Shown: positions 1-64,000 of the stretch, piece by piece
Numbering within the stretch: the stretch's first letter is position 1
Layout of the letters: every line of letters starts with the position of its first letter
Source of the DNA: Flavobacteriales bacterium
GTDB lineage: Bacteria; Bacteroidota; Bacteroidia; Flavobacteriales_F; PHOS-HE28
Reading direction: 5' to 3'
Assembly: GCA_020635675.1 (NCBI GenBank)
Contig: JACJZJ010000004.1
Coordinates: 271,044-335,043, forward strand
DNA: 64,000 bases
Translations under genes and position numbers: made by a program
Notes under the pieces: model-generated
Seen by the model: only the letters and a program-made list of their open reading frames with translations
Told to the model about the DNA's origin: nothing
Databases searched by the model: none

Positions 1-736
1 CTCCATCGTACCGGTGCGCAGGGAACCCGGCGACCGCAGCGAGATGGTCTCGCAATGGCTCTTCGGCGAAACGGGTGAACGCATCGAACAACGCGACGGA
101 TGGTCGCTGGTGAAGTTCGACCACGATGGCTATGCCGGCTGGGTGGACGACAAGCAGGTGCTCGCCTGCGACACTCCGAACTACGACCCCGACCTGCGCG
201 TGATCGATCAGACCACGATCCTGGACCTCGGCGATCGTCAGGTGCTCCTCCCCTATGGTGGCGTGCTGCCCTTCTACGCGGACGGCGCGATCCTCTGGGG
301 CGAGCGACGCATACCGGTCAAGGCGGTGACCAACCAGCGTGCGGATGGTGAGCGGGCCGAACTCCTGGACCTCTACCTCCATCCGTTCCTAGGGGCGCCC
401 TATCTCTGGGGTGGCCGAACGCCCGGTGGCGTCGATTGCAGCGGGATGGTGCAGATGCTCTTCATCCTGATGGGCATCTATCTGCCGCGCGACGCCCACC
501 AGCAGGCCGAGGAGGGCGATGCCGTGGAACTGGTCGACCTCGCCGTACCCGGGGACCTTGCGTTCTTCGACAACGACGAGGGCCGCATCACCCATGTCGG
601 CATCGTGCTCCCCGACCACCGCATCGCCCACGCCAGCGGTCGCGTTCGCATCGACAAGCTGGACCATCAGGGGATCTTCGATGCGGAGCGCCAACGGTAT
701 TCGCACCGACTGCGGCTGATCCGGCGCGTGCTGTAG
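1..736 (+). CDS. NlpC/P60 (C40) cell-wall peptidase with bacterial SH3-like N-terminal region; 5' partial (frame open to window start)
   Basis: Catalytic Cys motif YLWGGRTPGGVDCSGMVQ. Downstream conserved His (ITHVGIVL, RIAHAS). The SH3b-like stretch is GWSLVKFDHDGYAGWVDD. There is no stop between nt 2 and the GTG at 14. GC3 is high. Confidence 0.85.
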   Translation, partial: SIVPVRREPGDRSEMVSQWLFGETGERIEQRDGWSLVKFDHDGYAGWVDDKQVLACDTPNYDPDLRVIDQTTILDLGDRQVLLPYGGVLPFYADGAILWGERRIPVKAVTNQRADGERAELLDLYLHPFLGAPYLWGGRTPGGVDCSGMVQMLFILMGIYLPRDAHQQAEEGDAVELVDLAVPGDLAFFDNDEGRITHVGIVLPDHRIAHASGRVRIDKLDHQGIFDAERQRYSHRLRLIRRVL

Positions 737-757
737 CCCGTTGGATCCTGTCACGCT

Positions 758-3118
758 TCAGAACCGCAATGTGTATTGCAGCACGGGGAGCAGCCCGAGC
801 TGTGGGACATCCACGATGCGTTGCTTCGTACGGTCGTAGTCCTGGTATACCGTGGTGCTTCCGCCGAGCACGTTCTGCACATCGACCTTGATCTCGTGAC
901 TGGTCTTCGGTCGACCTTCGCGGTAGGCGATCACCACGTCGAGCTTGTGCACCGCGTCCCCTTTCTCGCTCCACGCGGAAGGTGCGTCCACTTCCTCACC
1001 GGCGGCCTGGCTGGCCGCGAGATCGATCGGGGTGCGGTATTGCCCGCCGACCACGGAATACCGGAATCCTGTGGTGAGCACGCGGTCCCTGCCGGCGCGG
1101 CCGAGCTTCCATTCCTTGCCGGCGAGCACGTTGCCCACCACACCCAGATCGAAACGGGAATGGTGCCAATGGCCGTCCAATGCCTTGTATTCGGCGCTGC
1201 TCACCGAGGCAGTGGCCAGGGCATGCCATCCATGGGTGAAGAACTTCTCCACGGACAGTTCCAGACCGGTATTGTGGCCGGTGCCCTTGTTCACCAGATC
1301 ACGCGTGGTGAACCAACCGTCGTAGTTCGCCAGACAGAAACTGCTGTTGGGATCGTTCTCCACCGGCAGGTCATAGAGATACTGGTGGTAGGCTTCGACC
1401 TTCAGTTGGACATCCTCTGCCAGTTGCTGCTCATAGCCCAGGACGATGTGGGCGGCGCGTGACAGTCCCAGGTCGGCGTTGGGTCGGTATGTGGTCCCGT
1501 CCGCATCGACATCCTGCGCGAGGTAGGTCATGATCGTCTCGGTGCGCGAATGGAGACCCGCTCCGAGGCTGATGGCCCGTTCGGGCCGCGGCTGCCAGCG
1601 GACCGCCATGCGCGGCTCGATGCTGGTGCTTCCGTTCAAGGCGTAGTGGAGCGCATGCAGACCACCGGTGACCGTCCATCGTTCGGTCCAACGGTACTTC
1701 CAGCTCGTGAACGCCTGCAGCGTGGTGGCGGCGCCACGGGAATCGAGCTGGGTGACCAGTCGCTGGGCATCAGGCTCCCAGCTTTGGCCATGCATGCGGT
1801 AGTTCTCCACGGAAACGATGATCCCGTTGCGGACCTTCAGGCGCTCGTTCAACCGTGTGTTGAGCACGGTGGTGCCCCGCACGGTCCACTTGTCCAGCGC
1901 GTCGATGGCGCGGTCCTCCAGCGCCCCTTCGCCGGGTGCGGGGTCCTCCTTGTAATCGGTGGAACTCCCGTTCCCGCTCAGGCTGACGGTGGAATAGAGG
2001 TAGTTGTTCTTTCCGATGAGCAGCGTGTGCGTCAGACCGGCCACGCCCATGTAGGATCCGAAGTCGGCCCGGCTGAAGAGCGTATCCTCCACCACACCGC
2101 GATCCTCCTGCAGGATGTGACTGAGGCCACCCAGACCGAAGAGGGAGAAGGTGCCGGCGCGACCTGTCGGAAGGTGCACATGGAAGGCCCCGTCGGTGTA
2201 TTTCGGCACGCCCTGGTAGTCCACGATGCCGGCCTGGTCCAGCAGGGCCAGTGTGGAATAGCGGTAATTGACCAGGTAGGATCCGCCCTGGGCGCCGAGC
2301 GGACCCTCCGCCGTGAGGTCCGTGCCCAGCACACCCGCCTTCAGCGTGTACTCCCGCTTGTGGTCGTTGCCCTTCCGCAGACGCATGTCGAAGACCGCAC
2401 TGGTGGCATTTCCGTAATCCGCCGTGAAGGCCCCGGTGTAGAATTCGGAGTTGTCGATCACATCGCTGTTCAACACATTGATCGGCCCGCCGGTGGATCC
2501 CTCCTCGCTGAAGTGGTTCGGGTTGGGGATCTCCACACCTTCCATGCGCCAGAGCACACCCTTGGGGGAATTGCCACGAACGATGATCGTATTGTCCCCG
2601 GCCGGATCACCCGCCACGCCCGGGAAGGTGCTCACCATGCGGGCGGGATCATTGATGCCCCCGGCGATCCGGGAGGTCTCCTCCACGCTGATCTCCCGTC
2701 CGCTCAACAGGACCATGTCGTTGCGCAATTCGCCCTTCCGGCGGGCATTGGTCACCTCCACCTCCTGCATCTGCACGATGGACTCCTGCAGGCGGAGCTC
2801 CAGCACCGTCTCCTTCGCCGTGTTCACCAGGATGTTCTGAAGCCGTTGCTCCTCGTGGCCGAGCATCCGCACATCGAGGTCGATGCGACCGGCAGGTACA
2901 TCCGCGATGACGAATCGACCGTCCATATCGGTCGTGCCGCCGAGCAGGGGTTCCGATCCCACCACAACGACCGTGGCGCCGAAGAGGGGTTGATGTGTGT
3001 CGAGGTCGACGACCGTGCCGCGTACGGTGCCCTCCGCAACGGCGGGCCGGTCCTGTGCAGAGAGCACGGTCCGGGCGAGCAGCAACGCAATGGTCAGGGT
3101 GGATCGGAAGGGATGCAT
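758..3118 (-). CDS. TonB-dependent outer-membrane receptor (CarbopepD_reg N-domain + plug + 22-strand barrel); no STN domain
   Basis: Signal peptide. The GTVRGTVVD...DMDGRF stretch is the carboxypeptidase-regulatory-like domain. Plug motifs (IIVRGNSP, EGSTGGPINV). C-terminal LQYTLRF with terminal Phe. Confidence 0.88.
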   Translation of the reverse strand: MHPFRSTLTIALLLARTVLSAQDRPAVAEGTVRGTVVDLDTHQPLFGATVVVVGSEPLLGGTTDMDGRFVIADVPAGRIDLDVRMLGHEEQRLQNILVNTAKETVLELRLQESIVQMQEVEVTNARRKGELRNDMVLLSGREISVEETSRIAGGINDPARMVSTFPGVAGDPAGDNTIIVRGNSPKGVLWRMEGVEIPNPNHFSEEGSTGGPINVLNSDVIDNSEFYTGAFTADYGNATSAVFDMRLRKGNDHKREYTLKAGVLGTDLTAEGPLGAQGGSYLVNYRYSTLALLDQAGIVDYQGVPKYTDGAFHVHLPTGRAGTFSLFGLGGLSHILQEDRGVVEDTLFSRADFGSYMGVAGLTHTLLIGKNNYLYSTVSLSGNGSSTDYKEDPAPGEGALEDRAIDALDKWTVRGTTVLNTRLNERLKVRNGIIVSVENYRMHGQSWEPDAQRLVTQLDSRGAATTLQAFTSWKYRWTERWTVTGGLHALHYALNGSTSIEPRMAVRWQPRPERAISLGAGLHSRTETIMTYLAQDVDADGTTYRPNADLGLSRAAHIVLGYEQQLAEDVQLKVEAYHQYLYDLPVENDPNSSFCLANYDGWFTTRDLVNKGTGHNTGLELSVEKFFTHGWHALATASVSSAEYKALDGHWHHSRFDLGVVGNVLAGKEWKLGRAGRDRVLTTGFRYSVVGGQYRTPIDLAASQAAGEEVDAPSAWSEKGDAVHKLDVVIAYREGRPKTSHEIKVDVQNVLGGSTTVYQDYDRTKQRIVDVPQLGLLPVLQYTLRF

Positions 3119-3280
3119 GTGGAGGGCTGTGTTTGGGTTTCCGGGAGTAGGACGGCCATCCCCTGGAATACCCCCATCCGATCGGAAAAGAATTCGTCAC
3201 CCACCGGGACCGGACCCGGGTCGCGGGTATTGGCGGACGCTCCACGTGCGATATCTTCCCTCGATCAAACCCCCTCCATC

Positions 3281-3724
3281 ATGCGCTTCTCCATCCTCTT
3301 CGCCTTCTTCGCCCTGACGGCCGGCGATGGCATGGCCCAGCAATTCAAGGTCGTGACCATCGTGGAAAGCATCATCCCTGCAGGCACCGGCCGGTCGCGG
3401 ATGATCGAATCCACCAGCGACATCGATTCCGAAGCGGCCACCACAGAGCGCACCAACGGCAAGGACAGCGATCAGGGGGACGTGAAACGAGGCGATCTGA
3501 AGGTGGACAACTTCAAGGAGACCAAGCTGCTGAACTTTTTCAGCGTGGTGGGCATCAACTTCCAGAACATCGCCTCCAACGACGCGCTGATCACCGACAA
3601 GATCAACAAGCTGGCCGCCGAGGGCTGGGAGTTGGTCCATGTGGCCAGTGGTGTGGAAAGCGACGCCGGCAAGGATGACGGCCAGGGCATCTTCATCACC
3701 CGGCTGTTCTTCCGCAAGGACTAG
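3281..3724 (+). CDS. small secreted protein with DUF4177-like C-terminus
   Basis: Signal peptide MRFSILFAFFALTA. The C-terminal LAAEGWELVHVAS...GIFITRLFFRK resembles the DUF4177 GWELV motif. GC3 is strongly biased. It is the real tail of the otherwise antisense 724-aa track ORF. Confidence 0.6.
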   Translation: MRFSILFAFFALTAGDGMAQQFKVVTIVESIIPAGTGRSRMIESTSDIDSEAATTERTNGKDSDQGDVKRGDLKVDNFKETKLLNFFSVVGINFQNIASNDALITDKINKLAAEGWELVHVASGVESDAGKDDGQGIFITRLFFRKD

Positions 3725-3732
3725 CGGCCACC

Positions 3733-5655
3733 TCAGAACCGTACCCCGACCCCCGCCCGCCAGCCGACCCAGGCGCGCGTGAGCAGGTCCGTATGCTCCT
3801 GCTGATCGAACGCCCGGTCCGCCGCGAGCGCGGAGAGCCAGGCGTGGGTGTCGGGATCGCGCCAGTTGGAGATGAGCACGTTGAGCACCGGCCCGGCCGA
3901 GACCACGAGCCGGTCCCAGAAGGCATAGCCGTAGGTAAGCTCCAGCCTGCCCACGATGTTCACGGCGTCGACCCAATACCATCCCTCATTGACCTGTTCG
4001 GCGATGAGGGCGATGTCCAGCAGACCACGCCTGCCGATCCGTGGTTCGGTACCGATGCCGTAGTGGAAAGCCCAGGTGCTGTCCTCCCCGACCGGGGGTG
4101 ACCACCCCAGGATGTTGTGGAAGGCACGGGTGCCGGTGCGCAGGGAGAGCGTGAGGGGAAGCACGTCCGTGCTGATGGCGTCCAGGCGGTGATAACCATG
4201 CAGGGCCACGCTCAGTACGCCGATACTGACACCGGTGATCGTGTCGCTGAGATTGATGAAGCCGACCTGCGAGCCTTCGCTGCGCAGGGCGAAGTTCACG
4301 GCGCCCACCTGTCCACCGCGGACCGTGCCGCTGACCGCGTTCACCCCAAAGCTGAACTGGCCGCCGGTGACCTCCCTGGCGTAGTTCGCACCGAAGCCGA
4401 TCTGGCCGCCACCCACCGTACCCAGGGCGGCGTTCATCCCGAGGGTGAACTGCACACCTTCGATGTTCCGCCCGAAGTTGAACCCACCGGAGAACTGGGC
4501 CTTCCGCACATCGCCGAGCGCCACGTTCGCCCCGCCACTGGTCTGTGAACCGTCGACATCGGAAAGTGCGACGTTCACCCCACCGCAGACCTGGGGGCCC
4601 CGCATGCGCCCCTTGGCCACGTTGGCCCCGCCCGCGATCTGCACGCCGGCGAGCGTATCCCAGACGACGTTGGCGAAACCGCCGAGCTGCAGACCCTGCA
4701 GGGAACGCATCGCGTGGTTGATGCCACCGGAGATCTGCGCACCGTGCACCTCACGGCCGACAAGGTTGGCCAGTCCCGCTAGTTGCACACCCCGCACATC
4801 GCGGGTGTCGATGTTCAATCCGAGCCCGATCTCCGCCCCTTCCACACCCCGCGCGAATCCGCAGAACACATTGAAGGAAAAGGTGTTCACCGTGGCGGCA
4901 CCCACTTCGCCGTTCGTGCCCACTCCCGGGACCAATGTCACCTGCCACGGCGCACGATGGACGAAACCGAGGTTGGCGGCCTGGTCGAATTGACCGGCGG
5001 GCACCAGCAGCCGTGCCACGCCGAGATCCTCCACCCCGCACCGATCATGCAGGCAGATCGGCTCCAGACGTTCGACCTTTTCACGCGGGCGGATCGCGAC
5101 GAACAATTCCTGGCCCATATGACCCGGAAACACAACGGTGTCGAGGTATCCCACGCGTGAGAACAGCAAGGCGGCGCCTTCCTCCTCTCCCTTCAGGGTG
5201 AGTTCGAAACGCCCGGACGGCCCGGTGGTGACGCCGTTGGAGCGACGCACCTCCACCACACTGACCCGTCCAAGGGGAACACCGGTATGCGCATCCATGA
5301 CCTGTCCGCTGAGCGGATGTCTGGTGCGGTCCTCGGTGCGCCGCGCCAGGATCAGGTGCTCACCGCTCTCGCGCATGATGATGGCCTCCGGCAGAAGCCC
5401 GCGCATCACCTCATCCACCCGGCCGCCCTGCGCGTTGACGGAGACAAGGCTGTCCTCCGGAAGGATCCGTGAATTGTAGCTGAGCCGGAAACCACCGTCC
5501 AGAGCGACCAGTTCAAGCGCACGCGCCAGACGGACATTGCCCGCCTGCACGGTCACCGTTCGCCGCAGGATGGACTGGGCCGGAAGGGCCGTCACGATCA
5601 GGAGGCCCCCCAGTACCGCCACGAACCATTGCCAACGCTCAACACCCATCGCCAT
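3733..5655 (-). CDS. STN (secretin/TonB N-terminal signalling) domain + CarbopepD_reg domain + 16-residue tandem-repeat (predicted beta-solenoid) protein; lacks TonB plug/barrel
   Basis: Signal peptide. TVTVQAGNVRLARALELV...GFRLSYNSRIL is STN-like. SGQVMDAHTGVPLGRVSV...SGRFEL is CarbopepD_reg. About 14 repeats fit the pattern G-x-Q-h-x-G-G-x-N-x-A-x4 between residues 260 and 485. The C-terminus ends in Phe. It overlaps the fecR stop by 17 nt. Confidence 0.8.
   Translation of the reverse strand: MAMGVERWQWFVAVLGGLLIVTALPAQSILRRTVTVQAGNVRLARALELVALDGGFRLSYNSRILPEDSLVSVNAQGGRVDEVMRGLLPEAIIMRESGEHLILARRTEDRTRHPLSGQVMDAHTGVPLGRVSVVEVRRSNGVTTGPSGRFELTLKGEEEGAALLFSRVGYLDTVVFPGHMGQELFVAIRPREKVERLEPICLHDRCGVEDLGVARLLVPAGQFDQAANLGFVHRAPWQVTLVPGVGTNGEVGAATVNTFSFNVFCGFARGVEGAEIGLGLNIDTRDVRGVQLAGLANLVGREVHGAQISGGINHAMRSLQGLQLGGFANVVWDTLAGVQIAGGANVAKGRMRGPQVCGGVNVALSDVDGSQTSGGANVALGDVRKAQFSGGFNFGRNIEGVQFTLGMNAALGTVGGGQIGFGANYAREVTGGQFSFGVNAVSGTVRGGQVGAVNFALRSEGSQVGFINLSDTITGVSIGVLSVALHGYHRLDAISTDVLPLTLSLRTGTRAFHNILGWSPPVGEDSTWAFHYGIGTEPRIGRRGLLDIALIAEQVNEGWYWVDAVNIVGRLELTYGYAFWDRLVVSAGPVLNVLISNWRDPDTHAWLSALAADRAFDQQEHTDLLTRAWVGWRAGVGVRF
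4203..4878 (-). repeat. in-frame tandem array of ~14 x 48-nt (16-codon) repeats inside the STN-domain gene
   Basis: Protein-level periodicity: GVQLAGLANLVGREVH / GAQISGGINHAMRSLQ / GLQLGGFANVVWDTLA / GVQIAGGANVAKGRMR / GPQVCGGVNVALSDVD and further units. Confidence 0.7.
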
Positions 5656-6598
5656 CGAGGAGGAAGGAGCCGTCCGGGCGATGCTCCACCCGCATGCCGA
5701 AGGTGTTCGCGATCACCTGCAAGACGGCGTCGATCGGTTCGTCCGCGAATGTGGCGGTGAGCCGGCAACGGCCCAGCTCCGGTGATGCGAGCGCGACATG
5801 CACCGAGTAGAGGATCGAAAGCTGTTCCACGACCTGCTCCAGGGGTGCATCATCGAATTGCAGGATCCGCTCTCCCCAACGCTGGAAGGATGCCGAACGC
5901 ATGTGTTCCAGCATGCCCGTGGTCCGACCATAGCGCGCGGTCTCTCCCGCGATCAGCACAACGGTATCCTTCGGCACCACGACCCGGACCCTTCCCGTCC
6001 GCACACGCACCTCGCGGAGGTCGGAGGTATCGTAGGCCGTGACCTCGAACATGGTACCGAGCACCGTGACCTCCATGTCCTGTGCATGCACCACGAAGGG
6101 ATGTTCCGCATCATGTGCCACCTCGAAATAGACCTTGCCCTGGACCTCCACCTCTCGCGTGCGTCCGATCCGTGCGGTGGCCTGTGATCCCTCCGCGAGT
6201 ACCATCCGACTGCTGTCCGGGAGCAGGGTGTCCAGCGAAGCATCGATCGCTGCGAACCGATCGGTGGCAGGTGCAATGAGCAGCCGCACGGCGAAAAAGA
6301 CCCCCGTGAGCACTGCTGCGGCCGCTGCCCAGGGCAGGATCCGCCGCATGCCGATGACCCGACCTCGGCCGGTGCGCATGCGTGCGGAAAGCGTCGCCCA
6401 GGCCTTGTCCACATCCACCTCAGGCGCATCCTCACCATCGGCACCCAGGGACCAAAGCACTTGCATGCGTTGAAGCTCCAATGCATTGTCCGGATGCGAC
6501 GCTGCCCAACGCTCCACCGCGGTGGTGGTGGCGGGATCCGCCTCACCGGCCACGAAGCGCGCCAGCTGTTCGCTCGCTATTTCCCCTTTCCCGTTCAC
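5639..6598 (-). CDS. FecR-family anti-sigma factor (transmembrane sensor)
   Basis: Single TM segment (AAAAVLTGVFFAV). A FecR/DUF4974-like periplasmic domain. Sits immediately downstream of the ECF sigma gene. Confidence 0.85.
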   Translation of the reverse strand: MNGKGEIASEQLARFVAGEADPATTTAVERWAASHPDNALELQRMQVLWSLGADGEDAPEVDVDKAWATLSARMRTGRGRVIGMRRILPWAAAAAVLTGVFFAVRLLIAPATDRFAAIDASLDTLLPDSSRMVLAEGSQATARIGRTREVEVQGKVYFEVAHDAEHPFVVHAQDMEVTVLGTMFEVTAYDTSDLREVRVRTGRVRVVVPKDTVVLIAGETARYGRTTGMLEHMRSASFQRWGERILQFDDAPLEQVVEQLSILYSVHVALASPELGRCRLTATFADEPIDAVLQVIANTFGMRVEHRPDGSFLLDGDGC

Positions 6599-6637
6599 GG
6601 GTCCGCATACCTATGACAAGCATCCCTTTGCATACCC

Positions 6638-7195
6638 CTATCCGTTCCACCACAACAACCAGCCGATCACCGGCAGCAGGTCGGCGAGTTCGGTACGAAG
6701 TGTCTTCAGTGCCTTGCCCATCTGGTTCTCCACGGTCTTCACCGAAATGCCGAGCCGGTCCGCGATCTCGTGGTACTTCAATCCCTCGTAGCGGCTCAGT
6801 TCGAAGACCTTCCGGCGTTCGGTGGGCAGGTCGGCGATCGCGGCCCGGACACGTGCGGCCCGCTCCGCATGGTCCGCCTCATCGACCGCCTCCTCCTGTC
6901 CCTTCTCCTGCACCTCGGAGTGAAGGGGGACCAGCCGTGCGCTTTGCTTCAATGCGGTCAGGCAGCGGTTCCTGACGGCCGTGAAGAGGTATGCCTTCAT
7001 CGAGGTCGTGATGTTCAGCCGGGCGCGGTCCTCCCAGAGCTTGAAGAAGAGCTCCTGGACCAGGTCCTCCGTGCTATCGCGGTCCTTGAGGTACTGATAC
7101 GCGAAGGCGCAGAGCGGTCGGTAGTGCGCCCGGAACAGGGCTTCCATGGCGCTTTCGTCACCGGCGGCGATCCGTTGGAATTCCTCTGCGCTCAT
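6638..7195 (-). CDS. RNA polymerase ECF-type sigma-70 factor
   Basis: Sigma70 region 2 (DLVQELFFKLWE) and a region 4 helix-turn-helix (YEGLKYHEIADRLGISVKTVENQM). Confidence 0.9.
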   Translation of the reverse strand: MSAEEFQRIAAGDESAMEALFRAHYRPLCAFAYQYLKDRDSTEDLVQELFFKLWEDRARLNITTSMKAYLFTAVRNRCLTALKQSARLVPLHSEVQEKGQEEAVDEADHAERAARVRAAIADLPTERRKVFELSRYEGLKYHEIADRLGISVKTVENQMGKALKTLRTELADLLPVIGWLLWWNG

Positions 7196-7220
7196 GAACG
7201 CGGCCGAAGATAGCGGGGCT

Positions 7221-10200
7221 TCAGCGCAGGAGCAGGATCGCGCCCGACTGCGTTCGGACCTCGCCGTCCGCGCCGATCACATCAAGCGCATAGAAATACG
7301 TGCCTTCCACCAGGCGTTCGCCGGAAATGCCACCTCGGCCGTCCCAGGCCACATGGGCAGCCTGTCGTTCGAGAACACGTTCGCCCCACCGGTTGAAGAT
7401 GGACAAGTGCAAGGCGGCGCCATCCGGAGCATCCAATTCGATGATGTCGTTGTTGCCGTCGCCGTTCGGTGAGAACACGTTCGGCACCGCGACCTCACAA
7501 GGACCGAAGGTGACGTTCTGCGTGCCGCTCACTCCACAGCCATCGGCATCGAGCGCCTGGAAGGAATACGCCCCATCCTCCGTAACGGTCAATGTCCCGC
7601 CCAGATCCCCAGTGCTCCAGAGCACGTCGGAGAGGTCATCCGGAAGAACGATGGTGTATGCAGCTCCCGCACAACCCAGGACCGGTTCGAAGTCGATGAC
7701 CAGCCCGGGCAGGACGATCAACGTGTCCATTGCAGGATCCCCATTGCAGCCCGCAAGTTCCGCGACACAGCTGTATACCCCGGCCTCCCAACCGTCCAAG
7801 GGTCCCAGCTCCACGGATGGGCCGAGTATCGTGCCCACGGGCGTGTTCCAAATCGTTCCGGCGCCGGGCTCGACCTCCGCAGTGAGCGTGATCGTGCCAC
7901 CCACGCATGCCTGCCAGGGGCCATCGAGCTGGGGCGGACCGGGGCGGGGGTATACGGTGATCTGGACCGGTACGGGCTGGCCGTTGCAGATCGCGTCGCT
8001 CTGGGACACATAGAAGATCGTGTCGTTGACCAAGGGCCCCACGGTGAGCGGACCGCCCGTGCCGATCGGCTGACCGGATCCCGGATCGGTGAACCATTCG
8101 ATCAGACCGGAGCCCATGGCATCCAGATCCACATGGTCTCCCGCGCATGCACTGGTATCCGACACCGTCAACGGTTGCGCGAACGCATGTTCTTCCACGA
8201 TCACGACATCGCTCGTATCCGCGCAACCCAGATCGTCGAGTACGATCACCTGGTAAGCTCCTGGTCCCGTGACCTGTAGGAACTGGGACGGTACGGCGAC
8301 CGGCTCCCAGAAGTAGAATGCCTGTCCCGGCAGGGCCTCCAACAATGTGGTGTCGCCGGGACACAGGGTGATCGGTCCGGGATCGAGGACCTCCGCATCG
8401 GCCGTTCCGGCAAGGACCGTGATGTGCGCCAGATCCACGATGCCGCATGAAGTGATCGAACAGGTATAGGTGCCCGGGTCGGAGATGACCTGCGACAGGG
8501 CACTACCGGAAAGCGGTGGCAGCCATTGAATGGCCGTGGCAGCGGGTGCCACAACGGTCACGGTGACGAGTTCACCGGCGCAGAGCACATTGTCCTCCAT
8601 ACCCGTGTCCAGGTAAGGCGTGCCGTACTGCCCGGTCATGACGGATGCAGCGCTTACGGCGCACCCCTCGGCACTCACCATGTCCACACCGTATTCGCCC
8701 GGCTCCTGCACGTAGATCGATGCGGACGTATCCGGAAGAACGCCATCCGGCCCGTACCATTGGAATCCGGTCCCGGGCTCCAGCACGGTGAGCAGCACGG
8801 AATCTCCCGGGCAGACCATGCCATCGCTCGGTTGCATGGTGATGGTCGGTGGGAAGGGGGTATCGACGAACACGATACCGGGAGGCGTCGGCCAGCCGCA
8901 GCCGATGCCCTGATCGTAATGCAGGGCCTGGTAGAAGAAAATGCCAGGCAGATCGACCAGCGCGGTATCCGGGGTCCCGAAGACACCCGCCAGATCGGTC
9001 CCCGACCAGATCACGGAATCGCAGTCCATACAATTCGAGAGGAACAGGAGGACCGTATCCCCCTGGCAGATCAGCTGGTCGCTGGGAGGATCGAAGGTGG
9101 GCAGGGTGACACGGAAAACGAAGATGCTGTCCGAGGCGGAGAAGAAATACTGCTCCGACCCGCATGGCGCATTGCTCACGCTGATGTTCACCGTGAACGG
9201 GACCCATCCGTCCGTGAAAGCGCCGACGGACCAGGAGATGGAATCCGATGCGTAGACGGTGCTCGGCAGGCAGCCCAGATCGGTGTTGGCCTGTATGGTG
9301 GTACCGGTCGGCAGGTCCACCGGCACCCCGTTCTCGTACCACGTGATGGTCAGCGTACCTCCCGTGCAGCCGATCAGGTCGCACATCACCACCGAATCCT
9401 GCCCGAGGGGCACCCCCCCGTAATAGAATTGGAAGTCGGCGCCTGTCAGGTCCGGGATATCGAGCGCACCGCCATAGATCGCGGGTATGCTGTTCACCGC
9501 TCCGCATCCGGCCGCATTGAAAACGGAGATGGTATAGAATGCCGTCGTGTCGGCCCAGACCGTATCGCCGGGCACAGGCACGCCGTTGACATACCACTGC
9601 AAGCTGTCCACACCGATCAAGGTCGACGGCCATATGGGAACGGGTGGACCACAGATCTGGATCGGCACTCCCTCGAACAAGGCGACGTCCACGTTGATGC
9701 CCAGACCGTCCGTCAACAACACCGTGGGATACGGGGACACGGTCACGTGCACCGAGTCCGTGAACGCAGGACATCCGCCAGGCACGGTGATGGAACAGCT
9801 GTACCAACCCGTGGATGTGGGCGTGATGGTGGGCGTGGTCTCCCCGGTGTTCCAGTGGAATTCGAGCGCGGGACCATTGTGCGCCGGATGGGGCGTGCCC
9901 GCCTGGGACCATTCCGAGAATGTCTCCACGTTGAGGAATGAGGGTGTTCCTCCCGGTGCGGGGGGATAGCAGATCGTGACCGAGTCCTGGCAAGGCAACA
10001 GGTCGTTCGCGAGAATGCAGGGCGTGAGCGCGTCACGCACGCATGCACCACCCTGTTCGCGTTGCCAGAAGTCGTACGGAGCTCGTCCGTCGACGAACGC
10101 CCTGGCCACGAAACCATCCTGCTGACCGTTCGATGCCAGTGCGTCGAAGGACCCGTACTCCGGATCATCGCAATAGATCGGCAGGCCACCGTTCACGGAT

Positions 10201-11600
10201 GAGGCAGGGACCGTGCCCGGCCATACCAGACCGCCGGATGGGAAGATCAGGTGGTCCGCGTAGGAACCACTGAACACCAGCTCCCCATCCAGCGTCCAAA
10301 GAATGCCGCCTGCGCGCTTCGCGTCCTGCCCACCGAACTGCTGCGCCTGTGTGAACTGGAGGTCATCGCCGTGGAACCGTGCGATGAAAAGGTCCTGCTG
10401 ACCTGTAGCCGTGAACGGACCGGTCCCATAATGGTCCTGCATGCCACTGAACGCGCACTGGAACGTACCGAGCATCGCCAGACTGTCACCGGCCAGCGCG
10501 ATACCGCCCACGGAGACAGGATGATCCGAACCGATGGACACAGCGCTCAACAGCTGGCCATCCGGATCGGTGCGGAGCACATAGCAGGCATGGTCGCCGT
10601 CCATGGGCACGACGTCGGGCTGATCGTCCAGGTAGAACAGATCACCGCGGGCGTCGCCGGCGAGCAGCAGATCACCGCCAGGCGCGATCACTAGGTCGCG
10701 CACATGGGTGAACAGGGCACCACCGTAACGCAGGAACCATTGTTCCTGCCCCGCGGCGCTGTACTTCACGAGGAAGGTGGCGTTGTAGATGCCGTTGGGA
10801 TGGGGCTGATCGAAGGTGATGGTGTCACTGAACTGACCTGTCACGTAGATGTCTCCAACAGGGTCCGATACCACATCGATCGCGCGGTCGGTGTACTTCG
10901 CGGCACCCTGTCGCACCCAAAGCAGGGTACCGGACTGGTCGTAGCTCACGATGAACACATCGAAGCCGGGCATCAACGTCAATGGGTCGGGCATGCTGGT
11001 GATCGACGTGTTGTCGAACCACATCTGGCCCTTGAAATCACCGGCCACGGTGACCTGTCCTGCGGGGGAAACGGTGATCCCGTACGGTCGTTCACCGCCC
11101 GCCGTGCTTCCCGCGGTGTTCAACCAGATACGCTGTCCGCTCGCTCCATCGAGCTTCGCCACGAAAACATCCGGAGTGCCTTGAGCTGAATACACCAGTG
11201 AATCGAACAGAACGGCCGTGCCCATGAACTGCCCGCAGACAAGGATGCTGCCGTCCGTTGCCGGGAAGATCCTGGTGCCGCGATCGATCGCATTGCCTCC
11301 ACCGGTCACGAGCCAGTCCAGGGTGCCGTCCGGCTCCCATTTACCTACGAATACATCCCGTTGGCCTGCGGATTGGAAGGCCATCCCCCCCACGGTCATC
11401 GTGGCGCTGAACTCACCGGTCGCGATGATGCTCCCGCCTGGATCGATCCGGATGTCGGCCACGTGGTCGGCGCCAAGACCACCGATGTCGATCGCCCAGT
11501 GGTCCTGGGCGATGCCATGTGCGTGCAACAAAAAGATCACAATAGGAGCGATGCAAACGCGCGACACCCTCCCCGATCCGAAGCAATGGTGACGTTTCAC
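7221..11600 (-). CDS. giant cell-surface adhesin-like protein: SBBP beta-propeller repeats + multiple Ig-like (CxGD..LL) repeats + T9SS type-B C-terminal sorting domain
   Basis: N-terminal signal peptide. Repeated D.G...DVFVAK-type SBBP units. The C-terminal VPNVFSPNGDGNNDII...GTYFYALDV matches the gliding-motility C-terminal domain (type B CTD). Confidence 0.85.
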   Translation of the reverse strand: MKRHHCFGSGRVSRVCIAPIVIFLLHAHGIAQDHWAIDIGGLGADHVADIRIDPGGSIIATGEFSATMTVGGMAFQSAGQRDVFVGKWEPDGTLDWLVTGGGNAIDRGTRIFPATDGSILVCGQFMGTAVLFDSLVYSAQGTPDVFVAKLDGASGQRIWLNTAGSTAGGERPYGITVSPAGQVTVAGDFKGQMWFDNTSITSMPDPLTLMPGFDVFIVSYDQSGTLLWVRQGAAKYTDRAIDVVSDPVGDIYVTGQFSDTITFDQPHPNGIYNATFLVKYSAAGQEQWFLRYGGALFTHVRDLVIAPGGDLLLAGDARGDLFYLDDQPDVVPMDGDHACYVLRTDPDGQLLSAVSIGSDHPVSVGGIALAGDSLAMLGTFQCAFSGMQDHYGTGPFTATGQQDLFIARFHGDDLQFTQAQQFGGQDAKRAGGILWTLDGELVFSGSYADHLIFPSGGLVWPGTVPASSVNGGLPIYCDDPEYGSFDALASNGQQDGFVARAFVDGRAPYDFWQREQGGACVRDALTPCILANDLLPCQDSVTICYPPAPGGTPSFLNVETFSEWSQAGTPHPAHNGPALEFHWNTGETTPTITPTSTGWYSCSITVPGGCPAFTDSVHVTVSPYPTVLLTDGLGINVDVALFEGVPIQICGPPVPIWPSTLIGVDSLQWYVNGVPVPGDTVWADTTAFYTISVFNAAGCGAVNSIPAIYGGALDIPDLTGADFQFYYGGVPLGQDSVVMCDLIGCTGGTLTITWYENGVPVDLPTGTTIQANTDLGCLPSTVYASDSISWSVGAFTDGWVPFTVNISVSNAPCGSEQYFFSASDSIFVFRVTLPTFDPPSDQLICQGDTVLLFLSNCMDCDSVIWSGTDLAGVFGTPDTALVDLPGIFFYQALHYDQGIGCGWPTPPGIVFVDTPFPPTITMQPSDGMVCPGDSVLLTVLEPGTGFQWYGPDGVLPDTSASIYVQEPGEYGVDMVSAEGCAVSAASVMTGQYGTPYLDTGMEDNVLCAGELVTVTVVAPAATAIQWLPPLSGSALSQVISDPGTYTCSITSCGIVDLAHITVLAGTADAEVLDPGPITLCPGDTTLLEALPGQAFYFWEPVAVPSQFLQVTGPGAYQVIVLDDLGCADTSDVVIVEEHAFAQPLTVSDTSACAGDHVDLDAMGSGLIEWFTDPGSGQPIGTGGPLTVGPLVNDTIFYVSQSDAICNGQPVPVQITVYPRPGPPQLDGPWQACVGGTITLTAEVEPGAGTIWNTPVGTILGPSVELGPLDGWEAGVYSCVAELAGCNGDPAMDTLIVLPGLVIDFEPVLGCAGAAYTIVLPDDLSDVLWSTGDLGGTLTVTEDGAYSFQALDADGCGVSGTQNVTFGPCEVAVPNVFSPNGDGNNDIIELDAPDGAALHLSIFNRWGERVLERQAAHVAWDGRGGISGERLVEGTYFYALDVIGADGEVRTQSGAILLLR

Positions 11601-11655
11601 ACGGAAAAGTTCGCAATGCGACCATCAACTCCCAAGGACCATCCCCAGAAAGGGA

Positions 11656-14600
11656 TCATCGGAGAATGGTGAAGTATCCCCTCAGCGTGGTCATGTGGCC
11701 TTGGACATCGCGTACTTCGAGCACATAGTAGTATGTACCGTCCGGCACTGGCTCGTGCGTGCTGTCGTAGGTCACATCCCAAGGCACGTTGACAGGATCG
11801 CCCGAATGGACCAACACACCCCAGCGATCATAGATCCTGACCTCCCCACCGATAGCGCCCACAAGGCCCAGGGAGAAGGTATCGTTCGTGCCATCCCCGT
11901 TCGGGGTCACCACGTTCGGCGCGACCGGAGGACAGTCGATCTCCTGCACGAGCAGCGTGTCGGCGGTCGGGCAGCCATTGCCATCGAATACGGAAACGCT
12001 GAAGGTCCCGCCGTTCTGGACCGTGATGCTCGTGGTGGTATCGCCGGTATTCCAGATCGGACCCGAATAGCCCGATGGGACCTCCAATACCAGTACCGAT
12101 CCGGAACAGAGCGTCATATCAGCACCCAGATCGAAAGGGGTCGGTGGATACACTTCGAGGTAGACGCTGTCCGCTGCGCCCGTACAGCCGTTCACCGCCG
12201 GCACGATACCATACCAGCCCTCATCCGACGGTTGCGCAGGACCCACCACGAGCACCGTCCCGGAATAGCCCCCGATCGGTGTCGACCAATCCACCGCAAG
12301 GCCCGCGGGGCCTTGCACTGACAACGTATCCACGGCATCCAGACAGAGATGGCCCGGTGCGATGAGCACCACATCCACCGGAACAGGCACCACGTTGACC
12401 GCGATCGACAACGGCTGACCGGTACAGCCCATGTCCTCCTGGACCAGGTAGACGAACAAGCTGTCCGTCGGTGCACTGATCACGAGGTTGCCGCCCATGC
12501 CCAGTGGGATCTGCAGTGCCGGGTCCGCATACCAGATCAGGCTCCCGCTGCCAATGGCCTCAAGCATGGCATCAGCACCCTGGCAGATGGTCACATCCTC
12601 CCCTTCCACGGGAAGGGTCGGTGTCAGCATCGTCAAGTACAGATCACCCTGAGCCGCACATCCCAACGGATCGGTGGCCGTCACCCCTACCACGCCCTGT
12701 TGATCGGTGATCAGGAAAGGTCCCATGCTTCCATCGGACCATTGGGGATCCGTGTAACCAACTGGAAGGTCGAGATAAAGAGTGGAACCCGGGCACAAAG
12801 CAGTGTCCGCACCCAGGTCGATCGGTGCCGGCTGATGCACGTATAGATGAACACTATCCGCCGCGCCTGTGCATCCTGCGATACCGGCGATAGCGATGTA
12901 CCAACCCGAATCCGAAGGTCCCAAAGGTCCAACTTGCAACGTATCCATGGCGAACAGGCCCTGCGGTGTATTCCATTCCACCAGGAAGGGTGAAGGCACC
13001 ATGGTCACGAATTGTACCGTTCCTCCTTGACAGACCGTATCGGAGACCATCGCCAGGTCGATATCAGGTGGCTGCACCACGTTCACCACCACGGGCCAGG
13101 CCGGGTTGGTGCACGCACTGTCCGATCGCACCAAGTAGAGCATCAAGGTGTCCATCGGCATACCCAGATCAAGTTGCGCCCCGAACCCCATCAATTGGGT
13201 GAGCGCACTGTCCGCATACCAGGCCAGGTCCCCAGGGGCCGTCTCCTCCAACACGACCGGATCGCCCGCACAGACGGTGATATCCGAGATGGTCAACGGT
13301 CCGCCCATATCATGAAGAGAGACCAGGACAGCCGCACTGGTATCGGTGCACCCGTTGCCATCCAAAGCGACCAATGTGTAGTTGCCGGGTTCGGTGACCG
13401 TCAAGGTGCTTCCGAAAACGGCTCCGGGCATCCAGAGGTAGGCCGCCTGACCACCTTGTGCGAGGAGATCGAGCGTATCACCCGGGCAAAGGGTGAAGGG
13501 ACCCGGGTCGACGACCTCGGCCTGGGCGGTCCCCATGATGATATCCACGCTCAACAGCGTGGTGATCCCACAGGCCTGGACGCTGCAGGAATAGGTGCCG
13601 GGTTGGTCGACCAATTGCTCGAGGTCGCTGCCGCTCAGGGGTGCATCCCATGCGAGCGAGGATGCTCCCGTGGTGACCACCTGCAGAAGAACGGGATCCT
13701 CATCGACGCAAAGCACACCGTCGGGCAACACGTTCAGGAACGGCGTTGCATATCCAGTGACGAGGATCGGATCCGAAATGAGGTAGCAACCATTGGTATC
13801 GATCAGTTCCAGATAGTACTCACCTGGCCATGTCACGTCGATCGAGTCGTTGTTGATCGCGATCTGCCCAATGGGTCCATACCAATCGTAGCTACCCAAT
13901 GCGTTGGTATAGACCGTGGCAATGGAATCCGGGCAAATGATACCATCGGATGGAAAAACGTCCAGCTCGGGCACATCCGGGAATTGGATCACATGCCAGG
14001 CCGTTTCCGAGAAGGAACATCCGTTCGTGTCGACGACCGTACCGGTCACTTGATAGAAGCCTCCGCCCAAGGCAAGCAGACTATCGCTCCATTGCGCGAG
14101 GATCCCACCTCCCGACCAGGCAATGGCGTCGCAGCTGTCACAGGCGGCCACCAACAATGCCGTATCCGAGGGGCATATCAGGTCGGGCGCGTCCAACACG
14201 ATATCCACCGGTGTGGCCGGGTACAGGTGGACATGAATACTGTCCTCGGCGATGTCAGGCAGCTGCAACGAATCCGAACCACAAGGACCGTTGAACACAA
14301 TAACGCTGGCCCAATCATGGCTCCACCCATCCGCGTTCGCGGCCACGGGCGCGGCCCAAGGACCCGGGTCCAGGGAAAGGTGTACACCACCGTCGATGAT
14401 GTACACATACTGCAGGCCATTGGGCGGTGTATAGGGTGATCCGTTCAGGTACCACGTGGGCGTGACCAGAACATTCACGCCCTGGTAAGGACACAGGTCG
14501 AGGGAATCGTTCTGATCGGTGTCCTGGGGATAGCTGATCACAAGTTCCACAGTCATGTTCGGAATGGCCAGAGTGGGCAGATCGATCACTTGGACATGAT

Positions 14601-16668
14601 TCTGGGTGGTACAACCGAACGGGGTGACCATGGTGAACGTATAGGTACCACCGGTATCGACCACCAGCGAATCATCGAACACCTGTCCCCCAGGCCAATG
14701 CCAAAAGAAGGTGGTGGCGGTGTCCGCGTTGCTGCACCATAGCAGCGCACTGTCCGGATCGCAAATGCTCGCCTGCCATGGCAATGGCGAATCGTTCACC
14801 GGTGTCACGTCATCCGAGAGCAGGGGCTGCGCCGGCCAGGGGTGCACCGCCACATGGATGCTATCGCTCAGGACGAGGCAACCGCTGCTCGATGTACAGG
14901 TGACCGCATACGTGCCCGTGGTGTCCACATAAAGAGAGTCGGTCGTGTCACCCGTATTCCATGCGAAGTCCAGATCGGGACCGACGAAGAAGAGACGGTG
15001 ATCGATGTGGAAAGAGAACGCAGGATCGATACCGATGATCGTTCCGCCGCAGACACTGATGGTGTCCGGACAGGAGAACGCCATGGGACCCTCGCCGAGG
15101 CACAACCCACCCGGCATGTAGCTGCACGGTGGGCCATTGCGCTCCCACCAGTCATAGGGCGCCCTACCTGGTACGTAACCGCGCGCGATGAACCCATCCT
15201 TCAATCCATTGCTGGTATCGGCGGCGAAATTCCCGTAGTGGGGGTCGCCGCAGTATCCCGACGGGTTCGGCGTCATGAGGAGATGCGGACCGCTGAAGGA
15301 GGTGATGTCCGCGGTGAAAACGTCCTTGCACGGAAATACGATCAGGTCCTCATAGCTGCCGCAGAAGACCGGTGAGCCATCCAGAAGTGTGGTGATCTGA
15401 CCGGCGAGCTTTTCCTCCCGCCCACCGAATTGCTGACCACCCATGACGTAGAGACTGTCCAGATCGTGCTGAAGGAGGAACAGGTCCTGAGGGCCCGTCG
15501 CCATCCACTGTCCAGTGTGGGTGCTATCCACCCTGCTGGTGAAGCTGCAACTGAACTGGCCCAGCACGCTTACGATACCGTTGCGCTCATCCAAGGCCCG
15601 ACCACTGATCAGGCCCTCGGAGGTGACCACCGTGTCGGCCGTCAATTGGCCGTTGGCGTCGACCCGGAGGAGATAGTACGCATAGGGAGCGCCCGCGGAG
15701 ATCAGGTCGGGAACGCTGTCCAGGAAGATCATCGTCCCCTGCAGATCACCGACCAGGAGCAGATCGTCCATGCTCGACCATTGGATGTCGCGCACATGGT
15801 CGAAGACCGCACCGCCCACTCTCCGGAACCACACCTCGTTGCCGGCAGGATCCAGCTTGAGCAGAAAGGTCGCATTGTACATGGCGTTCGGATGGGTGGA
15901 CACGAACTGGATCGTATCACTGAACTGACCTGCCACGTAAACGTTACCGGCTCCATCATGCACCACGTCGATCGCGCGGTCGGTGAACTTCGCGCTGCCC
16001 TGCACCACCCAAAGAGGTGTGCCACCCGCTGCATAGGAGGCGATGAAGACATCGACGCTTGGATCAAGTGAATTGGGGTCCAGCATGCTTGTGAGCGAAC
16101 TTCCCGCGATGTCCGCGGTCCCGCGAAACTCCCCGGCCATGGTGACGCCACCGCCAGGTGCGATGCTCACACCATAAGGACGGTCGCTCGACAGGGCACC
16201 CCCGCCCCTTGTCGCCCAGACCAAGTTGCCGGTGCTCGCATCCAGAAGGGCCAAAAAGATGTCGGGGCCACCGGCTGACGTGAGCGACTGCCCCATCAGG
16301 TCCGCGGTGAACATGAATTCGCCGACTACGGCGACCTGGCCGTTGCCAACAGCGAGCTTGATACCGCGATCGATCCCAGGCCCCCCACCCTGTCTGAACC
16401 AGATCACTTGGCCGACGGGCGACATTTTCGCAACAAATACATCGATGCCCGCGCTGGACTGATGGACCACTCCGCCGAATGTGATACTGCCACTGAACTC
16501 TCCTGTGAGGTAGATGTCACCCGCGGCATCAGACTTCACATCCGACACGTGATCGTTTCCCGGGCCACCGATATCAGTTGCCCAAAATGTCTGTGCCTCG
16601 ACCATCGCCACTCCTGCAACCTGCAAAAGCATGCATAACAGCACCCGATGAATGGCGTTCGGACCCAT
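11656..16668 (-). CDS. giant cell-surface adhesin-like protein, paralog of the 7221..11600 gene (SBBP + Ig-like repeats + T9SS type-B CTD)
   Basis: Same architecture as its neighbour. About 50% identity in the SBBP region. The CTD is NVVTPNGDGTNDTF...GTYYYVLEV. Confidence 0.85.
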   Translation of the reverse strand: MGPNAIHRVLLCMLLQVAGVAMVEAQTFWATDIGGPGNDHVSDVKSDAAGDIYLTGEFSGSITFGGVVHQSSAGIDVFVAKMSPVGQVIWFRQGGGPGIDRGIKLAVGNGQVAVVGEFMFTADLMGQSLTSAGGPDIFLALLDASTGNLVWATRGGGALSSDRPYGVSIAPGGGVTMAGEFRGTADIAGSSLTSMLDPNSLDPSVDVFIASYAAGGTPLWVVQGSAKFTDRAIDVVHDGAGNVYVAGQFSDTIQFVSTHPNAMYNATFLLKLDPAGNEVWFRRVGGAVFDHVRDIQWSSMDDLLLVGDLQGTMIFLDSVPDLISAGAPYAYYLLRVDANGQLTADTVVTSEGLISGRALDERNGIVSVLGQFSCSFTSRVDSTHTGQWMATGPQDLFLLQHDLDSLYVMGGQQFGGREEKLAGQITTLLDGSPVFCGSYEDLIVFPCKDVFTADITSFSGPHLLMTPNPSGYCGDPHYGNFAADTSNGLKDGFIARGYVPGRAPYDWWERNGPPCSYMPGGLCLGEGPMAFSCPDTISVCGGTIIGIDPAFSFHIDHRLFFVGPDLDFAWNTGDTTDSLYVDTTGTYAVTCTSSSGCLVLSDSIHVAVHPWPAQPLLSDDVTPVNDSPLPWQASICDPDSALLWCSNADTATTFFWHWPGGQVFDDSLVVDTGGTYTFTMVTPFGCTTQNHVQVIDLPTLAIPNMTVELVISYPQDTDQNDSLDLCPYQGVNVLVTPTWYLNGSPYTPPNGLQYVYIIDGGVHLSLDPGPWAAPVAANADGWSHDWASVIVFNGPCGSDSLQLPDIAEDSIHVHLYPATPVDIVLDAPDLICPSDTALLVAACDSCDAIAWSGGGILAQWSDSLLALGGGFYQVTGTVVDTNGCSFSETAWHVIQFPDVPELDVFPSDGIICPDSIATVYTNALGSYDWYGPIGQIAINNDSIDVTWPGEYYLELIDTNGCYLISDPILVTGYATPFLNVLPDGVLCVDEDPVLLQVVTTGASSLAWDAPLSGSDLEQLVDQPGTYSCSVQACGITTLLSVDIIMGTAQAEVVDPGPFTLCPGDTLDLLAQGGQAAYLWMPGAVFGSTLTVTEPGNYTLVALDGNGCTDTSAAVLVSLHDMGGPLTISDITVCAGDPVVLEETAPGDLAWYADSALTQLMGFGAQLDLGMPMDTLMLYLVRSDSACTNPAWPVVVNVVQPPDIDLAMVSDTVCQGGTVQFVTMVPSPFLVEWNTPQGLFAMDTLQVGPLGPSDSGWYIAIAGIAGCTGAADSVHLYVHQPAPIDLGADTALCPGSTLYLDLPVGYTDPQWSDGSMGPFLITDQQGVVGVTATDPLGCAAQGDLYLTMLTPTLPVEGEDVTICQGADAMLEAIGSGSLIWYADPALQIPLGMGGNLVISAPTDSLFVYLVQEDMGCTGQPLSIAVNVVPVPVDVVLIAPGHLCLDAVDTLSVQGPAGLAVDWSTPIGGYSGTVLVVGPAQPSDEGWYGIVPAVNGCTGAADSVYLEVYPPTPFDLGADMTLCSGSVLVLEVPSGYSGPIWNTGDTTTSITVQNGGTFSVSVFDGNGCPTADTLLVQEIDCPPVAPNVVTPNGDGTNDTFSLGLVGAIGGEVRIYDRWGVLVHSGDPVNVPWDVTYDSTHEPVPDGTYYYVLEVRDVQGHMTTLRGYFTILR

Positions 16669-16925
16669 GTCCTTGGGTGGTCGTTTGGAACGACTTCACT
16701 TGGAAGATACCCTTTCCGTCCATTCCGCTGCCTGGCCTGCGTCCCACAACTTGGAAATATCCCGGGGCGATATGCACTTCCGGCTCTCCCGGGCGAGATG
16801 ACGATCGGTCGCGTGCAGGGATGCAAGGCTGACGGATCGGCACAAGTCCGAAATCCAACGTGCCGATCGGTCCGGTCCGGGAACACGGTATCCCCTTTGA
16901 TGGACCCTGCGCAGATGATCTTATC

Positions 16926-19571
16926 ATGGACCTGAACAAATTCACCATACGATCGCAGCAAGCCATTCAACAGGCGCAGACCATCGCAACCGGGCATGGC
17001 CATCAGATCCTGGAGAATGGGCATCTGTTGAAGGGCATCCTGGAAGTGGACCAGGACGTGGTGCCGTTCCTGCTGAAGAAGCTGAACGTCAACGTTCCCA
17101 TCCTCACCCAGGCGCTGGACCGCATCGTGGAGGGCTATCCCAAGGTGCAGGGTGGCCAGATCAGCTTGTCCCGACACAGTAGCAACGCCCTGACCAAAGC
17201 CCTCGCCGCGCTGAAAGAATTCGGCGATGAGTTCGCCAGCGTGGAGCACCTGTTGATCGGTATCCTCGAGAGCGGCGACACCGTGGCCCAACTGCTGAAG
17301 GACAACGGTGTCATTAAAAAGGACCTGATCTCGGCGATCAAGGAACTGCGTCAGGGGCAACACGTGACCAGCCAGAGCCAGGAGGAGACCTACAATGCCC
17401 TTAGCAAGTATGCAAAGGACCTGAACCAACTGGCCAAGGAGAATAAGCTCGACCCCGTGATCGGGCGCGACGAGGAGATCCGCAGGGTGCTGCAGATCCT
17501 CAGCCGGCGCACGAAGAACAATCCGATCCTGATCGGTGAACCCGGCGTGGGCAAGACCGCGATCGCCGAAGGCATCGCACAACGCATTGTCAGCGGCGAC
17601 GTACCCGAGGACCTGAAGGAGAAGAAAGTATTCAGCCTGGACATGGGTGCGCTCGTGGCCGGTGCCAAGTACAAAGGCGAGTTCGAAGAGCGTCTCAAGG
17701 CCGTGGTGAAAGAGGTCGTGTCCGCCGAGGGCCGCATCGTGCTGTTCATCGATGAGATCCATACCCTGGTGGGTGCGGGCGGTGGTGAAGGCGCCATGGA
17801 TGCCGCCAACATCCTGAAGCCCGCACTGGCGCGTGGGGAGTTGCGCGCCATCGGCGCCACCACCCTGAACGAGTATCAGAAGTACTTCGAAAAGGACAAG
17901 GCATTGGAGCGACGCTTTCAGAAGGTGATGGTGGACGAACCCTCCCGTGAGGACGCCATCAGCATCCTTCGTGGCCTGAAGGAGAAGTACGAGAACCATC
18001 ACAAGGTGCTGATCAAGGACGGTGCGATCATCGCGGCCGTCGAGTTGAGCACGCGCTACATCAACGACCGCTTCCTGCCGGATAAGGCCATCGACCTGAT
18101 CGATGAGGCGGCCAGCAAGCTCCGCATGGAGATCAACAGCAAACCGGAGGAGCTGGACGAGGTGGACCGACGGATCATGCAGTTGGAGATCGAGCGCGAA
18201 GCGATCAAGCGCGAAAAGGACGAGGCCAAACTCGCCGACATCAACAAGGAGCTCGCCGAGCTGGGCGAAAGACGGGACGGCCTGCAGGCCCGCTGGCAAA
18301 GCGAGCGCGGACTGGTCGAACGGATCAACACCGCGAAGGAGCAGATCGATCAGCTCAAGTTCGAGGCAGGTCAGGCCGAAAGAGAAGGTGACTTCGGAAG
18401 GGTGGCGGAGATCCGGTACGGCCGGATCAAGGAGACGGAGGATGAATTGGCGAAGGCCAAGGAAGAGCTCACCCGGCTGCAGGAGACGAGCAAGTTGATC
18501 AAGGAGGAGGTGGACGTGGAGGAGATCGCCGAAGTGGTGAGCCGATGGACCGGCATCCCGGTCTCCCGCATGATGGAAGCCGAACGAACCAAGCTGCTGA
18601 AGCTCGAGGACGAGTTGCACAAACGCGTCATCGGGCAGGATGATGCGGTGCGCGCAGTGGCGGATGCGGTGCGACGCAGCCGCAGTGGCCTTGGTGACGA
18701 GAAACGGCCCATCGGCAGTTTCATCTTCCTGGGTACCACCGGCGTGGGCAAGACCGAGCTGGCCAAAGCGTTGAGCGAGATCCTCTTCAACGACGAGAAC
18801 GCGATGACGCGGATCGACATGAGCGAATACCAGGAACGCCACAGTGTTTCCCGTCTGGTGGGCGCACCTCCGGGGTACGTGGGTTACGACGAGGGCGGCC
18901 AGCTCACAGAGGCGGTGCGCCGCAAACCTTACAGTGTCGTGCTGCTCGACGAGATCGAGAAGGCCCACCCCGATGTATGGAACGTCCTGCTACAGGTGCT
19001 CGACGATGGGCGCCTCACCGACAACAAGGGCCGGGTGGTGAACTTCAAGAACACCATCATCATCATGACGAGCAACATCGGCTCGCACATCATCCAGGAG
19101 AATTTCGAAGGTCTGGAGAAGAAGGACGTGGAGGCCGTGGTGGAAAAGACCCGGAAGGAAGTGATGGACCTGCTGCGCAAGTCCGTTCGACCGGAATTCC
19201 TCAACCGCGTGGACGAGGTGATCATGTTCCACCCGTTGAGCCGCAGGGACGTGCGCGAGATCGTGCAGATGCAACTGCATGCGCTCCTGCGGAAGTTGGA
19301 GGAGAAGGACGTTCACCTGATCCCGAGCGACGAGCTGATCGACCACATCGCCACCGTGGGCTTCGACCCGCAGTTCGGTGCGCGCCCCATCAAGCGCATG
19401 ATCCAGAAGGAACTGCTGAACGAGCTCAGCAAGCAGATCATCGCCGGCACGCTTGAAATGGGCAAGCCCCAGGTGATCGATGTGTTCGACGGCAAGATCG
19501 TCTTCCGCAAGCCGATAGGTAGCAAGGAGCGCGAAAACGGGAAGGTCAAGAAAGCGAAGAGCCAGCTGTGA
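16926..19571 (+). CDS. clpB: ATP-dependent chaperone ClpB
   Basis: Clp N domain. Two AAA+ modules ([28 protein letters not shown]). A middle coiled-coil. The true ATG is MDLNKF; the track ORF starts at an upstream GTG. Confidence 0.95.
19365..19516. repeat. direct repeat copy 1 (native clpB 3' end); matches 20442..20593
   Basis: An 88-bp core is identical except for 1 mismatch. The flanking 60 bp are roughly 80% identical. Confidence 0.8.
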
Positions 19572-19591
19572 GCCCCTTTCCAGCAGAACCC

Positions 19592-19612
19592 GGTCCGAAC
19601 CGGACCGGTGCC
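19592..19612. terminator. GC-rich hairpin (CCGGTCCG-AAC-CGGACCGG) between convergent clpB and the FISUMP gene; no U-tract
   Basis: Perfect 8-bp inverted repeat lying 20 nt after the clpB stop. Confidence 0.35.
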
Positions 19613-19627
19613 ATGGATCCGGCTATT

Positions 19628-20374
19628 TCAATCCCTGATACAACGCACACAGAGACCCAGCTTCTTCTCGTTGCTGTTCCTGCCAATGCCTGCATTGTTG
19701 TAGTTCAAGTGGCGAAACCAACAAGTGTCCGCTCCGCTCTCTGATGCACTCCACCAGTAGCCATAGAGACCAATGTTACCGAAGCTGCCGTTCAGATTGC
19801 GGTAACCACCAGGGAAGCCAGAGAAACCGCTCGCATTCGTCGCCCCAATGTTCGGCGGGTACCAGAGCGTGGCTGCCTTCAACTTTCCGCCCACAGACTG
19901 GATCTCGCCACGATAGCCCGTTAGGTCCGACTCACTGACCATCAGGCCCAAGCTGACCTCCAGTTGCTTCCACTCGGCATCGGAAGGCACATGCCAACCC
20001 TGGGGGCAGAGGCCGGCGGGGTCTTCCACGGCGTACCAATTGTAAAGCTTGCCATAGATGCCATCGTTGGCGGGGGCATTGGAATAGTTGCACCATGCAC
20101 CGGTCGACAGGTCCGCCCAAACACTGTTATCCGTCACCTCGGGGATCGGCGAGCCGTTCCTGAAGTGGGTGGTCCGCAGATCGGCGGCCATCCAGCACCT
20201 ACCACCGACATGTACCACCGAATAGCCATGGCCATCGGCATCGATCACGGTTCCCATGCCACCACAGCCCTGCTCGTAGGGATCAGACGCCCCTTCCTCG
20301 TTCTTGCGGCAGGCCATGGCTGTTGCGACAATGATCGATCCAAGAGCGATCGGTTTCGCGTATTTGCACCGCAT
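19628..20374 (-). CDS. lipoprotein with Fibrobacter-succinogenes-major-paralogous (Fib_succ_major/FISUMP) domain
   Basis: Lipobox ATAMAC. The motifs GKLYNWYAV...CPQGWHVPSDAEW...GYR and trailing W/Y pattern are typical of the TIGR02145 domain. GC is visibly lower (about 50-55%) than the flanks. Confidence 0.8.
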   Translation of the reverse strand: MRCKYAKPIALGSIIVATAMACRKNEEGASDPYEQGCGGMGTVIDADGHGYSVVHVGGRCWMAADLRTTHFRNGSPIPEVTDNSVWADLSTGAWCNYSNAPANDGIYGKLYNWYAVEDPAGLCPQGWHVPSDAEWKQLEVSLGLMVSESDLTGYRGEIQSVGGKLKAATLWYPPNIGATNASGFSGFPGGYRNLNGSFGNIGLYGYWWSASESGADTCWFRHLNYNNAGIGRNSNEKKLGLCVRCIRD

Positions 20375-20441
20375 GGCGCAATGAAGTTAGGCCCCCGCTG
20401 CGAAATTGGTCCGCCCCATTCTCGTTCGTGTACACAGTGTC

Positions 20442-20663
20442 GACCCACAGTTCGGTGCCCGTCCGATCAAGCACATGATCCAGAAGGAATTGCTGGACGA
20501 GTTCAGCAAGCAGATCATCGCCGGCACGCTTGAAATGGGCAAGTCCCAGGTGATCGATGTGTTCGACGGCAAGATCGTCTTCCGCAAGCCGATCGATGGC
20601 AGGGAGAACGGCGGAACCAGGAAGCGCAACCGGTCCAAGGCCGCGACGGAGGACCGTTCATGA
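20442..20663 (+). pseudogene. orphan duplicated 3' fragment of clpB (encodes the last ~60 aa of ClpB, then diverges to its own stop)
   Basis: Translation [51 protein letters not shown] is near-identical to the ClpB C-terminus. The upstream AAA+ body is absent. Confidence 0.75.
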
Positions 20664-20824
20664 AGTGCCTGGGGTGGGCGGATGTGAGTTTTCCACCGGT
20701 CCGGTCGTGACCGTCAGGGGAACACCGCGATCGTGGGATCGATCGTGAAAAACCCATGCGTCGGGTCACGGCCCACATCGACGAACGGACCTAGCTTGCT
20801 CCCGATCAAGGACAGAAGCGAAAG

Positions 20825-21268
20825 ATGACCCTGCACCACGCATTGGATGAAATGAATTCCACCCTGCGCCGCACCCGTGCGCGTCTCCTCGCCCCGCTCG
20901 ATCTGGGGCAACAGGTGGTACCCGACGACCCGGAGATCTTCGTCGAGGACGTGCTCCTCTACGTGATGGACGAGTGGGGTGCCGACCTGCGCGAACAAGG
21001 GCATGTGCTGGAACAGGACGAGGAGTGGAAGGATGAGGAGAACCATTTCCCGCTGTTCCGCCTGCACCTGAGCGGTGGCCGCACCCTGTTCCTGCATTTC
21101 ACCGGACACTACCCCGAACACCTCCATTTGACCGTCTCCAAGGCGATGCGTCGCATGCACCAGTTCAGCGACGCGGAAATGTTCACGTTCCGTCTGCCGG
21201 TGACCATGGATCCCAACGTCCTGTTGTTCGGGCTGATCGATGGCATGAAGCAGATGGTGATCGCCTGA
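20825..21268 (+). CDS. hypothetical acidic/His-rich protein (147 aa)
   Basis: GC3 is strongly biased, unlike the overlapping antisense ORF. I recognised no domain. Confidence 0.55.
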   Translation: MTLHHALDEMNSTLRRTRARLLAPLDLGQQVVPDDPEIFVEDVLLYVMDEWGADLREQGHVLEQDEEWKDEENHFPLFRLHLSGGRTLFLHFTGHYPEHLHLTVSKAMRRMHQFSDAEMFTFRLPVTMDPNVLLFGLIDGMKQMVIA

Positions 21269-21305
21269 TCCCAGCTGCGCACGCGTATCTTGGCAGTGTA
21301 CCTCG

Positions 21306-21815
21306 ATGCGCATCCTCTATCTCACACGCCACGCGAAATCGAGTTGGGACGATCCGAACGGGACCGACCATGAGCGACCCCTGAACCGTCGGGGGGAGCG
21401 GGATGCGCCGTTCATGGCCGAGGTCTACGAGCGACGCAGCGAACCCCTGGACCTTCTTGTGAGCAGCACCGCGGTGCGCGCCCTATCGACCGCAAGGACC
21501 TTCGCCACAAGGCTTGGCATGCCGGTGTCCGGCATCCAGGAGCGACACGAGATCTATCTGGCGGATCACCGGACACTGTTGCGCCTGGTGAACGGACTCC
21601 CCGATCACGCGCGAAGCGTGATGCTGTTCGGCCATGATCCGGGATTGATCGACCTGGTGAACTACCTCGGTGATACCGACGTTGGCCATATGCCGACATG
21701 TTGCACAGTCCGGCTCGACCTGGATGTGGACCGTTGGGGAGAGGTGAGCATGGCCCTTGGGCATGTGGCCTGGATGGACCACCCGAAACAGCACCCCGAA
21801 CTGCGGACCACCTGA
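21306..21815 (+). CDS. histidine phosphatase family protein (SixA-like phosphohistidine phosphatase)
   Basis: LTRHAKS RHG-motif at the N-terminus, a conserved His (FGHDPG) and the right size (169 aa). Confidence 0.75.
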   Translation: MRILYLTRHAKSSWDDPNGTDHERPLNRRGERDAPFMAEVYERRSEPLDLLVSSTAVRALSTARTFATRLGMPVSGIQERHEIYLADHRTLLRLVNGLPDHARSVMLFGHDPGLIDLVNYLGDTDVGHMPTCCTVRLDLDVDRWGEVSMALGHVAWMDHPKQHPELRTT

Positions 21816-21818
21816 TCC

Positions 21819-23162
21819 CTACCGCAGCCGCAGGCGATAGAGCATCATGTGCTCATCGGATCCAGGCGTGCGATGAAGGAAGTACAGCTGCCCATCCCGC
21901 ACTTTCAATTTCGTTGCGAAACGCTGCGGCACCTCTGTTGGCGCACCTGGCAGACCCGTGGCGACATCCACAGCACGCACGACGTTGCGCCCGTTCCGCG
22001 ACGAAAGCACATATACCCCGCCGCTCATGGCATCCTGCAGGTAATGGACATCCCAACCCCTGGGTTCACAGGCCGCCAGCGGCGCGATACCAAGTCCACG
22101 TCCATCGGATGCGAACCTGCGAAGCAGTCCCGCATCGCGATCGAACACGCACAACGTGTCGTGCACGACGAAAAGCGGAGCCTCCGGGCAATGGAAATAG
22201 ATGTCCGCAGGGAACCCGGTCATGTAGCCGGCAACGACCTCCTTGTCCACGCCCAGTTCCTCGCCAAGACGCATGGCCACGACCTTGTCCGGACCGCTCA
22301 TGTATTTGTACTGGCTCCGGAAAAGGGCCATGGTATGGGCATCCTCCACACTGCAGACCACCTGGCGTTCACCGGTGCGCGGATCCATCAGCAAGTGATC
22401 GAACGCCGGGAAGTCCGGTACGCGATCGTTGCCCACAAGGCGGCCGGAAAGACTATCGGTCCAAGGCAGGACCGCACGGAACAGGGAATCGAGCGGAAAA
22501 GGTCGCACGTCCGGTCCGCCATGTCGATAGCGGACATGGTAGGCGATATCCATCCCCTCCACATGAACGCCACCATCCCGCGCCGGATGCAAACGGACCA
22601 CTTCACCCGGAAGCACGATGGACGCACGGTCCTGCATGCAGGCATCCAGCAGGTGCAGACATACATCACGCAGGGGCTTTCGATCCATATCCTCGACCCT
22701 GGTGACGAAACGAGAATGATCGTACGCGAGCACCCAGATGCCTTCGCGGGTGGGTACATGATCGGCCACGTGCCGGACCACCGGCCGGAACACGATCTCA
22801 GGTCCGGAAGGGCGGACCTGCACGTCCGGTAGTTCGATGACCCGTCTTCGAAGTCGCAACTCGAACACGCCGTCGCCTGGCCGGACCACCGTATCGACAC
22901 CCACATAGCTCACATGCCGGACCACCAGTTCGACCGACCTGTTCCCAGGAATGTCCAACGCGAAACGACCCTCCTCATCCGTGACAGTGCCCTGTTCCCC
23001 GGCGCGGCGGATGATGTGCACCCCCTCCACTCCATGCCCACTCTCCTTATCAAGGACGATGCCTGGCAGCAACGTTCCCTGCGCCAGGAGCGTCATGTCC
23101 ATGGGGAAGGCCATGATGGCCGCCAGTGCGATGTACCTTGCTTGATGGTGCATATGCCACAT
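21819..23162 (-). CDS. hypothetical secreted protein with N-terminal carboxypeptidase-regulatory-like domain
   Basis: Signal peptide, then GIVLDKESGHGVEGVHI...TDEEGRFAL. The remainder has no recognisable domain. The antisense track ORF has junk composition. Confidence 0.6.
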   Translation of the reverse strand: MWHMHHQARYIALAAIMAFPMDMTLLAQGTLLPGIVLDKESGHGVEGVHIIRRAGEQGTVTDEEGRFALDIPGNRSVELVVRHVSYVGVDTVVRPGDGVFELRLRRRVIELPDVQVRPSGPEIVFRPVVRHVADHVPTREGIWVLAYDHSRFVTRVEDMDRKPLRDVCLHLLDACMQDRASIVLPGEVVRLHPARDGGVHVEGMDIAYHVRYRHGGPDVRPFPLDSLFRAVLPWTDSLSGRLVGNDRVPDFPAFDHLLMDPRTGERQVVCSVEDAHTMALFRSQYKYMSGPDKVVAMRLGEELGVDKEVVAGYMTGFPADIYFHCPEAPLFVVHDTLCVFDRDAGLLRRFASDGRGLGIAPLAACEPRGWDVHYLQDAMSGGVYVLSSRNGRNVVRAVDVATGLPGAPTEVPQRFATKLKVRDGQLYFLHRTPGSDEHMMLYRLRLR

Positions 23163-23227
23163 AGAAGATACGCGTCACCGGCCGATCGCATACGCTCGGT
23201 CGGGTATGGTTCGTTGGTGGCCTATAC

Positions 23228-23725
23228 ATGTCCGAAATGTCACGCGCGCTGACCCATGATCATTACAAGGTGTTGGGTGTCGGTCGCGAGGCCACACCGG
23301 CACAGATCCGCGCGGCATTCCTGCGCAGGGCCAAACAATGGCATCCCGACAGGAACCCATCCCCACGTGCCACCGAGGCCTTCCAACTCCTCAACCGCGC
23401 TTATGCCACGTTACGGGATCCGGACGCTCGATCTCGGTTCGACAGGCAGTTGGACCTTTGCCGACCATCACGGCCGATGTACGGCCACCCCCGGGACATC
23501 GCGGCACGCATGCGTTCGCGTGCGTCGTTCGGAACACGGGAGGAGGGTCATCGGCATTGGGCCTATGTCGGATTGCACCTCACGGGGATCCTTTTCAGTA
23601 CGGTGCTTTTCACCGGAACGGTCACGGGCATCGCATTGAACGGATGGCCCGCCTATCTGCTCGTTTTCAGTCTGCCCGGACTGACGGTGGTGCCTGAGAG
23701 TTGGAACGCGATCCGGTCCAAATAG
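23228..23725 (+). CDS. J-domain (DnaJ-like) membrane protein
   Basis: HYKVLGV...AFLRRAKQWHPDRN carries the HPD motif. Two C-terminal TM helices. Confidence 0.75.
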   Translation: MSEMSRALTHDHYKVLGVGREATPAQIRAAFLRRAKQWHPDRNPSPRATEAFQLLNRAYATLRDPDARSRFDRQLDLCRPSRPMYGHPRDIAARMRSRASFGTREEGHRHWAYVGLHLTGILFSTVLFTGTVTGIALNGWPAYLLVFSLPGLTVVPESWNAIRSK

Positions 23726-23726
23726 A

Positions 23727-23750
23727 AAAGCCGGGAGGACCCGGCCTTCC
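23727..23750. terminator. hairpin AAGCCGGG-AGGA-CCCGGCTT between convergent J-domain gene and ilvE (U-rich on the minus-strand side)
   Basis: Perfect 8-bp stem followed on the minus strand by TTCTATTT. Confidence 0.5.
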
Positions 23751-23770
23751 TTACATGTATGCCGAACGGT

Positions 23771-24844
23771 TCAGTCGCGGACGTTCACGAGCCAGTTGAA
23801 CGGATCCCCGGCGCGACCGCGTCGGATGTCGTCCAGCACCTTGCCTACGCGTAACGCCACCTCCTGTTGCTCCATCGGAGGAAGGTCGAACTCCTCATCA
23901 CCCACGGTGATGCTCTTTATGGGAGCGATGGTCGCCGCGGTCCCGGCTCCGAAAGCCTCCAGCAACGTGCCTGCGCGCAGAGCGTCGACCACCTCCGCCA
24001 CACCGACCTTGCGCTCCTCCATGGGTATGTTCTCAGCACGTGCGATCTGGACGATGCTGTCGCGGGTGATGCCCTCGAGGATCGTTCCGGACGTGGCCGG
24101 CGTAACAAGCGTGCCGCCGATATTGAAGAAGATGTTCATCGTACCGCTCTCCTCGATGAACTTATGCTCCATGCCATCGGTCCAAAGAAGCTGGTGATAA
24201 CCGGCGTCCTGGGCCAGCTTGGCAGGATACAGGGCCGCGGCATAATTGCCTGCGCACTTGGTGGCACCCGTGCCACCTGGAAATGCGCGGCTGTAGTACT
24301 GTTCCATCCGCACACGCACGGCCTCCTTGTAGTAGCCGCGTACCGGGCAGGTGAAGATGATGAACTTGTAGTTGTCCGAAGGTTTGACGCCGATATACTC
24401 GTCCGATGCGAACAGGAACGGGCGGATGTAAAGTGAGGCATCCTCGCCCCCGGGTATCCAATCCTTGTCCACGCGCACCAGTTCGACCAGCGCGTCCAAA
24501 AAAACATCCTCCGGGATCTCCGGCATGCACATGCGCAGGGCGCTCCGGTTCATGCGTGCGATGTTCGCCCTGGGGCGGAAGATGTTCACCGTGCCATCGT
24601 TCGCGCGGTACGCCTTGAGTCCTTCGAATATGGATTGGCCGTAGTGCAATACGAGCGCGGCAGGGCTCAGCTCCAGGTCCGCGAACGGAACGATGGCGGG
24701 GTCCTTCCAGGCTCCATCCTCAAAGTCCATCATCACCATGTGGTCACTGAACACCCTCCCGAACTTCACGTTCTCCAGGTCGGTCCCTGGCAATCGGGAA
24801 TTCGCGGTACGTTGTATCGCTATCTTTTGGCCGGCAGTGATCAT
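23771..24844 (-). CDS. ilvE: branched-chain-amino-acid aminotransferase (class IV)
   Basis: Long-form IlvE signatures (FSDHMV, YGQSIFEGLKAY, GTGATK) at 358 aa. The start is the internal ATG MITAGQ; the track ORF extends 55 aa upstream. Confidence 0.88.
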   Translation of the reverse strand: MITAGQKIAIQRTANSRLPGTDLENVKFGRVFSDHMVMMDFEDGAWKDPAIVPFADLELSPAALVLHYGQSIFEGLKAYRANDGTVNIFRPRANIARMNRSALRMCMPEIPEDVFLDALVELVRVDKDWIPGGEDASLYIRPFLFASDEYIGVKPSDNYKFIIFTCPVRGYYKEAVRVRMEQYYSRAFPGGTGATKCAGNYAAALYPAKLAQDAGYHQLLWTDGMEHKFIEESGTMNIFFNIGGTLVTPATSGTILEGITRDSIVQIARAENIPMEERKVGVAEVVDALRAGTLLEAFGAGTAATIAPIKSITVGDEEFDLPPMEQQEVALRVGKVLDDIRRGRAGDPFNWLVNVRD

Positions 24845-24948
24845 GCGTGGGGAAGGGAATGGATGCGTCCAAAGGTAACCAAACCGATCTCCGTGGATCC
24901 CCCGCCAAGGCCGACCGGTCGCGGGGTACCGACCGATCGAGAACCTCG

Positions 24949-26730
24949 ATGGTGAACGACATCCACCACCTGCTGCGGACCCATTGGGGGTATGCTTCGT
25001 TCCGGCCATTGCAGGAGCCCATCATCCGCGACGTGCTCGCTGGGAAGGATACGCTGGCCCTGCTGCCGACGGGAGGCGGCAAGAGCCTCTGCTTCCAAGT
25101 GCCGGCGGTGGCATTGGGCGGTACGACCATCGTGATCAGTCCCCTGATCGCCCTGATGCATGATCAGGTGATGCATGCCCGCGCCCGCGGCATCACGGCA
25201 GCGGCGCTGACCTCGGCGATGACACCCCGTGAGATCGACAACGTGCTCGAGGATGCTGCACAGGGACGCTTCAAACTGTTCTACATCGCACCGGAGCGTA
25301 TCGGCACGGAACTGTTCCAGGCCCGTGCACGCCGGATCCCCGTCGAACTGATCGTGGTGGACGAGGCACACTGCATTTCACAATGGGGGTACGATTTCCG
25401 TCCCGCATATCAACGCATCGCGGATCTGAGGCCCCTGTATCCCAAGGCTCCCGTACTTGCGCTTACCGCGACAGCGACGGCCGATGTGGTGGCCGATATC
25501 CAGGACCGCCTGGCCTTTCGGGGACCGAACGTCCGCCGCGGTCCGTTCCATCGCCCCGAGTTGACCTTCTGGGTCGCCCGGGGGGAGGACAAGCATGGTC
25601 GTTTACTGCGTATCGCGACGCACACCGAAGGTTCCGGGATCATCTATGTGCGCGAGCGACGCATGGCCCATCGCATGGCCGGTCTCCTTGAGCAACATGG
25701 TGTTCCTACAGGGGCCTACCATGCCGGACTTTCCCACGAGGAACGTGACCATGTCCAGGCGGAATGGATGAGCGGCAGGCTGCGCTGGATCGCGGCAACG
25801 AACGCGTTCGGCATGGGGATCGACAAGGGCGACGTTCGGGTCGTCGTTCATCTGGCTCCACCCCCCGATCCGGAGAGCTACTACCAGGAAGCCGGACGGG
25901 CAGGACGGGACGGGCGCGATGCGCACGCGATCCTGCTCGTGGACGCGCGGGATGCCGACCAACTGCGCAAGCGCGTCCAGGAATCGTTCCCCACACTTGC
26001 CCAGGTGCGTCGGGTGTACCAGGGGTTCGCCGACATGCACCACATCGCCATCGGCGCGGGCCGGATGGAGTCCTATCCGTTGGACGTTCGCGCGCTGGCC
26101 GACCGCACCGGGGAGCGCCCGGCGATGGTCATGAACGCACTCAAGGCACTGGAACTGGACGGGACCATCGCATTGTCCGAGGGCGCCCGGTCGCCGTCGC
26201 GCATACGGATAATCGCACCCCCATCAACGGTGCATGCGATACGACTGCAGGACGCGCGGAAAGGGTCGCTGCTGGAAGCACTCCTCCGACTGTACGGAGG
26301 TCTGTACGAGGAACCGACCATCGTGGAGGAGGAAAGGATCGCACGTGTTCTGGGAAAGCCGTTGGCGCAGGTACGATCGCTTCTCAAGGAGTTGCACGCA
26401 CAGGACGTGATCGATCATCGCCCGCGCAATGATTCGCCCCTCGTGACCCTTTTCGTGCCCCGCCGTGATGCAGCGATCATGATGCTCGACCGCAATGCCC
26501 TGTCCGATCGAAGAGCACGTGCGTCCTACCGTGCGGAGGCCATGATCGCCTATTTCGACCCTGACGCCCCATGTCGCGAGCAGCAACTGCTCGCCTACTT
26601 CGGTGGATCCGATCCGACTCCGTGCGGTCGCTGCGATCGCTGCCGCCAGCGGGCACGTGCGAGCGGCCCGGGACCACTGGATACATCGGACCTTGCAGAA
26701 AGACGGTGGGCGATCGATCAGGGAAGCTGA
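24949..26730 (+). CDS. recQ: RecQ-family ATP-dependent DNA helicase
   Basis: Helicase motifs LPTGGGKSLCFQ, DEAH and TNAFGMGIDK, plus the RecQ-C zinc motif CGRCDRC. Confidence 0.88.
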   Translation: MVNDIHHLLRTHWGYASFRPLQEPIIRDVLAGKDTLALLPTGGGKSLCFQVPAVALGGTTIVISPLIALMHDQVMHARARGITAAALTSAMTPREIDNVLEDAAQGRFKLFYIAPERIGTELFQARARRIPVELIVVDEAHCISQWGYDFRPAYQRIADLRPLYPKAPVLALTATATADVVADIQDRLAFRGPNVRRGPFHRPELTFWVARGEDKHGRLLRIATHTEGSGIIYVRERRMAHRMAGLLEQHGVPTGAYHAGLSHEERDHVQAEWMSGRLRWIAATNAFGMGIDKGDVRVVVHLAPPPDPESYYQEAGRAGRDGRDAHAILLVDARDADQLRKRVQESFPTLAQVRRVYQGFADMHHIAIGAGRMESYPLDVRALADRTGERPAMVMNALKALELDGTIALSEGARSPSRIRIIAPPSTVHAIRLQDARKGSLLEALLRLYGGLYEEPTIVEEERIARVLGKPLAQVRSLLKELHAQDVIDHRPRNDSPLVTLFVPRRDAAIMMLDRNALSDRRARASYRAEAMIAYFDPDAPCREQQLLAYFGGSDPTPCGRCDRCRQRARASGPGPLDTSDLAERRWAIDQGS

Positions 26731-26753
26731 GCCCGTCCGGATGGGATACATGG

Positions 26754-27341
26754 ATGAAGCTTGACCGGTCATACTATGAACGGGACGACGTGGTCGGGAT
26801 CGCCCGTGACCTGCTGGGCAAGGTGCTGCACTCTTCGCTGGGAGGCATGCACACGTCGGGCATCATCACTGAAACGGAAGCGTACGCCGGGACCATGGAC
26901 CGGGCGTCGCATGCGTTCGGCGGTCGGCGGACACCAAGGACCGAAGTGATGTTCGGACGGGGAGGAACGGCATACGTCTATCTCTGCTATGGCATACACC
27001 ACCTGTTCAATGTCGTAACCAACGTGGCAGGTGTTCCGCACGCGGTGCTGGTCCGGGGCATTGCCCCGATGGAGGGAACGGAAGTAATGCGACAGCTGCG
27101 TGGACCGGCCCGCCCCCTCACCACGAACGGCCCGGGGACCTGCGCACAAGCGCTCGGCATCAGCACGAAGCACACCGGATGCGACCTGACAGCGGATGTC
27201 ATTTGGATCTCCGACGAACGGATCCACGTGCCGGACGATGCAGTGCGCATCGGCCCGCGGATCGGTGTCGAATATGCAGGTAGCGATGCAAAGCGGCCGT
27301 ATCGTTTCCTTCTAACCGACAAGCGCGTACTTCGCGGTTGA
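26754..27341 (+). CDS. mpg: DNA-3-methyladenine glycosylase (Mpg/AAG family)
   Basis: ITETEAYAG...ASHAFGGRRT...YVYLCYGIHHLFNVV matches Mpg signatures. The start is the internal ATG MKLDRSYY. Confidence 0.85.
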   Translation: MKLDRSYYERDDVVGIARDLLGKVLHSSLGGMHTSGIITETEAYAGTMDRASHAFGGRRTPRTEVMFGRGGTAYVYLCYGIHHLFNVVTNVAGVPHAVLVRGIAPMEGTEVMRQLRGPARPLTTNGPGTCAQALGISTKHTGCDLTADVIWISDERIHVPDDAVRIGPRIGVEYAGSDAKRPYRFLLTDKRVLRG

Positions 27342-27342
27342 A

Positions 27343-28287
27343 ATGGAACTTCCGCGCATCGTTTTCATGGGAACGCCGGAATTCGCCGTCGCCTCGCTGG
27401 AAGCCCTATACGCACGCGGCATACCGATCGCCGCCGTGATCACCGCCCCTGACCGTCCGGCCGGACGCGGGTTGAAGCTTCGGCAGAGCGCGGTCAAACT
27501 GCGCGCCGAAGGTCTGGGGCTCCCCGTCCTCCAACCGGAGAAGCTCCGTTCACCCGACCTGCTCGATGCGTTGGACAGGACAAGGGCCGACCTCTATGTG
27601 GTGGTCGCGTTCCGCATGCTGCCTGAAGTGGTATGGTGCCGTCCGCCCCTGGGTACCATCAACCTCCACGCATCCCTTTTGCCCGACTACAGGGGTGCCG
27701 CACCGATCAACTGGGCGATCATCAATGGAGAAAAGCGTACCGGAGTAACGACGTTCGAACTGGCACACGCGATCGACACGGGCGACCTGCTCCTGCAACG
27801 GGACGTTCCCATCGGTCCGGACGAGACGGCCGGTGAACTGCATGACCGCTTGATGTCCGTTGGTGCGGACCTCCTGGTCCGGACGGTGGAGGGCATCGCC
27901 GGCGGCACTCTGGAACCTGTTCCGCAGGACGACCGGGACATCGGTCGCTTGCATCAGGCACCAAAGCTCGACGCTTCGACCTGTCGTATCGATCCGTCCG
28001 CTGGCGCACAACATGTGCACGACCTGGTACGCGGCTGTAGTCCTTTCCCGAGCGCCTGGGCGGAACTTGTCGATGAGGATGGTAGGACGTCGATCTTCAA
28101 GATACTTCGGACACGGTTGGTGGACGTGAGCGGTGTCCCAGGGACGGTCGACCTCAGGGATGGAAGACCGGTGATGCACTGCGGAGACCGTTCCGTGGAA
28201 CTCCTGGAGGTACGTCCGGAAGGGCGGCATCAGATGACCGGTCATGCTTTCGTATTGGGACAGCGAAGGTCCTTCCGGTTCCGTTGA
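27343..28287 (+). CDS. fmt: methionyl-tRNA formyltransferase
   Basis: RIVFMGTPEFAV at the N-terminus, the formyl-transferase core and the SLLP..RG motif. Confidence 0.9.
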   Translation: MELPRIVFMGTPEFAVASLEALYARGIPIAAVITAPDRPAGRGLKLRQSAVKLRAEGLGLPVLQPEKLRSPDLLDALDRTRADLYVVVAFRMLPEVVWCRPPLGTINLHASLLPDYRGAAPINWAIINGEKRTGVTTFELAHAIDTGDLLLQRDVPIGPDETAGELHDRLMSVGADLLVRTVEGIAGGTLEPVPQDDRDIGRLHQAPKLDASTCRIDPSAGAQHVHDLVRGCSPFPSAWAELVDEDGRTSIFKILRTRLVDVSGVPGTVDLRDGRPVMHCGDRSVELLEVRPEGRHQMTGHAFVLGQRRSFRFR

Positions 28288-28442
28288 CGCCCCTCACGCA
28301 CCCTTGGGAACCGTTGGACCAACGGCACGCGGGATCGTCCAGGGCGCGTTTCCGGAAACCCTTGCTGGGGGCGGGATACAGGCCGAGTTATGAACAAACC
28401 CCCTGTTTTTTCAACATTTTCCGGCCATCCGCCCGGAAACCC

Positions 28443-28472
28443 TTGACAGACGCGGCACCGGGAATACATTTG
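28443..28472 (+). promoter_or_regulatory. Bacteroidota sigma-A type promoter upstream of hup: TTG(ACA) -33 element and TACATTTG (-7, TAnnTTTG) 19 nt apart
   Basis: Motif read directly from the sequence. It lies 44-50 nt upstream of the hup ATG. Confidence 0.5.
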
Positions 28473-28521
28473 CTCCCGAGTTCACTCAACCTCAACAACC
28501 AAAAATCGAACGAAAATGGGC

Positions 28522-28794
28522 ATGAACAAAGCAGAACTGATCGAGTCGATCGCCGCTGAAGCCAAGATCTCCAAGGCCGATGCCAAGCGCGCCCTCGACG
28601 CCTTCGTGAACAACACCACCAAGGCCCTGAAGAAGGGTGAGCGCGTGGCGCTCGTCGGCTTCGGCACGTTCTCCATCTCCAAGCGTGCAGCCCGCAAAGG
28701 CCGCAACCCGCAAACGGGCAAGGAGATCAAGATCGCGGCCAAGAAGGTCGTGAAGTTCAAGGCCGGTGCCGACCTCGCCAACAAGGTGAAGTAA
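28522..28794 (+). CDS. hup: HU-family nucleoid DNA-binding protein
   Basis: [11 protein letters not shown]...[10 protein letters not shown]...[12 protein letters not shown] matches HU signatures. Confidence 0.92.
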
Positions 28795-28817
28795 GCATCC
28801 CCAACAACTCGATCGGA

Positions 28818-28850
28818 AAGGTCCCTCTTCGCGAGGGACCTTTTCTTTTG
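28818..28850 (+). terminator. rho-independent terminator after hup (AAGGTCCCTC-TTCG-CGAGGGACCTT + TTTCTTTT)
   Basis: 10-bp stem with a U-tract. Confidence 0.75.
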
Positions 28851-28867
28851 CACCATAGCTCACGCCG

Positions 28868-29557
28868 ATGGACGATCACGAACTGTACGAGCGCCTCGCT
28901 GCGTTCATCACCCCGCACCGTCGGTCGCTTTTCGATCGATCGGCACCATTGCGCACGCGACATGTCACAGTAGTGCTCGAGGACATCCATCAGTCGCAGA
29001 ACGCAAGCGCCGTGGTGCGCACCGCTGACCTGCTCGGGATACAGGAGTTGCATGTCATCGAATCGCGGAACCGGTTCACCATGAATCCCGATGTATCGCT
29101 TGGCGCGAACAAGTGGATCGACCTGATGCGCTATCGGGACGCTGCCGATCCCGTTGGCGACTGCATCGACCACCTGCATGCGGAAGGCTACCGGATCGTG
29201 GTCACCTTGCCGAACGAACATGGTCATACACCTGACGACATCCCGATCGACCGCCCCCTCGCCTTCTGTTTCGGCACGGAGCTGCACGGCCTGAGCCCCG
29301 CATTGATCGAGCGCGCTGACATGTCACTGCGCATCCCGATGTATGGGTTCACGGAGAGCTACAACATCTCCGTGTCCGCCGCGATCATCTTGTACACCGT
29401 GATGCAACGCATCCATCGTTCCGGCCAACAGGTCGCGCTCGGTGCGCATGAACAGCTCGCATTGAAGTTGCGCTGGGTGCGCGCATCGCTCCGTGATGCG
29501 GAACGCATCGAACGTCGTCTGCGCGACGATGCATGTGATGATCGTACACACACTTGA
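28868..29557 (+). CDS. SpoU/TrmH-family RNA 2'-O-methyltransferase (TrmH-like)
   Basis: NASAVVRTADLLGI, GTELHGLS and a SPOUT C-terminus. Confidence 0.8.
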   Translation: MDDHELYERLAAFITPHRRSLFDRSAPLRTRHVTVVLEDIHQSQNASAVVRTADLLGIQELHVIESRNRFTMNPDVSLGANKWIDLMRYRDAADPVGDCIDHLHAEGYRIVVTLPNEHGHTPDDIPIDRPLAFCFGTELHGLSPALIERADMSLRIPMYGFTESYNISVSAAIILYTVMQRIHRSGQQVALGAHEQLALKLRWVRASLRDAERIERRLRDDACDDRTHT

Positions 29558-29762
29558 ACGCACATCCTCCATGACCTCACCGCGGCCGCATCTATGCTGT
29601 GCCGCACAAGCAGGACATCGTACATCGCCTACTCTGCGCGGCATTCGCGAGCAACACATCACGCGGAGCCGCATCGATCCAGCGAAAGCGCATGGTCGTT
29701 CTCAACAGAGATCCGTTGACAATTGCAACCTCCGATAAGAGGTTCGCGTAACACCTCCCGGA

Positions 29763-29770
29763 TACTTTTG
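29763..29770 (+). promoter_or_regulatory. TACTTTTG (TAnnTTTG -7 motif) 26 nt upstream of the H1-like gene start
   Basis: The motif is present in the sequence. The -33 element is weak (TTCG). Confidence 0.35.
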
Positions 29771-29795
29771 GGTCGAACCCTTAACACTCCATCAA

Positions 29796-30074
29796 ATGGG
29801 AAAAGGTGACATGAAGTCGAAAAAAGGCAAGCGCACCGCCGGCAGCCGTGGCAAGAGCCGCCCTGCCAAGCGCAAGTCGAGGGTAGCCGCCGCCAAGAAG
29901 GCGACCGCCAAGAAGAAGGCCGCGCCGAAGAAGAAGGCAGCCGCCAAGAAGAAGGCCGCGCCGAAGAAGAAGGCAGCCGCCAAGAAGGCCGCACCGAGGA
30001 AGAAGGCAGCCGCCAAGAAGGCCGCGCCGAAGAAGAAGGCAGCCGCCAAGAAGAAGACCGCCAAGAAGAAGTAA
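29796..30074 (+). CDS. histone H1-like Lys/Ala-rich basic DNA-binding protein
   Basis: 92 aa that is almost entirely a K/A/P repeat, (AAKKKAAPKKK)n. An underlying 36-nt DNA tandem repeat runs about 29893..30055. Its own TAnnTTTG motif and a strong terminator suggest it is a real gene. Confidence 0.7.
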   Translation: MGKGDMKSKKGKRTAGSRGKSRPAKRKSRVAAAKKATAKKKAAPKKKAAAKKKAAPKKKAAAKKAAPRKKAAAKKAAPKKKAAAKKKTAKKK

Positions 30075-30096
30075 GGCGCTCGACCAACAGAAGCAA

Positions 30097-30127
30097 GGAC
30101 CCCCGCAAGTCGGGGGTCTTCTGCTTT
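30097..30127. terminator. bidirectional rho-independent terminator (GGACCCCCG-CAAGT-CGGGGGTC + TTCTGCTTTC) shared by the H1-like gene and convergent pdxH
   Basis: 8-9 bp GC stem with a T-rich 3' side. Confidence 0.75.
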
Positions 30128-30140
30128 CAGACCCTTTCCT

Positions 30141-30788
30141 TCAAGGTTGAAGTCTCGCCCGCGACCATGAACCGTCATCGAAGTGTTCGAACACGATGCG
30201 GTCGTGCATGCGGTTGGCACGTCCCTGCCAGAACTCGATGCGCACGGGGCGCACGCGAATGCCCCCCCAATGCAATGGACGAGGCACGTCCTCCTCACCG
30301 GCGAAGCGTTCGGTCCAACGCGCGAACCGTGCATCCAGTTCCGCACGTCCCTCCACCACGCGACTCTGATCGCTCGACCACGCACCGATGCGACTTTCCC
30401 TTGGCCGCTCACGGAAGTATGCGTCCGATTCCTGCGCCGTGGTCCGCTCTGCCCGCCCCTCGATGCGCACCTGTCTCTCATGATCAGGCCAGAAGAACGT
30501 GAGCGCCGTGCGGGGGTCACGCTCGATGTCCATGGCCTTCCTGCTGTTGTAGTTCGTGTAGAACACCAATCCGTTCATGTCGAACGAACGCAAGAGGACC
30601 ACTCTCGTGCTCAAACTGTAGCTGCCCACCGTCGCGAGCACCATTGCATGCGGTTCGGGCAGACCATCGTCCTCGGCATTCTTCAGCCATTCGGCGAACA
30701 AGGCCAACGGATCACTCCCGGCCCTTTCCTCCAGCAGTGTCTCCTTGGTGTAATCAATGCGTTGACGGACCTCCCTGTGCGTTCCCAT
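30141..30788 (-). CDS. pdxH: pyridoxamine 5'-phosphate oxidase
   Basis: LATVG..G.P..R.VLL, FFWP and GWSSDQS motifs with a WQGR...R.HDR.F C-terminus. The start is the internal ATG MGTHREV. Confidence 0.88.
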   Translation of the reverse strand: MGTHREVRQRIDYTKETLLEERAGSDPLALFAEWLKNAEDDGLPEPHAMVLATVGSYSLSTRVVLLRSFDMNGLVFYTNYNSRKAMDIERDPRTALTFFWPDHERQVRIEGRAERTTAQESDAYFRERPRESRIGAWSSDQSRVVEGRAELDARFARWTERFAGEEDVPRPLHWGGIRVRPVRIEFWQGRANRMHDRIVFEHFDDGSWSRARLQP

Positions 30789-30913
30789 CGTATGGACCAC
30801 TTTGGATCGGCAACGAAGATATCCGATGCCTGCGCAAGCATCGTAGCGCACCGGCGTTCATTGTACCAAAGGGTGCCGTGCACTAATTTGTCCCATCGCG
30901 ATCCGTACCCGAC

Positions 30914-31501
30914 ATGTCACACGATCCGCTCGACCTTGATCCCGATAATCGGCTTCCACCGAAACGCGGACGATTACTGGTCTCGGAACCGTTCCTGAGC
31001 GATCCCTATTTCCGAAGGACGGTCGTATTGCTGTGCGAGCACAACGACGAGGGATCGTTCGGTCTGGTCCTGAACCGCTTTCTGGATATCGAGATCGGCG
31101 ACCTGATGGAGGACATGCCGCCCATTCGATCACGCGTCAGCATCGGCGGTCCCGTACAGAGCGGGAACCTCTATTACCTGCACACTTTCGGACGACGGGT
31201 GGAAGGAAGCGTTCCGGTGGTGGATGGCGTACACATGGGCGGTGATATCGAGCAGTTGCGCGCGATCCTGAAAGCCGATCCGAAGCTGGCCCGCCACGTC
31301 CGTTTCTTCGTGGGCTACAGCGGATGGAGCGAGGAACAACTCGCCCGGGAACTGGAGGAGCGTTCATGGTTGATCGGACCCGCGAACAAACGCCGGATCA
31401 TGCGCACGGAGATCGAGGACATCTGGGGAGAGACCCTTCGCAGCATGGGCCGTACGTTCGCTCCTTTGGCCAATTTCCCGGAGGATCCTTCGCTCAACTG
31501 A
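30914..31501 (+). CDS. YqgE/AlgH family protein (UPF0301)
   Basis: LLVSEPFLSDPYFRRTVVLLCEHNDEGSFGLVLNR is the family signature. Confidence 0.85.
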   Translation: MSHDPLDLDPDNRLPPKRGRLLVSEPFLSDPYFRRTVVLLCEHNDEGSFGLVLNRFLDIEIGDLMEDMPPIRSRVSIGGPVQSGNLYYLHTFGRRVEGSVPVVDGVHMGGDIEQLRAILKADPKLARHVRFFVGYSGWSEEQLARELEERSWLIGPANKRRIMRTEIEDIWGETLRSMGRTFAPLANFPEDPSLN

Positions 31502-32336
31502 GCACCTTGCCGACAAGGATCGACGTCAGTTGCTGCGAAAGTCGATGCGCATAGCGCTTGGTGCGGTACATGCCCACCCATTGCAGGCCGCGCACCGCAT
31601 TGGTGAAGAAAAGTTCATCCGCGGCGAGAAGGTTCTGTGGGTTCAGCGAGCACTCATAGACCTTGATCCCGTTGTCGAGGGCGAGATTGATCAATTGCAT
31701 CCGCATCACCCCTCCCAGGCAGCCATCGGAAAGTGACGGTGTATAGAGCACCCCGTTGCTCACAATGAAAAGATTGCCGCTGCTGCTCTCGATGATGTTA
31801 CCGCGGTCGTTCTGAAGAAGACAGTCGTCAAGACCACGCTCGGTGCTCCATAGCGCCGCCATGATGTAGTACTGACAGTTCAACGTCTTGTGCACTGCGA
31901 GCGCGTTCACCGGCTTGCGCATCTCGGGATAGATGTCGACCGTCAGACCACGCTCGTTCAACTGGTACACCGGATTCTCCAGGGGCGTCAGTTCAAGGGT
32001 GTAGCCACCCTTGTGGCCTTCGGGGCGATAGTGTCCGCCCGCGTCCCTGAACACGGTCAGCCGCGCACGCGCGGAACTGATACCATTGCGCTCGACCAGG
32101 TCGACCACTGCAGCATGCAAGGCATCGAGACCGAGACTCTCGGGGATCTCGATCCGCAGCAGCTTGCAACCCTCCATCAATCTCGCCCAATGCGCGTCCA
32201 GGAAACACGGCCGCCCGTCGACGACACGGATGCTCTCGAACAAACCATCACCATAGTGGAATGCGCGATTGTCCAGGGTGATCACCGGGCGGTCCGCAGG
32301 GACCGGACGACCGTTCAGGTATACGTAGTTCTCCAT
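31494..32336 (-). CDS. aminotransferase class IV (aminodeoxychorismate lyase PabC-like)
   Basis: FHYGDGLFES and the fold-type IV PLP core at 280 aa. Confidence 0.75.
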   Translation of the reverse strand: MENYVYLNGRPVPADRPVITLDNRAFHYGDGLFESIRVVDGRPCFLDAHWARLMEGCKLLRIEIPESLGLDALHAAVVDLVERNGISSARARLTVFRDAGGHYRPEGHKGGYTLELTPLENPVYQLNERGLTVDIYPEMRKPVNALAVHKTLNCQYYIMAALWSTERGLDDCLLQNDRGNIIESSSGNLFIVSNGVLYTPSLSDGCLGGVMRMQLINLALDNGIKVYECSLNPQNLLAADELFFTNAVRGLQWVGMYRTKRYAHRLSQQLTSILVGKVLS

Positions 32337-32340
32337 CCGA

Positions 32341-32835
32341 TCAGGTCCATCCGAGTGCTCGCAGCACCGGCATCAAGGGTTCATTGGCCATCACAAGCAC
32401 CCCCTTCACTCCCACCGCCTCGGCCGCCTGCACGTCGCGCTCCCTGTCACCGATCATCACCGATCCCTCCGTTCGGATCTCGTACCGCGCCATCGCCTTC
32501 TCGAGGAGAAGGCTTCCTGGTTTTCGACACAGGCAACGCCCTTTCGAAGGATGATGCGGACAATAGAAGAACGCGTCGATGCGGGCGCCCGCCTTCGCCA
32601 GCAGATCGTGAAGATAGACATGCACCCGTTCCACATCGGCCTTGGTGTACAGCCCGAGCTGCACGCCGCTCTGGTTGCTGACGACGATGATCCGCGACCC
32701 ATGCCGCATGCCGGCACGCACGGCCTCCGCCACATCGGGTAACAGTTCGACATCCTCCAACCTCCACGTATGTCGGCCTCTCTCGCGGTTCATCACGCCA
32801 TCGCGATCAAGGAACAATGCCGACCGCCGGCTCAT
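32341..32835 (-). CDS. HAD-IIIA phosphatase, D,D-heptose 1,7-bisphosphate phosphatase (GmhB)-like
   Basis: LFLDRDGV, VVSNQSG, a Zn-binding CxH...C..C block and GDRERD. The start is the internal ATG MSRRSALF, which overlaps the rhomboid stop (ATGA). Confidence 0.75.
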   Translation of the reverse strand: MSRRSALFLDRDGVMNRERGRHTWRLEDVELLPDVAEAVRAGMRHGSRIIVVSNQSGVQLGLYTKADVERVHVYLHDLLAKAGARIDAFFYCPHHPSKGRCLCRKPGSLLLEKAMARYEIRTEGSVMIGDRERDVQAAEAVGVKGVLVMANEPLMPVLRALGWT

Positions 32836-33452
32836 ATTCCCAGCAGGTTCTCGAACCGCCCGAAATGGAGCAGCAGATCGGGCTGGAGCAACGCGGTGAA
32901 CAACACACCGTACACCGCACCGAAGAAATGTGCGTCGTGCGCAACGCCATCCCCACCCCGGCGGTCCATGTACCATTCGTAACCGAGGTACAAGGCGCCG
33001 AACAGGACCGATGGGATCGGAACAGGAAGCAGGAACAGGTAGATCGGCCGGGTGGGCATCATAAGGATGTGCGCGAACAGGATTGCGGACACGGCACCGG
33101 AAGCGCCGACGGACCTGTAGTTCGGATCACGCATGTGCCGCAAATAGCCAGGAACGGAGGCCACGATCATGGCCGAGAAATAAAGGGTGAGGTAGACCGC
33201 CGTGGGTGGCAGGCCGCTGATCGACCCGAACAGGACCTCCACCGAGCGACCGAAGGCATAGAGCACGAACATGTTCACGAAAAGGTGCGGCCAGTTGGCG
33301 TGTACGAACGCGTGGGTGACGAACCGGAAATACTCCTTCCGCGCCCGGATCACGAACGGCTCGAAGAGAAGAAGCGTAAAGATCCGTGCATCATTGAACG
33401 CCCATACCGACACCACGGCCGTGATGAGGATGATACCGAGCGTGGCGGACAT
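32832..33452 (-). CDS. rhomboid-family intramembrane serine protease
   Basis: Six TM helices. GASGAVSAILFAHIL carries the Ser of the catalytic dyad, and there is a downstream His (AHDAHFFGA). Confidence 0.85.
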   Translation of the reverse strand: MSATLGIILITAVVSVWAFNDARIFTLLLFEPFVIRARKEYFRFVTHAFVHANWPHLFVNMFVLYAFGRSVEVLFGSISGLPPTAVYLTLYFSAMIVASVPGYLRHMRDPNYRSVGASGAVSAILFAHILMMPTRPIYLFLLPVPIPSVLFGALYLGYEWYMDRRGGDGVAHDAHFFGAVYGVLFTALLQPDLLLHFGRFENLLGI

Positions 33453-33474
33453 CGCGCCGAAGATAGGCGCGGCC

Positions 33475-33897
33475 TCAATAGGTATGGTCGCGGGCGATCC
33501 GCCACCCTTCGGCGGTGCGCACCCAGAGCAAGGTGAACCCTCCGGAAAGGGTATCCTCGGCCCGCGTCAGGCGCCAGGTGCCGGTGCACCACGCGCGGCC
33601 ATCCGTCATCGGAAGGACCTCACCGATCACGAACGTAAGATCACCCATGGTCGCCTTGTCCGGGTATGACCGTTGGTAGGAAGCCTGCACGGCCTCCCTT
33701 CCACAGGTGGTCCCACGCGAACTGATGAAGCAGGCCGTGTCGGAATAGCCGGCCATGAATCCCGGAATATCACCCCGGTCCCAGGCCGCTTCCTGCGCGT
33801 TCATGACGTCGCGGATCGCTTGAACGGATCCGGATCCGGGGACGCTGCAGGTCGTCGCACCGAGGAGGATGATCGAAAGGAGGACCGGGTGTCGCAT
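33475..33897 (-). CDS. SnoaL-like/DUF4440 (NTF2-fold) secreted protein
   Basis: Signal peptide. AAWDRGDIPGFMAGYSDTACFISSRG...GEVLPMTDGRAWCTGTW is typical of YybH/DUF4440. Confidence 0.65.
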   Translation of the reverse strand: MRHPVLLSIILLGATTCSVPGSGSVQAIRDVMNAQEAAWDRGDIPGFMAGYSDTACFISSRGTTCGREAVQASYQRSYPDKATMGDLTFVIGEVLPMTDGRAWCTGTWRLTRAEDTLSGGFTLLWVRTAEGWRIARDHTY

Positions 33898-33958
33898 TCA
33901 GGACGTCCCATCCCCTCCCTGCATGGCATGAGGAATGATGGCAGGAAGGCCAGGGAAG

Positions 33959-34032
33959 TAGCGCGGGAGAGACTTGAACTCTCGACCTCATGATTATGAA
34001 TCATGCGCTCTGACCAGCTGAGCTACCGCGCC
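33959..34032 (-). tRNA. tRNA-Met (anticodon CAT; elongator type, or possibly tRNA-Ile2 lysidine type)
   Basis: Hand-folded cloverleaf: GGCGCGG TA GCTC AGCTGGTCA GAGC G CATGA TTCATAA TCATG AGGTC GAGAG TTCAAGT CTCTC CCGCGCT A. Pair 1-72 is G-U. No CCA is encoded. The anticodon stem lacks the three G-C pairs of an initiator. Confidence 0.8.
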
Positions 34033-34140
34033 ATGTCGCGACCGTCGTCGCGAACGGGCGGCAAATATAGGGAGCGGCCTCCAGCGTCCGTGTGGTCCTC
34101 AGCCTTGTCGCTGTGGTCGAATTCTCTACCTTTCCCCGAC

Positions 34141-35181
34141 ATGGCATCCAAAGCGAGACCGAAGGCCCGGAAGGGCGGCACCACCCGATCCGCGGACAGG
34201 CGCGCGAGCGCCACCCGAGGCGGTGGAAAGGCCCCGAAGGCCCGATCGACGCCCAAAAAAGCGGACAAGGGGAAGAAGGGATCCACCATGAAGGCCAAGG
34301 CAGTGAGGTCAGGAACGGCAGGGAAGGTCAAGAGCAGCAGTTCCTCCGCCAAGACCAAGCGGCCCGGTACGCGGGGATCGGCCGGCAAGGGTCGACCGGC
34401 CCAGGATCGCTCCCCCAGGACGACCAACGCCAGGAAAAAGACCGCCTCCCGGCCTACGAACAGGAAGAAGGCGACAGCGAAGAAGACATCCGCAAACAAG
34501 TCGGTAGCCAAAAATACCACGCCGAAGAAGAGCACACCGAAGAAGGCCTTGGTCAAAGCACCGACCAAGGGAAGAACGACGCCTCCATCATCCTCCGACA
34601 GGTCGAAGGAGCGGCCCAAGCAGCCGTCAGCCGCCGCCCGACAGCGGTCCGGAAAGGGTGCCAAAGGAAAGGACGCCCGGACGGGCCGTGAAAGCGTCGA
34701 GAAGCGACCGGCACCCGCGACCGAAGAGCACACAAGTGCGGTGAAGGCCACGATCACCGGATTGCAGCCGCTGAACGCACCACCGCGAAACCTGAAACGG
34801 GCCCTGAAGGAACGCTACCAGATCGAGTTCCAGGTCCGATCGACACCCCATGTGCTCTTTGACCTCATCAGCACACCCAGTGGATTCTCCGAATGGTTCT
34901 GCGACGATGTGAACGTGCGCGGCGACGAGTTCGCCTTCATCTGGAACGGCGAGGAGGAAAAAGCGAACTGCATCGGCCGCAAGCACCAGGAGCTCATCCG
35001 GTTCCAATGGGAGGATGATGAGGACCCGGGCGCCTATTTCGAGCTCCGCATACGCGTAGACCCCATGACCAACGACGTGGCGCTGGTGGTGACCGACCAT
35101 GCCTGGCCCAAGGACCTGGAAAGTGCACGAATGTTGTGGGAAAGCCAGGTGGCCACGCTGTTGCGCGTGATCGGCTCCTGA
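34141..35181 (+). CDS. histone H1-like Lys-rich disordered N-terminus (~220 aa) fused to C-terminal START/SRPBCC-like domain
   Basis: The N-terminus is rich in KARPKARKGG...KKATAKKTSANK. The C-terminal 125 aa (YQIEFQVRSTPHVLFDLI...WFCDDV...VVTDHAWP) looks like a START-like fold. The track ORF start at 34003 overlaps the tRNA, so the real start is the internal ATG. Confidence 0.65.
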   Translation: MASKARPKARKGGTTRSADRRASATRGGGKAPKARSTPKKADKGKKGSTMKAKAVRSGTAGKVKSSSSSAKTKRPGTRGSAGKGRPAQDRSPRTTNARKKTASRPTNRKKATAKKTSANKSVAKNTTPKKSTPKKALVKAPTKGRTTPPSSSDRSKERPKQPSAAARQRSGKGAKGKDARTGRESVEKRPAPATEEHTSAVKATITGLQPLNAPPRNLKRALKERYQIEFQVRSTPHVLFDLISTPSGFSEWFCDDVNVRGDEFAFIWNGEEEKANCIGRKHQELIRFQWEDDEDPGAYFELRIRVDPMTNDVALVVTDHAWPKDLESARMLWESQVATLLRVIGS

Positions 35182-35218
35182 ACACGGACCTACCTTCGCG
35201 CGGCGTTCCCATGATGCG

Positions 35219-36670
35219 ATGAAACGCCTGCACCTCATGATCATCAGGTCCTACCTGGGGCCGTTGGTGATCACGTTCATCATCGTCCTGTTCATCCTGT
35301 CCATGCAATTCCTTTGGAAATACGTGGACGATCTGATGGGCAAGGGCCTGCCCTGGTACACCCTTACACAATTGATGGTCTATGCCACGGCCAGTTTCGT
35401 ACCCCTGGCGCTACCTCTGGCGGTTTTGCTGTCCTCGATCATGACCCTGGGTGGGCTCGGTGAGAACAGCGAGCTCGTTCCCATGCGTTCCGCCGGGCTC
35501 CACCTTTTCCGCATCCTGAGGCCACTGATGCTCGTGAGCCTGTTGTTGGCGGGTTTCAGCCTGTTCTTCAGCAACAACGTACTTCCCGTTGCCAACCTCA
35601 AATTCCAGAGCCTGCTTTGGGATGTCACGCGGAAGAAGCCCGCCATGAACCTCCGACCGAACGTCTTCTACAATGGCATCGACGGGTTCAGCATCCGTGT
35701 CAAGGAGAAGGATGCGGACGATGGTGTGCTGAAGGATGTCCTCATCTACGACCACCGCGCACCCCTGGCGGGGAACCGTACGGTCGTGCACGCCGCCACG
35801 GGCTCTATGAAGAGGTCCACCGATGGGCATTTCCTCCTGCTCACGCTGAACGACGGGCACTTCTACGACGAACGGGACCCGACGGACCCCGACGACCGCG
35901 GCCATGCGCTCGTCCATGGGACCTTTCGCACGGATGTGATCCGCTTGGACCTGACCGGCCTTGGCCTGGACCGCACCGATGAGGAGCTTTTCAAGAGCAA
36001 CTACAAGATGTTGACGCTTGGACAGCTCCAGCACGCCGAGGACAGTTTGCACGCGCATTACGCCGAACGCGTGGCCACACAGGAGCATTATCTGCGGAAC
36101 GCACTGTTCATCACCCGGGACAGTGTCGCCGACCGGCCCGAAGGTCCCTTCGTCGACCGCGGCAGCTACATGCGCGATCTGGGCCGCGATGAGCGCGCCG
36201 GTCTGTACGATCTGGCGATGAACATCGTACGGAACAACATCAACTACATCGACAGGTCCCTGGAGGAGCGGCGCGAGCGACGCGAGCAACTGGCGCGTTT
36301 CCAGGTGGAGTGGCATCGCAAATGGATGCTCGCTTTCGCCTGTGTCATCTTTTTCTTCATCGGTGCACCTTTGGGCGCGATCATCCGGAAAGGTGGCATG
36401 GGCGCACCCACCGTTTTCGCCATCGTTTTCTTCCTTGTCTTCCACATCCTCAGCTTCAGTACCGAGAAGCTGGTGGTTTCTGACAAGTTCCCGGCCTGGC
36501 CCGGCATGTGGATCAGTACCATGGTCCTGCTCCCGGTCGGGCTTTTCCTGACCTGGAAGGCCGCCACCGATAGCCCGCTGCTGGACCGCGATGCGTATTA
36601 TCGCGGCTGGGACCGATTGGTATCCCGTTCCCGTAAACCGCGGCATGCGGATCCTCCAGTTGTGCAATAA
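35219..36670 (+). CDS. LptF/LptG (YjgP/YjgQ) family LPS export permease
   Basis: N-terminal TM triplet with a large periplasmic domain and C-terminal TM helices. The N-terminus MKRLHLMIIRSYLGPLV is typical of the family. Confidence 0.8.
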   Translation: MKRLHLMIIRSYLGPLVITFIIVLFILSMQFLWKYVDDLMGKGLPWYTLTQLMVYATASFVPLALPLAVLLSSIMTLGGLGENSELVPMRSAGLHLFRILRPLMLVSLLLAGFSLFFSNNVLPVANLKFQSLLWDVTRKKPAMNLRPNVFYNGIDGFSIRVKEKDADDGVLKDVLIYDHRAPLAGNRTVVHAATGSMKRSTDGHFLLLTLNDGHFYDERDPTDPDDRGHALVHGTFRTDVIRLDLTGLGLDRTDEELFKSNYKMLTLGQLQHAEDSLHAHYAERVATQEHYLRNALFITRDSVADRPEGPFVDRGSYMRDLGRDERAGLYDLAMNIVRNNINYIDRSLEERRERREQLARFQVEWHRKWMLAFACVIFFFIGAPLGAIIRKGGMGAPTVFAIVFFLVFHILSFSTEKLVVSDKFPAWPGMWISTMVLLPVGLFLTWKAATDSPLLDRDAYYRGWDRLVSRSRKPRHADPPVVQ

Positions 36671-37844
36671 ACCGCCCTTCCCCCCCATCGATGGCGGGAG
36701 CAAGGCGATGTACGAACTGACGCGCGGCCTGATCAAGGCCGGCCACCACGTCAAGGTGATCTGCATCACCACACCGAAGCATGACCTGGACACGCGTGAA
36801 ATGCCGGAGGACCTCGTGGAGAAGAGCGGCATCGAGGGCGTATTCGTCGATACCTCCCTGAACGTGGTCGATGCGTTCGCCGACCTGGTGACGGCGGACA
36901 ACTACAACATCAGCCGCTTCTTCTCCCCGGACATGGACATCCGGTTGATCCGGCTCCTGTCGTCCGAACGATTCGACTTCATCCTGCTCGAAAGTCTGTT
37001 CATGACACCCTACATCGCCACCATCCGGCGCTACAGCCAGGCGAAGGTGGTCCTGCGCTCCCACAATCTGGAGCATGTGATCCAGGAACGGATCGCGAGC
37101 GGGGAACGGAACATCCTGAAAAGACCCTACCGCAGGTTCCTTGCCCGGCAGTTGAAGAACTACGAGATGGAGGTGCTCGACCGTGTGGACGGGGTGGCGG
37201 CGATCAGTCCCTCCGACAGGGACAAGTTCATCGGGCATGGAACACGAACACCGATCGCCAGCATTCCCTTCTGCGTCGATCCCACGGAATACGACACGAC
37301 CCCGGCAAAGGGTCCGCTCACATTCTTCCACCTGGGGAGCATGGATTGGCTTCCGAACGAAGAAGGCGTCCGGTGGCTTCTCCGGTCGGTCTGGCCGCGA
37401 CTGGTCAGGAAACATCCGAACGCCCATCTGCATCTCGCCGGCAATCGCATGCCACGCGATCTGATGGAGCTTCGTTCCGATGGCCTCCAGGTGAAAGGAC
37501 GTGTGAAGAACGCATTGCGTTACATGGCGGATCGCCATGTGATGGTGGTCCCCTTGTTCTCCGCCGGTGGCATGCGCGTCAAGATCATCGAAGGGATGGC
37601 CATGGGGAAATGCGTGATCAGCACGCCGATCGGGGCGGAGGGGATCGAAGCAACGGACGGCAGGAACATCCTACTGGCCCGGAACATGACCGAGTTCGTG
37701 GAACAGATGGGCGCCATCCTTCGCGAACCGGCAATTGCGGATAGGGTCGGCGCGGCGGCCAGGGAACTGATCCGTGAACGCTACGATACCCGGCGAACGA
37801 TCAAGGACCTGCTCGCCTTCCTCCGGAGCCTGCAAAAGGGATGA
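36645..37844 (+). CDS. glycosyltransferase family 4
   Basis: GT4 N-terminus (ILQLCNKPPFPPIDGGS) and the C-terminal E...E motif (EGMAMGKCVISTPIGAEG). Confidence 0.8.
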   Translation: MRILQLCNKPPFPPIDGGSKAMYELTRGLIKAGHHVKVICITTPKHDLDTREMPEDLVEKSGIEGVFVDTSLNVVDAFADLVTADNYNISRFFSPDMDIRLIRLLSSERFDFILLESLFMTPYIATIRRYSQAKVVLRSHNLEHVIQERIASGERNILKRPYRRFLARQLKNYEMEVLDRVDGVAAISPSDRDKFIGHGTRTPIASIPFCVDPTEYDTTPAKGPLTFFHLGSMDWLPNEEGVRWLLRSVWPRLVRKHPNAHLHLAGNRMPRDLMELRSDGLQVKGRVKNALRYMADRHVMVVPLFSAGGMRVKIIEGMAMGKCVISTPIGAEGIEATDGRNILLARNMTEFVEQMGAILREPAIADRVGAAARELIRERYDTRRTIKDLLAFLRSLQKG

Positions 37845-39055
37845 AGCTCTTCGTTCTCCTGTCCCGGGTCCCCTACCCCCTGGAGAAGGGGGACAAGCTG
37901 CGTGCCTACCATTTGATCAAGCACCTGGCCGACAAGCATGAAGTGTACCTCTTCTGCCTGAGCGACCAGCCGATCGAAAGGGAGCACCTGGAACATCTCC
38001 GCGGATTCTGCCATCACCTTCAAGTGGTGCGGCTTGCGCGCTGGCGGATCCTGTTGAAACTGGTCCTGGCCACATTCGGACGCCTACCCTACCAGGTCGC
38101 CTATTTCCACCACCGGCAGGCACAGCGGCGCATCGATGCCGCCCTGGAGGATTTCCGCCCGGATCACATCCTCTGCCAATTGGTACGCACCACCGAGTAT
38201 GTTCGGCATCAATACGGCACGCCCAAGACCCTGGATTACATGGACACCTTGAGCAAGGGCATGGAGCGCAGAGCGGATACGGCCCCCTGGCCCTTCCGTC
38301 CCCTCCTCCATGCAGAGACCCGGCGATTGATCGCCTATGAGAACCTGATGTTCGATCTCTTCGACAACAGGATCATCATCTCCGCTCAGGACCGTGACTT
38401 CATCTATCACCCGAAACGCGCTGAAATGGTGGTCATCCCGAACGGGGTCGATACGGCGTTCTTCCGTCCGATGGACCAGGAACCCGTCCACGACCTGGTG
38501 TTCACCGGGAACATGAACTATCCGCCAAACATCGATAGCGTGCTCTATCTCGTCCAGCGGGTGCTTCCGCTCGTACGCGCCAGGCGCTCGGACACCGACC
38601 TGGTGATCTCGGGTGTGGCACCCGGTGCACGTATCCGGGAACTTGCCGCCAGGGACCCGCATGTGCATGTCACCGGCTGGGTGCGCGACATCCGTGGTTC
38701 GTATGCATCGGCGCGTCTTTTCGTAGCCCCTATGCAGATCGGCACCGGACTCCAGAACAAGTTGCTCGAAGCCATGGCCATGGGCATTCCATGCATCACC
38801 TCGTCCCTCGCGAACAATGCGGTGGGCGCCCCTCCGGGTGAGGCCATCCTGATCGGCAGAGAGCCCGAGGAGTATGCGGAACACATCCTTCGCCTGCTCG
38901 ACGATGGTGAGGAGCGCATGCGCATCGCGCGCAACGGCCACCGGTTCGTTCTCGCCAATTTCGACTGGCAACGCGCCGCGAAGGTCCTCGACCGGGCGAT
39001 CGCTGGTGCCACCCTTCCGGCCGGAACGGAGCAACCACCTGCACAGGTGGGTTAA
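37841..39055 (+). CDS. glycosyltransferase family 4
   Basis: Second GT4 ([18 protein letters not shown]). The ATGA start overlaps the upstream GT4 stop. Confidence 0.8.
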
Positions 39056-39099
39056 CTTTGCGGACGGGGCACAGCACCGCTGCTGGCCCATCCCGGACC

Positions 39100-40323
39100 A
39101 TGGAAGAAGCACTTGACCCCATCGAGGAAGCCATCGCCGACATCCGTGCCGGCAAGGTGGTGATCGTGGTGGACGATGAGGACCGTGAGAACGAGGGGGA
39201 CCTCCTCACCGCCGCCCATAACGCCACACCGGAGGTGATCAACTTCATGGCCAAGCACGGGCGCGGACTGATCTGCACCCCCCTGACCGAGGAACGTTGC
39301 GAAGAATTGGGGTTGGACCTCATGGTGAGCGACAATACCGCCCTGCACAACACCCCGTTCACCGTAAGTGTGGACGTGAAGGGCCGTGGTACCACGACGG
39401 GTATCTCGGCCAGCGACCGCGCCAGGACCATCGAAGCCCTGATCGACCCGACCACCCGCCCCGACGACCTGGCCAGACCCGGGCACATCTTCCCGCTCAA
39501 AGCCAAGAGGGGCGGTGTACTCCGACGCACGGGCCATACCGAGGCAGCGGTGGATCTGGCCCGCCTGGCCGGTCTCGAACCCGCCGGGGTGATCGTGGAG
39601 ATCATGAACGATGATGGAACGATGGCCCGTTTGCCGGAGCTGCGGACAATGGCTGACCGGTTCGGGCTCAAGTTGATCTCCATCGCGGACCTCGTTGCCT
39701 ATCGGATGCGCACGGAAAGGCTGATCGAACGTCAGGTGGAGGTGAAGCTGCCTACCGAGCATGGGGACTTCCAATTGATCGCCTACAGACAGACCACCAC
39801 CGATGAGGAGCACCTCGCGTTGGTGAAGGGGGAATGGGCACCCGATGAACCGGTCCTCGTCCGCGTGCACTCCTCATGCGTGACGGGCGACATCTTCGGC
39901 AGCCATCGCTGCGACTGCGGCCCGCAGTTGCATGCGGCCATGCGCCAGATCGAAGCGGCCGGAAAGGGCGTTCTCGTCTACATGCAGCAGGAGGGCCGGG
40001 GGATCGGCCTTGTGAACAAACTGAGGGCGTACAAGCTGCAGGAGGAGGGCCACGATACCGTGGAGGCCAACCTGATGCTCGGATTCGACATGGATGCCAG
40101 GGACTATGGTGTAGGTGCCCAGATCCTGCACGATCTCGGAGTACGCCGCATGCGCCTGCTCACCAACAACCCACGGAAGCGGACGGGGTTGATCGGCTAC
40201 GGGCTGGAGATCGTGGAGAACCTGCCCATCGAGGTGGAGCCCAATGAACACAATGCGGGCTACCTCCTCACCAAGAAGCTCAAACTCGGCCATCAGCTGA
40301 GCCTGGGACGCAGGGGTCATTGA
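39100..40323 (+). CDS. ribBA: bifunctional 3,4-dihydroxy-2-butanone-4-phosphate synthase / GTP cyclohydrolase II
   Basis: DHBP synthase motif ([13 protein letters not shown]) and GTP cyclohydrolase II Zn site (CDCGPQL). The start is the internal ATG MEEALDP. Confidence 0.92.
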
Positions 40324-43300
40324 TCCCCGATCGTGTCCTTCCGGCGTGTGAAAATGCTCTTGAAGCGCCGCCAGAGGTCGCGCGCATCGTCGAACTCCTC
40401 GCGGTAGGTCAGCCCCGCCCCTTGGGTCGTGGGTGCCTGGTCCACCTGGTTCAGGTTCCGATCATTGCTTTGGCTGAAGGCTTTCAACCGCAGCTTGCCA
40501 TCGTCGGTCAGCAGATACTCCAGGGCGAAATCACCGACCAGCGTATTCCCCTGTGCGCTCGATCGTGTTCCGTACTGCACACCGACGTTCGTGCTGAGCA
40601 GCAGTCGCTCATTGAAAAGCTGGGTGCTGACGGCAAGCTCGAGCTCATCCTGGGTAAGTGCATCCCCCGGACGGTAGTTCACGCCGAGGTCGACGTCGTT
40701 GCTCAATTGGCTCAGCCAGTTGCTCACCTGATTGCTCAGCAATTCGCTCCCGGTGGTACCCACCACGTTGGAACCCGTGGCTGAATTGGCATCGCCCTGA
40801 CCGAAGCGGTCCACGGGCAGGAAACGGTTCAGCACGATCAACGCGAACGCCTGTCGATCCAGCTCGTCCTTGTCGCTCAAAAGGCTGTTCACCTGCGTGC
40901 GCGTGCCTTCGTCCACGCTCGGCAGGCGGATGTCGAAGCCGATATCCGGGTTCTCCAGGCGGTCCGTCAAATGCATGAGCACCTCAACGGGAACACGTTT
41001 CGTGTAGGCGTCGGTGCGCTCGTCGGGGATGATGTCATAGAGGGGCGCTCGCAGGCGGTACACCGCGTCCAGGGCCAGCTGTGCATCGAACGGGTCGCCA
41101 TACCAGGTGATGTGTCCACCGGGTTCCACATCGAACCGTTTGTTCACCACGCGTCTCAATGTGAACAGGTACTGGCCGTCCGTCACCTCCATATCCCCCC
41201 GCATCTTGAACTCGCCGCTGGGTGTGACCTGCATCTGGATGTTTCCCCTGCCGCTCCCCGAGAGGATATCCCCGACGGTGGGATCGAAGATCAGTTCGAA
41301 CCGCGCGTCAGGTGTCACTTCCACGTTCATGTCCAGGTCGATCCCGGAGAGGTCCACAGCGGTATCGGCGGTATCGGTCCAGAGATCCCCCGCATGGAAA
41401 CGCACGAAATCGATCCCGCTCACCTCGGTACTGCTTCCCAGCGGCAAACTGATCACCGTGCCCTTGTCCGCTTTGGCGTCCAGGGTGATCTGCAGGTTGT
41501 CCGTGTATCCGCTCACCTGCAGGTCACCCGTGGCGTAGGCCTTCCCATAGTACAGCTCGTTGTCCAACCCGGTCGTGTTCATGCAGAGGAAACGGTCCAT
41601 GCCCAGCGTGATGTCGAAGTTCCAATCGGTGAACCCGTGATGGATGATCGTACCGATGGCGCTGGCCTCATGACCCTCCTCGTCGATAAGCTTGACGAAG
41701 TCGAGCGTGAACATGTCCGGAAGGATGCGGACCTCGTGCGTGAAGTGATAGAACGTGTTGAGGTAGGCGATGCGCAGACCGGCGTCCTTCAGGAAGGCGT
41801 TGCCTTCCACGAGGGGAACGGCGAAAGTGCCACCGACATGGACCTTGCCGGTGACCTGCCCCTGGATGTCGCTGATCTCCCCTGGCAGGTACGGGTCCAG
41901 AAAAGCAAGATCGAACTGGTCCAGGTCCAATTCAAGATCGAGCTGCTCCTTCTCACTGGTGGGCACGACGCGACCGCTGAAATCGAGCGCCTTCAACGTA
42001 TCGCGCAACACCTGCCCGCTCACCTGCATGGCCCTGTCGCTCCGGCTCCATTGCGCGGAGAAGCGGATGTCGCCAACAGGACGGTCGTTCACCGCCAGAC
42101 TGTCCAGACACAAGTAGCTGAAGAAATACGGTGTTCCGAACGGATCGAACAACCGACCATCACCGCTCAGACTTCCGTGTGCGGTGGGACCCGTGTAGAA
42201 AGGTCGGGCGTTCTCCAACCGGAAATCGTGGAGCTCGAAGGCGATGGCCTGAGCCGGGTCCCGGCTCAACGCGCCATCCACACGTACCTTCTGCCGGCCG
42301 TCAACGAGTTCCAGGCCCTGGATGTGCAGTGCGCTGCTGTCGAGAAGGAACGTGGCCACCTGCGGATTCCGCCAGACCCCGCGCCCGAAATAGAGCCGTG
42401 AAGGAAGCATGTCGATGGTGACCCTGTCCGGGCCGAGGACCTGCCCCTGCAGGTCGAGTTCACCACTGGTGTTGTTGGTACTGCCGGCCCAGGCCATGCG
42501 GAGCTCCAATTCGTCCTGGTAGGCCTTCCCGGTGATGTCGATCCCGGTGATGTAGGTGCTGTCCGACAGGTCCTGTCTTTTGCTGCGGAAGGAGAGCGCG
42601 AGGACGTCCAGTGTCTTGTCCAGGATCACATGTACGGAATCGCTACCCAGGCCGGCATAGCTGATATATGGCAGATCCGCCGTCAGGCCCACGTCGAACG
42701 TCCGGCTGTCGAATCGCCCTTCGAAAACAGCCCCCGGATCGAGGCGTAGGTCGGGCAAGGTGAGGTGCAGCAACGGGTCAATGTCCTTCACCCGCACATC
42801 GAACGTGAAGCGCTGGTCGTCCAGCGCATACTCGACCTGATCGCTCAGGGCGGGAAAGACACTGAAGAGCACGCTGCGCAAGGCCGTTGGAAGACGCGTG
42901 GGCAGGAAATCCCCATGCACATCGATATCGGCCAGGCCCGAGCGGAGTTGCAGCGCCTGCATTCCCTGGACCCGACCACTGGCGAGCGCCAGGTCCCCGA
43001 ACAAGTAGGTGCTATCCTCGTCGCAATACTCCAGGCCCATGATCTGGAGCGTGCCCTTCAAGCTGTCAGGGGCCAGTTCACCATCGGCCTTCATCCTGAA
43101 CGATACCTCGCCCAGGTGGGCTCGTGGCAGGAGCTTCAGTTCGTAGAGATCGGCGCGGGACACCGTGGCGGTGAAATCCACCTTCGGCCAGGTACCGCGG
43201 AGGTCCGCAAGACCATCGAACACGAGCTGCACAACCGGGTCGTCGCACTCCAGATGGCCATTGAAAAGCCTCCGCTCCAGTCGGCCGTTCAGCCGGATCC

Positions 43301-44792
43301 CCGAAACGACGTGATCATTGACGGTGAGCATCGGCACCTTACCGTCCAGGTCGGCACGCATGGATGCCAGGTCGTTCCCCTTGGCATGGAGGCGCAGGTC
43401 ACAGGCGATGGGTCCGAGCGTGGGATCCCGAAGGAGCGGTCCCGGGTCGAAGCCGTCCGTGGCCAGTTCACCTTCCAGTTCGAACACCCGACTTATCGTG
43501 TCGCGATCGAAGCTGATGTCCGCGCGAAGGATGCCCAGATCGGAACTTGCCCGCCCAAAAGCGGTAAAACTGTTGATGAAGCCCGTGAAGTTCCCGCGGA
43601 AAACGATCGGGCCCAGGGCCTCCAGTTCCGCAGGCACCTGCATGTGCTCCCCGGAGGTGAACGGAGCAATGGGTAGCGAGGCGATATCGGACCGGACCGT
43701 TGTCAGCCGATCGATGTCCAGGATGATGAACGTGTTGGCGATCACCGGCAATCCGTTCATTTCAATGGAGCCTGTGAAACGGGTCTCCCGACCATACCCG
43801 ATATCCACGTTGCGTCCCTTCAGATCGGCGACGGTCCCATGATAATCGCCCCGGACCTCCATGGTCACATCGAGTCCTTCCAACGGCGGAGCGAAAAAGG
43901 CGATGTCCCTTGAGCAGACCTTCGAGGTATCGAGCGCGAGATCGAAGTCGACCGCATCCGTGAACCGGTCGTAGTCGGACCAGTCCATCGTTCGGAAGGC
44001 AAGGTCACCACGCACCGCGCTGTTCGGTGTCACCATTTGAAGGCCGTCCACGATGATCCCACGACCGCTGACCTGCGCGTTGCCGTCCATGTGGTCCAAC
44101 ACCAGACCGCTGCGCTCCTTGAACGCGACATGGTCCAATTGTGCCCGCACCGAATCGTCGATGACCACAAGGTCCCGACCGCGAACGTCCGCATGGTGCA
44201 CGTCCACATGGTCGAAGTCCACACCGTAGGGGATCTGTCCTTCGCCGTGGTCGTCATAGCTGAAGTGGAATCGCTGGATATCGAAGGTCCTGCATTGGAT
44301 CACCCAAGGCGGGCCCGATGCGGTGGTATCCCCGCTGCCCAAAGCGGCGATCCAATCCGTGAGGTTGCTGTGTGCTGCGCCCCCCGGTCTGTCCAGACGA
44401 AAGCGGGCATCCCTCATGAACAGGGCCCCGACGGAAACATGATGGGAGCGCGGGTGGACCCTCCAGCGATCCACCTTCAACCGGCCGGCAGCGAACAGGG
44501 TGTCCCCCTGGAGATCGGTCACCAGCACACCGTCAAAACGGCTCGGACCGAACATGCCGATGCGGAGGCGGTCGACCTTGATCCGGAAGCCCAGGTCATC
44601 GGATATCGCGGACAGCACTTTTTGCGCGATCCATGTTTGGACCGAGGCGGACGGCAGGACCACCAGACCGAGCACCACAAGAATGAGCAGCAGGAAAATG
44701 GACCATCCGGCCCAGCGTAACAGGCGCTTCGTCCATCGTGCGATCCCCGGGCTGGCCAGCGTGAGCGTAGTTTTGCCGGCTGTTCCGCAACA
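40317..44792 (-). CDS. tamB: translocation/assembly module protein TamB (DUF490 C-terminal domain)
   Basis: About 1450 aa of beta-rich sequence. The conserved DUF490 C-terminus is [22 protein letters not shown]. The track start (GTG at 44678) lies inside a hydrophobic anchor. The frame stays open upstream and encodes ...[21 protein letters not shown], so I extended to an in-frame TTG. The exact start is uncertain. Confidence 0.8.
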
Positions 44793-44803
44793 ACCAGGCC
44801 TGG

Positions 44804-45853
44804 ATGGCGAAATTAGCCGCTGACCTCGAGCGGGGATCCACCCCGGAAGTGGTGCTCGGTATCGAGAGCTCCTGCGACGATACCGCTGCGGCCGTGCTGG
44901 TGGACGGCCATGTGCGTGCGAACGTGGTCGCAGGGCAGGAAGTGCACCGCCGTTGGGGCGGGGTGGTACCGGAGCTGGCCAGCCGTGCCCATCAGGAGAA
45001 TCTTGTGCCCGTCGTGCACGAAGCGATGCGCCTCGCGAACATCGGCCCTTCCGACCTGACGGCCGTGGCGTTCACCCAAGGGCCGGGCCTGATCGGCGCC
45101 CTTCTCGTGGGGGCCTGTTTCGCCCGTTCCCTGGCCCAGGCGCTGTCCGTCCCTCTGATCGCCGTGGACCACCTTCAGGCCCATGTTCTGGCCCATTTCA
45201 TTCCGGGCCAGGGTAAGTCCCCGGAACTTCCCTTCCTGAACCTGACCGTGAGCGGCGGGCATACCCGCTTGGTCCTTGTCCGGTCCGCGTTGGATATGCA
45301 GGTCATCGGTACTACCAGGGACGATGCGGCGGGAGAGGCCTTTGACAAGGGGGCGAAGCTCCTCGGACTGGATTATCCAGGCGGACCGCTGATCGACCGA
45401 TGGGCAAGGGAGGGGGATCCGAAGAGATATGCACTTCCGACCCCGCGCATGGATGGGCTGGACATGAGCTTCAGCGGGGTGAAGACCGCTTTCCGCGACC
45501 TGGTCCAAAGCGTGTCCGGGGGTGACCCGGAGCGCCTGAACGAGGAGCGTGCGCACCTCGCGGCCACTTTGCAGAACACGATCGTGAAGATCCTTGTTGA
45601 GCGTACCAAGGAAGCCGTGGAACGCACGGGGTGCACCCGGGTCGGTGTGTCGGGAGGTGTATCGGTGAACAGTGCGCTGCGCTCGGAAATGCTGCGCGCA
45701 GCGGATACCGGAGAGTGGAGCGTTCACTTCCCAAGACCGGAATACTGCACCGACAACGCGGCCATGATCGCCACCGCCGGCCGCTTTCTACTGCATGCGG
45801 GTATCGTGGCCCCGCTCGATGTGGTGCCTCATGCGCGCCCACCGAAAGTGTGA
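44804..45853 (+). CDS. tsaD: tRNA N6-adenosine threonylcarbamoyltransferase TsaD
   Basis: LGIESSCDDTA, the HLQAH.L motif and the Kae1/Gcp fold. The real start may be the GTG near 44849 (VVLGIESS), which would leave room for the divergent tamB promoter. Confidence 0.88.
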   Translation: MAKLAADLERGSTPEVVLGIESSCDDTAAAVLVDGHVRANVVAGQEVHRRWGGVVPELASRAHQENLVPVVHEAMRLANIGPSDLTAVAFTQGPGLIGALLVGACFARSLAQALSVPLIAVDHLQAHVLAHFIPGQGKSPELPFLNLTVSGGHTRLVLVRSALDMQVIGTTRDDAAGEAFDKGAKLLGLDYPGGPLIDRWAREGDPKRYALPTPRMDGLDMSFSGVKTAFRDLVQSVSGGDPERLNEERAHLAATLQNTIVKILVERTKEAVERTGCTRVGVSGGVSVNSALRSEMLRAADTGEWSVHFPRPEYCTDNAAMIATAGRFLLHAGIVAPLDVVPHARPPKV

Positions 45854-45860
45854 ACGGAAC

Positions 45861-46859
45861 ATGGCACGCGACCCTTCGCCTATTTTTGGCCCGATGTGGA
45901 ACCTGCGGCACGTCCTGCTTCTTTGTTCTGTACTCCCAGCCTTGTCCGGTCAAGGACAGGATCCCGCATCGCTCCTGTCCACGGGTGACAGCCTGATCAG
46001 GACCGGCCACTACCAAAAGGCACTGGACGCGTTCGACGAGGCGGTGAAGGTGGCCCCGAGCGCCGCTACCTATTCGGCCCGGGCCAGAGCCTATTTCGCC
46101 ATGGACCGGATCGACCGGTTCGTATCCGATGTGCAGCGTGCCATCGCCTTGGACAGCATGTACGCCGAGGCGAACTACCAACGAGCTCTCTACGCCTATC
46201 AGGGCGAGGACTTCCCCTCTGCGGAACGATATGCCACCCGTGGGCTCGAAAATGCGGAGGATGCGGCACTGCGCACTCAATTGCTCCTGCTACGCGGGCA
46301 GACGCGCGCCGAGCTGCATTCCGGCATATCAGCGGCGGAGGACCTCAGGGAAGGCCTCAAGGCACGGCCGGACGACATCGAAGCCAACGCCACACTGGCA
46401 CGGGTCTTGGACGAGATGCACGATCATGAGGGCGCACTACCGGTGCTGGCCCATCTGTGCGAACTGGAGCCGGAGAACGTCGGGCATTGGACCAATCGCG
46501 GGTTCGAGCTGGCGGCATTGGATCGCCATGAGGACGCACTGGCGATGTATGCGAAGGCCCTGGATATCGACAAGGACGAACCCGTCGCATTGAGCGATCG
46601 CGCATATTCCCTTCTCAAGCTCGGGCGCGAGGACGAGGCTATGAAGGACGTGGAGAAGAGCCTGCGCTACTATCCGGCGAATGCGTTCGCCCTGCGCACA
46701 CGGGCCCTGCTGCGGTTGCGCAAAGGAGATCGTGACAAGGCCTGCTCCGACCTATCCCTCGCCCGTATCCTGGGTGGAGTGGACGACGTTGATGCCCTGA
46801 TCCAGGAGCATTGCAACAACCTGCCCAGGGAGCGCCGCCAGGAACCTAGTCGACGATGA
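45861..46859 (+). CDS. secreted tetratricopeptide-repeat protein
   Basis: Signal peptide followed by several TPR units (AYFAMDRIDRFVSDVQRAIALD and others). Confidence 0.7.
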   Translation: MARDPSPIFGPMWNLRHVLLLCSVLPALSGQGQDPASLLSTGDSLIRTGHYQKALDAFDEAVKVAPSAATYSARARAYFAMDRIDRFVSDVQRAIALDSMYAEANYQRALYAYQGEDFPSAERYATRGLENAEDAALRTQLLLLRGQTRAELHSGISAAEDLREGLKARPDDIEANATLARVLDEMHDHEGALPVLAHLCELEPENVGHWTNRGFELAALDRHEDALAMYAKALDIDKDEPVALSDRAYSLLKLGREDEAMKDVEKSLRYYPANAFALRTRALLRLRKGDRDKACSDLSLARILGGVDDVDALIQEHCNNLPRERRQEPSRR

Positions 46860-49209
46860 ACGTCGTGACGGAATCGCCTCCGTTCAGGTCGGTGAAATGC
46901 AGCAGGTAGGTCCCGGCCACAAGACCGGTGATCAGCCGGACCTCCTGAGCGGCCCGGACCGCATGGGCATATAGTTCCCGCCCGGCAAGATCAAGGACCG
47001 CAAGCTCCCCGGAGGCGGCTCCGGAAAAGCGGACCGTGAAGGTACCGTCGTTGGGTACCGGCGCGATCAGCGGCCCCGCCTCCATGATGTGCCCATGGAC
47101 CGCCACGGGCGACCCGACCACTGCGAGATCGTCCAAAGCCCCTTCGACCACATGGCCTGGGGAGTCGTCAGCAGCCTCCGCGATCAGCCGCATGGTGTTC
47201 GTGGGGGGTAGATGATCGCTGATCAGGATCGATACGCTCTGCCAGGTGGACATCCCGGGTGTGTTCGGATCGACATGGTCCACCAACACCGTGTCCGTGC
47301 CGTTCGTGAGGGAGATATCCAAGCGGTCGTTGGGCATTCCATTCCCACCGCCATCGAAGAACCATCGCTGATATTCCACGCGGGGAGCCACGAGACCGGA
47401 AACATCGAAGACCGGGGAGATCAGGATGGTGCTGCCATTGTCCACATCGTCGTCACCGGCCTGGCCGCCCCCGTTTCCGGTGACATAGGCCTCCTCACCG
47501 CAGTCTCCGGCGACATCCTCGTCGGGGTTGCTCGGCGACCCGTTGAGGAACGTGCCAACAGGCACTCCCCTTTCCCATGCTCCCGTGCTGGCGGTGCTGG
47601 CGATCTGCCATCCCAGATCGAAACTGAAATCGTCCATGTAGCCGGGATCCACGTTGATCGTCAAGGGAGGTGTGTTCTGGTCGATCGATGCCCCTGAAGT
47701 GCAGTAGGTATGCCATCCCCATTGTCCTGCGCTGATGGTATAGGTGTCGGCGTACAGCGCCGGCCATTGGAAAACGCCGTTGGCATCCGCCACGGTCTGA
47801 AAAGAATAGTCCGCGCTCTCCATCGCCAATTGCGCGAACGGCACGGGAGCATTGGTCCCGGTCTCAAGCACCTGGCCCGACCAAGCGAACGGAGTGAGCG
47901 GCACCAGGGCGACATCCAATTGTGCGACCACACCGTTCTGGAGGGAGACCCCGGCTATCGCCTGGTCCTCATAGCCGGGGGCTGAAACGAGCACGTCGTA
48001 GAAACCGGCCTGATGATAGCCCGTGGCATAGTGACCATCGAGGCCGCTTTGGGTATCCGCGGCCACGCCGGAAAGCGTGATCTGCGCCTGGGATACCGGC
48101 ATCGTGGTGGATTGGTCCGTGATGGTACCCTCCAACCAGCAGGCATGAACATAGGTCGGCTGCAGCACGAAAAGGCCACCCTCGATGTCCGAGGAGATGA
48201 TCAGTCCGCTCGGCAGGTAAGGGTAGGTGCCCCAGGCGCCATTGAACCCATTGCCCGAGAAGGGTGAATGATCATAGTGGGCCACTTCGATCACGTTGGC
48301 TGGGCGCGTAGCATCATGCACCACCGTGCCGTACCTGTAGTAGCTGGTCACCAGGAATCCATCGATGTAGAAGGTATTGTGCGGGATGGTGCCCGACCCC
48401 GGATCACAGATGGTCTCGTCAAGCTCTTGTATGTCGCCCGGGTCACTGATATCGTAGCTGCCGATCTTCCCGTTGCTCACCTCGTCCGTCGTGAACAGAT
48501 ACTGGTCATCGTCCGAGGGCCAACAGTTGTGCGTGAAGTTGTCCGCGGTGTTCCGTGTACCCATGATCACGGGAGCTTGCTTGTCGCTCACGTTCACGAT
48601 AGAGAAAAAACCTTCGTAGACATGCGAGGCGTAGAGGGTATCACCGCGCACCATGCCATCGTGGATGTACCAGGTGTCGAACTCCCCGATCTCCACCGGT
48701 GCGTCCGGATCAGGGTTGAGGTCAAGGAAGATCGCACCTCCGTTGCCTCTGTTGGCGCCAAAGATGTAGGCGATGCCGTTCTCATCGATGTAGATATCAT
48801 GTGCGGAGGTCCAACCGCTGCCCTGCCAGTTGTGCGCCGGCAGGTTGTTGCTCTGCGGCAGCGGTCCAAGGTCGATGATCGCCAGACCACCACCGCCCTC
48901 CGTGGTGATGTACGCATGGTCGTTCCAGACCTTGATATCGCGCCATATGCTGCTGACACCCGGATAGTAGAAGACCTCCTGTGGGTCACTGGGATCGGCG
49001 AGGCTCACCACGGAAACGCCCCCATCGTCAACCCCGACAAGGGCATATTCGTTCCCATCCTCGTCCACATAGCCCCAGATGTCGCTGACGTCGCTGTTGT
49101 GCAACGCCTGATAGTCCAGGTGGCCCACCAGGGCCATGTTGACCTGTGCCGTGAGCGGCAGGACCGATAGCGTGAACAGGACCGCAAGGAACCTGAGGGA
49201 TGATCGCAT
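46846..49209 (-). CDS. choice-of-anchor-B / LVIVD-repeat beta-propeller protein with T9SS (type A) C-terminal sorting domain
   Basis: Signal peptide. LVIVD-type blades (DHAYITTEGGGGLAIIDL and further blades). The C-terminal GTYLLHFTDLNGGDSVTTFIVD matches a Por-secretion CTD. Confidence 0.8.
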   Translation of the reverse strand: MRSSLRFLAVLFTLSVLPLTAQVNMALVGHLDYQALHNSDVSDIWGYVDEDGNEYALVGVDDGGVSVVSLADPSDPQEVFYYPGVSSIWRDIKVWNDHAYITTEGGGGLAIIDLGPLPQSNNLPAHNWQGSGWTSAHDIYIDENGIAYIFGANRGNGGAIFLDLNPDPDAPVEIGEFDTWYIHDGMVRGDTLYASHVYEGFFSIVNVSDKQAPVIMGTRNTADNFTHNCWPSDDDQYLFTTDEVSNGKIGSYDISDPGDIQELDETICDPGSGTIPHNTFYIDGFLVTSYYRYGTVVHDATRPANVIEVAHYDHSPFSGNGFNGAWGTYPYLPSGLIISSDIEGGLFVLQPTYVHACWLEGTITDQSTTMPVSQAQITLSGVAADTQSGLDGHYATGYHQAGFYDVLVSAPGYEDQAIAGVSLQNGVVAQLDVALVPLTPFAWSGQVLETGTNAPVPFAQLAMESADYSFQTVADANGVFQWPALYADTYTISAGQWGWHTYCTSGASIDQNTPPLTINVDPGYMDDFSFDLGWQIASTASTGAWERGVPVGTFLNGSPSNPDEDVAGDCGEEAYVTGNGGGQAGDDDVDNGSTILISPVFDVSGLVAPRVEYQRWFFDGGGNGMPNDRLDISLTNGTDTVLVDHVDPNTPGMSTWQSVSILISDHLPPTNTMRLIAEAADDSPGHVVEGALDDLAVVGSPVAVHGHIMEAGPLIAPVPNDGTFTVRFSGAASGELAVLDLAGRELYAHAVRAAQEVRLITGLVAGTYLLHFTDLNGGDSVTTFIVD

Positions 49210-49354
49210 GGTCGTAAGGAATGGGAAAGCGCAAAGTAGCTGCTCACGGCCTCATCCGCCAAACCGTGCTCGTCACATCTCCCATGCAGGATCGGAGCCC
49301 CAAGGAAGATCTTCGCCGGGCACGAACAGTGGATCGCCTAATTTTCCGCCGAAC

Positions 49355-50143
49355 ATGAAGGATATCCTCTGTCCCACGGACCTTTCCGAGCTTGGTTCGA
49401 TCGCGCTGGACCATGCCGTGCACATCGCCGCCGCGTTGCAGGCCTCCATCACGCTCCTGCATGTGGCGGGACCTTCCGAACAGCAAGGTGAGGCCGCCGC
49501 ACATGTCGAACAGGTGCTCGAAAATGAAATGGCGCGCGTGAAGGACACGGTCCCCATCAAGCACATGGTGGTCAACGGGCAGGCCTTGCCCGCGATCGCC
49601 CATGAAGCGGCGCATGGTCATGCGCTTATGGTCGCGGGGACGCACGGGCCACGCGGATTGCGTCAAAAACTTTTCGGCGCGGACATCCTGGACCTCGTGC
49701 AACATGCCGGAATTCCCTCCCTGGTGGTGCAGAAGGATTCGCCCGTGCGGAACTTCGATCGGATCGTGATGCCCGTCGCTGGACATGCGGACATCCATGC
49801 GCTGGTGGATGCCGTGGTCGATCTGGCAACGGCCTTCGACGCCGAAGTGGAGATCTATCAGGTCGACCGGCCGGGCGAAGCACCGAGCGAACATCTGCTC
49901 GCGAACAAGGCCCGGATGCGCGAGCGGCTCACAACCGCCGGCGTACGTCACAAGGAGGTGAGCGAAGAGCCCACGGTCTACTCGATCGGTTTCGCTCAGC
50001 AGACCATTGCGCACGCACAGAAGGTCGGTGCGGGGCTCATCGCCATCATGGCCCATGCGTCGGAGGAGTACCGCTATATCGCACAAGCCGAAAAGGAGCG
50101 CATGCTCATGAACGAGGCGCTGATACCCGTGCTCTGCTGCTGA
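49355..50143 (+). CDS. universal stress protein (tandem UspA domains)
   Basis: MKDILCPTDLSE...LLHV and a second Usp-like half. The track ORF has a 73-aa spurious N-terminal extension. Confidence 0.75.
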   Translation: MKDILCPTDLSELGSIALDHAVHIAAALQASITLLHVAGPSEQQGEAAAHVEQVLENEMARVKDTVPIKHMVVNGQALPAIAHEAAHGHALMVAGTHGPRGLRQKLFGADILDLVQHAGIPSLVVQKDSPVRNFDRIVMPVAGHADIHALVDAVVDLATAFDAEVEIYQVDRPGEAPSEHLLANKARMRERLTTAGVRHKEVSEEPTVYSIGFAQQTIAHAQKVGAGLIAIMAHASEEYRYIAQAEKERMLMNEALIPVLCC

Positions 50144-50180
50144 TCGGGGACCGAGTACCTTTGCGGTCCGATCCCGGCAA

Positions 50181-53100
50181 ATGCGGTCCTTCCCTCTTCT
50201 CATCGCTTCCGTTGCACCCCTGTTCTGCGCAGCACAATTCGGGCTGTACAGCCCCTTGGACCATGCGGAACTGAAGGAGGTGAAGGCCATCGATCTGGAC
50301 CAGGATGGTCTTCAGGATGTGCTCGGGTCCCGGAACGACACCCTGGTCTGGTACCGGAACATGGGTCTTGGAACATTCTCCGCAGCGATCATGGTGCATC
50401 CCGGACAGGGCCCGATGGCGATGGACGCGGCCGACCTCGACGGCGATCTGGATATCGATATTGCTTTCGCCCAGGATGGTGACACCACCGTCTACTGGAT
50501 CGAGAACACCGACGGGACCGGAACCTTCGGCATGCCGCTTCCGATCGATACGCTACCTGCCGTGCAGGATCCGCCGGCGTTCATCGACCTGCGTTGCGCG
50601 GACATCACCGGGGATGGCACGGCCGACATCCTACTGATACACCCCGCCTTTCCAAGCTTCATCTGGTATGCGTCCGACAATGGTGCTTTCGGGCCGCGTC
50701 AAGTGGCTCCGGGCATCCAGGGCGGTCCGGTCAGCCGGTCGCTTGCCATCGGCGATATCGACGGGAACGGGTCCAACGATGTGCTGCTCAACAATGTGAA
50801 CGACCTCGTGGTGGCCGGCCTGAACTTCGCGGGCAACGCCACGACCTGGATCCCCGACACGCTCTTTTCCGGTCCGATCACGCCGGAATTCGCACCCGAC
50901 CTGATGGATATCGATGGGGACAGCGACACCGACATCGGCCTTTGCGGATTCGCGGAGGTGGCCTGGGCACCGAACAGCAGCAATGGTGTCGATCCTTTCC
51001 CGGAGTTCGACCGGACCGTTATCGCCGAAATTCCCCGCGCCGGTGCGGGGCGATTCGGCCACCTTGGTTGCGGCCCAACGGCTTTCGCCGTGTTCTTTCC
51101 CACACAGGACACGCTACCGACGCTCTGGAGCCGTTACGACACCGCGTTCGGCGGGATGACCCCTCCGCTGCCGCTGGAGGGCGTGGTGAAAGGTGTGGGG
51201 CTGGTGATAGCGGACCTGGACGGCGATGGGCGTGAGGACCTTCTCGTGGCGTACACGGATTCGATCGGCTGGTATGCCGGTGGATCGAGCAATGTGGTGC
51301 CGTCGACCGTGATCGGTTTCGCACCGTTCGATACACTTTGCCAGTTCGGTGGCAGCTACCCGCTGGTGGGTGCGACCCCCGCGGGTGGTCATTGGAGCGG
51401 GACCGCTGTGGAGAACGATCATTTCGTGGCATCCGGGCAGTTCGAAGGCACCTACCACCCGGCCTATGCCGTTCAGGATACTTCCGGATGTCCCATTGCT
51501 GGATCGCAGCCCCTGGAACTCATCGACCATCCGGAAGTGAGCGGACCTTCGGGCTATTCCCTGACCTGTCCGGACGGCCCCCTTCCCTTTACCGCCCAAC
51601 CTGTCGGTGGGATCTGGGACGGAGTGGCCAATGCATCAGGCGTGGTGGACGCGGACGCCCAACCACGTCCGTGGGGCGGGCCGTTGGTCTATCTCTTCAC
51701 CGACGTGACCGGTGCCACCTGCGTCTCCTTCGGGCCGTTCTTCAGTTTCCTACCCAAAGCTTCCGTCGGTCTCACGTCCGACAGCACCTACTGCTCCAAC
51801 CTCGGCGTTCAGGAGATCCACGCCATGGGGCCGTCCAATGGAAGCGTCACGCTTACAGGGCCTTTGGACAGCCTCGCTTACCCCCTCCCTTCACAGGTGG
51901 TCGGCTATTTCAACACGGCCCTGCCGCCGGGCCTTTACACCTTCGGAGCGTTCGCCACGGGTCCGGGGCGTTGCCCGGACAGTCTCTTCACCACGGTGGA
52001 GGTACTGCAGGCACCCACGGTGGTGGGGATGTCTTTCGATACGCTCTGCGCCGCTTCCGGACCGTACCCGCTCAGTGGCCTGGTGATGCCGGCGGGCGGG
52101 ATCTGGACCGGTTCCGGGATCGTCAACGATCAGTTCGATGTCGACAGCACGGAAGCCGGCGCCTATCCCCTGAGCTACCTGTTCGTTGCGCCGAACGGTT
52201 GCCGGGATTCCTTGGTCCAGATCATGGTGGCCATCGATGGGCCCGGCATCGAAGGCCCTGCTGACAGCAGTTGGTTCTGCTCGGCGGAAGGCCCCATCAC
52301 CTGGTCATCGAGCCCCTCCGGTTGCGGGTGGTCCTCTCCATTGGATACGCTCCAGGGCACGCTGGACCCCGGTATGCTCGGCACACTTCCCTTCGATGGA
52401 CAGGTGACCGCGACGTACATCGATGCGACCGGCGGGTCATGTGCGACCGTCGGCCCGACCTTCCATGTGCGCGCCTCCACACCCGTGAACATCTTTTCTC
52501 CGGCCCCGTTCTGCGTGACCGACACCATCGGTGATATCTCAGGAACGGGCGGCACCTGGGGAGGGGCGGCGAGCGGCGATGGAACAACAGCCACAGTGTA
52601 TCCAGAGCAACTCGGCATCGGATCGTTCTGGACCACCCTGACGGACAGCCTACCGGGCTACTGCCGAGGGACCGACTCGGTGTTGGTGGCCGTTTTCGGA
52701 CCGCCTGCGACCACCCTGGACCTGGGGACGGACACCCTGTTCACGACCAGCCCGCCCCTCAACTTGTCCGGCGGATCACCAGGAGGAGGACAGTACCTGT
52801 TCAATGATACCCTTCTGGCCGTTTTCGATCCGGCATTCTGGGGAGTGGGCACCTACCCCATCACGTACCTGGTGGACGGAACGCCCTGCGACGGGTCATC
52901 GACCGATACGTTGGTGGTCTTGCTACCCACGGCCATGCAGGCCCCCTCTCTCCAACCCCTGCAGGTTCGACCCAATCCCGCGTCCGACGCCCTATGGGTC
53001 GTGGGACCCCAAGGAACGGGTTGGGCGATCGAATTGGTCGATGCCCTCGGCCGTGTGCTGTTGTCGCAGGAGGGTGGGAACCTGCCGACACGGATCGCCC

Positions 53101-53186
53101 TGGACGGGGTCGCCAACGGTGGATACGTCCTGCGCGCCAGGCGCGGTGACGTCGTTCTGTCCGCGCGACTTGTCGTCGCGAGGTAG
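50181..53186 (+). CDS. FG-GAP/VCBS-repeat (integrin-alpha-like) protein with Ig-like domains and T9SS C-terminal sorting domain
   Basis: Repeated DxDGDGxxD motifs (DLDQDGLQDV, DLDGDLDIDI, DIDGNGSNDV, DLDGDGREDL). The C-terminal LQVRPNPASDALWV...GGYVLRA is a T9SS CTD. Confidence 0.8.
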   Translation: MRSFPLLIASVAPLFCAAQFGLYSPLDHAELKEVKAIDLDQDGLQDVLGSRNDTLVWYRNMGLGTFSAAIMVHPGQGPMAMDAADLDGDLDIDIAFAQDGDTTVYWIENTDGTGTFGMPLPIDTLPAVQDPPAFIDLRCADITGDGTADILLIHPAFPSFIWYASDNGAFGPRQVAPGIQGGPVSRSLAIGDIDGNGSNDVLLNNVNDLVVAGLNFAGNATTWIPDTLFSGPITPEFAPDLMDIDGDSDTDIGLCGFAEVAWAPNSSNGVDPFPEFDRTVIAEIPRAGAGRFGHLGCGPTAFAVFFPTQDTLPTLWSRYDTAFGGMTPPLPLEGVVKGVGLVIADLDGDGREDLLVAYTDSIGWYAGGSSNVVPSTVIGFAPFDTLCQFGGSYPLVGATPAGGHWSGTAVENDHFVASGQFEGTYHPAYAVQDTSGCPIAGSQPLELIDHPEVSGPSGYSLTCPDGPLPFTAQPVGGIWDGVANASGVVDADAQPRPWGGPLVYLFTDVTGATCVSFGPFFSFLPKASVGLTSDSTYCSNLGVQEIHAMGPSNGSVTLTGPLDSLAYPLPSQVVGYFNTALPPGLYTFGAFATGPGRCPDSLFTTVEVLQAPTVVGMSFDTLCAASGPYPLSGLVMPAGGIWTGSGIVNDQFDVDSTEAGAYPLSYLFVAPNGCRDSLVQIMVAIDGPGIEGPADSSWFCSAEGPITWSSSPSGCGWSSPLDTLQGTLDPGMLGTLPFDGQVTATYIDATGGSCATVGPTFHVRASTPVNIFSPAPFCVTDTIGDISGTGGTWGGAASGDGTTATVYPEQLGIGSFWTTLTDSLPGYCRGTDSVLVAVFGPPATTLDLGTDTLFTTSPPLNLSGGSPGGGQYLFNDTLLAVFDPAFWGVGTYPITYLVDGTPCDGSSTDTLVVLLPTAMQAPSLQPLQVRPNPASDALWVVGPQGTGWAIELVDALGRVLLSQEGGNLPTRIALDGVANGGYVLRARRGDVVLSARLVVAR

Positions 53187-53197
53187 CGCACCGGGCT

Positions 53198-54025
53198 TCA
53201 GAACCGGAATTGGGCTCCGAGTTCGGCGGATCCCTGATAGAACAGGAAATTCTGATGGGCACGATCTTCGGAAGTGCCCGTGGTGAGCACGTTGGGTAGG
53301 TCGATCCACCCGGCCCGACCCGTGACGCGCAGGAACACGTACCTGAGGATGGTCACATGAACACCGGCCTGCACACCGAGGCCGAATCCGGCCAGATGGA
53401 ACCGGTTGTTCACCCCTTCCCCGAACAAGCGCACATCGGAACGGGGAATGACCGGACCGACATGCACTCCCTCGAAAGCATGGACCATGATCCTACCCAG
53501 GGTCCCGCTCCATATCCGATCGTAGCGATCGAGGTCGACGCTCAACAGGTTCAGACCGTCGCTGTGCTCATATTGGACCAGGTCGGGTGCCAGCACCACC
53601 ATCTGGTCGATATCATCCCCCGCATACTGTTCGGACCGTGTCGGATCGATGCTGCCGGTCATTCGTGCCTCCTGACCGGTGACCAGGAAGTACTTCATAT
53701 GGTCCAACCCCAGGGACAGGCTGAAGCGGTCGGTGATGAACCAACCCAGCCTGTAGTTGTATTGCGGCACCCACATCGTGGCTGGCGAGAAATAGGTCTT
53801 CGCCTCGAAAGCCACGGCACGATCCACTGCTTTTACACGGTGCAGCGTGAAGTCGTAGCCCGGACCATTGAAATGGATATCGCTGGTGCCATATCCGGAT
53901 CGGTTGTAGCCCCAATAGAGGAAAAGCGAGCCCCTGGGCATGGGCGCGTGCGGCCCGGAAGCCAGCAGCCGTGCAGGAGCTCCGATGATCAACAGACCGA
54001 TCGCTATGGAAGCCAGGAAGCGCAT
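53198..54025 (-). CDS. outer-membrane beta-barrel protein (family unassigned)
   Basis: Signal peptide, alternating amphipathic strands and a C-terminal ...ELGAQFRF with terminal Phe. Confidence 0.6.
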   Translation of the reverse strand: MRFLASIAIGLLIIGAPARLLASGPHAPMPRGSLFLYWGYNRSGYGTSDIHFNGPGYDFTLHRVKAVDRAVAFEAKTYFSPATMWVPQYNYRLGWFITDRFSLSLGLDHMKYFLVTGQEARMTGSIDPTRSEQYAGDDIDQMVVLAPDLVQYEHSDGLNLLSVDLDRYDRIWSGTLGRIMVHAFEGVHVGPVIPRSDVRLFGEGVNNRFHLAGFGLGVQAGVHVTILRYVFLRVTGRAGWIDLPNVLTTGTSEDRAHQNFLFYQGSAELGAQFRF

Positions 54026-54081
54026 GGGGGCCGTGCTGCGAAATTAGCCTGACGTCGGTCGGCAGCCTTCGCATCCACGGA

Positions 54082-56838
54082 TCAATCCAGGCCGAGTTCG
54101 ATCTGCTTGCCTGGAGAATAGCCGACCAAGGGATCGTCCGGATCACGATCGACCTCGTCCGCGGATACCTGCATCCGTTTGAACCGCTTCACGGGCGATT
54201 CCTCCAACCCCTCCACTTCCGGCGATCCGAGGTTGCCGATCTCCTCCTCGCTGATCAGCATGCCCTGGACCTCCTCCAACTCGGGTGTCATGGGCACGAA
54301 AACGGGATCGAGAAGAACGAGGTCCTTCACCTTGTGCGCTGTCAACCGGTTGCCCATCGCCTTCACGCCCTTCAAGGCGATGAAAGCCTCCAGATCGATC
54401 TCTTCATCGGGCCGATCGCTGCTGCGCTTGTCAAAGCTGACCCGGACCTTCGGATGTGGCATCATGCTGTGAAGGGCGAGTTTGCTTTCGGCATGGTCCG
54501 AGATGAACCGCACAGGGTCCTTGGATGGCTCCGGAAGGAATCGTTTGACGTTGTACTGCTGTTTCTCACCATCCCAATAAACCGCGGATATCACCGCCTT
54601 CGGGTCCCATTTCATGACGGTGACAGCCTCATCCGGAAAGTGCGTGCTGAGTGCGAACGGGAACAATTGATAACCGCCCGATGAGAGTACGCACAGGATC
54701 TTGTCATCCCCGGAGAACCTGCCCAGGTAGCGTCCATGTCCGGTGTCGTTCAGGCGTCGGACGGTCTCATCGAACCAGATCGGGATCGCACCGAGCGTGC
54801 TCCCTCCCCGTTCCTTCTGGGTGATCTTCGCCACCATGTGCCTGGTGAGCAGGTTGCCCTTGCTGCCACGCCCCTTCACCGCCATCTTGCCCAGGTCGAT
54901 ATCGAACTTGGTCTTCCTCAGGTTCGGGCGGGGCCGCAACTGCACCTGGACGACCTCCGCCGCACCATCGGCATTGGCGGTGAAGTAGACCACGTGGGAC
55001 CCTGCGGTGCCATTGGTCAGGTCGTATTCCTTGTCGCGCGTGATCCCCGTGACGGCGAACCGCTTCATGAAGTACGCGCCCTTCGTGCCGTCCTGGTACA
55101 TCATGTGGTAGATCGTGCGATCGTCGCCCTTCTTCCAAACGCCGGCGTGAAGGATTCCCTTCCCCACGAACTTCTTGTCGGCCACCTTGGTCACGACCAT
55201 GGACCCGTTGTCCCGGAAAACGATGATGTCATCGATATCCGAGCATTCATCGACCTGTTCGAAGTTGCGAAGCCCCCATCCGATGAAACCCTCCGCGCGG
55301 TCCACGTAGAGCTTGCGGTTGGCCACGGCCACCTTGGTGGCCACGATGGTGTCGAACGTGCGCAGTTCGGTCCGCCGCTCACGGCCCGCGCCGTATTTCT
55401 TCTTCAGCTCCTTGAAATGGTCCACGGCATGGTCCACGAGGTGATCGAGCTTGTGGGCCACCTCGGCGAGCTGTTCCTCCAGTGAGCGGATGTGCTCGTC
55501 GGCGCGGAAGCTGTCGTACCTGCTGATCCGCTTGATCTTGATCTCCGTCAGGCGTACCACGTCCTCATCGGTGACCGGCCGCCTGAGGACCTGGATGTGC
55601 GGTTTGAGCCCCTTGTGGATGAAGGCGATCACCTCCTCCCAGGTCTCGGCCTCCTCGATCCTGCGATAGACCTTTTTTTCGATGAAGATGCGTTCCAACG
55701 AACTGAAATGCCATTGCTCCTCCAGTTCGGACCGCCTGATCTCCAGCTCGAGCCGCAGGAGTTCAAGGGTGTGTTGCGTACCGGTACGGAGCAGCTCGTT
55801 GACGCTGATGAACCGTGGCGCCTCCCTGCCATCCTCATCCACTTCGATCACCGTGGCGTTCGGTGCGATGCTGAGCTCGCAGTCCGTGAAAGCATACAGC
55901 GCATCGATGGTGGTATCCGGAGAGACACCGGCCGGCAGGTGGATGATGATCTCCGCGTTCTCGGCCGTATTGTCCTCGATGTGCTTGACCTTGAGCTTTC
56001 CCTTGTCGTTGGCCTTGATGATGCTTTCGATCAAGCCCGTCGTGGTGGTGCCGAAGGGGATCTCCGAGATCACCAGCGTCCGGTTGTCCTCCTTGCGGAT
56101 CCTTGCACGGACACGGACGCGGCCCCCACGCTGACCTTCATTGTACTGCTCCACGTCGGCCATTCCGCCGGTCGGGAAATCGGGCAGGACCTGGACGCGT
56201 TTGCCGCGGAGCACGGCGATGCTCGCGTCGATCAGCTCGTTGAAGTTGTGGGGCAGCACCTTGCAGCTCAGGCCCACCGCGATGCCCTCCCCACCCTGCG
56301 CAAGGAGCAGTGGGAACTTCACCGGCAGATGGACAGGTTCCTTGTTGCGTCCGTCATAGCTCGCCTGCCATGCGGTGGTCTTCGGGTTGAACACCACGTC
56401 GAGCGCGAACTTGCTGAGTCGCGCCTCGATGTACCTGGGCGCGGCCGCGCTGTCACCGGTCAGGATGTTGCCCCAGTTGCCCTGGGTGTCGATCAGCAGG
56501 TCCTTCTGACCCAACTGCACCAGTGCATCGCCGATGCTCGCATCGCCATGCGGGTGGTACTGCATGGTATGACCGATGATGTTCGCCACCTTGTTGTAGC
56601 GCCCGTCATCAAGCTCCTTCATGGCATGCAGTATTCTGCGTTGCACGGGCTTGAGGCCATCGGACAGTGCCGGCACCGCGCGCTCCAGGATCACGTAGCT
56701 GGCATAGTCCAGGAACCAATCCCGGTACATCCCGCTCACGGAGAAGGCACCGCCGCCTGTCCCGGGGGCGCTGCGATGTTCACCTTCGTTCTCGGTTCCG
56801 GGGTCCCCGGGGTCGACCCCTTCCAGTTCGTCGCTCAT
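54082..56838 (-). CDS. parC: DNA topoisomerase IV subunit A (GyrA-family)
   Basis: The catalytic Tyr region matches AAPRYIEARL; also present is the block WQASYDGRNKEPVHLPVKFPLLLAQG. The start is the internal ATG MSDELEG; the track ORF carries a 60-aa extension. Confidence 0.88.
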   Translation of the reverse strand: MSDELEGVDPGDPGTENEGEHRSAPGTGGGAFSVSGMYRDWFLDYASYVILERAVPALSDGLKPVQRRILHAMKELDDGRYNKVANIIGHTMQYHPHGDASIGDALVQLGQKDLLIDTQGNWGNILTGDSAAAPRYIEARLSKFALDVVFNPKTTAWQASYDGRNKEPVHLPVKFPLLLAQGGEGIAVGLSCKVLPHNFNELIDASIAVLRGKRVQVLPDFPTGGMADVEQYNEGQRGGRVRVRARIRKEDNRTLVISEIPFGTTTTGLIESIIKANDKGKLKVKHIEDNTAENAEIIIHLPAGVSPDTTIDALYAFTDCELSIAPNATVIEVDEDGREAPRFISVNELLRTGTQHTLELLRLELEIRRSELEEQWHFSSLERIFIEKKVYRRIEEAETWEEVIAFIHKGLKPHIQVLRRPVTDEDVVRLTEIKIKRISRYDSFRADEHIRSLEEQLAEVAHKLDHLVDHAVDHFKELKKKYGAGRERRTELRTFDTIVATKVAVANRKLYVDRAEGFIGWGLRNFEQVDECSDIDDIIVFRDNGSMVVTKVADKKFVGKGILHAGVWKKGDDRTIYHMMYQDGTKGAYFMKRFAVTGITRDKEYDLTNGTAGSHVVYFTANADGAAEVVQVQLRPRPNLRKTKFDIDLGKMAVKGRGSKGNLLTRHMVAKITQKERGGSTLGAIPIWFDETVRRLNDTGHGRYLGRFSGDDKILCVLSSGGYQLFPFALSTHFPDEAVTVMKWDPKAVISAVYWDGEKQQYNVKRFLPEPSKDPVRFISDHAESKLALHSMMPHPKVRVSFDKRSSDRPDEEIDLEAFIALKGVKAMGNRLTAHKVKDLVLLDPVFVPMTPELEEVQGMLISEEEIGNLGSPEVEGLEESPVKRFKRMQVSADEVDRDPDDPLVGYSPGKQIELGLD

Positions 56839-56839
56839 T

Positions 56840-57265
56840 TCAATACTCGGCAATGGCGCACAGGGCGACCGGGCTCGCAAAGCTCCCGGTGTTGCCCAGG
56901 CGAAGATCGATGCAGTACTCCTGTCCGATGGTGACCCGCTGGATGGACGTAGTGAACACCTCGTCGGCGATGGCGAAGGACTGCACGGTACCCGCCAAGG
57001 TGTCGCCCTGCAGCGCATAGTGCACCACGTAGGTGGTGGGGTTCAGGAAGTACTCCTCGTGCACCCGGACCTCGCAACGCAGGACGCGATTCGTATCGGC
57101 CCCATTGATCACCACGTCGACATGATGGTCTTCCAGGGTGAACACGGCCGGCCCGTCATAGTCCGGGTCGAAGGGATTGTTGCGCAGTTCGTCCGGTACG
57201 ATCGGACTTTTGTAGCACGACCCGAGCAACACACCAGCGATGAGTATGGTCCAATGCGTGCTCAT
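56840..57265 (-). CDS. hypothetical lipoprotein (141 aa)
   Basis: Lipobox LLGSC. Embedded between parC and the PEGA gene. The ATGA start overlaps the upstream stop. Confidence 0.55.
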   Translation of the reverse strand: MSTHWTILIAGVLLGSCYKSPIVPDELRNNPFDPDYDGPAVFTLEDHHVDVVINGADTNRVLRCEVRVHEEYFLNPTTYVVHYALQGDTLAGTVQSFAIADEVFTTSIQRVTIGQEYCIDLRLGNTGSFASPVALCAIAEY

Positions 57266-57990
57266 TGCAGGGGTATTGTGAAACGCAGGCACCATACACC
57301 ATCCGCCCCCTGCGGCCACCAGGTCAAGCCGTCGAACTTGAGCTTCTCCCTGTCATCGAAGACGGGAGCCTGCCACTTGCGCGTCATGCGATGTACGAGG
57401 TAGGTCGCACCGGCCGCAAGCACTGTGGTGCCGGCCGCGATGCCGAACATCGTTCGCCTGCGGGACAAGGCGTCCTCATGGGCCGGGATCGTCCCCTCCT
57501 TGAGCATCATGACGTCGGAAGGAACATTGCCATGGGTGTAATGGTCCTGGTCGTCCTTCAGGTCCTGGTAGGCCCGGCGCATGTTCAGGAAGGCGACCGT
57601 GCTCCAGGCCACTCCTCCCAATGTCGCCACCAACGGTGCGGCGTTCACCCAGCGCTTTCGGGTACGCCACGCCTGGTATTCCTGCACGTAGGTCCTGTAT
57701 GCGGGGCTCTCGGGCAAATGGAGGAGGTATTCGATGGTGCGACCGGGGACCACTTCCAGCGTGGTATCCACGACCATGCGTCCGGGCGCCCAAAAGGCGA
57801 AATGATGCGGACCCTCCGTCAGGGTGACCTCGCGCTGCTGCATGCGGTACTGGTGGTCGACCACGAAGGTGAAGTTGTGGCCCGGATCGATCAGCAGACG
57901 CAGCGTGCCGGTTGTCTGGGCCGCCCCCGAAAGATATAGCAGGTGCGGAAGGACGAGCGCGCTGATGTGGATGGACGCACGCATGATCAA
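57262..57990 (-). CDS. PEGA-like domain membrane protein (signal peptide + beta-sandwich + 2 TM helices)
   Basis: [18 protein letters not shown]...[16 protein letters not shown] is PEGA-like. Hydrophobic helices are [21 protein letters not shown] and [19 protein letters not shown]. The ATGA start overlaps the parE stop. Confidence 0.55.
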
Positions 57991-59927
57991 ACTCCCGCCT
58001 CCACTTCGTTCTCCTGCAGTTTCTGCGCAATGGCCTTGACACGTTCCAGGGTGTTCGTCGGCCTCACCGGACCGCCCTCATCCTCCTCCACGAGGTCCTT
58101 CTCCACACGCAGGTTGCCGATGATGAAATCCTGTCGTTCCGGTGTGTTCTTGCCCATGTAGAACCCGAGAAGATCGTGGACCACCGCATCCTTGGTGATC
58201 ATCACCGGCTCCAGGCGCATGTCCTCACCGATGAAATGCTTGAACTCGTCAGGGCTGATCTCGCCCAGGCCTTTGAACCGGGTGATCTCGGGGTTCCGGC
58301 CGAGCTTCGCGATGGCCTTTCTTCTTTCCTCCTCGCTGTAGCAATAGATGGTCTCCTTCTTGTTGCGCACGCGGAACAGCGGCGTCTGCAGGATGTACAG
58401 GTGGTCGTTCTTCACGAGGTCCGGGAAGAACTGCAGAAAGAACGTGAGCAGGAGCAGCCGGATGTGCATGCCGTCCACGTCCGCATCGGTGGCGATGACG
58501 ATCCGGTTGTACCGCAGTCCATCCATGTCGTCCTCGATGTTGAGCGCGGCCTGCACCAGATTGAACTCCTCGTTCTCGTAGACCACCTTCTTGGTGAGGC
58601 CATAGCAGTTCAGCGGCTTGCCCTTCAGGCTGAAGACCGCCTGCGTGTTCACGTCGCGGCTCTTGGTGATGCTGCCACTGGCGCTGTCCCCCTCGGTGAT
58701 GAAGAGCGTGGTGTCGTTCTTCCGATCGTCCTTTTTGGGGTCGTTCAAATGCACACGGCAGTCGCGGAGCTTGCGGTTGTGCAGGCTCGCCTTCTTGGCA
58801 CGCTCCCGCGCGAGTTTGCGGATCCCGCTGAGCTCCTTTCGCTCTCTTTCGTTCTGGAGTATGCGCGATTGGATCACCTCGGCCACCTCCGGATGTTTGT
58901 GCAGGTAGTTGTTCAACTCCCTGCCGACGAAGTCGCCGATGAAGCTGCGCATGCTCTGCCCTCCCGGCTCCACTTCCTGACTGCCCAGCTTCGTCTTGGT
59001 CTGGCTCTCGAACACCGGCTCGATCACCTTCACACTGATCGCGGCCACAATGCCCGTACGGATGTCGTTCGCGTCCCAGTCCTTCTTGAAAAAGTCACGG
59101 ACGGTCTTCACCACGGCCTCCCGGAACGCTCCCTGATGCGTGCCGCCCTGCGTGGTGTGCTGCCCGTTGACGAAGCTGTAGTACTCCTCGCCATAGTGCT
59201 GGGCGTGGGTCAGCGCCACTTCGATATCCTCGCCGACGAGATGGACGATCGGATACAAGGGCTCTCCGTCCATCTTGGTGGTCAGCAGATCGAGCAGTCC
59301 GTTCTTGCTCTGGAACCGCTGCCCATTGTATGCGATCGTCAACCCCGTGTTCAGGTAGCAATAGTTCCACAACAGCCTCTCGATGTGCTGATCGCGGAAC
59401 TGATAGTGCCTGAACATCTGATCGTCGGGCTCGAAGACCACGCGCGTCCCGTTCGGCTCCCCGGTCCTGGTCAGTTTCTCGTCCTTGCGCAGAACGCCGC
59501 GATCGAACTCCGCCCGCTTCATCTGACCATCGCGGATGCTTTCGATCCGGAAGTAGGTACTGAGCGCGTTCACGGCCTTGGTACCCACGCCGTTCAGGCC
59601 GACGCTCTTCTTGAACGCCTTGCTGTCGTACTTGGCGCCGGTGTTGATCTTGCTCACCACGTCGATCACCTTTCCCAGGGGGATGCCCCGACCGAGGTCG
59701 CGGACTTCGACCCTTCCTTCCTCGATCCGCACCTCCACCTTCTTGCCATAGCCCATCACGTACTCGTCGATGCAGTTGTCGAGCACCTCTTTGAGCAGGA
59801 TGTAGATACCGTCATCGTAGCTGCTGCCGTCGCCGAGCTTGCCGATGTACATGCCTGGCCGTAGCCGGATGTGCTCTTTCCAATCGAGCGACCGGATATG
59901 CTCCTCGCTGTAATTGACCTCGCTCAT
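57987..59927 (-). CDS. parE: DNA topoisomerase IV subunit B (GyrB-family ATPase)
   Basis: GHKL ATPase motifs ([26 protein letters not shown]), a Toprim domain ([10 protein letters not shown]) and a C-terminal tail. Confidence 0.9.
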
Positions 59928-60030
59928 GTGTTCGTGGACCGCCGGAAGACCTTGCCCTGCGCGGGTTCCCTAAAGATGGGGCGAAAATAGTCCCGTCACC
60001 CGATCGGCATCCGGCCGGGTTTCCACAGGC

Positions 60031-60067
60031 TTTTCAACGATCCGGGCTAGTTTTCAACGATCCGGGC
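60031..60067. repeat. two direct copies of TTTTCAACGATCCGGGC spaced 20 bp centre-to-centre, in the parE upstream region
   Basis: The 17-nt repeat is exact. It lies 105-140 nt upstream of the parE start (minus strand). Confidence 0.7.
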
Positions 60068-60144
60068 ACATCACGACAGCCCGGTGGCCGGCTCCGCCTG
60101 TTCGGATCCGAACGGATGCCCCTTCCCCACGCGGGCCCGCGTGA

Positions 60145-62280
60145 TCACCTGAGACCCCGCTTGACCAGCAGGGGTTCCACCCGGGCATCACGCCCTCGGA
60201 ACGCACGGTACATCTCACCTTCGTCCATGCTGCCCCCCCGGGACAGCACGGTGGCCCGGAAATGATCGCCATTGGCGCGTGTCATCCCGCCATTCTCGTT
60301 GAACCAGGCGAACGCATCAGCGTCCATTACCTCGCTCCACAAATAAGCGTAGTAGTTCGCCGCGTAGTCGGTCCAGCAATGGCTGAAGTAGCAGCTGCGG
60401 TAGCGCGGTGGCACTTGGGGAAGGTCGAGGCCGTACTTGTGCAGGGCGGTCTTTTCAAAGCCGTCCACATCGGACACGCGCGGCGCGTCGAACGGCAGAC
60501 TGTGCCATTCGAGGTCCAGCAAGGCCGCCGCCAGATACTCCGTGGTGGCATAACCCTGGTTGAACTTGCTCGCCCTGCGCAGTTTCCCGGCCAGGTCGGC
60601 GGGCATGGCCTCGCCGGTCTTCCAATGCTTCGCATAGTTGTTGAACACCTCCGGGACCAACGCCCAGTTCTCGTTCACCTGGCTGGGGAATTCCACGAAA
60701 TCGGTACTTGTGGCGGTGCCGCTGAACTTGGGATATTTCTGTTCCGAGAGCATGCCATGAAGGGCATGACCGAACTCGTGGAACAGCGTGGTCACATCGT
60801 CCCAGCTCAAGAGGCAAGGCTGACCCTCGGCGGGCTTCACATAATTGCAATTCTGGGTGATGACCGGGTGCTGGTCGAGCAGCGTGCTCTGGTCCACGAA
60901 GCTGCTCATCCAGGCGCCACCGTTCTTGTTGTCACGTGCATAGTAGTCGCCATAGAAGAGCCCGATCGCGGCGCCGTTGGTGTCGATGATGTCGAACACC
61001 CGCACGTCCGGATGGTACACCGGCAGGTCATGCCGCTCCCTGAAGGTCAATCCGTACAGCTTGTTCGCCGCAAAGAAGACGCCGTTCTGGAGTACGTTCT
61101 CGAAATCGAGGTAAGGCTTCACCGCTGCCTCATCCAGATCGTACCTGGCCTTGCGCACCTGCTCGGCATAGAAGTCCCAATCCCAGGAGGCGACCTCGAA
61201 CCCACCCTTCTGTTGGTCCACGATCGCCTGTAGTTCGGCCGCCTCCTTCTTCGCGTTGGCTGCGGCGGCGGGCGCCATGTCGGCCATCAACTTCAGCGCA
61301 CGATCGGGGCTCTTGGCCATCTGGTCGTTCATGACGTAGTGGGCCCAGGTGGGGAAGCCGAGCAAATGGGCCTTTTCGGCGCGGAGCTGGGCGAGCCGCG
61401 TGATGATGTCCTTGTTGTCGTATTCGTTCCCGCGGCCGTTCCTTGTGAGCGAGGCCTGCATGATGCGCTCGCGCAAGGCGCGGTCCTTCAATTCGCTCAA
61501 GGCGGGCTGCGTGGTCGTGTTGCGCAGATCGATGAGCCAGGCACCCTTGTGGCCCTTGGCCTCCGCCGAAGCGGCGGCGGCCTCGATCGCCTCGGAGCCC
61601 ATCCCCTCCAGTTCCCTCGGATCGTTCACCACGATGGCCATCGCGGCGCGCTCCTTCAGGATGTTGTCCTGGAATTTGGTGACCAGATCGGCCTCCTCCT
61701 CGTTCAACTTCTTCATGCGCTCCTTGCCGGGATCATCGAGCAGCGCACCGGCCCTCACGAACCGGGTGTAATAGCGGTCGAGCAGACGCCCCTGCACCGG
61801 ATCGAGCCCCAGAGCGGCCTGGTCATCATGCAGCGCCTTGATACGCACGAACAGCGAGGGGTCCAGCGCGATCGCGTCCGCGTGCGCGGCCAGCTTGGGT
61901 GCGAGGGCGGCCTTCACGGACTGCAACGTATCGTTGGTCGCGCTGCTGGTCAGGTTGTAGAAGATCGCCGTGGCACGGTTGAGATCGCGCCCGCTCAGTT
62001 CCAAAGCCTCGATGGTGTTGGTGAACGTCGGTGCGTCCGGGTCCATGGCGATGGTCCTGACCTCCTCCAATTGCCGGCGCATGCCCTCCTCGATCGCCGG
62101 GCGAAAGTCGGTATCCTTGATCTTGTCGAAAGGCGGCGCCTGGAAAGGCAGGTCGCTTCGGGTCATGAGCGGGTTCATGGCGTTCGGCCCCTCCTGGTCC
62201 GTCGTCGGTGCAGAAGCCTGTTCACAGGCGGCAAGGGCCGAAACGAAAGCAAGTTGGGCGAGAATGGTCGTACGGGACAT
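60145..62280 (-). CDS. M3-family zinc metallopeptidase (peptidyl-dipeptidase Dcp / oligopeptidase A-like) lipoprotein
   Basis: HEFGHALH zinc motif, M3 fold length and lipobox LAAC. The start is the internal ATG MSRTTIL. Confidence 0.88.
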   Translation of the reverse strand: MSRTTILAQLAFVSALAACEQASAPTTDQEGPNAMNPLMTRSDLPFQAPPFDKIKDTDFRPAIEEGMRRQLEEVRTIAMDPDAPTFTNTIEALELSGRDLNRATAIFYNLTSSATNDTLQSVKAALAPKLAAHADAIALDPSLFVRIKALHDDQAALGLDPVQGRLLDRYYTRFVRAGALLDDPGKERMKKLNEEEADLVTKFQDNILKERAAMAIVVNDPRELEGMGSEAIEAAAASAEAKGHKGAWLIDLRNTTTQPALSELKDRALRERIMQASLTRNGRGNEYDNKDIITRLAQLRAEKAHLLGFPTWAHYVMNDQMAKSPDRALKLMADMAPAAAANAKKEAAELQAIVDQQKGGFEVASWDWDFYAEQVRKARYDLDEAAVKPYLDFENVLQNGVFFAANKLYGLTFRERHDLPVYHPDVRVFDIIDTNGAAIGLFYGDYYARDNKNGGAWMSSFVDQSTLLDQHPVITQNCNYVKPAEGQPCLLSWDDVTTLFHEFGHALHGMLSEQKYPKFSGTATSTDFVEFPSQVNENWALVPEVFNNYAKHWKTGEAMPADLAGKLRRASKFNQGYATTEYLAAALLDLEWHSLPFDAPRVSDVDGFEKTALHKYGLDLPQVPPRYRSCYFSHCWTDYAANYYAYLWSEVMDADAFAWFNENGGMTRANGDHFRATVLSRGGSMDEGEMYRAFRGRDARVEPLLVKRGLR

Positions 62281-62356
62281 GGTCTTTCCAAAAGGGGCCG
62301 AAAGGTAGGATGTGGAACAAGGCATGGCACGTTCGCGATCGTCACCATCACCCTCC

Positions 62357-63454
62357 CTAGACGTTGAAAAGGAAGTGCATCACATCCCCGTCCTGCACCA
62401 CGTACTCCTTGCCCTCCGTCCTCAATTTGCCCGCCTCCTTCACCCTGGACTCCGACCCGTATTTGATGTAATCATCATAGCCGATCACCTCGGCGCGGAT
62501 GTATCCCTTCTCGAAATCGGAGTGGATGACCCCGGCGGCTTGCGGGCCGGTATCACCCTGATGGATGGTCCAGGCCCGCACCTCCTTCTCACCGGCGGTG
62601 AAATAGGTCTGCAGCTTCAACAACTTGTAGGCCGCGCGGATCAGCTTGTTGACCCCCGGTTCGTCCAGGCCCATGTCGGCAAGGAACATCGCCCGTTCCT
62701 CCGGGGTATCCAATGCGGCGATCTCCGCTTCGATGGCGGCCGTGACCATGATCACCTCCGCATTCTCGTGCTTCACCGCGTCCTTCACGCGTTCCACGTG
62801 GGCGTTGCCGGCCTTCGCGCTCCGTTCATCCACATTGCAGACGTACAGTACGGGTTTGGTCGTCAGAAGCTGGAACTCCGACACGAGCGCCATGTCATCG
62901 TTCACCGTGAGCGCTGCGCGGGCGCTCTCGCCCTTGAGCAGGTGTTCTCTGATCCTGGTCAGAAGGTCGAAACGCTTCTTCGCATCCTTGTCACCGGTGG
63001 TGGCCTGCTTCTGCACCTTGGCGATCCGCGCCTCCACGGTCTCCAGGTCCTTCAATTGCAGTTCGATGTCGATCACTTCCTTGTCACGCACCGGATCCAC
63101 GCTGCCGTCCACATGCACCACATTGGGATCATCGAAGCAGCGCAGGACGTGCAGTATGGCGTCGCACTCGCGGATGTTGCCGAGGAACTGGTTGCCGAGC
63201 CCCTCCCCCTTGCTCGCGCCCTTCACCAGACCGGCGATGTCCACGATCTCCACCGTCGTGGGCACCACGCGTTGCGGCTTCACCAGATCGGCCAGCCTGT
63301 TCAGCCGCTCGTCAGGCACGGTGATGGTGCCCATGTTCGGCTCGATGGTACAGAACGGGAAGTTCGCCGCCTGCGCCTTGGCGTTGCTCAAACAATTGAA
63401 CAGGGTGCTCTTGCCCACGTTCGGCAGGCCCACGATGCCACACTTCAGCCCCAT
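62357..63454 (-). CDS. ychF: redox-regulated ribosome-binding ATPase YchF
   Basis: GIVGLPNVGKSTLFN, NFPFCTIEPN and the TGS C-terminus. The track ORF has a 178-aa spurious N-terminal extension. Confidence 0.93.
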   Translation of the reverse strand: MGLKCGIVGLPNVGKSTLFNCLSNAKAQAANFPFCTIEPNMGTITVPDERLNRLADLVKPQRVVPTTVEIVDIAGLVKGASKGEGLGNQFLGNIRECDAILHVLRCFDDPNVVHVDGSVDPVRDKEVIDIELQLKDLETVEARIAKVQKQATTGDKDAKKRFDLLTRIREHLLKGESARAALTVNDDMALVSEFQLLTTKPVLYVCNVDERSAKAGNAHVERVKDAVKHENAEVIMVTAAIEAEIAALDTPEERAMFLADMGLDEPGVNKLIRAAYKLLKLQTYFTAGEKEVRAWTIHQGDTGPQAAGVIHSDFEKGYIRAEVIGYDDYIKYGSESRVKEAGKLRTEGKEYVVQDGDVMHFLFNV

Positions 63455-63577
63455 GATCGTCGTTTCGGGCCGCGAAGGTAGCGGCACCATGGCGATGTGC
63501 ATCCGTTGGGGACCGATGCCAACGATACGGGCGCGCACCCGGGGAGACCGCCATACCTTCCGCCACGTCACCGGACC

Positions 63578-64000
63578 ATGCGGACCACACCGATCCTGAT
63601 CCTCCTCACGGCGATCGCCACCACCTCCTGCCAGGACCGCACGGAAGAGGCGGATGCCCGGACGCGGACCGGCAAGGCCGAGGACACGGTGGCGCTCTCT
63701 TCCGGATCGAGCACGCGAAAGATGGCGGCGTTGCTGGCCGAGGTGGCCCGCAAGGAGCGGATGAGCGGCGACCCGTACTTCAACAATGCCCGCGCCGACG
63801 ACCTTGCACGCAAGGTGCAAACCGCTTCGAACCCACAGGAATATGCCTTGAACACCATCTACCGGATCTTCGAACTGGTGAACGCCGGTAGGACGGTCGA
63901 GGCCATTTCCCTGCTCGAACCGCTCATGGCCCGCGTCGAGGAAGGGAAGATCCGGATGCCACCACAGAACACGCTCGGGCTCTATCATGAACTGGCCATC
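63578..64000 (+). CDS. hypothetical lipoprotein, 3' partial (runs off window end)
   Basis: ATG followed by a lipobox signal (LILLTAIATTSC). The frame stays open for 141 codons with high GC3. Confidence 0.5.
   Translation, partial: MRTTPILILLTAIATTSCQDRTEEADARTRTGKAEDTVALSSGSSTRKMAALLAEVARKERMSGDPYFNNARADDLARKVQTASNPQEYALNTIYRIFELVNAGRTVEAISLLEPLMARVEEGKIRMPPQNTLGLYHELAI

Follow-up and report, generated by a model that had tools for sequence, protein, structure and literature searches.

Cell-surface signalling via FecR-type anti-sigma factors is, to our knowledge, understood only for TonB-dependent transducers, in which ligand binding and the pulling of TonB on the plug drive the signal. The locus described here raises the question of how a protein with a probable signalling domain, but with a 16-residue tandem repeat instead of a plug and a large barrel, could serve such a switch. 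In this study, we analyzed the repeat, the domains fused to it and the operon encoding it in a window of 64 kb, i.e. the whole stretch of DNA presented above, and compared the protein and its gene neighborhood with homologues and related loci.

Period and conservation of the repeat

The repeat reported in an earlier note at 4203-4878 corresponds to aa 260-485 of an open reading frame on the minus strand. The window has a GC content of about 65%, and the overlapping plus-strand reading frames are by-products of it; the minus-strand frame was taken as real, since hundreds of full-length homologues are found in that frame. The protein is composed of a signal peptide, a probable STN domain, a CarboxypepD_reg-like domain, a linker, the repeat predicted to form a solenoid, and a C-terminal domain, probably a barrel. 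The protein and the features of the repeat are:

3733..5655 (-), repeat protein, 640 aa (open reading frame; AlphaFold2 (AF2) model of the full-length protein with a mean pLDDT of 87; 265 full-length homologues among the matches listed)
4204..4959 (-), predicted beta-solenoid, aa 233-484 (periodicity; two strands per unit in the AF2 model, pLDDT 93-96; hhalign to an LA_2272-repeat protein)
4234-4839 (-), canonical G-x-Q...N units, aa 273-474 (G-x-Q anchoring)

Identity autocorrelation of the protein showed peaks at lags 16, 32 and 48, and no lag-16 peak was present in the flanks of the repeat. Within aa 260-485, 59 of 210 comparisons at lag 16 were identities, while 20,000 shuffles of the same segment gave a mean of 19.7 (sd 4.1, maximum 37), corresponding to z = 9.7. 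The repeat covers aa ~257-474 with 13-14 tandem units of the form G-x-Q-h-a-G-G-x-N-h-a-x-g-x-h-x. Units anchored at G-x-Q start at positions 257 (a degenerate first unit), 273, 289, 305, 321, 337, 353, 369, 385, 400, 416, 431, 447 and 461; their length is 16 residues for about the first eight units, followed by 15, 16, 15, 16, 14 and 14. In 1,158 16-residue units from 120 homologues, G1, Q3 and N9 are conserved to ~95-100%. The tandem repeat with its ladder of Gly, Gln and Asn in about 14 copies is real and thereby confirmed, and all three example peptides given by the earlier note were found in it. The period described there as strict at 16 applies to the first half only.

The mixture of 16- and 15-residue units is kept across the homologue family, with copy numbers from ~10 to 19. 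Aliphatic residues occupy unit positions 4, 10 and 15, i.e. a spacing of 6-5-5. Tandem Repeats Finder detected no repeat at the DNA level, which indicates that the repeat is old and detectable at the protein level only. The alignment of orthologues is gap-free over the solenoid at 75% column identity, with 52 sequences aligning gap-free across the whole repeat, and it contains invariant residues specific to single units, among them H314, W332-D333-T334-L335 and M351. Both observations argue for old units that are individually constrained. The unit with the 'DTL' motif is also retained in distant relatives and in P0190, a Leptospira-type protein considered below. No paralogue of the repeat protein is present in the 64-kb window.

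Family assignment and predicted fold

The earlier note could not place the repeat in a named family. Our searches show homology to LA_2272_repeat of NCBIfam (NF047436) and to the VC2662 group, with the protein scoring just below the curated cutoff: against NF047436 (cutoff 25 bits), the full-length sequence gave 20.7 bits and the segment with the repeat 22.2 bits. Among 75 relatives, 65 matched NF047436 (E <= 0.01), and the search with the family profile recovered proteins passing its cutoff (P0244, 53 bits; P0215, 48 bits). Alignment of the repeat profile with P0190, a bona fide LA_2272-repeat protein (166 bits on NF047436), by hhalign gave a probability of 98.85% and E = 4e-17; the 201 aligned columns contain the N-x-x-W-D-x-L unit. 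Profile comparison places the repeat within NF047436 ('LA_2272 family surface repeat') as a divergent member. The repeat protein has no match to NF047435 (LA_2272/LA_2273 lipoprotein, cutoff 30 bits), and its N-terminus carries a signal peptide without a Cys lipobox. With NF047437 (VC2662 family equivalog, cutoff 140 bits), it scored 18.5-22.2 bits, below the cutoff. The repeat profile matches 5,877 clusters at 50% identity; most of the best matches (best 150 of the 5,877 clusters) have the architecture of the repeat protein, and clusters of distant members are named only 'hypothetical' or 'ankyrin repeat'.

No Pfam family, including DUF4097, matched the repeat segment at E <= 10, a search in which HMMER filters drop most matches above ~0.1, and the family profile retrieved no hexapeptide (LbH) protein from the PDB sequences; the previous exclusion of hexapeptide, pentapeptide and bactofilin repeats agrees with this. 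We found no literature on the structure or function of the NF047436 repeat and no experimental basis for 'surface' in its name. LA_2272, LIC11664 and VC2662 were found in lists only, apart from one double mutant including VC2662, which was reported without phenotype.

AlphaFold2 modelled the repeat with two strands per unit (pLDDT 93, pTM 0.82), so that an all-beta fold with one rung per unit, as suggested earlier, is predicted with high confidence. The repeat most likely forms a rod-shaped beta-solenoid. Beta-solenoids usually rise by 4.8 Å per coil; at this rise, ~14 coils would give a length of ~65 Å. AlphaFold may over-regularise repeats, and the coil geometry is taken from the AF2 model. 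The Foldseek search proposed in the earlier note yielded no significant PDB match. The earlier note suggested a right-handed helix or roll; the Foldseek neighbors, none of them significant, are mostly left-handed beta-helices, with GlmU, LpxA and LpxD at the top (E >= 0.046, TM ~0.15, rmsd above 11 Å). The top 50 matches contained an unrelated Flavobacteriaceae ice-binding protein (E = 1.8) and none of the ice-nucleation, YadA-head or RTX rolls.

Domains flanking the predicted solenoid

The following regions of the repeat protein lie outside the solenoid:

5341..5559 (-), probable STN (secretin/TonB N-terminal) domain, aa 33-105 (Pfam match below cutoff, relatives, model, Foldseek)
5092..5322 (-), CarboxypepD_reg / transthyretin-like seven-strand domain, the NTE in SusC proteins, aa 112-188 (Pfam, PDB profile, Foldseek)
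4960..5091 (-), linker, aa 189-232 (pLDDT, DSSP, invariant columns)
3736..4203 (-), C-terminal domain, probable small outer-membrane beta-barrel, aa 485-640 (DSSP, Foldseek, invariant residues)

The fusion to an STN domain, already proposed earlier, is probably correct. The match of the protein itself is weak (E = 0.007; 16.6 bits, cutoff 28.4), but matches to Pfam STN were obtained for 36 of 75 relatives (best E 2e-10), the region folds as beta-alpha-beta / beta-alpha-beta-beta in the AF2 model with the PilQ N0 domain as Foldseek match, and genes for an ECF sigma factor and FecR are always located upstream. The annotation of one NCBI homologue reads 'STN domain-containing protein'. The FecA signalling domain (1zzv) is reached by the profile only at E = 0.9. 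The adjoining CarboxypepD_reg-like domain scored 28.8 bits with PF13715 (cutoff 32.2), which is matched by 64 of the 75 relatives; the profile aligned with SusC NTE structures in the PDB (9hfj, E = 5e-7; 6ytc, 1e-3), and Foldseek matched 5aq0 with a TMt of 0.79. A phmmer search of 80 related loci for the module of STN and CarboxypepD_reg returned orthologues only. The linker contains a low-confidence (disordered) stretch at 193-204 and an invariant C201-x3-R205-C206, followed by two short helices capping the solenoid. Reading aa 189-232 by eye revealed no TonB box of the DEVVV or DxxxV type, and no Pfam match to Plug or TonB_dep_Rec was obtained for the protein.

The C-terminal domain of ~155 aa has no match to Pfam or another sequence family. 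According to DSSP of the AF2 model, it consists of eight long antiparallel strands without any helix, and Foldseek matched Ail, OmpX, OmpA, OmpW, NspA, OprF-N and designed 8-strand barrels (E 0.02-0.1, probability up to 1.0, TMt 0.3-0.65). W629, G631 and F640 are invariant, with F640 being the C-terminal residue. The domain is probably a small outer-membrane beta-barrel with ~8 strands, as judged from the model. Modelled turns of 4, 7 and 3 residues on the periplasmic side alternate with outer loops of 5, 8, 9 and 28 residues, which fits periplasmic termini. As both ends of the small barrel would face the periplasm, the solenoid is predicted to be periplasmic, too. The NCBI family name with 'surface' is at odds with a periplasmic solenoid.

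Operon structure, promoter-like motif and downstream receptor

The repeat gene is the third gene of an operon with ECF sigma factor and FecR genes. The genes and motifs surrounding it are:

6638..7195 (-), ECF sigma-70 factor, 185 aa, first gene of the operon (Pfam Sigma70_r2, Sigma70_r4_2 and Sigma70_ECF; NCBIfam TIGR02985, 163 bits, above cutoff)
6613..6638 (-), bipartite ECF-promoter-like motif GGGGTAT-N13-TGTCAT between sigma and fecR, 15 nt from the start codon of fecR (pattern scan)
5639..6598 (-), FecR-type anti-sigma factor, 319 aa (Pfam FecR, FecR_C, DUF4880)
3149..3174 (-), ECF-promoter-like motif ahead of the receptor gene, GGGGTAT-N13-CGTCCT, 30 nt from its start codon (second match of the pattern scan)
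758..3118 (-), TonB-dependent-receptor-like protein, 786 aa, with CarboxypepD_reg and Plug and without STN (Pfam)

The 3' end of fecR and the 5' end of the repeat gene share 17 nt. Genes for sigma factor and FecR directly upstream on the same strand were present in 64 of 64 related loci, including Bacteroidales and Prolixibacteraceae relatives with only 26-32% identity. Almost every locus with enough sequence has a receptor gene without STN downstream on the same strand, in many loci starting 60-90 nt past the stop codon of the repeat gene and with the motif in between. No such receptor was found within 10 kb downstream in three loci (L007, L076, L077), and distant loci carry a short paralogue with repeat and barrel but without STN in its place. 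Conserved neighbors beyond the operon are the receptor and CHU_C proteins; they include no further enzyme or transporter from which a ligand could be guessed.

The pattern GGGGTW-N11-15-YGTCNT has just two matches in the 64-kb window, one before fecR and one before the receptor gene. Among related loci, 48 of 63 carry it upstream of fecR, at a background of 0.038 per kb, and, with the strict pattern, 21 of 67 carry it before the receptor. From its placement we infer that the motif would act as an ECF-type promoter, and the receptor is probably a member of the same regulon. The -10-like box of the fecR motif ends just 15 nt before the start codon, which counts against a promoter role there. A scan for sigma-70-type promoters and terminators, which does not cover Bacteroidota promoters, gave nothing above chance. 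The sequence TTCTGA upstream of the receptor was rejected as a -35 box, as it is formed by the last codons of the repeat gene (…G-V-R-F-stop); the conserved motif is GGGGTAT-N13-(T/C)GTC.

Proposed mechanism and alternative explanations

Regarding the function of the repeat protein, we see an even chance that it is a plug-less, outer-membrane-anchored partner of FecR in cell-surface signalling, which replaces the TonB-dependent receptor in this role. The signal peptide would export the protein, and the small C-terminal barrel would anchor it in the outer membrane. The repeat would hang into the periplasm as a rigid solenoid with one coil per unit of 16 (or 15/14) residues, its tip carrying the CarboxypepD_reg-like and the STN domain. 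By analogy with FecA, PupB and SusC-type transducers, the STN domain may bind the FecR of the same operon at its periplasmic C-terminal domain; a role of STN domains in anti-sigma signalling has been described (PMC7782687, PMC11637429). The repeat protein, probably independent of TonB, would thereby control whether the ECF sigma factor of its operon is released, and this factor in turn would drive fecR, the repeat gene and the STN-less receptor from the common promoter GGGGTAT-N13-(T/C)GTC. Our best guess is that conserved unit-specific residues on the solenoid surface enable the protein to signal the state of either the outer membrane or the co-regulated receptor. The variation from 10 to 19 copies among orthologues argues against a ruler of fixed length. 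Against the proposed mechanism also stands that the protein lacks a plug and a recognisable TonB box through which a signal could reach the STN domain.

Alternatively, the protein could be an adaptor of the downstream receptor, which would sense and import the ligand while the repeat protein, touching it within the outer membrane or on the periplasmic side, supplies the STN domain and the solenoid serves as docking surface and not as a passive stalk. Nearly all loci have the receptor of 786-790 aa (CarboxypepD_reg and Plug) downstream on the same strand, often starting 60-90 nt past the repeat gene and with the common motif in between, and the invariant unit-specific residues point to a defined binding surface; against this stand the three loci lacking the receptor within 10 kb and the short STN-less paralogue at its position in distant loci. 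We regard the adaptor role, which would refine and not replace the plug-less partner of FecR, as having perhaps one chance in several. Somewhat less probable still is that the solenoid itself is the ligand sensor, with, e.g., a periplasmic glycan, a peptidoglycan fragment or a lipid altering the engagement of STN and FecR. The conserved unit-specific loop residues, including His, Trp-Asp and Met, and the retention of the 'DTL' unit in distant relatives and P0190 would suit a sensor, but neither Pfam, PDB profile nor Foldseek searches revealed similarity to known binding modules, and nothing conserved nearby names a ligand, save the receptor and CHU_C proteins.

Two further explanations concern the repeat and its location. 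Type Va autotransporters classically combine a beta-helix with a C-terminal barrel whose last residue is Phe, a bioinformatic survey of 2008 (PMC2387172) threaded LA2272 onto pertactin (1dab), and the NCBIfam name 'surface repeat' would agree with an adhesin-like passenger exported through the barrel. We consider such a passenger improbable: a domain of ~155 aa and ~8 strands could not accommodate a 12-strand translocator with linker helix, the protein has no Pfam Autotransporter match, the STN domain and its obligatory FecR partner (64 of 64 loci) need a periplasmic N-terminus, and the Leptospira-type P0190 has no barrel at all. The chance that the periodicity is a compositional artefact of Gly/Ala/Val-rich coding at high GC, or a contracted hexapeptide (LbH) acyltransferase domain, is negligible, even though the window has ~65% GC, the 6-5-5 spacing recalls the hexapeptide pattern and the closest Foldseek neighbors are LbH enzymes. 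The artefact is refuted by the shuffles, which never came near the observed lag-16 signal, and by the register conserved across hundreds of homologues; an acyltransferase domain is opposed by the lack of a Pfam Hexapep match at E <= 10, by the poor Foldseek superpositions and by the location of the exported protein in a signalling operon.

Significance

The proposed partner of FecR described here bears a probable STN domain without a plug or a large barrel, and is nevertheless tied to sigma factor and FecR in every related locus examined. If the model of a plug-less partner is correct, FecR switches of Bacteroidota receive input by two routes that differ in mechanism, and the question of what the contact of STN and FecR alone does could be asked in a clean system. 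More broadly, and only as a tentative proposal, the large Bacteroidota family may constitute a new class of transducers, in which a plug-less outer-membrane protein, and not a TonB-dependent receptor, controls FecR through an STN domain at the end of a periplasmic solenoid whose geometry has no solved counterpart, and whose length or conserved surface passes the state of a partner receptor or the outer membrane on to the sigma factor. The ECF classification paper contains no description of an architecture of STN, solenoid and barrel. The predicted 16-residue solenoid geometry is without significant PDB match, and there would be a first hypothesis on structure and function for the named but unstudied proteins with LA_2272/VC2662 repeats in Leptospira and Vibrio.

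Comparison with known systems

With the LA_2272 repeat family, the protein shares the unit G-h-Q-h-x-G-h-x-N-h... of 15-16 residues. It differs in having a signal peptide without lipobox instead of the LA_2272 lipoprotein N-terminus, and it adds the probable STN domain, the CarboxypepD_reg-like domain, the probable C-terminal barrel and the operon with sigma factor and FecR. LbH proteins such as GlmU, LpxA and LpxD have in common with the predicted fold an all-beta solenoid with aliphatic residues at regular inward-type positions, but their turn comprises 18 residues (6+6+6) compared to 16 (6+5+5) here; Hexapep (PF00132) does not match, TM is ~0.15, and an enzymatic context is absent. Other beta-solenoids of short period are the 16-residue repeats of ice-nucleation proteins, the 14-residue beta-roll of the YadA head and the RTX beta-roll of 2x9 residues, which resemble the repeat in a rung of 14-18 residues, few strands per turn, turn Gly and polar ladders. 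Their motifs differ, as the repeat has no GGxGxD calcium site, no AGYGSTxT and no NSVAIG.

FecA, PupB, FoxA and the SusC-like proteins of ECF-sigma-controlled PULs have an STN domain, which is probable in the repeat protein, and share with it adjoining genes for ECF sigma factor and FecR, and the outer-membrane location, which is predicted here. Also, the locus resembles transducer loci in the predicted sigma-dependent promoter before a transporter gene. In contrast to these transducers, the repeat protein has neither a Plug nor a 22-strand barrel nor a recognised TonB box, but a predicted 16-residue solenoid and a probable barrel of ~8 strands. A CarboxypepD_reg-type domain is common to the repeat protein and SusC proteins, and its order differs: in SusC proteins the NTE is stated to precede STN (PMC7782687), whereas in the repeat protein STN is followed by the CarboxypepD_reg-like domain.

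Periodicity of the repeat

The protein encoded by the third gene of the ECF sigma-fecR operon (640 aa; minus-strand ORF 3733-5655) gave sharp maxima at lags of 16, 32 and 48 residues in an identity autocorrelation. Within the repeat region, 59 of 210 lag-16 comparisons were identities (z = 9.7), against a mean of 19.7 (sd 4.1, maximum 37) in 20,000 composition-preserving shuffles. The same test detected no lag-16 signal in the protein outside this region, which is located as follows.

4203-4878, minus strand: repeat region, residues 260-485

Units anchored at G-x-Q start at residues 257 (degenerate), 273, 289, 305, 321, 337, 353, 369, 385, 400, 416, 431, 447 and 461; the first eight are 16 residues long, followed by units of 15, 16, 15, 16, 14 and 14. 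An earlier note on this DNA had described about 14 copies with conserved Gly, Gln and Asn, which unit mapping and autocorrelation bear out, but the strict 16-residue period it proposed has to be relaxed to admit the units of 15 and 14 residues. The consensus of 1,158 16-residue units from 120 homologues was G95-[VGA]-Q100-[VIF]-[AS]-[GF]-[GA]-x-N99-[VLI]-[VAT]-x-[GDR]-x-[VLM]-x, and copy number among Flavobacteriales orthologues ranged from about 10 to 19. Since Tandem Repeats Finder detected nothing at the DNA level, the repeat is ancient. Overlapping plus-strand ORFs are by-products of the 65 % GC content.

Predicted structure

In Pfam, the only matches were a CarboxypepD_reg-like domain below threshold (aa 115-172) and, for the isolated N-terminus, a weak STN match (E = 0.007); repeat and C-terminus gave none even at E <= 10. 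A full-length AlphaFold2 model built from an alignment of 60 sequences (mean pLDDT 87) predicted the following parts, all encoded on the minus strand.

N-terminus: signal-peptide helix
aa 33-105: STN-type domain, beta-alpha-beta / beta-alpha-beta-beta
aa 112-188: seven-strand domain
aa 193-204: linker of low confidence, on which we place the invariant C201, R205 and C206
Between linker and repeat run: two short capping helices
aa 488-639: eight long antiparallel strands with an invariant Phe at the end

Using Foldseek against the PDB, three parts of the full-length model were matched. The STN-type domain resembled the PilQ N0 domain, and the C-terminus resembled Ail, OmpX, OmpA, OmpW, NspA, OprF-N and designed 8-strand barrels (E 0.02-0.1, TMt up to 0.65). 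When PDB sequences were searched with a profile, SusC homologues were retrieved through their N-terminal extension domain (9hfj, 5e-7; 8aa4, 1e-5; 6ytc, 1e-3), and the FecA signalling domain was barely reached (E = 0.9). The C-x3-R-C motif preceding the solenoid (aa 201-206; 5038-5055, minus strand), which could form a periplasmic disulphide, is invariant in 60 Flavobacteriales orthologues and absent from distant relatives.

Each modelled repeat unit consists of two strands (a 7-8-residue strand, a G-G turn, a 4-residue strand and a 3-residue turn), and the same two-strand rung was obtained when residues 228-486 were modelled alone (pLDDT 93.2, pTM 0.82). Foldseek against 350,542 PDB chains gave no significant fold match for the repeat model (best E 0.046, TM ~0.15, rmsd >11 A); the non-significant top neighbours were nearly all beta-helices, mostly left-handed hexapeptide ones (GlmU, LpxA, LpxD, YdcK, PglD). 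The aliphatic unit positions 4, 10 and 15 (spacing 6-5-5) recall a hexapeptide pattern in contracted form. We read the modelled repeat as a solenoid-like local structure with a geometry unlike any solved fold.

Family membership and domain partners

The repeat matched two NCBIfam models below threshold, NF047436 'LA_2272 family surface repeat' (20.7-22.2 bits; cutoff 25) and NF047437 'VC2662 family'; Pfam has no model for LA_2272-type repeats. A gap-free repeat profile from 16 orthologues (75 % column identity), was searched against 1.84 billion representative proteins; at E <= 1e-3 it matched 5,877 clusters, of which 1,124 remained at E <= 1e-30. Among the proteins retrieved, P0190 (166 bits), P0244 (53), P0215 and P0230 (48 each) exceeded the NF047436 cutoff. 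Aligning the profile with P0190 by hhalign gave 98.85 % probability (E = 4e-17, 201 columns), and the alignment takes in the distinctive N-x-x-W-D-x-L unit. In 75 sampled relatives, NF047436 was matched by 65, CarbopepD_reg_2 by 64 and Pfam STN by 36 (E down to 2e-10). From the LA_2272 members retrieved, the hhalign result and the matching relatives, we conclude that the repeat is, by sequence homology, a divergent branch of a family already named by NCBI curators. The observation of the repeat stands, while its interpretation holds only in part; the repeat is not unassigned. Literature found on LA2272 or VC2662 was confined to mentions in lists, except for the threading of LA2272 onto pertactin in one paper (PMC2387172) and a VC2662 double mutant without phenotype in another.

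Most of the top profile matches (the best listed of the 5,877) were 600-750 aa long, their repeat began around residue 230-250, and most shared the layout STN, CarboxypepD_reg, repeat and barrel predicted for the protein studied here. A minority were short (388-553 aa) and lacked STN, keeping signal peptide, repeat and that same C-terminal domain; thus, repeat plus barrel is an independent module. In four distant loci (L076, L077, L079, L080), a short paralogue of this kind, also without CarboxypepD_reg, directly follows the long gene, ~1.9-2.8 kb downstream, and the two may act together. P0190 (866 aa, MAG 'bacterium', MCP4137197.1) lacks a barrel; its ankyrin repeats are flanked by two repeat blocks, each closing with ...EGAIP(F/V)xPxxNxSxxF. 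Caspase (Peptidase_C14) domains occur in two further relatives. Therefore, outside operons of the Bacteroidota type, the repeat is joined to very different partners.

Operon structure and promoter-like motifs

The genes surrounding the repeat gene are listed below.

758-3118, minus strand: CarboxypepD_reg + Plug receptor without STN, downstream of the repeat gene
3281-3724, plus strand: small secreted 147-aa protein (MRFSILFAFF...) without Pfam family, between repeat gene and receptor
5639-6598, minus strand: FecR-type anti-sigma gene, stop overlapping the repeat gene by 17 nt
6638-7195, minus strand: ECF sigma gene, followed by the anti-sigma gene
7221-11600 and 11656-16668, minus strand: giant proteins of 1,459 and 1,670 aa with Ig_7 and CHU_C type IX secretion C-terminal domains

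A scan with one genome per species yielded 77 loci, all from Bacteroidota MAGs (mostly Flavobacteriales, some Bacteroidales and Prolixibacteraceae); L062 (Flavobacteriales MAG HK-STAS-BACT-60, JACJZI010000014.1) is 99 % identical to the window. In every locus that included enough upstream sequence (64 of 64), sigma and FecR genes immediately preceded the repeat gene on its own strand, including in relatives at 26-32 % identity, and a 786-790-aa receptor of the same type was found downstream in nearly all loci. Large CHU_C proteins are frequent neighbours of the cluster, upstream or downstream; the two in the window immediately precede the sigma gene, and no PorP/SprF-like partner gene was noticed. 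The 147-aa gene and the repeat gene converge, with 8 nt between their stop codons. Many related loci have just a 60-90-nt gap or a different gene of ~220 aa at its position, and homologues occur near the cluster on the opposite strand in L032, L040, L048, L051, L062, L065 and L073. Elsewhere, the window holds ordinary chromosomal genes on the minus strand, in keeping with derivation from the chromosome of a Flavobacteriales MAG.

40317-44678, minus strand: TamB
54082-57018, minus strand: topoisomerase IV/gyrase subunit A homologue
57987-59927, minus strand: gyrase B family

By phylogenetic footprinting, a bipartite element, (A/G)TAGGGGTAT-N13-(T/C)GTCAT, was found in the sigma-fecR gap of 48 of 63 loci with a strict pattern (54 with a looser one) and ahead of the receptor gene in 21 of 67, against a background rate of 0.038 per kb. 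It is essentially absent upstream of sigma, repeat and CHU_C genes in related loci, and absent before the giant CHU_C genes of the window. As GGGGTAT-N13-(T/C)GTC, it has exactly two copies in the 64 kb.

6613-6638, minus strand: copy 1, 15 nt before the fecR start codon
3149-3174, minus strand: copy 2, 30 nt before the receptor start codon

Dozens of related loci keep it at both places, even where protein identity falls to 26-32 %. Its spacing and the GTC core of its downstream box resemble what we take to be features of ECF-type promoters and -10 elements. Judged from sequence, the ECF sigma factor encoded in the same operon probably uses this element as its promoter. In about 26-30 of 65 loci, CTACTTTCG(GCC) stands before the sigma gene (window region ~7196-7220) and resembles the Bacteroidota housekeeping TAnnTTTG box; such a box would mean that sigma is constitutive, and fecR and the repeat gene sigma-dependent. 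An apparent 'TTCTGA' box was rejected, being the repeat gene's own stop.

Proposed mechanism

In outer-membrane transducers, the STN domain binds FecR-type anti-sigma factors at their periplasmic C-terminal domain and controls their proteolysis (PMC11637429; PMC7782687 for SusC proteins). The protein of the window, with its predicted STN domain, lacks both a plug and a large barrel. In a small even-stranded barrel, both termini are periplasmic, and the modelled barrel fits this orientation: one side has short turns (4, 7 and 3 residues), the other has loops of 5, 8, 9 and 28 residues. Given such termini, solenoid, CarboxypepD_reg-like domain and STN should all be periplasmic, in agreement with STN meeting FecR. 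An autotransporter-like 'surface passenger' role of the solenoid is unlikely in view of the small size of the predicted C-terminal barrel and the obligatory periplasmic partner. In the model we propose, an outer-membrane-anchored solenoid stalk of ~65 A would present STN to FecR, and the co-encoded sigma would drive fecR, the repeat gene and the STN-less receptor; we give this signalling-stalk model an even chance. Because of its unit-specific invariant residues (H314, W332-D333-T334-L335, M351), we suggest that the solenoid may also be a docking surface, with the receptor, the short paralogue and FecR itself as candidate partners.

Comparison with known systems

In how it works, the repeat is like other short-period beta-solenoids. 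It is homologous to the LA_2272 repeat, yet falls below the curated cutoff of that family and lacks the LA_2272 lipoprotein N-terminus. The operon works like FecA/SusC-type cell-surface signalling, although the protein described here is devoid of the plug and the large barrel defining that type. In it, STN precedes CarboxypepD_reg, opposite to the order stated for SusC proteins (PMC7782687). We rate the finding as a named but uncharacterised repeat within a previously undescribed, very widespread signalling architecture.

Follow-up and report, generated by a model that had tools for sequence, protein, structure and literature searches.

A displaced clpB 3′ end behind a FISUMP lipoprotein gene: a probable scar of additive recombination in a Flavobacteriales genome

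In a 64,000-nucleotide stretch of Flavobacteriales DNA, here called the window, the 3′ end of the chaperone gene clpB is present twice, once as the end of an intact gene and again, on the far side of an unrelated lipoprotein gene, as a fragment. How can a housekeeping gene have had its end duplicated around other DNA and still be whole? A sequence-only reading had taken the arrangement for a scar that insertion or recombination left at the end of clpB while the chaperone ORF stayed whole, and offered no mechanism. Its core holds, and a mechanism can now be proposed as the anatomy of the locus and its recurrence elsewhere fit 3′-end displacement of a kind already described (PMC3240628, PMC2935791, PMC5361080). 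The explanation favoured here, and judged probable, is an additive recombination that displaced the clpB 3′ end and left this locus as its scar: a donor fragment would have integrated through a single crossover (Campbell-type) or through homology on one side. Similar scars with other cargo and no integrase suggest that gene gain at this site runs on clpB homology.

The repeat and what it brackets

The resident clpB (16923..19571, plus strand) is intact and encodes 882 amino acids from its ATG, a GTG upstream at 16860 being also a possible start. It has the Pfam domains Clp_N, AAA, AAA_lid_9, AAA_2 and ClpB_D2-small, and its product is 84-86% identical to the ClpB of the Flavobacteriales MAGs L003 and L004. 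Within it a segment of 167 nt (19363..19529, plus strand, as delimited by alignment), comprising the codons for FDPQFG...RKPI and the first tail codons, recurs in the same orientation at 20440-20606 with 92% identity and a spacing of 1077 bp; the sequence-only reading had recognized it, at the same spacing, as 19365..19516 and 20442..20593. The upstream copy completes the intact gene and the downstream copy is 5′-truncated. A 40-mer from the repeat core occurs exactly twice in the 64-kb window, a count reached in none of 100 dinucleotide shuffles, and apart from two paralogous giant genes this is the sole long dispersed repeat of the window.

The identity is unevenly spread. Over the left segment (19363-19428) 58 of 66 positions are identical (88%), a closer match than the ~80% over 60 bp previously read there, while the core (19429-19516) has the 87 matches in 88 that had been claimed for it. 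The tails that follow have ~58% identity with indels (z 2.7), and past both stop codons the same global alignment gives no significant similarity between the copies. Ten differences split as nine in the first 66 nt and one in the next 92, for which a hand calculation from the alignment counts gives a binomial p of ~0.002 under uniform decay. Such a mosaic of 88%, 99% and 58%, with differences so skewed, fits two diverged parents and a crossover or conversion tract. The 88-nt near-identical tract is peculiar to the window, all other repeat pairs studied having mismatches spread along their length. Nine differences in 150 nt comprise five synonymous and four non-synonymous changes (omega 0.2), a weak signal; these counts are also compatible with local duplication and decay.

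Downstream of the core the resident gene ends in tail A (19517..19571, plus strand), 17 residues and a stop, which resembles the Lys-rich tails of relatives, for instance KPVGEKEKNGKTKKSKVEV, and which under the favoured model would be donor-derived. Between the convergent clpB and FISUMP genes is a perfect 8-bp GC hairpin, CCGGTCCG-AAC-CGGACCGG (19590..19608), with a fold of -26.4 kcal/mol (z -2.7), that looks like a bidirectional terminator. The cargo gene (19628..20374, minus strand) encodes a predicted lipoprotein of 248 amino acids that matches Fib_succ_major (PF09603) over profile positions 1-187 of 187 (E 4e-47, 161 bits where Pfam's gathering score is 33.9), and its N-terminus, read by eye, is of lipoprotein type with a signal peptide and Cys22. 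It is, as had been noticed, the single gene between the copies. A spacer of 65 nt upstream of its start (20375..20439) is not homologous to the part of clpB that precedes 19363 and ends at a novel non-homologous joint, 20439|20440, where homology is lost sharply and where there are neither inverted repeats nor a target-site duplication.

Two further claims of the sequence-only reading fare less well. The low GC ascribed to the cargo, 50-55% against ~65% around it, is on measurement 58.2%, where the whole window averages 61.6% and stretches as long as the gene have an sd of 2.0, which puts it at the 4th percentile; the minimum over 300 nt is 54.7%, and GC3, at 0.70, is within one sd of that of 35 long ORFs (0.75 +/- 0.06), so composition lends no low-GC support to a foreign origin. 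Nor is there much to connect the locus with expansion of FISUMP paralogs: the closest FISUMP homologs elsewhere have at most 58% identity, the 64-kb window has no second FISUMP gene, and related scars bracket cargo that is not FISUMP, namely an OmpA-like protein, a small secreted protein and a six-gene kinase/phosphatase/vWA island.

The orphan fragment and its ancestral context

The second copy, with a tail B of its own, forms an orphan clpB 3′ fragment (20440..20663, plus strand) within an open frame of 20406..20663. As had been read, it translates as the ClpB C-terminus and runs to its own stop at 20663: the match is to PF10431 (E 2.9e-9) at profile positions 42-78 only. Some 92% of clpB is missing, the last 68-74 of its 882 codons being kept. 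Four amino-acid changes within the repeat (R->H, N->D, L->F and P->S) are the derived state, the relatives L003, L004 and L084 keeping the resident residues at those positions, and a fifth difference, F->V, is at the boundary codon. A database fragment, P0162, also has Ser at the position of the P->S change. In a population variant, L001, a G->T change at 20649 makes a premature TAG in the orphan, which in the favoured explanation has no function and is decaying. Further 3′ is a degenerate counterpart of the hairpin, CCGGTCCG..CGTGACCG (20696..20713), that matches 19591-19610 at 17 of 20 positions and has no stable fold left (z -0.2); on this weak evidence it may be a relic of the hairpin at 19590..19608.

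What follows the orphan is what follows clpB in relatives. In L003, L083 and L084 a spacer of ~160 nt leads from clpB directly to a 146-aa gene, and homologs (51-59% identity) of the window's 147-aa gene (20825..21268, plus strand, of no Pfam family) come after clpB in L003, L004, L083 and L084. Its position directly 3′ of clpB in relatives marks this gene as the ancestral right flank. From the orphan stop to its start is 162 nt, the distance from clpB in L003 being 160 nt, and the ancestral intergenic region upstream of it (20717..20824, plus strand) has the blocks GATCGTG.A.AACCC and TAG.TTGC in common with the corresponding spacers in L003, L083 and L084. FISUMP is absent from this site in family-level relatives. 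As the orphan is in the ancestral context, it is the FISUMP gene and the new clpB end that would be the added DNA, and the orphan the displaced old end. A donor or empty-site allele of this lineage was not found and the nearest clpB relative is only 86% identical in protein, for which reason both the way in which the event ran and the place of the crossover are put forward here only as proposals. The possibility raised earlier that relatives have the same arrangement with a full second clpB paralog is not borne out, as they have either no duplication or partial fragments of at most 214 aa.

Marks of mobile elements

In agreement with the earlier remark that no IS or integrase is nearby, ORFs of at least 150 aa between ~15 kb upstream and ~12 kb downstream of the repeat have no integrase, transposase or reverse transcriptase domain. 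The islets of the related loci L092, L094, L095, L096, L098/99 and L101 have none of these domains either, nor a tyrosine or serine recombinase gene. Insertion of an IS or transposon was rejected, there being no transposase, terminal inverted repeats or target-site duplication. An integron cassette was likewise rejected, as there is no IntI, attI or attC and the sole hairpin (19590-19608) is a plain 8-bp GC stem without the GTTRRRY core. Fib_succ_major is a target domain of diversity-generating retroelements, and it reportedly occurs in the survey literature on them; such an element was discarded since the repeat is in clpB and not in FISUMP, the differences between the copies (G/A, G/C, C/T, C/G, A/G) are not confined to adenines, the FISUMP 3′ end has no second copy in the window and the scanned ORFs have no reverse transcriptase domain.

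Recurrence in related lineages

In six other lineages an intact clpB is followed by 1.2-7.5 kb of varied cargo and then by a 5′-truncated clpB 3′ fragment of 300-664 nt, and a very diverged L102 is a further possible case. These scar-bearing relatives are related uncultured Flavobacteriales, one of them with a complete genome (L101, CP129489.1) in which a 664-nt repeat at 87% identity brackets a six-gene island of ~6.8 kb. Among the loci the cargo includes lipoproteins, an OmpA-like protein, toxin-antitoxin pairs, the kinase island and others, while all the alternative ends are ClpB D2-small domains with a Lys-rich tail. Orphans can stand in series, with three in L094 and two in L092 compared with one in the window. 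Repeats are 154-664 nt long and 77-89% identical, with no shared identity core at a fixed position, and the left boundary of the orphan, counted from the stop codon, is at -209 in the window, -361 in L094, -385 in L092, -395 in L096, -412 in L095 and -645 in L101. L094, L092 and L099 have a DELIMFRPL boundary in common, its distance from the stop being measured for the first two.

Most differences between an orphan and its resident gene are synonymous, and the resemblance is often to clpB from other lineages. Against their residents, dS is 0.52 and dN 0.034 for the L096 orphan, and 0.63 and 0.054 for orphan 1 of L094. The L095 orphan is 90% identical to the L099 resident and 77% to its own, the L096 orphan is 91% identical to the L092 resident and the L092 orphan 90% to the L101 orphan. 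Compared with other lineages, the clpB of L099 is 88-96% identical upstream and only 75-79% over its last ~300 nt. On such comparisons the orphans of L096, L094, L095 and L092 are clearly xenologous, foreign alleles and not local duplicates. The order clpB end, hairpin, FISUMP on the minus strand is kept behind the resident clpB in both L094 and L099, and behind the orphan in L096, which points to the existence of a donatable module and to an orphan that keeps its older context. L094 and L099 share their whole arrangement at 74% DNA identity, and some orphans are on that account old yet still open.

A proposed route

The ancestor would have had clpB, a spacer of ~160 bp and the 147-aa gene. 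DNA of ~1.08 kb would then have arrived from a related lineage in which a FISUMP gene stood tail-to-tail behind clpB, the piece running from the last 209 nt of clpB through the terminator hairpin and the FISUMP gene into the 65 nt upstream of that gene. Joining of its ends, at what is now 20439|20440, would have given a circle, and one RecA-type homologous crossover between the circle and the 3′ end of the resident clpB would yield the present order: clpB with the incoming tail A, hairpin, FISUMP, a displaced end made of the donor left part and the resident tail B, the old spacer and the 147-aa gene. The 88-nt core could mark where the crossover or its heteroduplex lay, or could be owed to gene conversion at a later time, with the orphan, presumed functionless, decaying afterwards. 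In a variant, homology-facilitated illegitimate recombination (HFIR), a linear fragment would recombine by a homologous crossover on the left and an illegitimate joint on the right, and the whole orphan would be the resident's old end. With either, clpB stays intact only if the fragment includes the clpB end as far as the stop codon, which would explain why every orphan reaches the 3′ end while left boundaries vary.

Some observations sit awkwardly with the favoured model. Recombination at 12% divergence is inefficient, and orphans that are old yet open are not predicted for a purely neutral relic. The boundaries of L092, L094, L095 and L096 cluster from -361 to -412, just upstream of the D2-small domain, and random fragment ends are not expected to cluster. 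A recombinase may also be encoded elsewhere in the genome.

A wider reading, entertained only tentatively, makes the clpB 3′ end an integrase-free landing pad in this clade, at which a circulating pool of cassettes stacks into arrays. A unit between two clpB-end repeats would loop out as a circle with one repeat, and one crossover by RecA would bring it into the clpB end of a different lineage. If so, the pool would include surface lipoproteins, outer-membrane proteins, toxin-antitoxin pairs and defence-like operons, and would correspond, for a housekeeping gene, to the episomal rhs ‘tips’ that Jackson et al. proposed. With such a landing pad, some of the orphans might also be retained as free D2-small-domain proteins.

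Alternative explanations

It is well known that some elements rebuild the 3′ end of the gene they insert into, and the clpB 3′ end might be the attachment site of site-specific integrative elements, the FISUMP unit being a CIME-like remnant that lacks an integrase and is mobilisable in cis or trans, with arrays formed by tandem accretion. The repeated use of the same gene end, arrays of up to three units and cargo that is in part island-like (PIN and MazF toxin-antitoxin pairs, Mrr_cat, Fic and a kinase/PP2C/vWA operon) would all suit this. It is nevertheless unlikely, given the absence of an integrase or recombinase domain from the scanned window ORFs and from seven related loci, including the complete bracketed island of the finished genome, and given that the repeats are long, of imperfect identity and without a fixed core, with boundaries from -209 to -645. 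A literature search, moreover, gave no report joining clpB, attB and an integrase.

An event with no horizontal transfer is quite improbable. Templated repair of a break upstream of a FISUMP gene already resident there would have put in ~280 nt copied from the clpB end, or a tandem duplication would have been trimmed, the copy decaying thereafter. The closest relative of the window orphan is indeed its own resident clpB (94% over 155 nt), the four amino-acid changes within the repeat are all in the orphan and the composition of FISUMP is not foreign. Yet the differences are far from uniform along the repeat, tail B differs from tail A by indels and still resembles a genuine ClpB tail, family-level relatives lack FISUMP here, and the orphans of related loci are clearly foreign alleles by their sequence. 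A tandem duplication would also have doubled the cargo, which is single.

That selection keeps the orphans as small stand-alone ClpB D2-small-domain proteins, for instance as modulators of ClpB hexamer assembly, is held to be very unlikely. Five of them (L092, L094 orphan 1, L095, L096 and L101) have the whole domain in an open frame, and in the two cleanly measured (L096 and L094 orphan 1) omega is 0.07-0.09. The clustering of the L092, L094, L095 and L096 boundaries just upstream of the domain start, an internal Met (LIMFRPL) available as a start and the maintenance of the L094/L099 arrangement at 74% DNA identity point the same way. The copy of the domain in the L092 orphan has a 5-aa in-frame insertion. 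Against selection, the window copy has half the domain, changes at residues kept by relatives and a segregating premature stop; orphans 2 and 3 of L094 and the 5′ part of the L099 orphan are frameshifted or interrupted; and no start codon or upstream region is conserved. The low omega is equally expected from the recent cutting of functional foreign genes.

The joint between FISUMP and the orphan is present at 99.8-100% identity in the contigs L001/L085, L002, L086, L089, L090 and L091, which come from four WANG18 samples, one JGI metagenome and one further ENA assembly with MEGAHIT-style contig names; L001, L002 and L086 span both repeat copies, while L087 (Logan) and L088 (another ENA assembly) have the orphan tail or the downstream gene only. 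An artefact, for which a check against reads had been advised, is excluded as far as these six contigs go. Although the 88-nt core could bridge the paths of two strains in a de Bruijn graph, an assembly chimera of strains differing at the clpB end can be dismissed as extremely unlikely, as the joint is outside the shared core and was seen in six independent contigs of different samples, three contigs span both copies, and the same architecture is in a 3.66 Mb contig, a 655 kb contig and a finished chromosome.

Comparison with known systems

Genomic islands and CIMEs are found at the 3′ ends of tRNA or protein genes, where the incoming DNA restores the gene end, the displaced fragment becomes a distal direct repeat and units accrete in tandem. 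They need an integrase and a short, fixed, identical core. The clpB scars are like them in the restored gene end, the distal repeat and accretion, and unlike them in that an integrase and a fixed core were not found. With integron arrays they share mostly small, often single-gene units that are in either orientation and are added at a fixed point, with older ones pushed back; the differences are the absence of IntI, attI and attC and a repeated element that is a piece of a housekeeping gene.

Much closer is a reaction of the Campbell type described in Escherichia coli, where 56 of 60 Lac- recombinant clones gave a PCR product diagnostic of partial duplication of the lacZ end, and 14 that were sequenced confirmed duplications of 109-950 bp, compared with 154-664 nt at the clpB loci (PMC3240628). 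These were attributed to linear DNA that is trimmed, recircularised and integrated by a recA-dependent single crossover, with no site-specific recombinase (PMC3240628). As at clpB, one homologous segment and one illegitimate joint leave a direct duplication of the 3′ end that flanks the insert; the E. coli work involved conjugated suicide plasmids with identical homology in a laboratory system, whereas the clpB cases are natural and 11-23% diverged. HFIR in natural transformation also resembles them, in that a conserved anchor on one side admits non-homologous DNA (PMC3240628, PMC5361080), which suits a locus where clpB alone is conserved between lineages. In its classical form HFIR usually costs the recipient about as much DNA as is inserted and has 3-10 bp of microhomology at the joint (PMC3240628); at clpB, in contrast, recipient DNA is duplicated and not deleted.

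The ‘C-terminal displacement’ model for rhs genes invokes homologous recombination with circular intermediates to give arrays of orphan tips (PMC2935791), and for the T6SS arrays of Vibrio the like has been proposed by way of HFIR (PMC5361080). In these systems and in the cdiA-CT orphans, as at clpB, an incoming 3′ end takes over together with the genes downstream of it and the old end is pushed further downstream (PMC2935791, PMC5361080), keeping homology to the conserved part; repeated rounds give orphan arrays and no integrase is involved. The ends of rhs, CDI and T6SS genes are distinct toxin domains with cognate immunity genes, and their arrays are thought to be selected, whereas clpB ends are equivalent alleles of a housekeeping chaperone, what is gained is unrelated cargo behind clpB and its orphans look like by-products. 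To judge from these sequences, a process proposed for rhs, CDI and T6SS ends would here have worked on the end of a housekeeping chaperone gene with unrelated cargo.

The duplicated clpB end and the gene it brackets

Apart from the paralogy of two giant CHU_C genes, the window has a single long dispersed repeat, a 167-nt direct repeat at the end of clpB (19363-19529 and 20440-20606; 92% identity, 1077 bp apart). Within the 64 kb, one 40-mer taken from the repeat is present in exactly two copies, a count reached in 0 of 100 shuffles, and a search across the window found no further copy. The first copy ends an intact clpB (16923..19571), whose product has Clp_N, two AAA modules and D2-small, and the second is held in an 85-codon open frame (20406..20663), here termed the orphan, that matches the second half of D2-small only (PF10431 positions 42-78, E 2.9e-9). 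The single gene between them, on the minus strand (19628..20374), encodes a 248-aa FISUMP protein; its Fib_succ_major domain is complete (E 4e-47) and its N-terminus, judged by eye, is lipoprotein-type. Scanning for the sigma-70 consensus, which does not cover Bacteroidota promoters, gave no match. Identity along the repeat is uneven, with 58/66 positions identical in 19363-19428, 87/88 in 19429-19516, and 58%, with indels, between the tails, each read as far as its stop codon. Past the stop codons homology of the copies is not significant in global alignment, a match between hairpin arms being its only support.

The giant CHU_C-like genes (7221-11600 and 11656-16668, both minus) are adjacent paralogs of 1459 and 1670 aa with gliding-type C-termini; stretches of 74-81% identity align between them at an offset of 5092 nt, and relatives too have such a pair of gene types ahead of clpB. 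Elsewhere in the window, about ten tandem 15/18-nt units (29850-30089, stop near 30072) encode a Lys/Ala-rich, AAKKKA-type C-terminal tail similar to that of a histone-H1-like or basic-tail protein.

The sequence-only reading, that a recombination scar at the clpB end surrounds a low-GC FISUMP gene belonging to a family expansion, is right in substance as to the scar; the duplication is real and clpB intact. Its other elements fare less well. The FISUMP gene has a GC content of 58.2% where the window averages 61.6% (sd 2%), and its GC3 of 0.70 is less than 1 sd from that of the window's 35 long ORFs; foreign origin on grounds of GC or codon composition was rejected, the contrast being small and inside the range of the window's genes. 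A search for a close FISUMP donor gave a best match at most 58% identical, and as sister loci also bracket non-FISUMP cargo, a link to FISUMP expansion is not supported.

The joint in independent assemblies

The joint between FISUMP and orphan is present on contigs from four WANG18 samples, one JGI metagenome and one further ENA assembly, all matching the window at 99.8-100%, and three of these contigs extend across the two copies of the repeat; two more contigs (another ENA assembly; Logan) have the orphan tail or the downstream gene only. The same joint in separate samples rules against an assembly artefact, and as the joint (20439|20440) is outside the shared 88-nt core, graph bridging cannot have made it. 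One of only two SNPs over 6.5 kb between samples, a G to T change at 20649 in the same-population contigs L001 and L085, replaces a Glu codon in the orphan's tail with a premature TAG, which is consistent with an unconstrained orphan.

Ancestral arrangement and decay of the orphan

The closest genomes are the Flavobacteriales MAGs L003 and L004, with ClpB 86% and 84% identical. The gene order common to them and the window is giant CHU_C, clpB, 146-aa gene, His_Phos, CarbopepD_reg, DnaJ, aminotransferase; in L004 a different gene occupies the place of the 146-aa gene behind clpB. In L003 and the further family-level relatives L083 and L084, about 160 nt separate clpB from the 146-aa gene behind it, and there is neither FISUMP nor duplication. 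The distance from the orphan stop to the window's 147-aa gene is 162 nt, and this spacer has blocks conserved in the relatives' spacers, so it is the orphan that holds the ancestral position and the DNA upstream of it that is the addition. Within the repeat, R to H, N to D, L to F and P to S are changes derived in the orphan, with L003, L004 and L084 keeping the resident state; the database fragment P0162 likewise has Ser at the last of these positions, and a fifth difference, F to V, falls on the boundary codon. Together with the segregating stop codon, the derived changes mark the window orphan as a decaying relic.

Neither a donor nor an empty-site allele was found for the window lineage. 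Contigs with the neighbour gene or the orphan are uniform in arrangement, with no empty-site or variant allele among them, and a search of metagenomes for the 147-aa neighbour turned up just two loci, both distant (57-59% identity) and both with plain clpB followed by the neighbour. Among 80 GTDB species representatives none has a second clpB C-terminus and none a FISUMP gene within 6 kb of clpB, a distance that is blind to larger islands such as those of L101 and L102 considered below. Exact-product look-up of the 882-aa ClpB returned no record.

Recurrence in other lineages

Searching with the ClpB C-terminus reveals many short ClpB fragments on long contigs, and in six further lineages an intact or 3′-complete clpB is followed by cargo and then by a same-strand, 5′-truncated clpB 3′ fragment. 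L092 has a 244-aa FISUMP gene and two orphans, and L094 has three orphans, one behind each of a 440-aa FISUMP gene, a 253-aa FISUMP gene and a 370-aa ORF. The cargo of L095 (3.66-Mb contig) is a 165-aa protein with a signal-peptide-like N-terminus, ahead of a 143-aa orphan, and that of L096 (655-kb contig) is an OmpA-like protein, ahead of an orphan, a hairpin and a 436-aa FISUMP gene. L098-L100, on at least 24 contigs, have a 437-aa FISUMP gene and one orphan. L101, on the finished chromosome CP129489.1, has about 6.8 kb of cargo (DUF4407, kinase, PP2C, vWA, PLD, DUF6804) and a 664-nt repeat of 87% identity. L102 is counted as a possible case: behind its clpB comes an island (892-10215, about 9 kb) with genes for a kinase-AAA protein and an HSP70-like protein of 838 aa, and then a ClpB-like fragment that is very diverged (9817-10161, 36% aa identity). 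Measured from the stop, left boundaries are at -209 in the window, -361 in L094, -385 in L092 and -395, -412 and -645 in the others, with a boundary at DELIMFRPL common to L094, L092 and L099; every orphan extends to the gene's end.

The L101 cargo (3339-9917), whose limits in this finished genome coincide exactly with the clpB end on one side and an orphan of 214 aa on the other, is a six-gene minus-strand operon; its kinase is Ser/Thr, its PLD-like member has a DnaJ domain, and as a whole it resembles a conflict or defence system. Toxin-antitoxin-like genes occur directly behind orphans, namely a PIN toxin and small partner in L092 (6785-7325), a MazF/PemK toxin and small partner in L095 (10430-11067) and, in L094 (3804-4916), the 370-aa ORF, which has a weak RES-domain match. 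About 2 kb past the L096 orphan a 141-aa protein (12588-13013, minus) is a borderline GIY-YIG match, scoring 22.2 bits where the cut-off is 22.6. The residues after the lipobox cysteine of FISUMP cargo proteins, CRKNEE in the window (19628-20374), CKKDKDD in L092 (8001-8735) and CKKDDD in L094 (2661-3422), resemble the Bacteroidota surface-export signal of lipoproteins, and from these motifs the proteins are probably surface-exposed.

Some short database ‘ClpB’ proteins are split-gene artefacts rather than orphans. P0154, from L097, was rejected as an orphan, being part of one clpB that a frameshift or sequencing error divides into ORFs of 735 and 146 aa; between that split clpB (7789-10441, 1.87-Mb contig) and the 147-aa gene lies an islet (DUF5122, PIN, Fic, ADP-ribosylglycohydrolase), about 5.5 kb long. 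The remaining short fragments, which may be such artefacts too, were left out of the orphan count. P0164 and P0175, from different contigs, have a common 8-residue insertion, ILSRLSGI, within the otherwise invariant FDPQFGARP, and P0165 and P0180 have other in-frame insertions in ClpB C-terminal fragments.

Orphans as foreign alleles

Judged by sequence divergence, the orphans of the sister loci are alleles of foreign origin. In ungapped alignments of homologous sequence, the only pairs from which dN/dS is trusted as non-homologous 5′ columns inflate multiple-alignment values, the L096 orphan differs from its own resident clpB by dS 0.52 and dN 0.034, and the first L094 orphan from its own by dS 0.63 and dN 0.054. 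Orphans are often nearer to another lineage's resident than to their own. Identity of the L095 orphan is 90% with the L099 resident and 77% with its own; the L096 orphan reaches 91% with the L092 resident, and the L092 orphan 90% with the L101 orphan. Compared with other lineages, L099 clpB is 88-96% identical upstream and 75-79% in its last ~300 nt, so the 3′ end has a separate history. The unit of clpB end, hairpin (AACAAAGGCTCC..GGGAGCCTTTGTT) and minus-strand FISUMP gene stands behind the resident in L094 and L099 and behind the orphan in L096, which suggests that the orphan retains the older context; the adjacency also implies that a donatable module of clpB end plus FISUMP gene existed in the clade.

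A proposed mechanism and its alternatives

A circularised donor fragment and a single crossover is the simplest account of the locus. The contiguous donor fragment would start inside clpB and end past clpB's neighbour; in the window it would be the 1077 bp composed of 209 nt of clpB, a 56-nt spacer with a hairpin (CCGGTCCG, that of the unit formed by the present clpB tail and FISUMP), the 747-nt FISUMP gene and 65 nt upstream. After circularisation, one homologous crossover into the resident clpB end would give direct repeats, one illegitimate joint, an intact clpB with the incoming tail, and the old tail downstream. The 88-nt near-identical tract, whose edges fall at identity switches along the repeat, would be the crossover or heteroduplex tract, or the result of later conversion. 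Left boundaries would vary because fragment ends are random, and all orphans would reach the stop codon because clpB must stay intact. For the window event, direction and crossover point are inferred by analogy. Between lineages the downstream neighbour is 49-63% identical or absent, leaving homology on one side only, and clpB was presumably used since no other flank is strongly conserved. A close variant of this account is a linear one-sided event (HFIR).

For both routes there is precedent. In E. coli, 56/60 Lac- clones gave a PCR product diagnostic of partial lacZ-end duplication, and in the 14 that were sequenced the duplication was verified at 109-950 bp; the explanation given was trimming, recircularisation and recA-dependent single crossover (PMC3240628). 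The same logic, via HFIR, has been proposed for Vibrio T6SS immunity arrays (PMC5361080).

Some orphan fragments may keep a function, or a recombinase may act in trans. Boundaries in L092, L094, L095 and L096 are just upstream of the D2-small domain, which leaves room for either, and some orphans seem old yet open, the arrangement being common to L094 and L099 at 74% DNA identity. No integrase, transposase or reverse transcriptase was found in the sister islets or in the window ORFs scanned, over a span from ~15 kb before the repeat to 12 kb past it. A local copy event is a less likely origin of the window duplication, with which the substitution pattern there, omega 0.2 from nine differences, is compatible.

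Significance and relation to known systems

Taken alone, the window has a small neutral scar. With donor integration by single crossover as the preferred reading, the clpB loci together are a natural multi-lineage case of gene gain by one-sided homology, a process well shown in the laboratory and seldom documented in genomes beyond toxin loci. They hint at why some highly conserved genes adjoin hypervariable islets, as such a gene may be the sole usable anchor between diverged lineages and the need for its intactness may filter the products. Truncated 5′ duplicates of conserved genes are possible markers for finding and dating acquisitions in metagenome-assembled genomes, and short ORFs downstream of clpB in these MAGs labelled ‘ClpB’, ‘TssH, partial’ or ‘hypothetical’ read as relics, not genes.

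An integrase-borne island, an integron, an IS or transposon and a DGR were each rejected for the locus on their defining tests, as was a polymorphic-toxin locus. The clpB locus acts like C-terminal displacement, or duplicative single-crossover integration, with the differences that the displaced gene is that of a housekeeping chaperone, that the event recurs across the clade and that it is a route for gaining unrelated genes.
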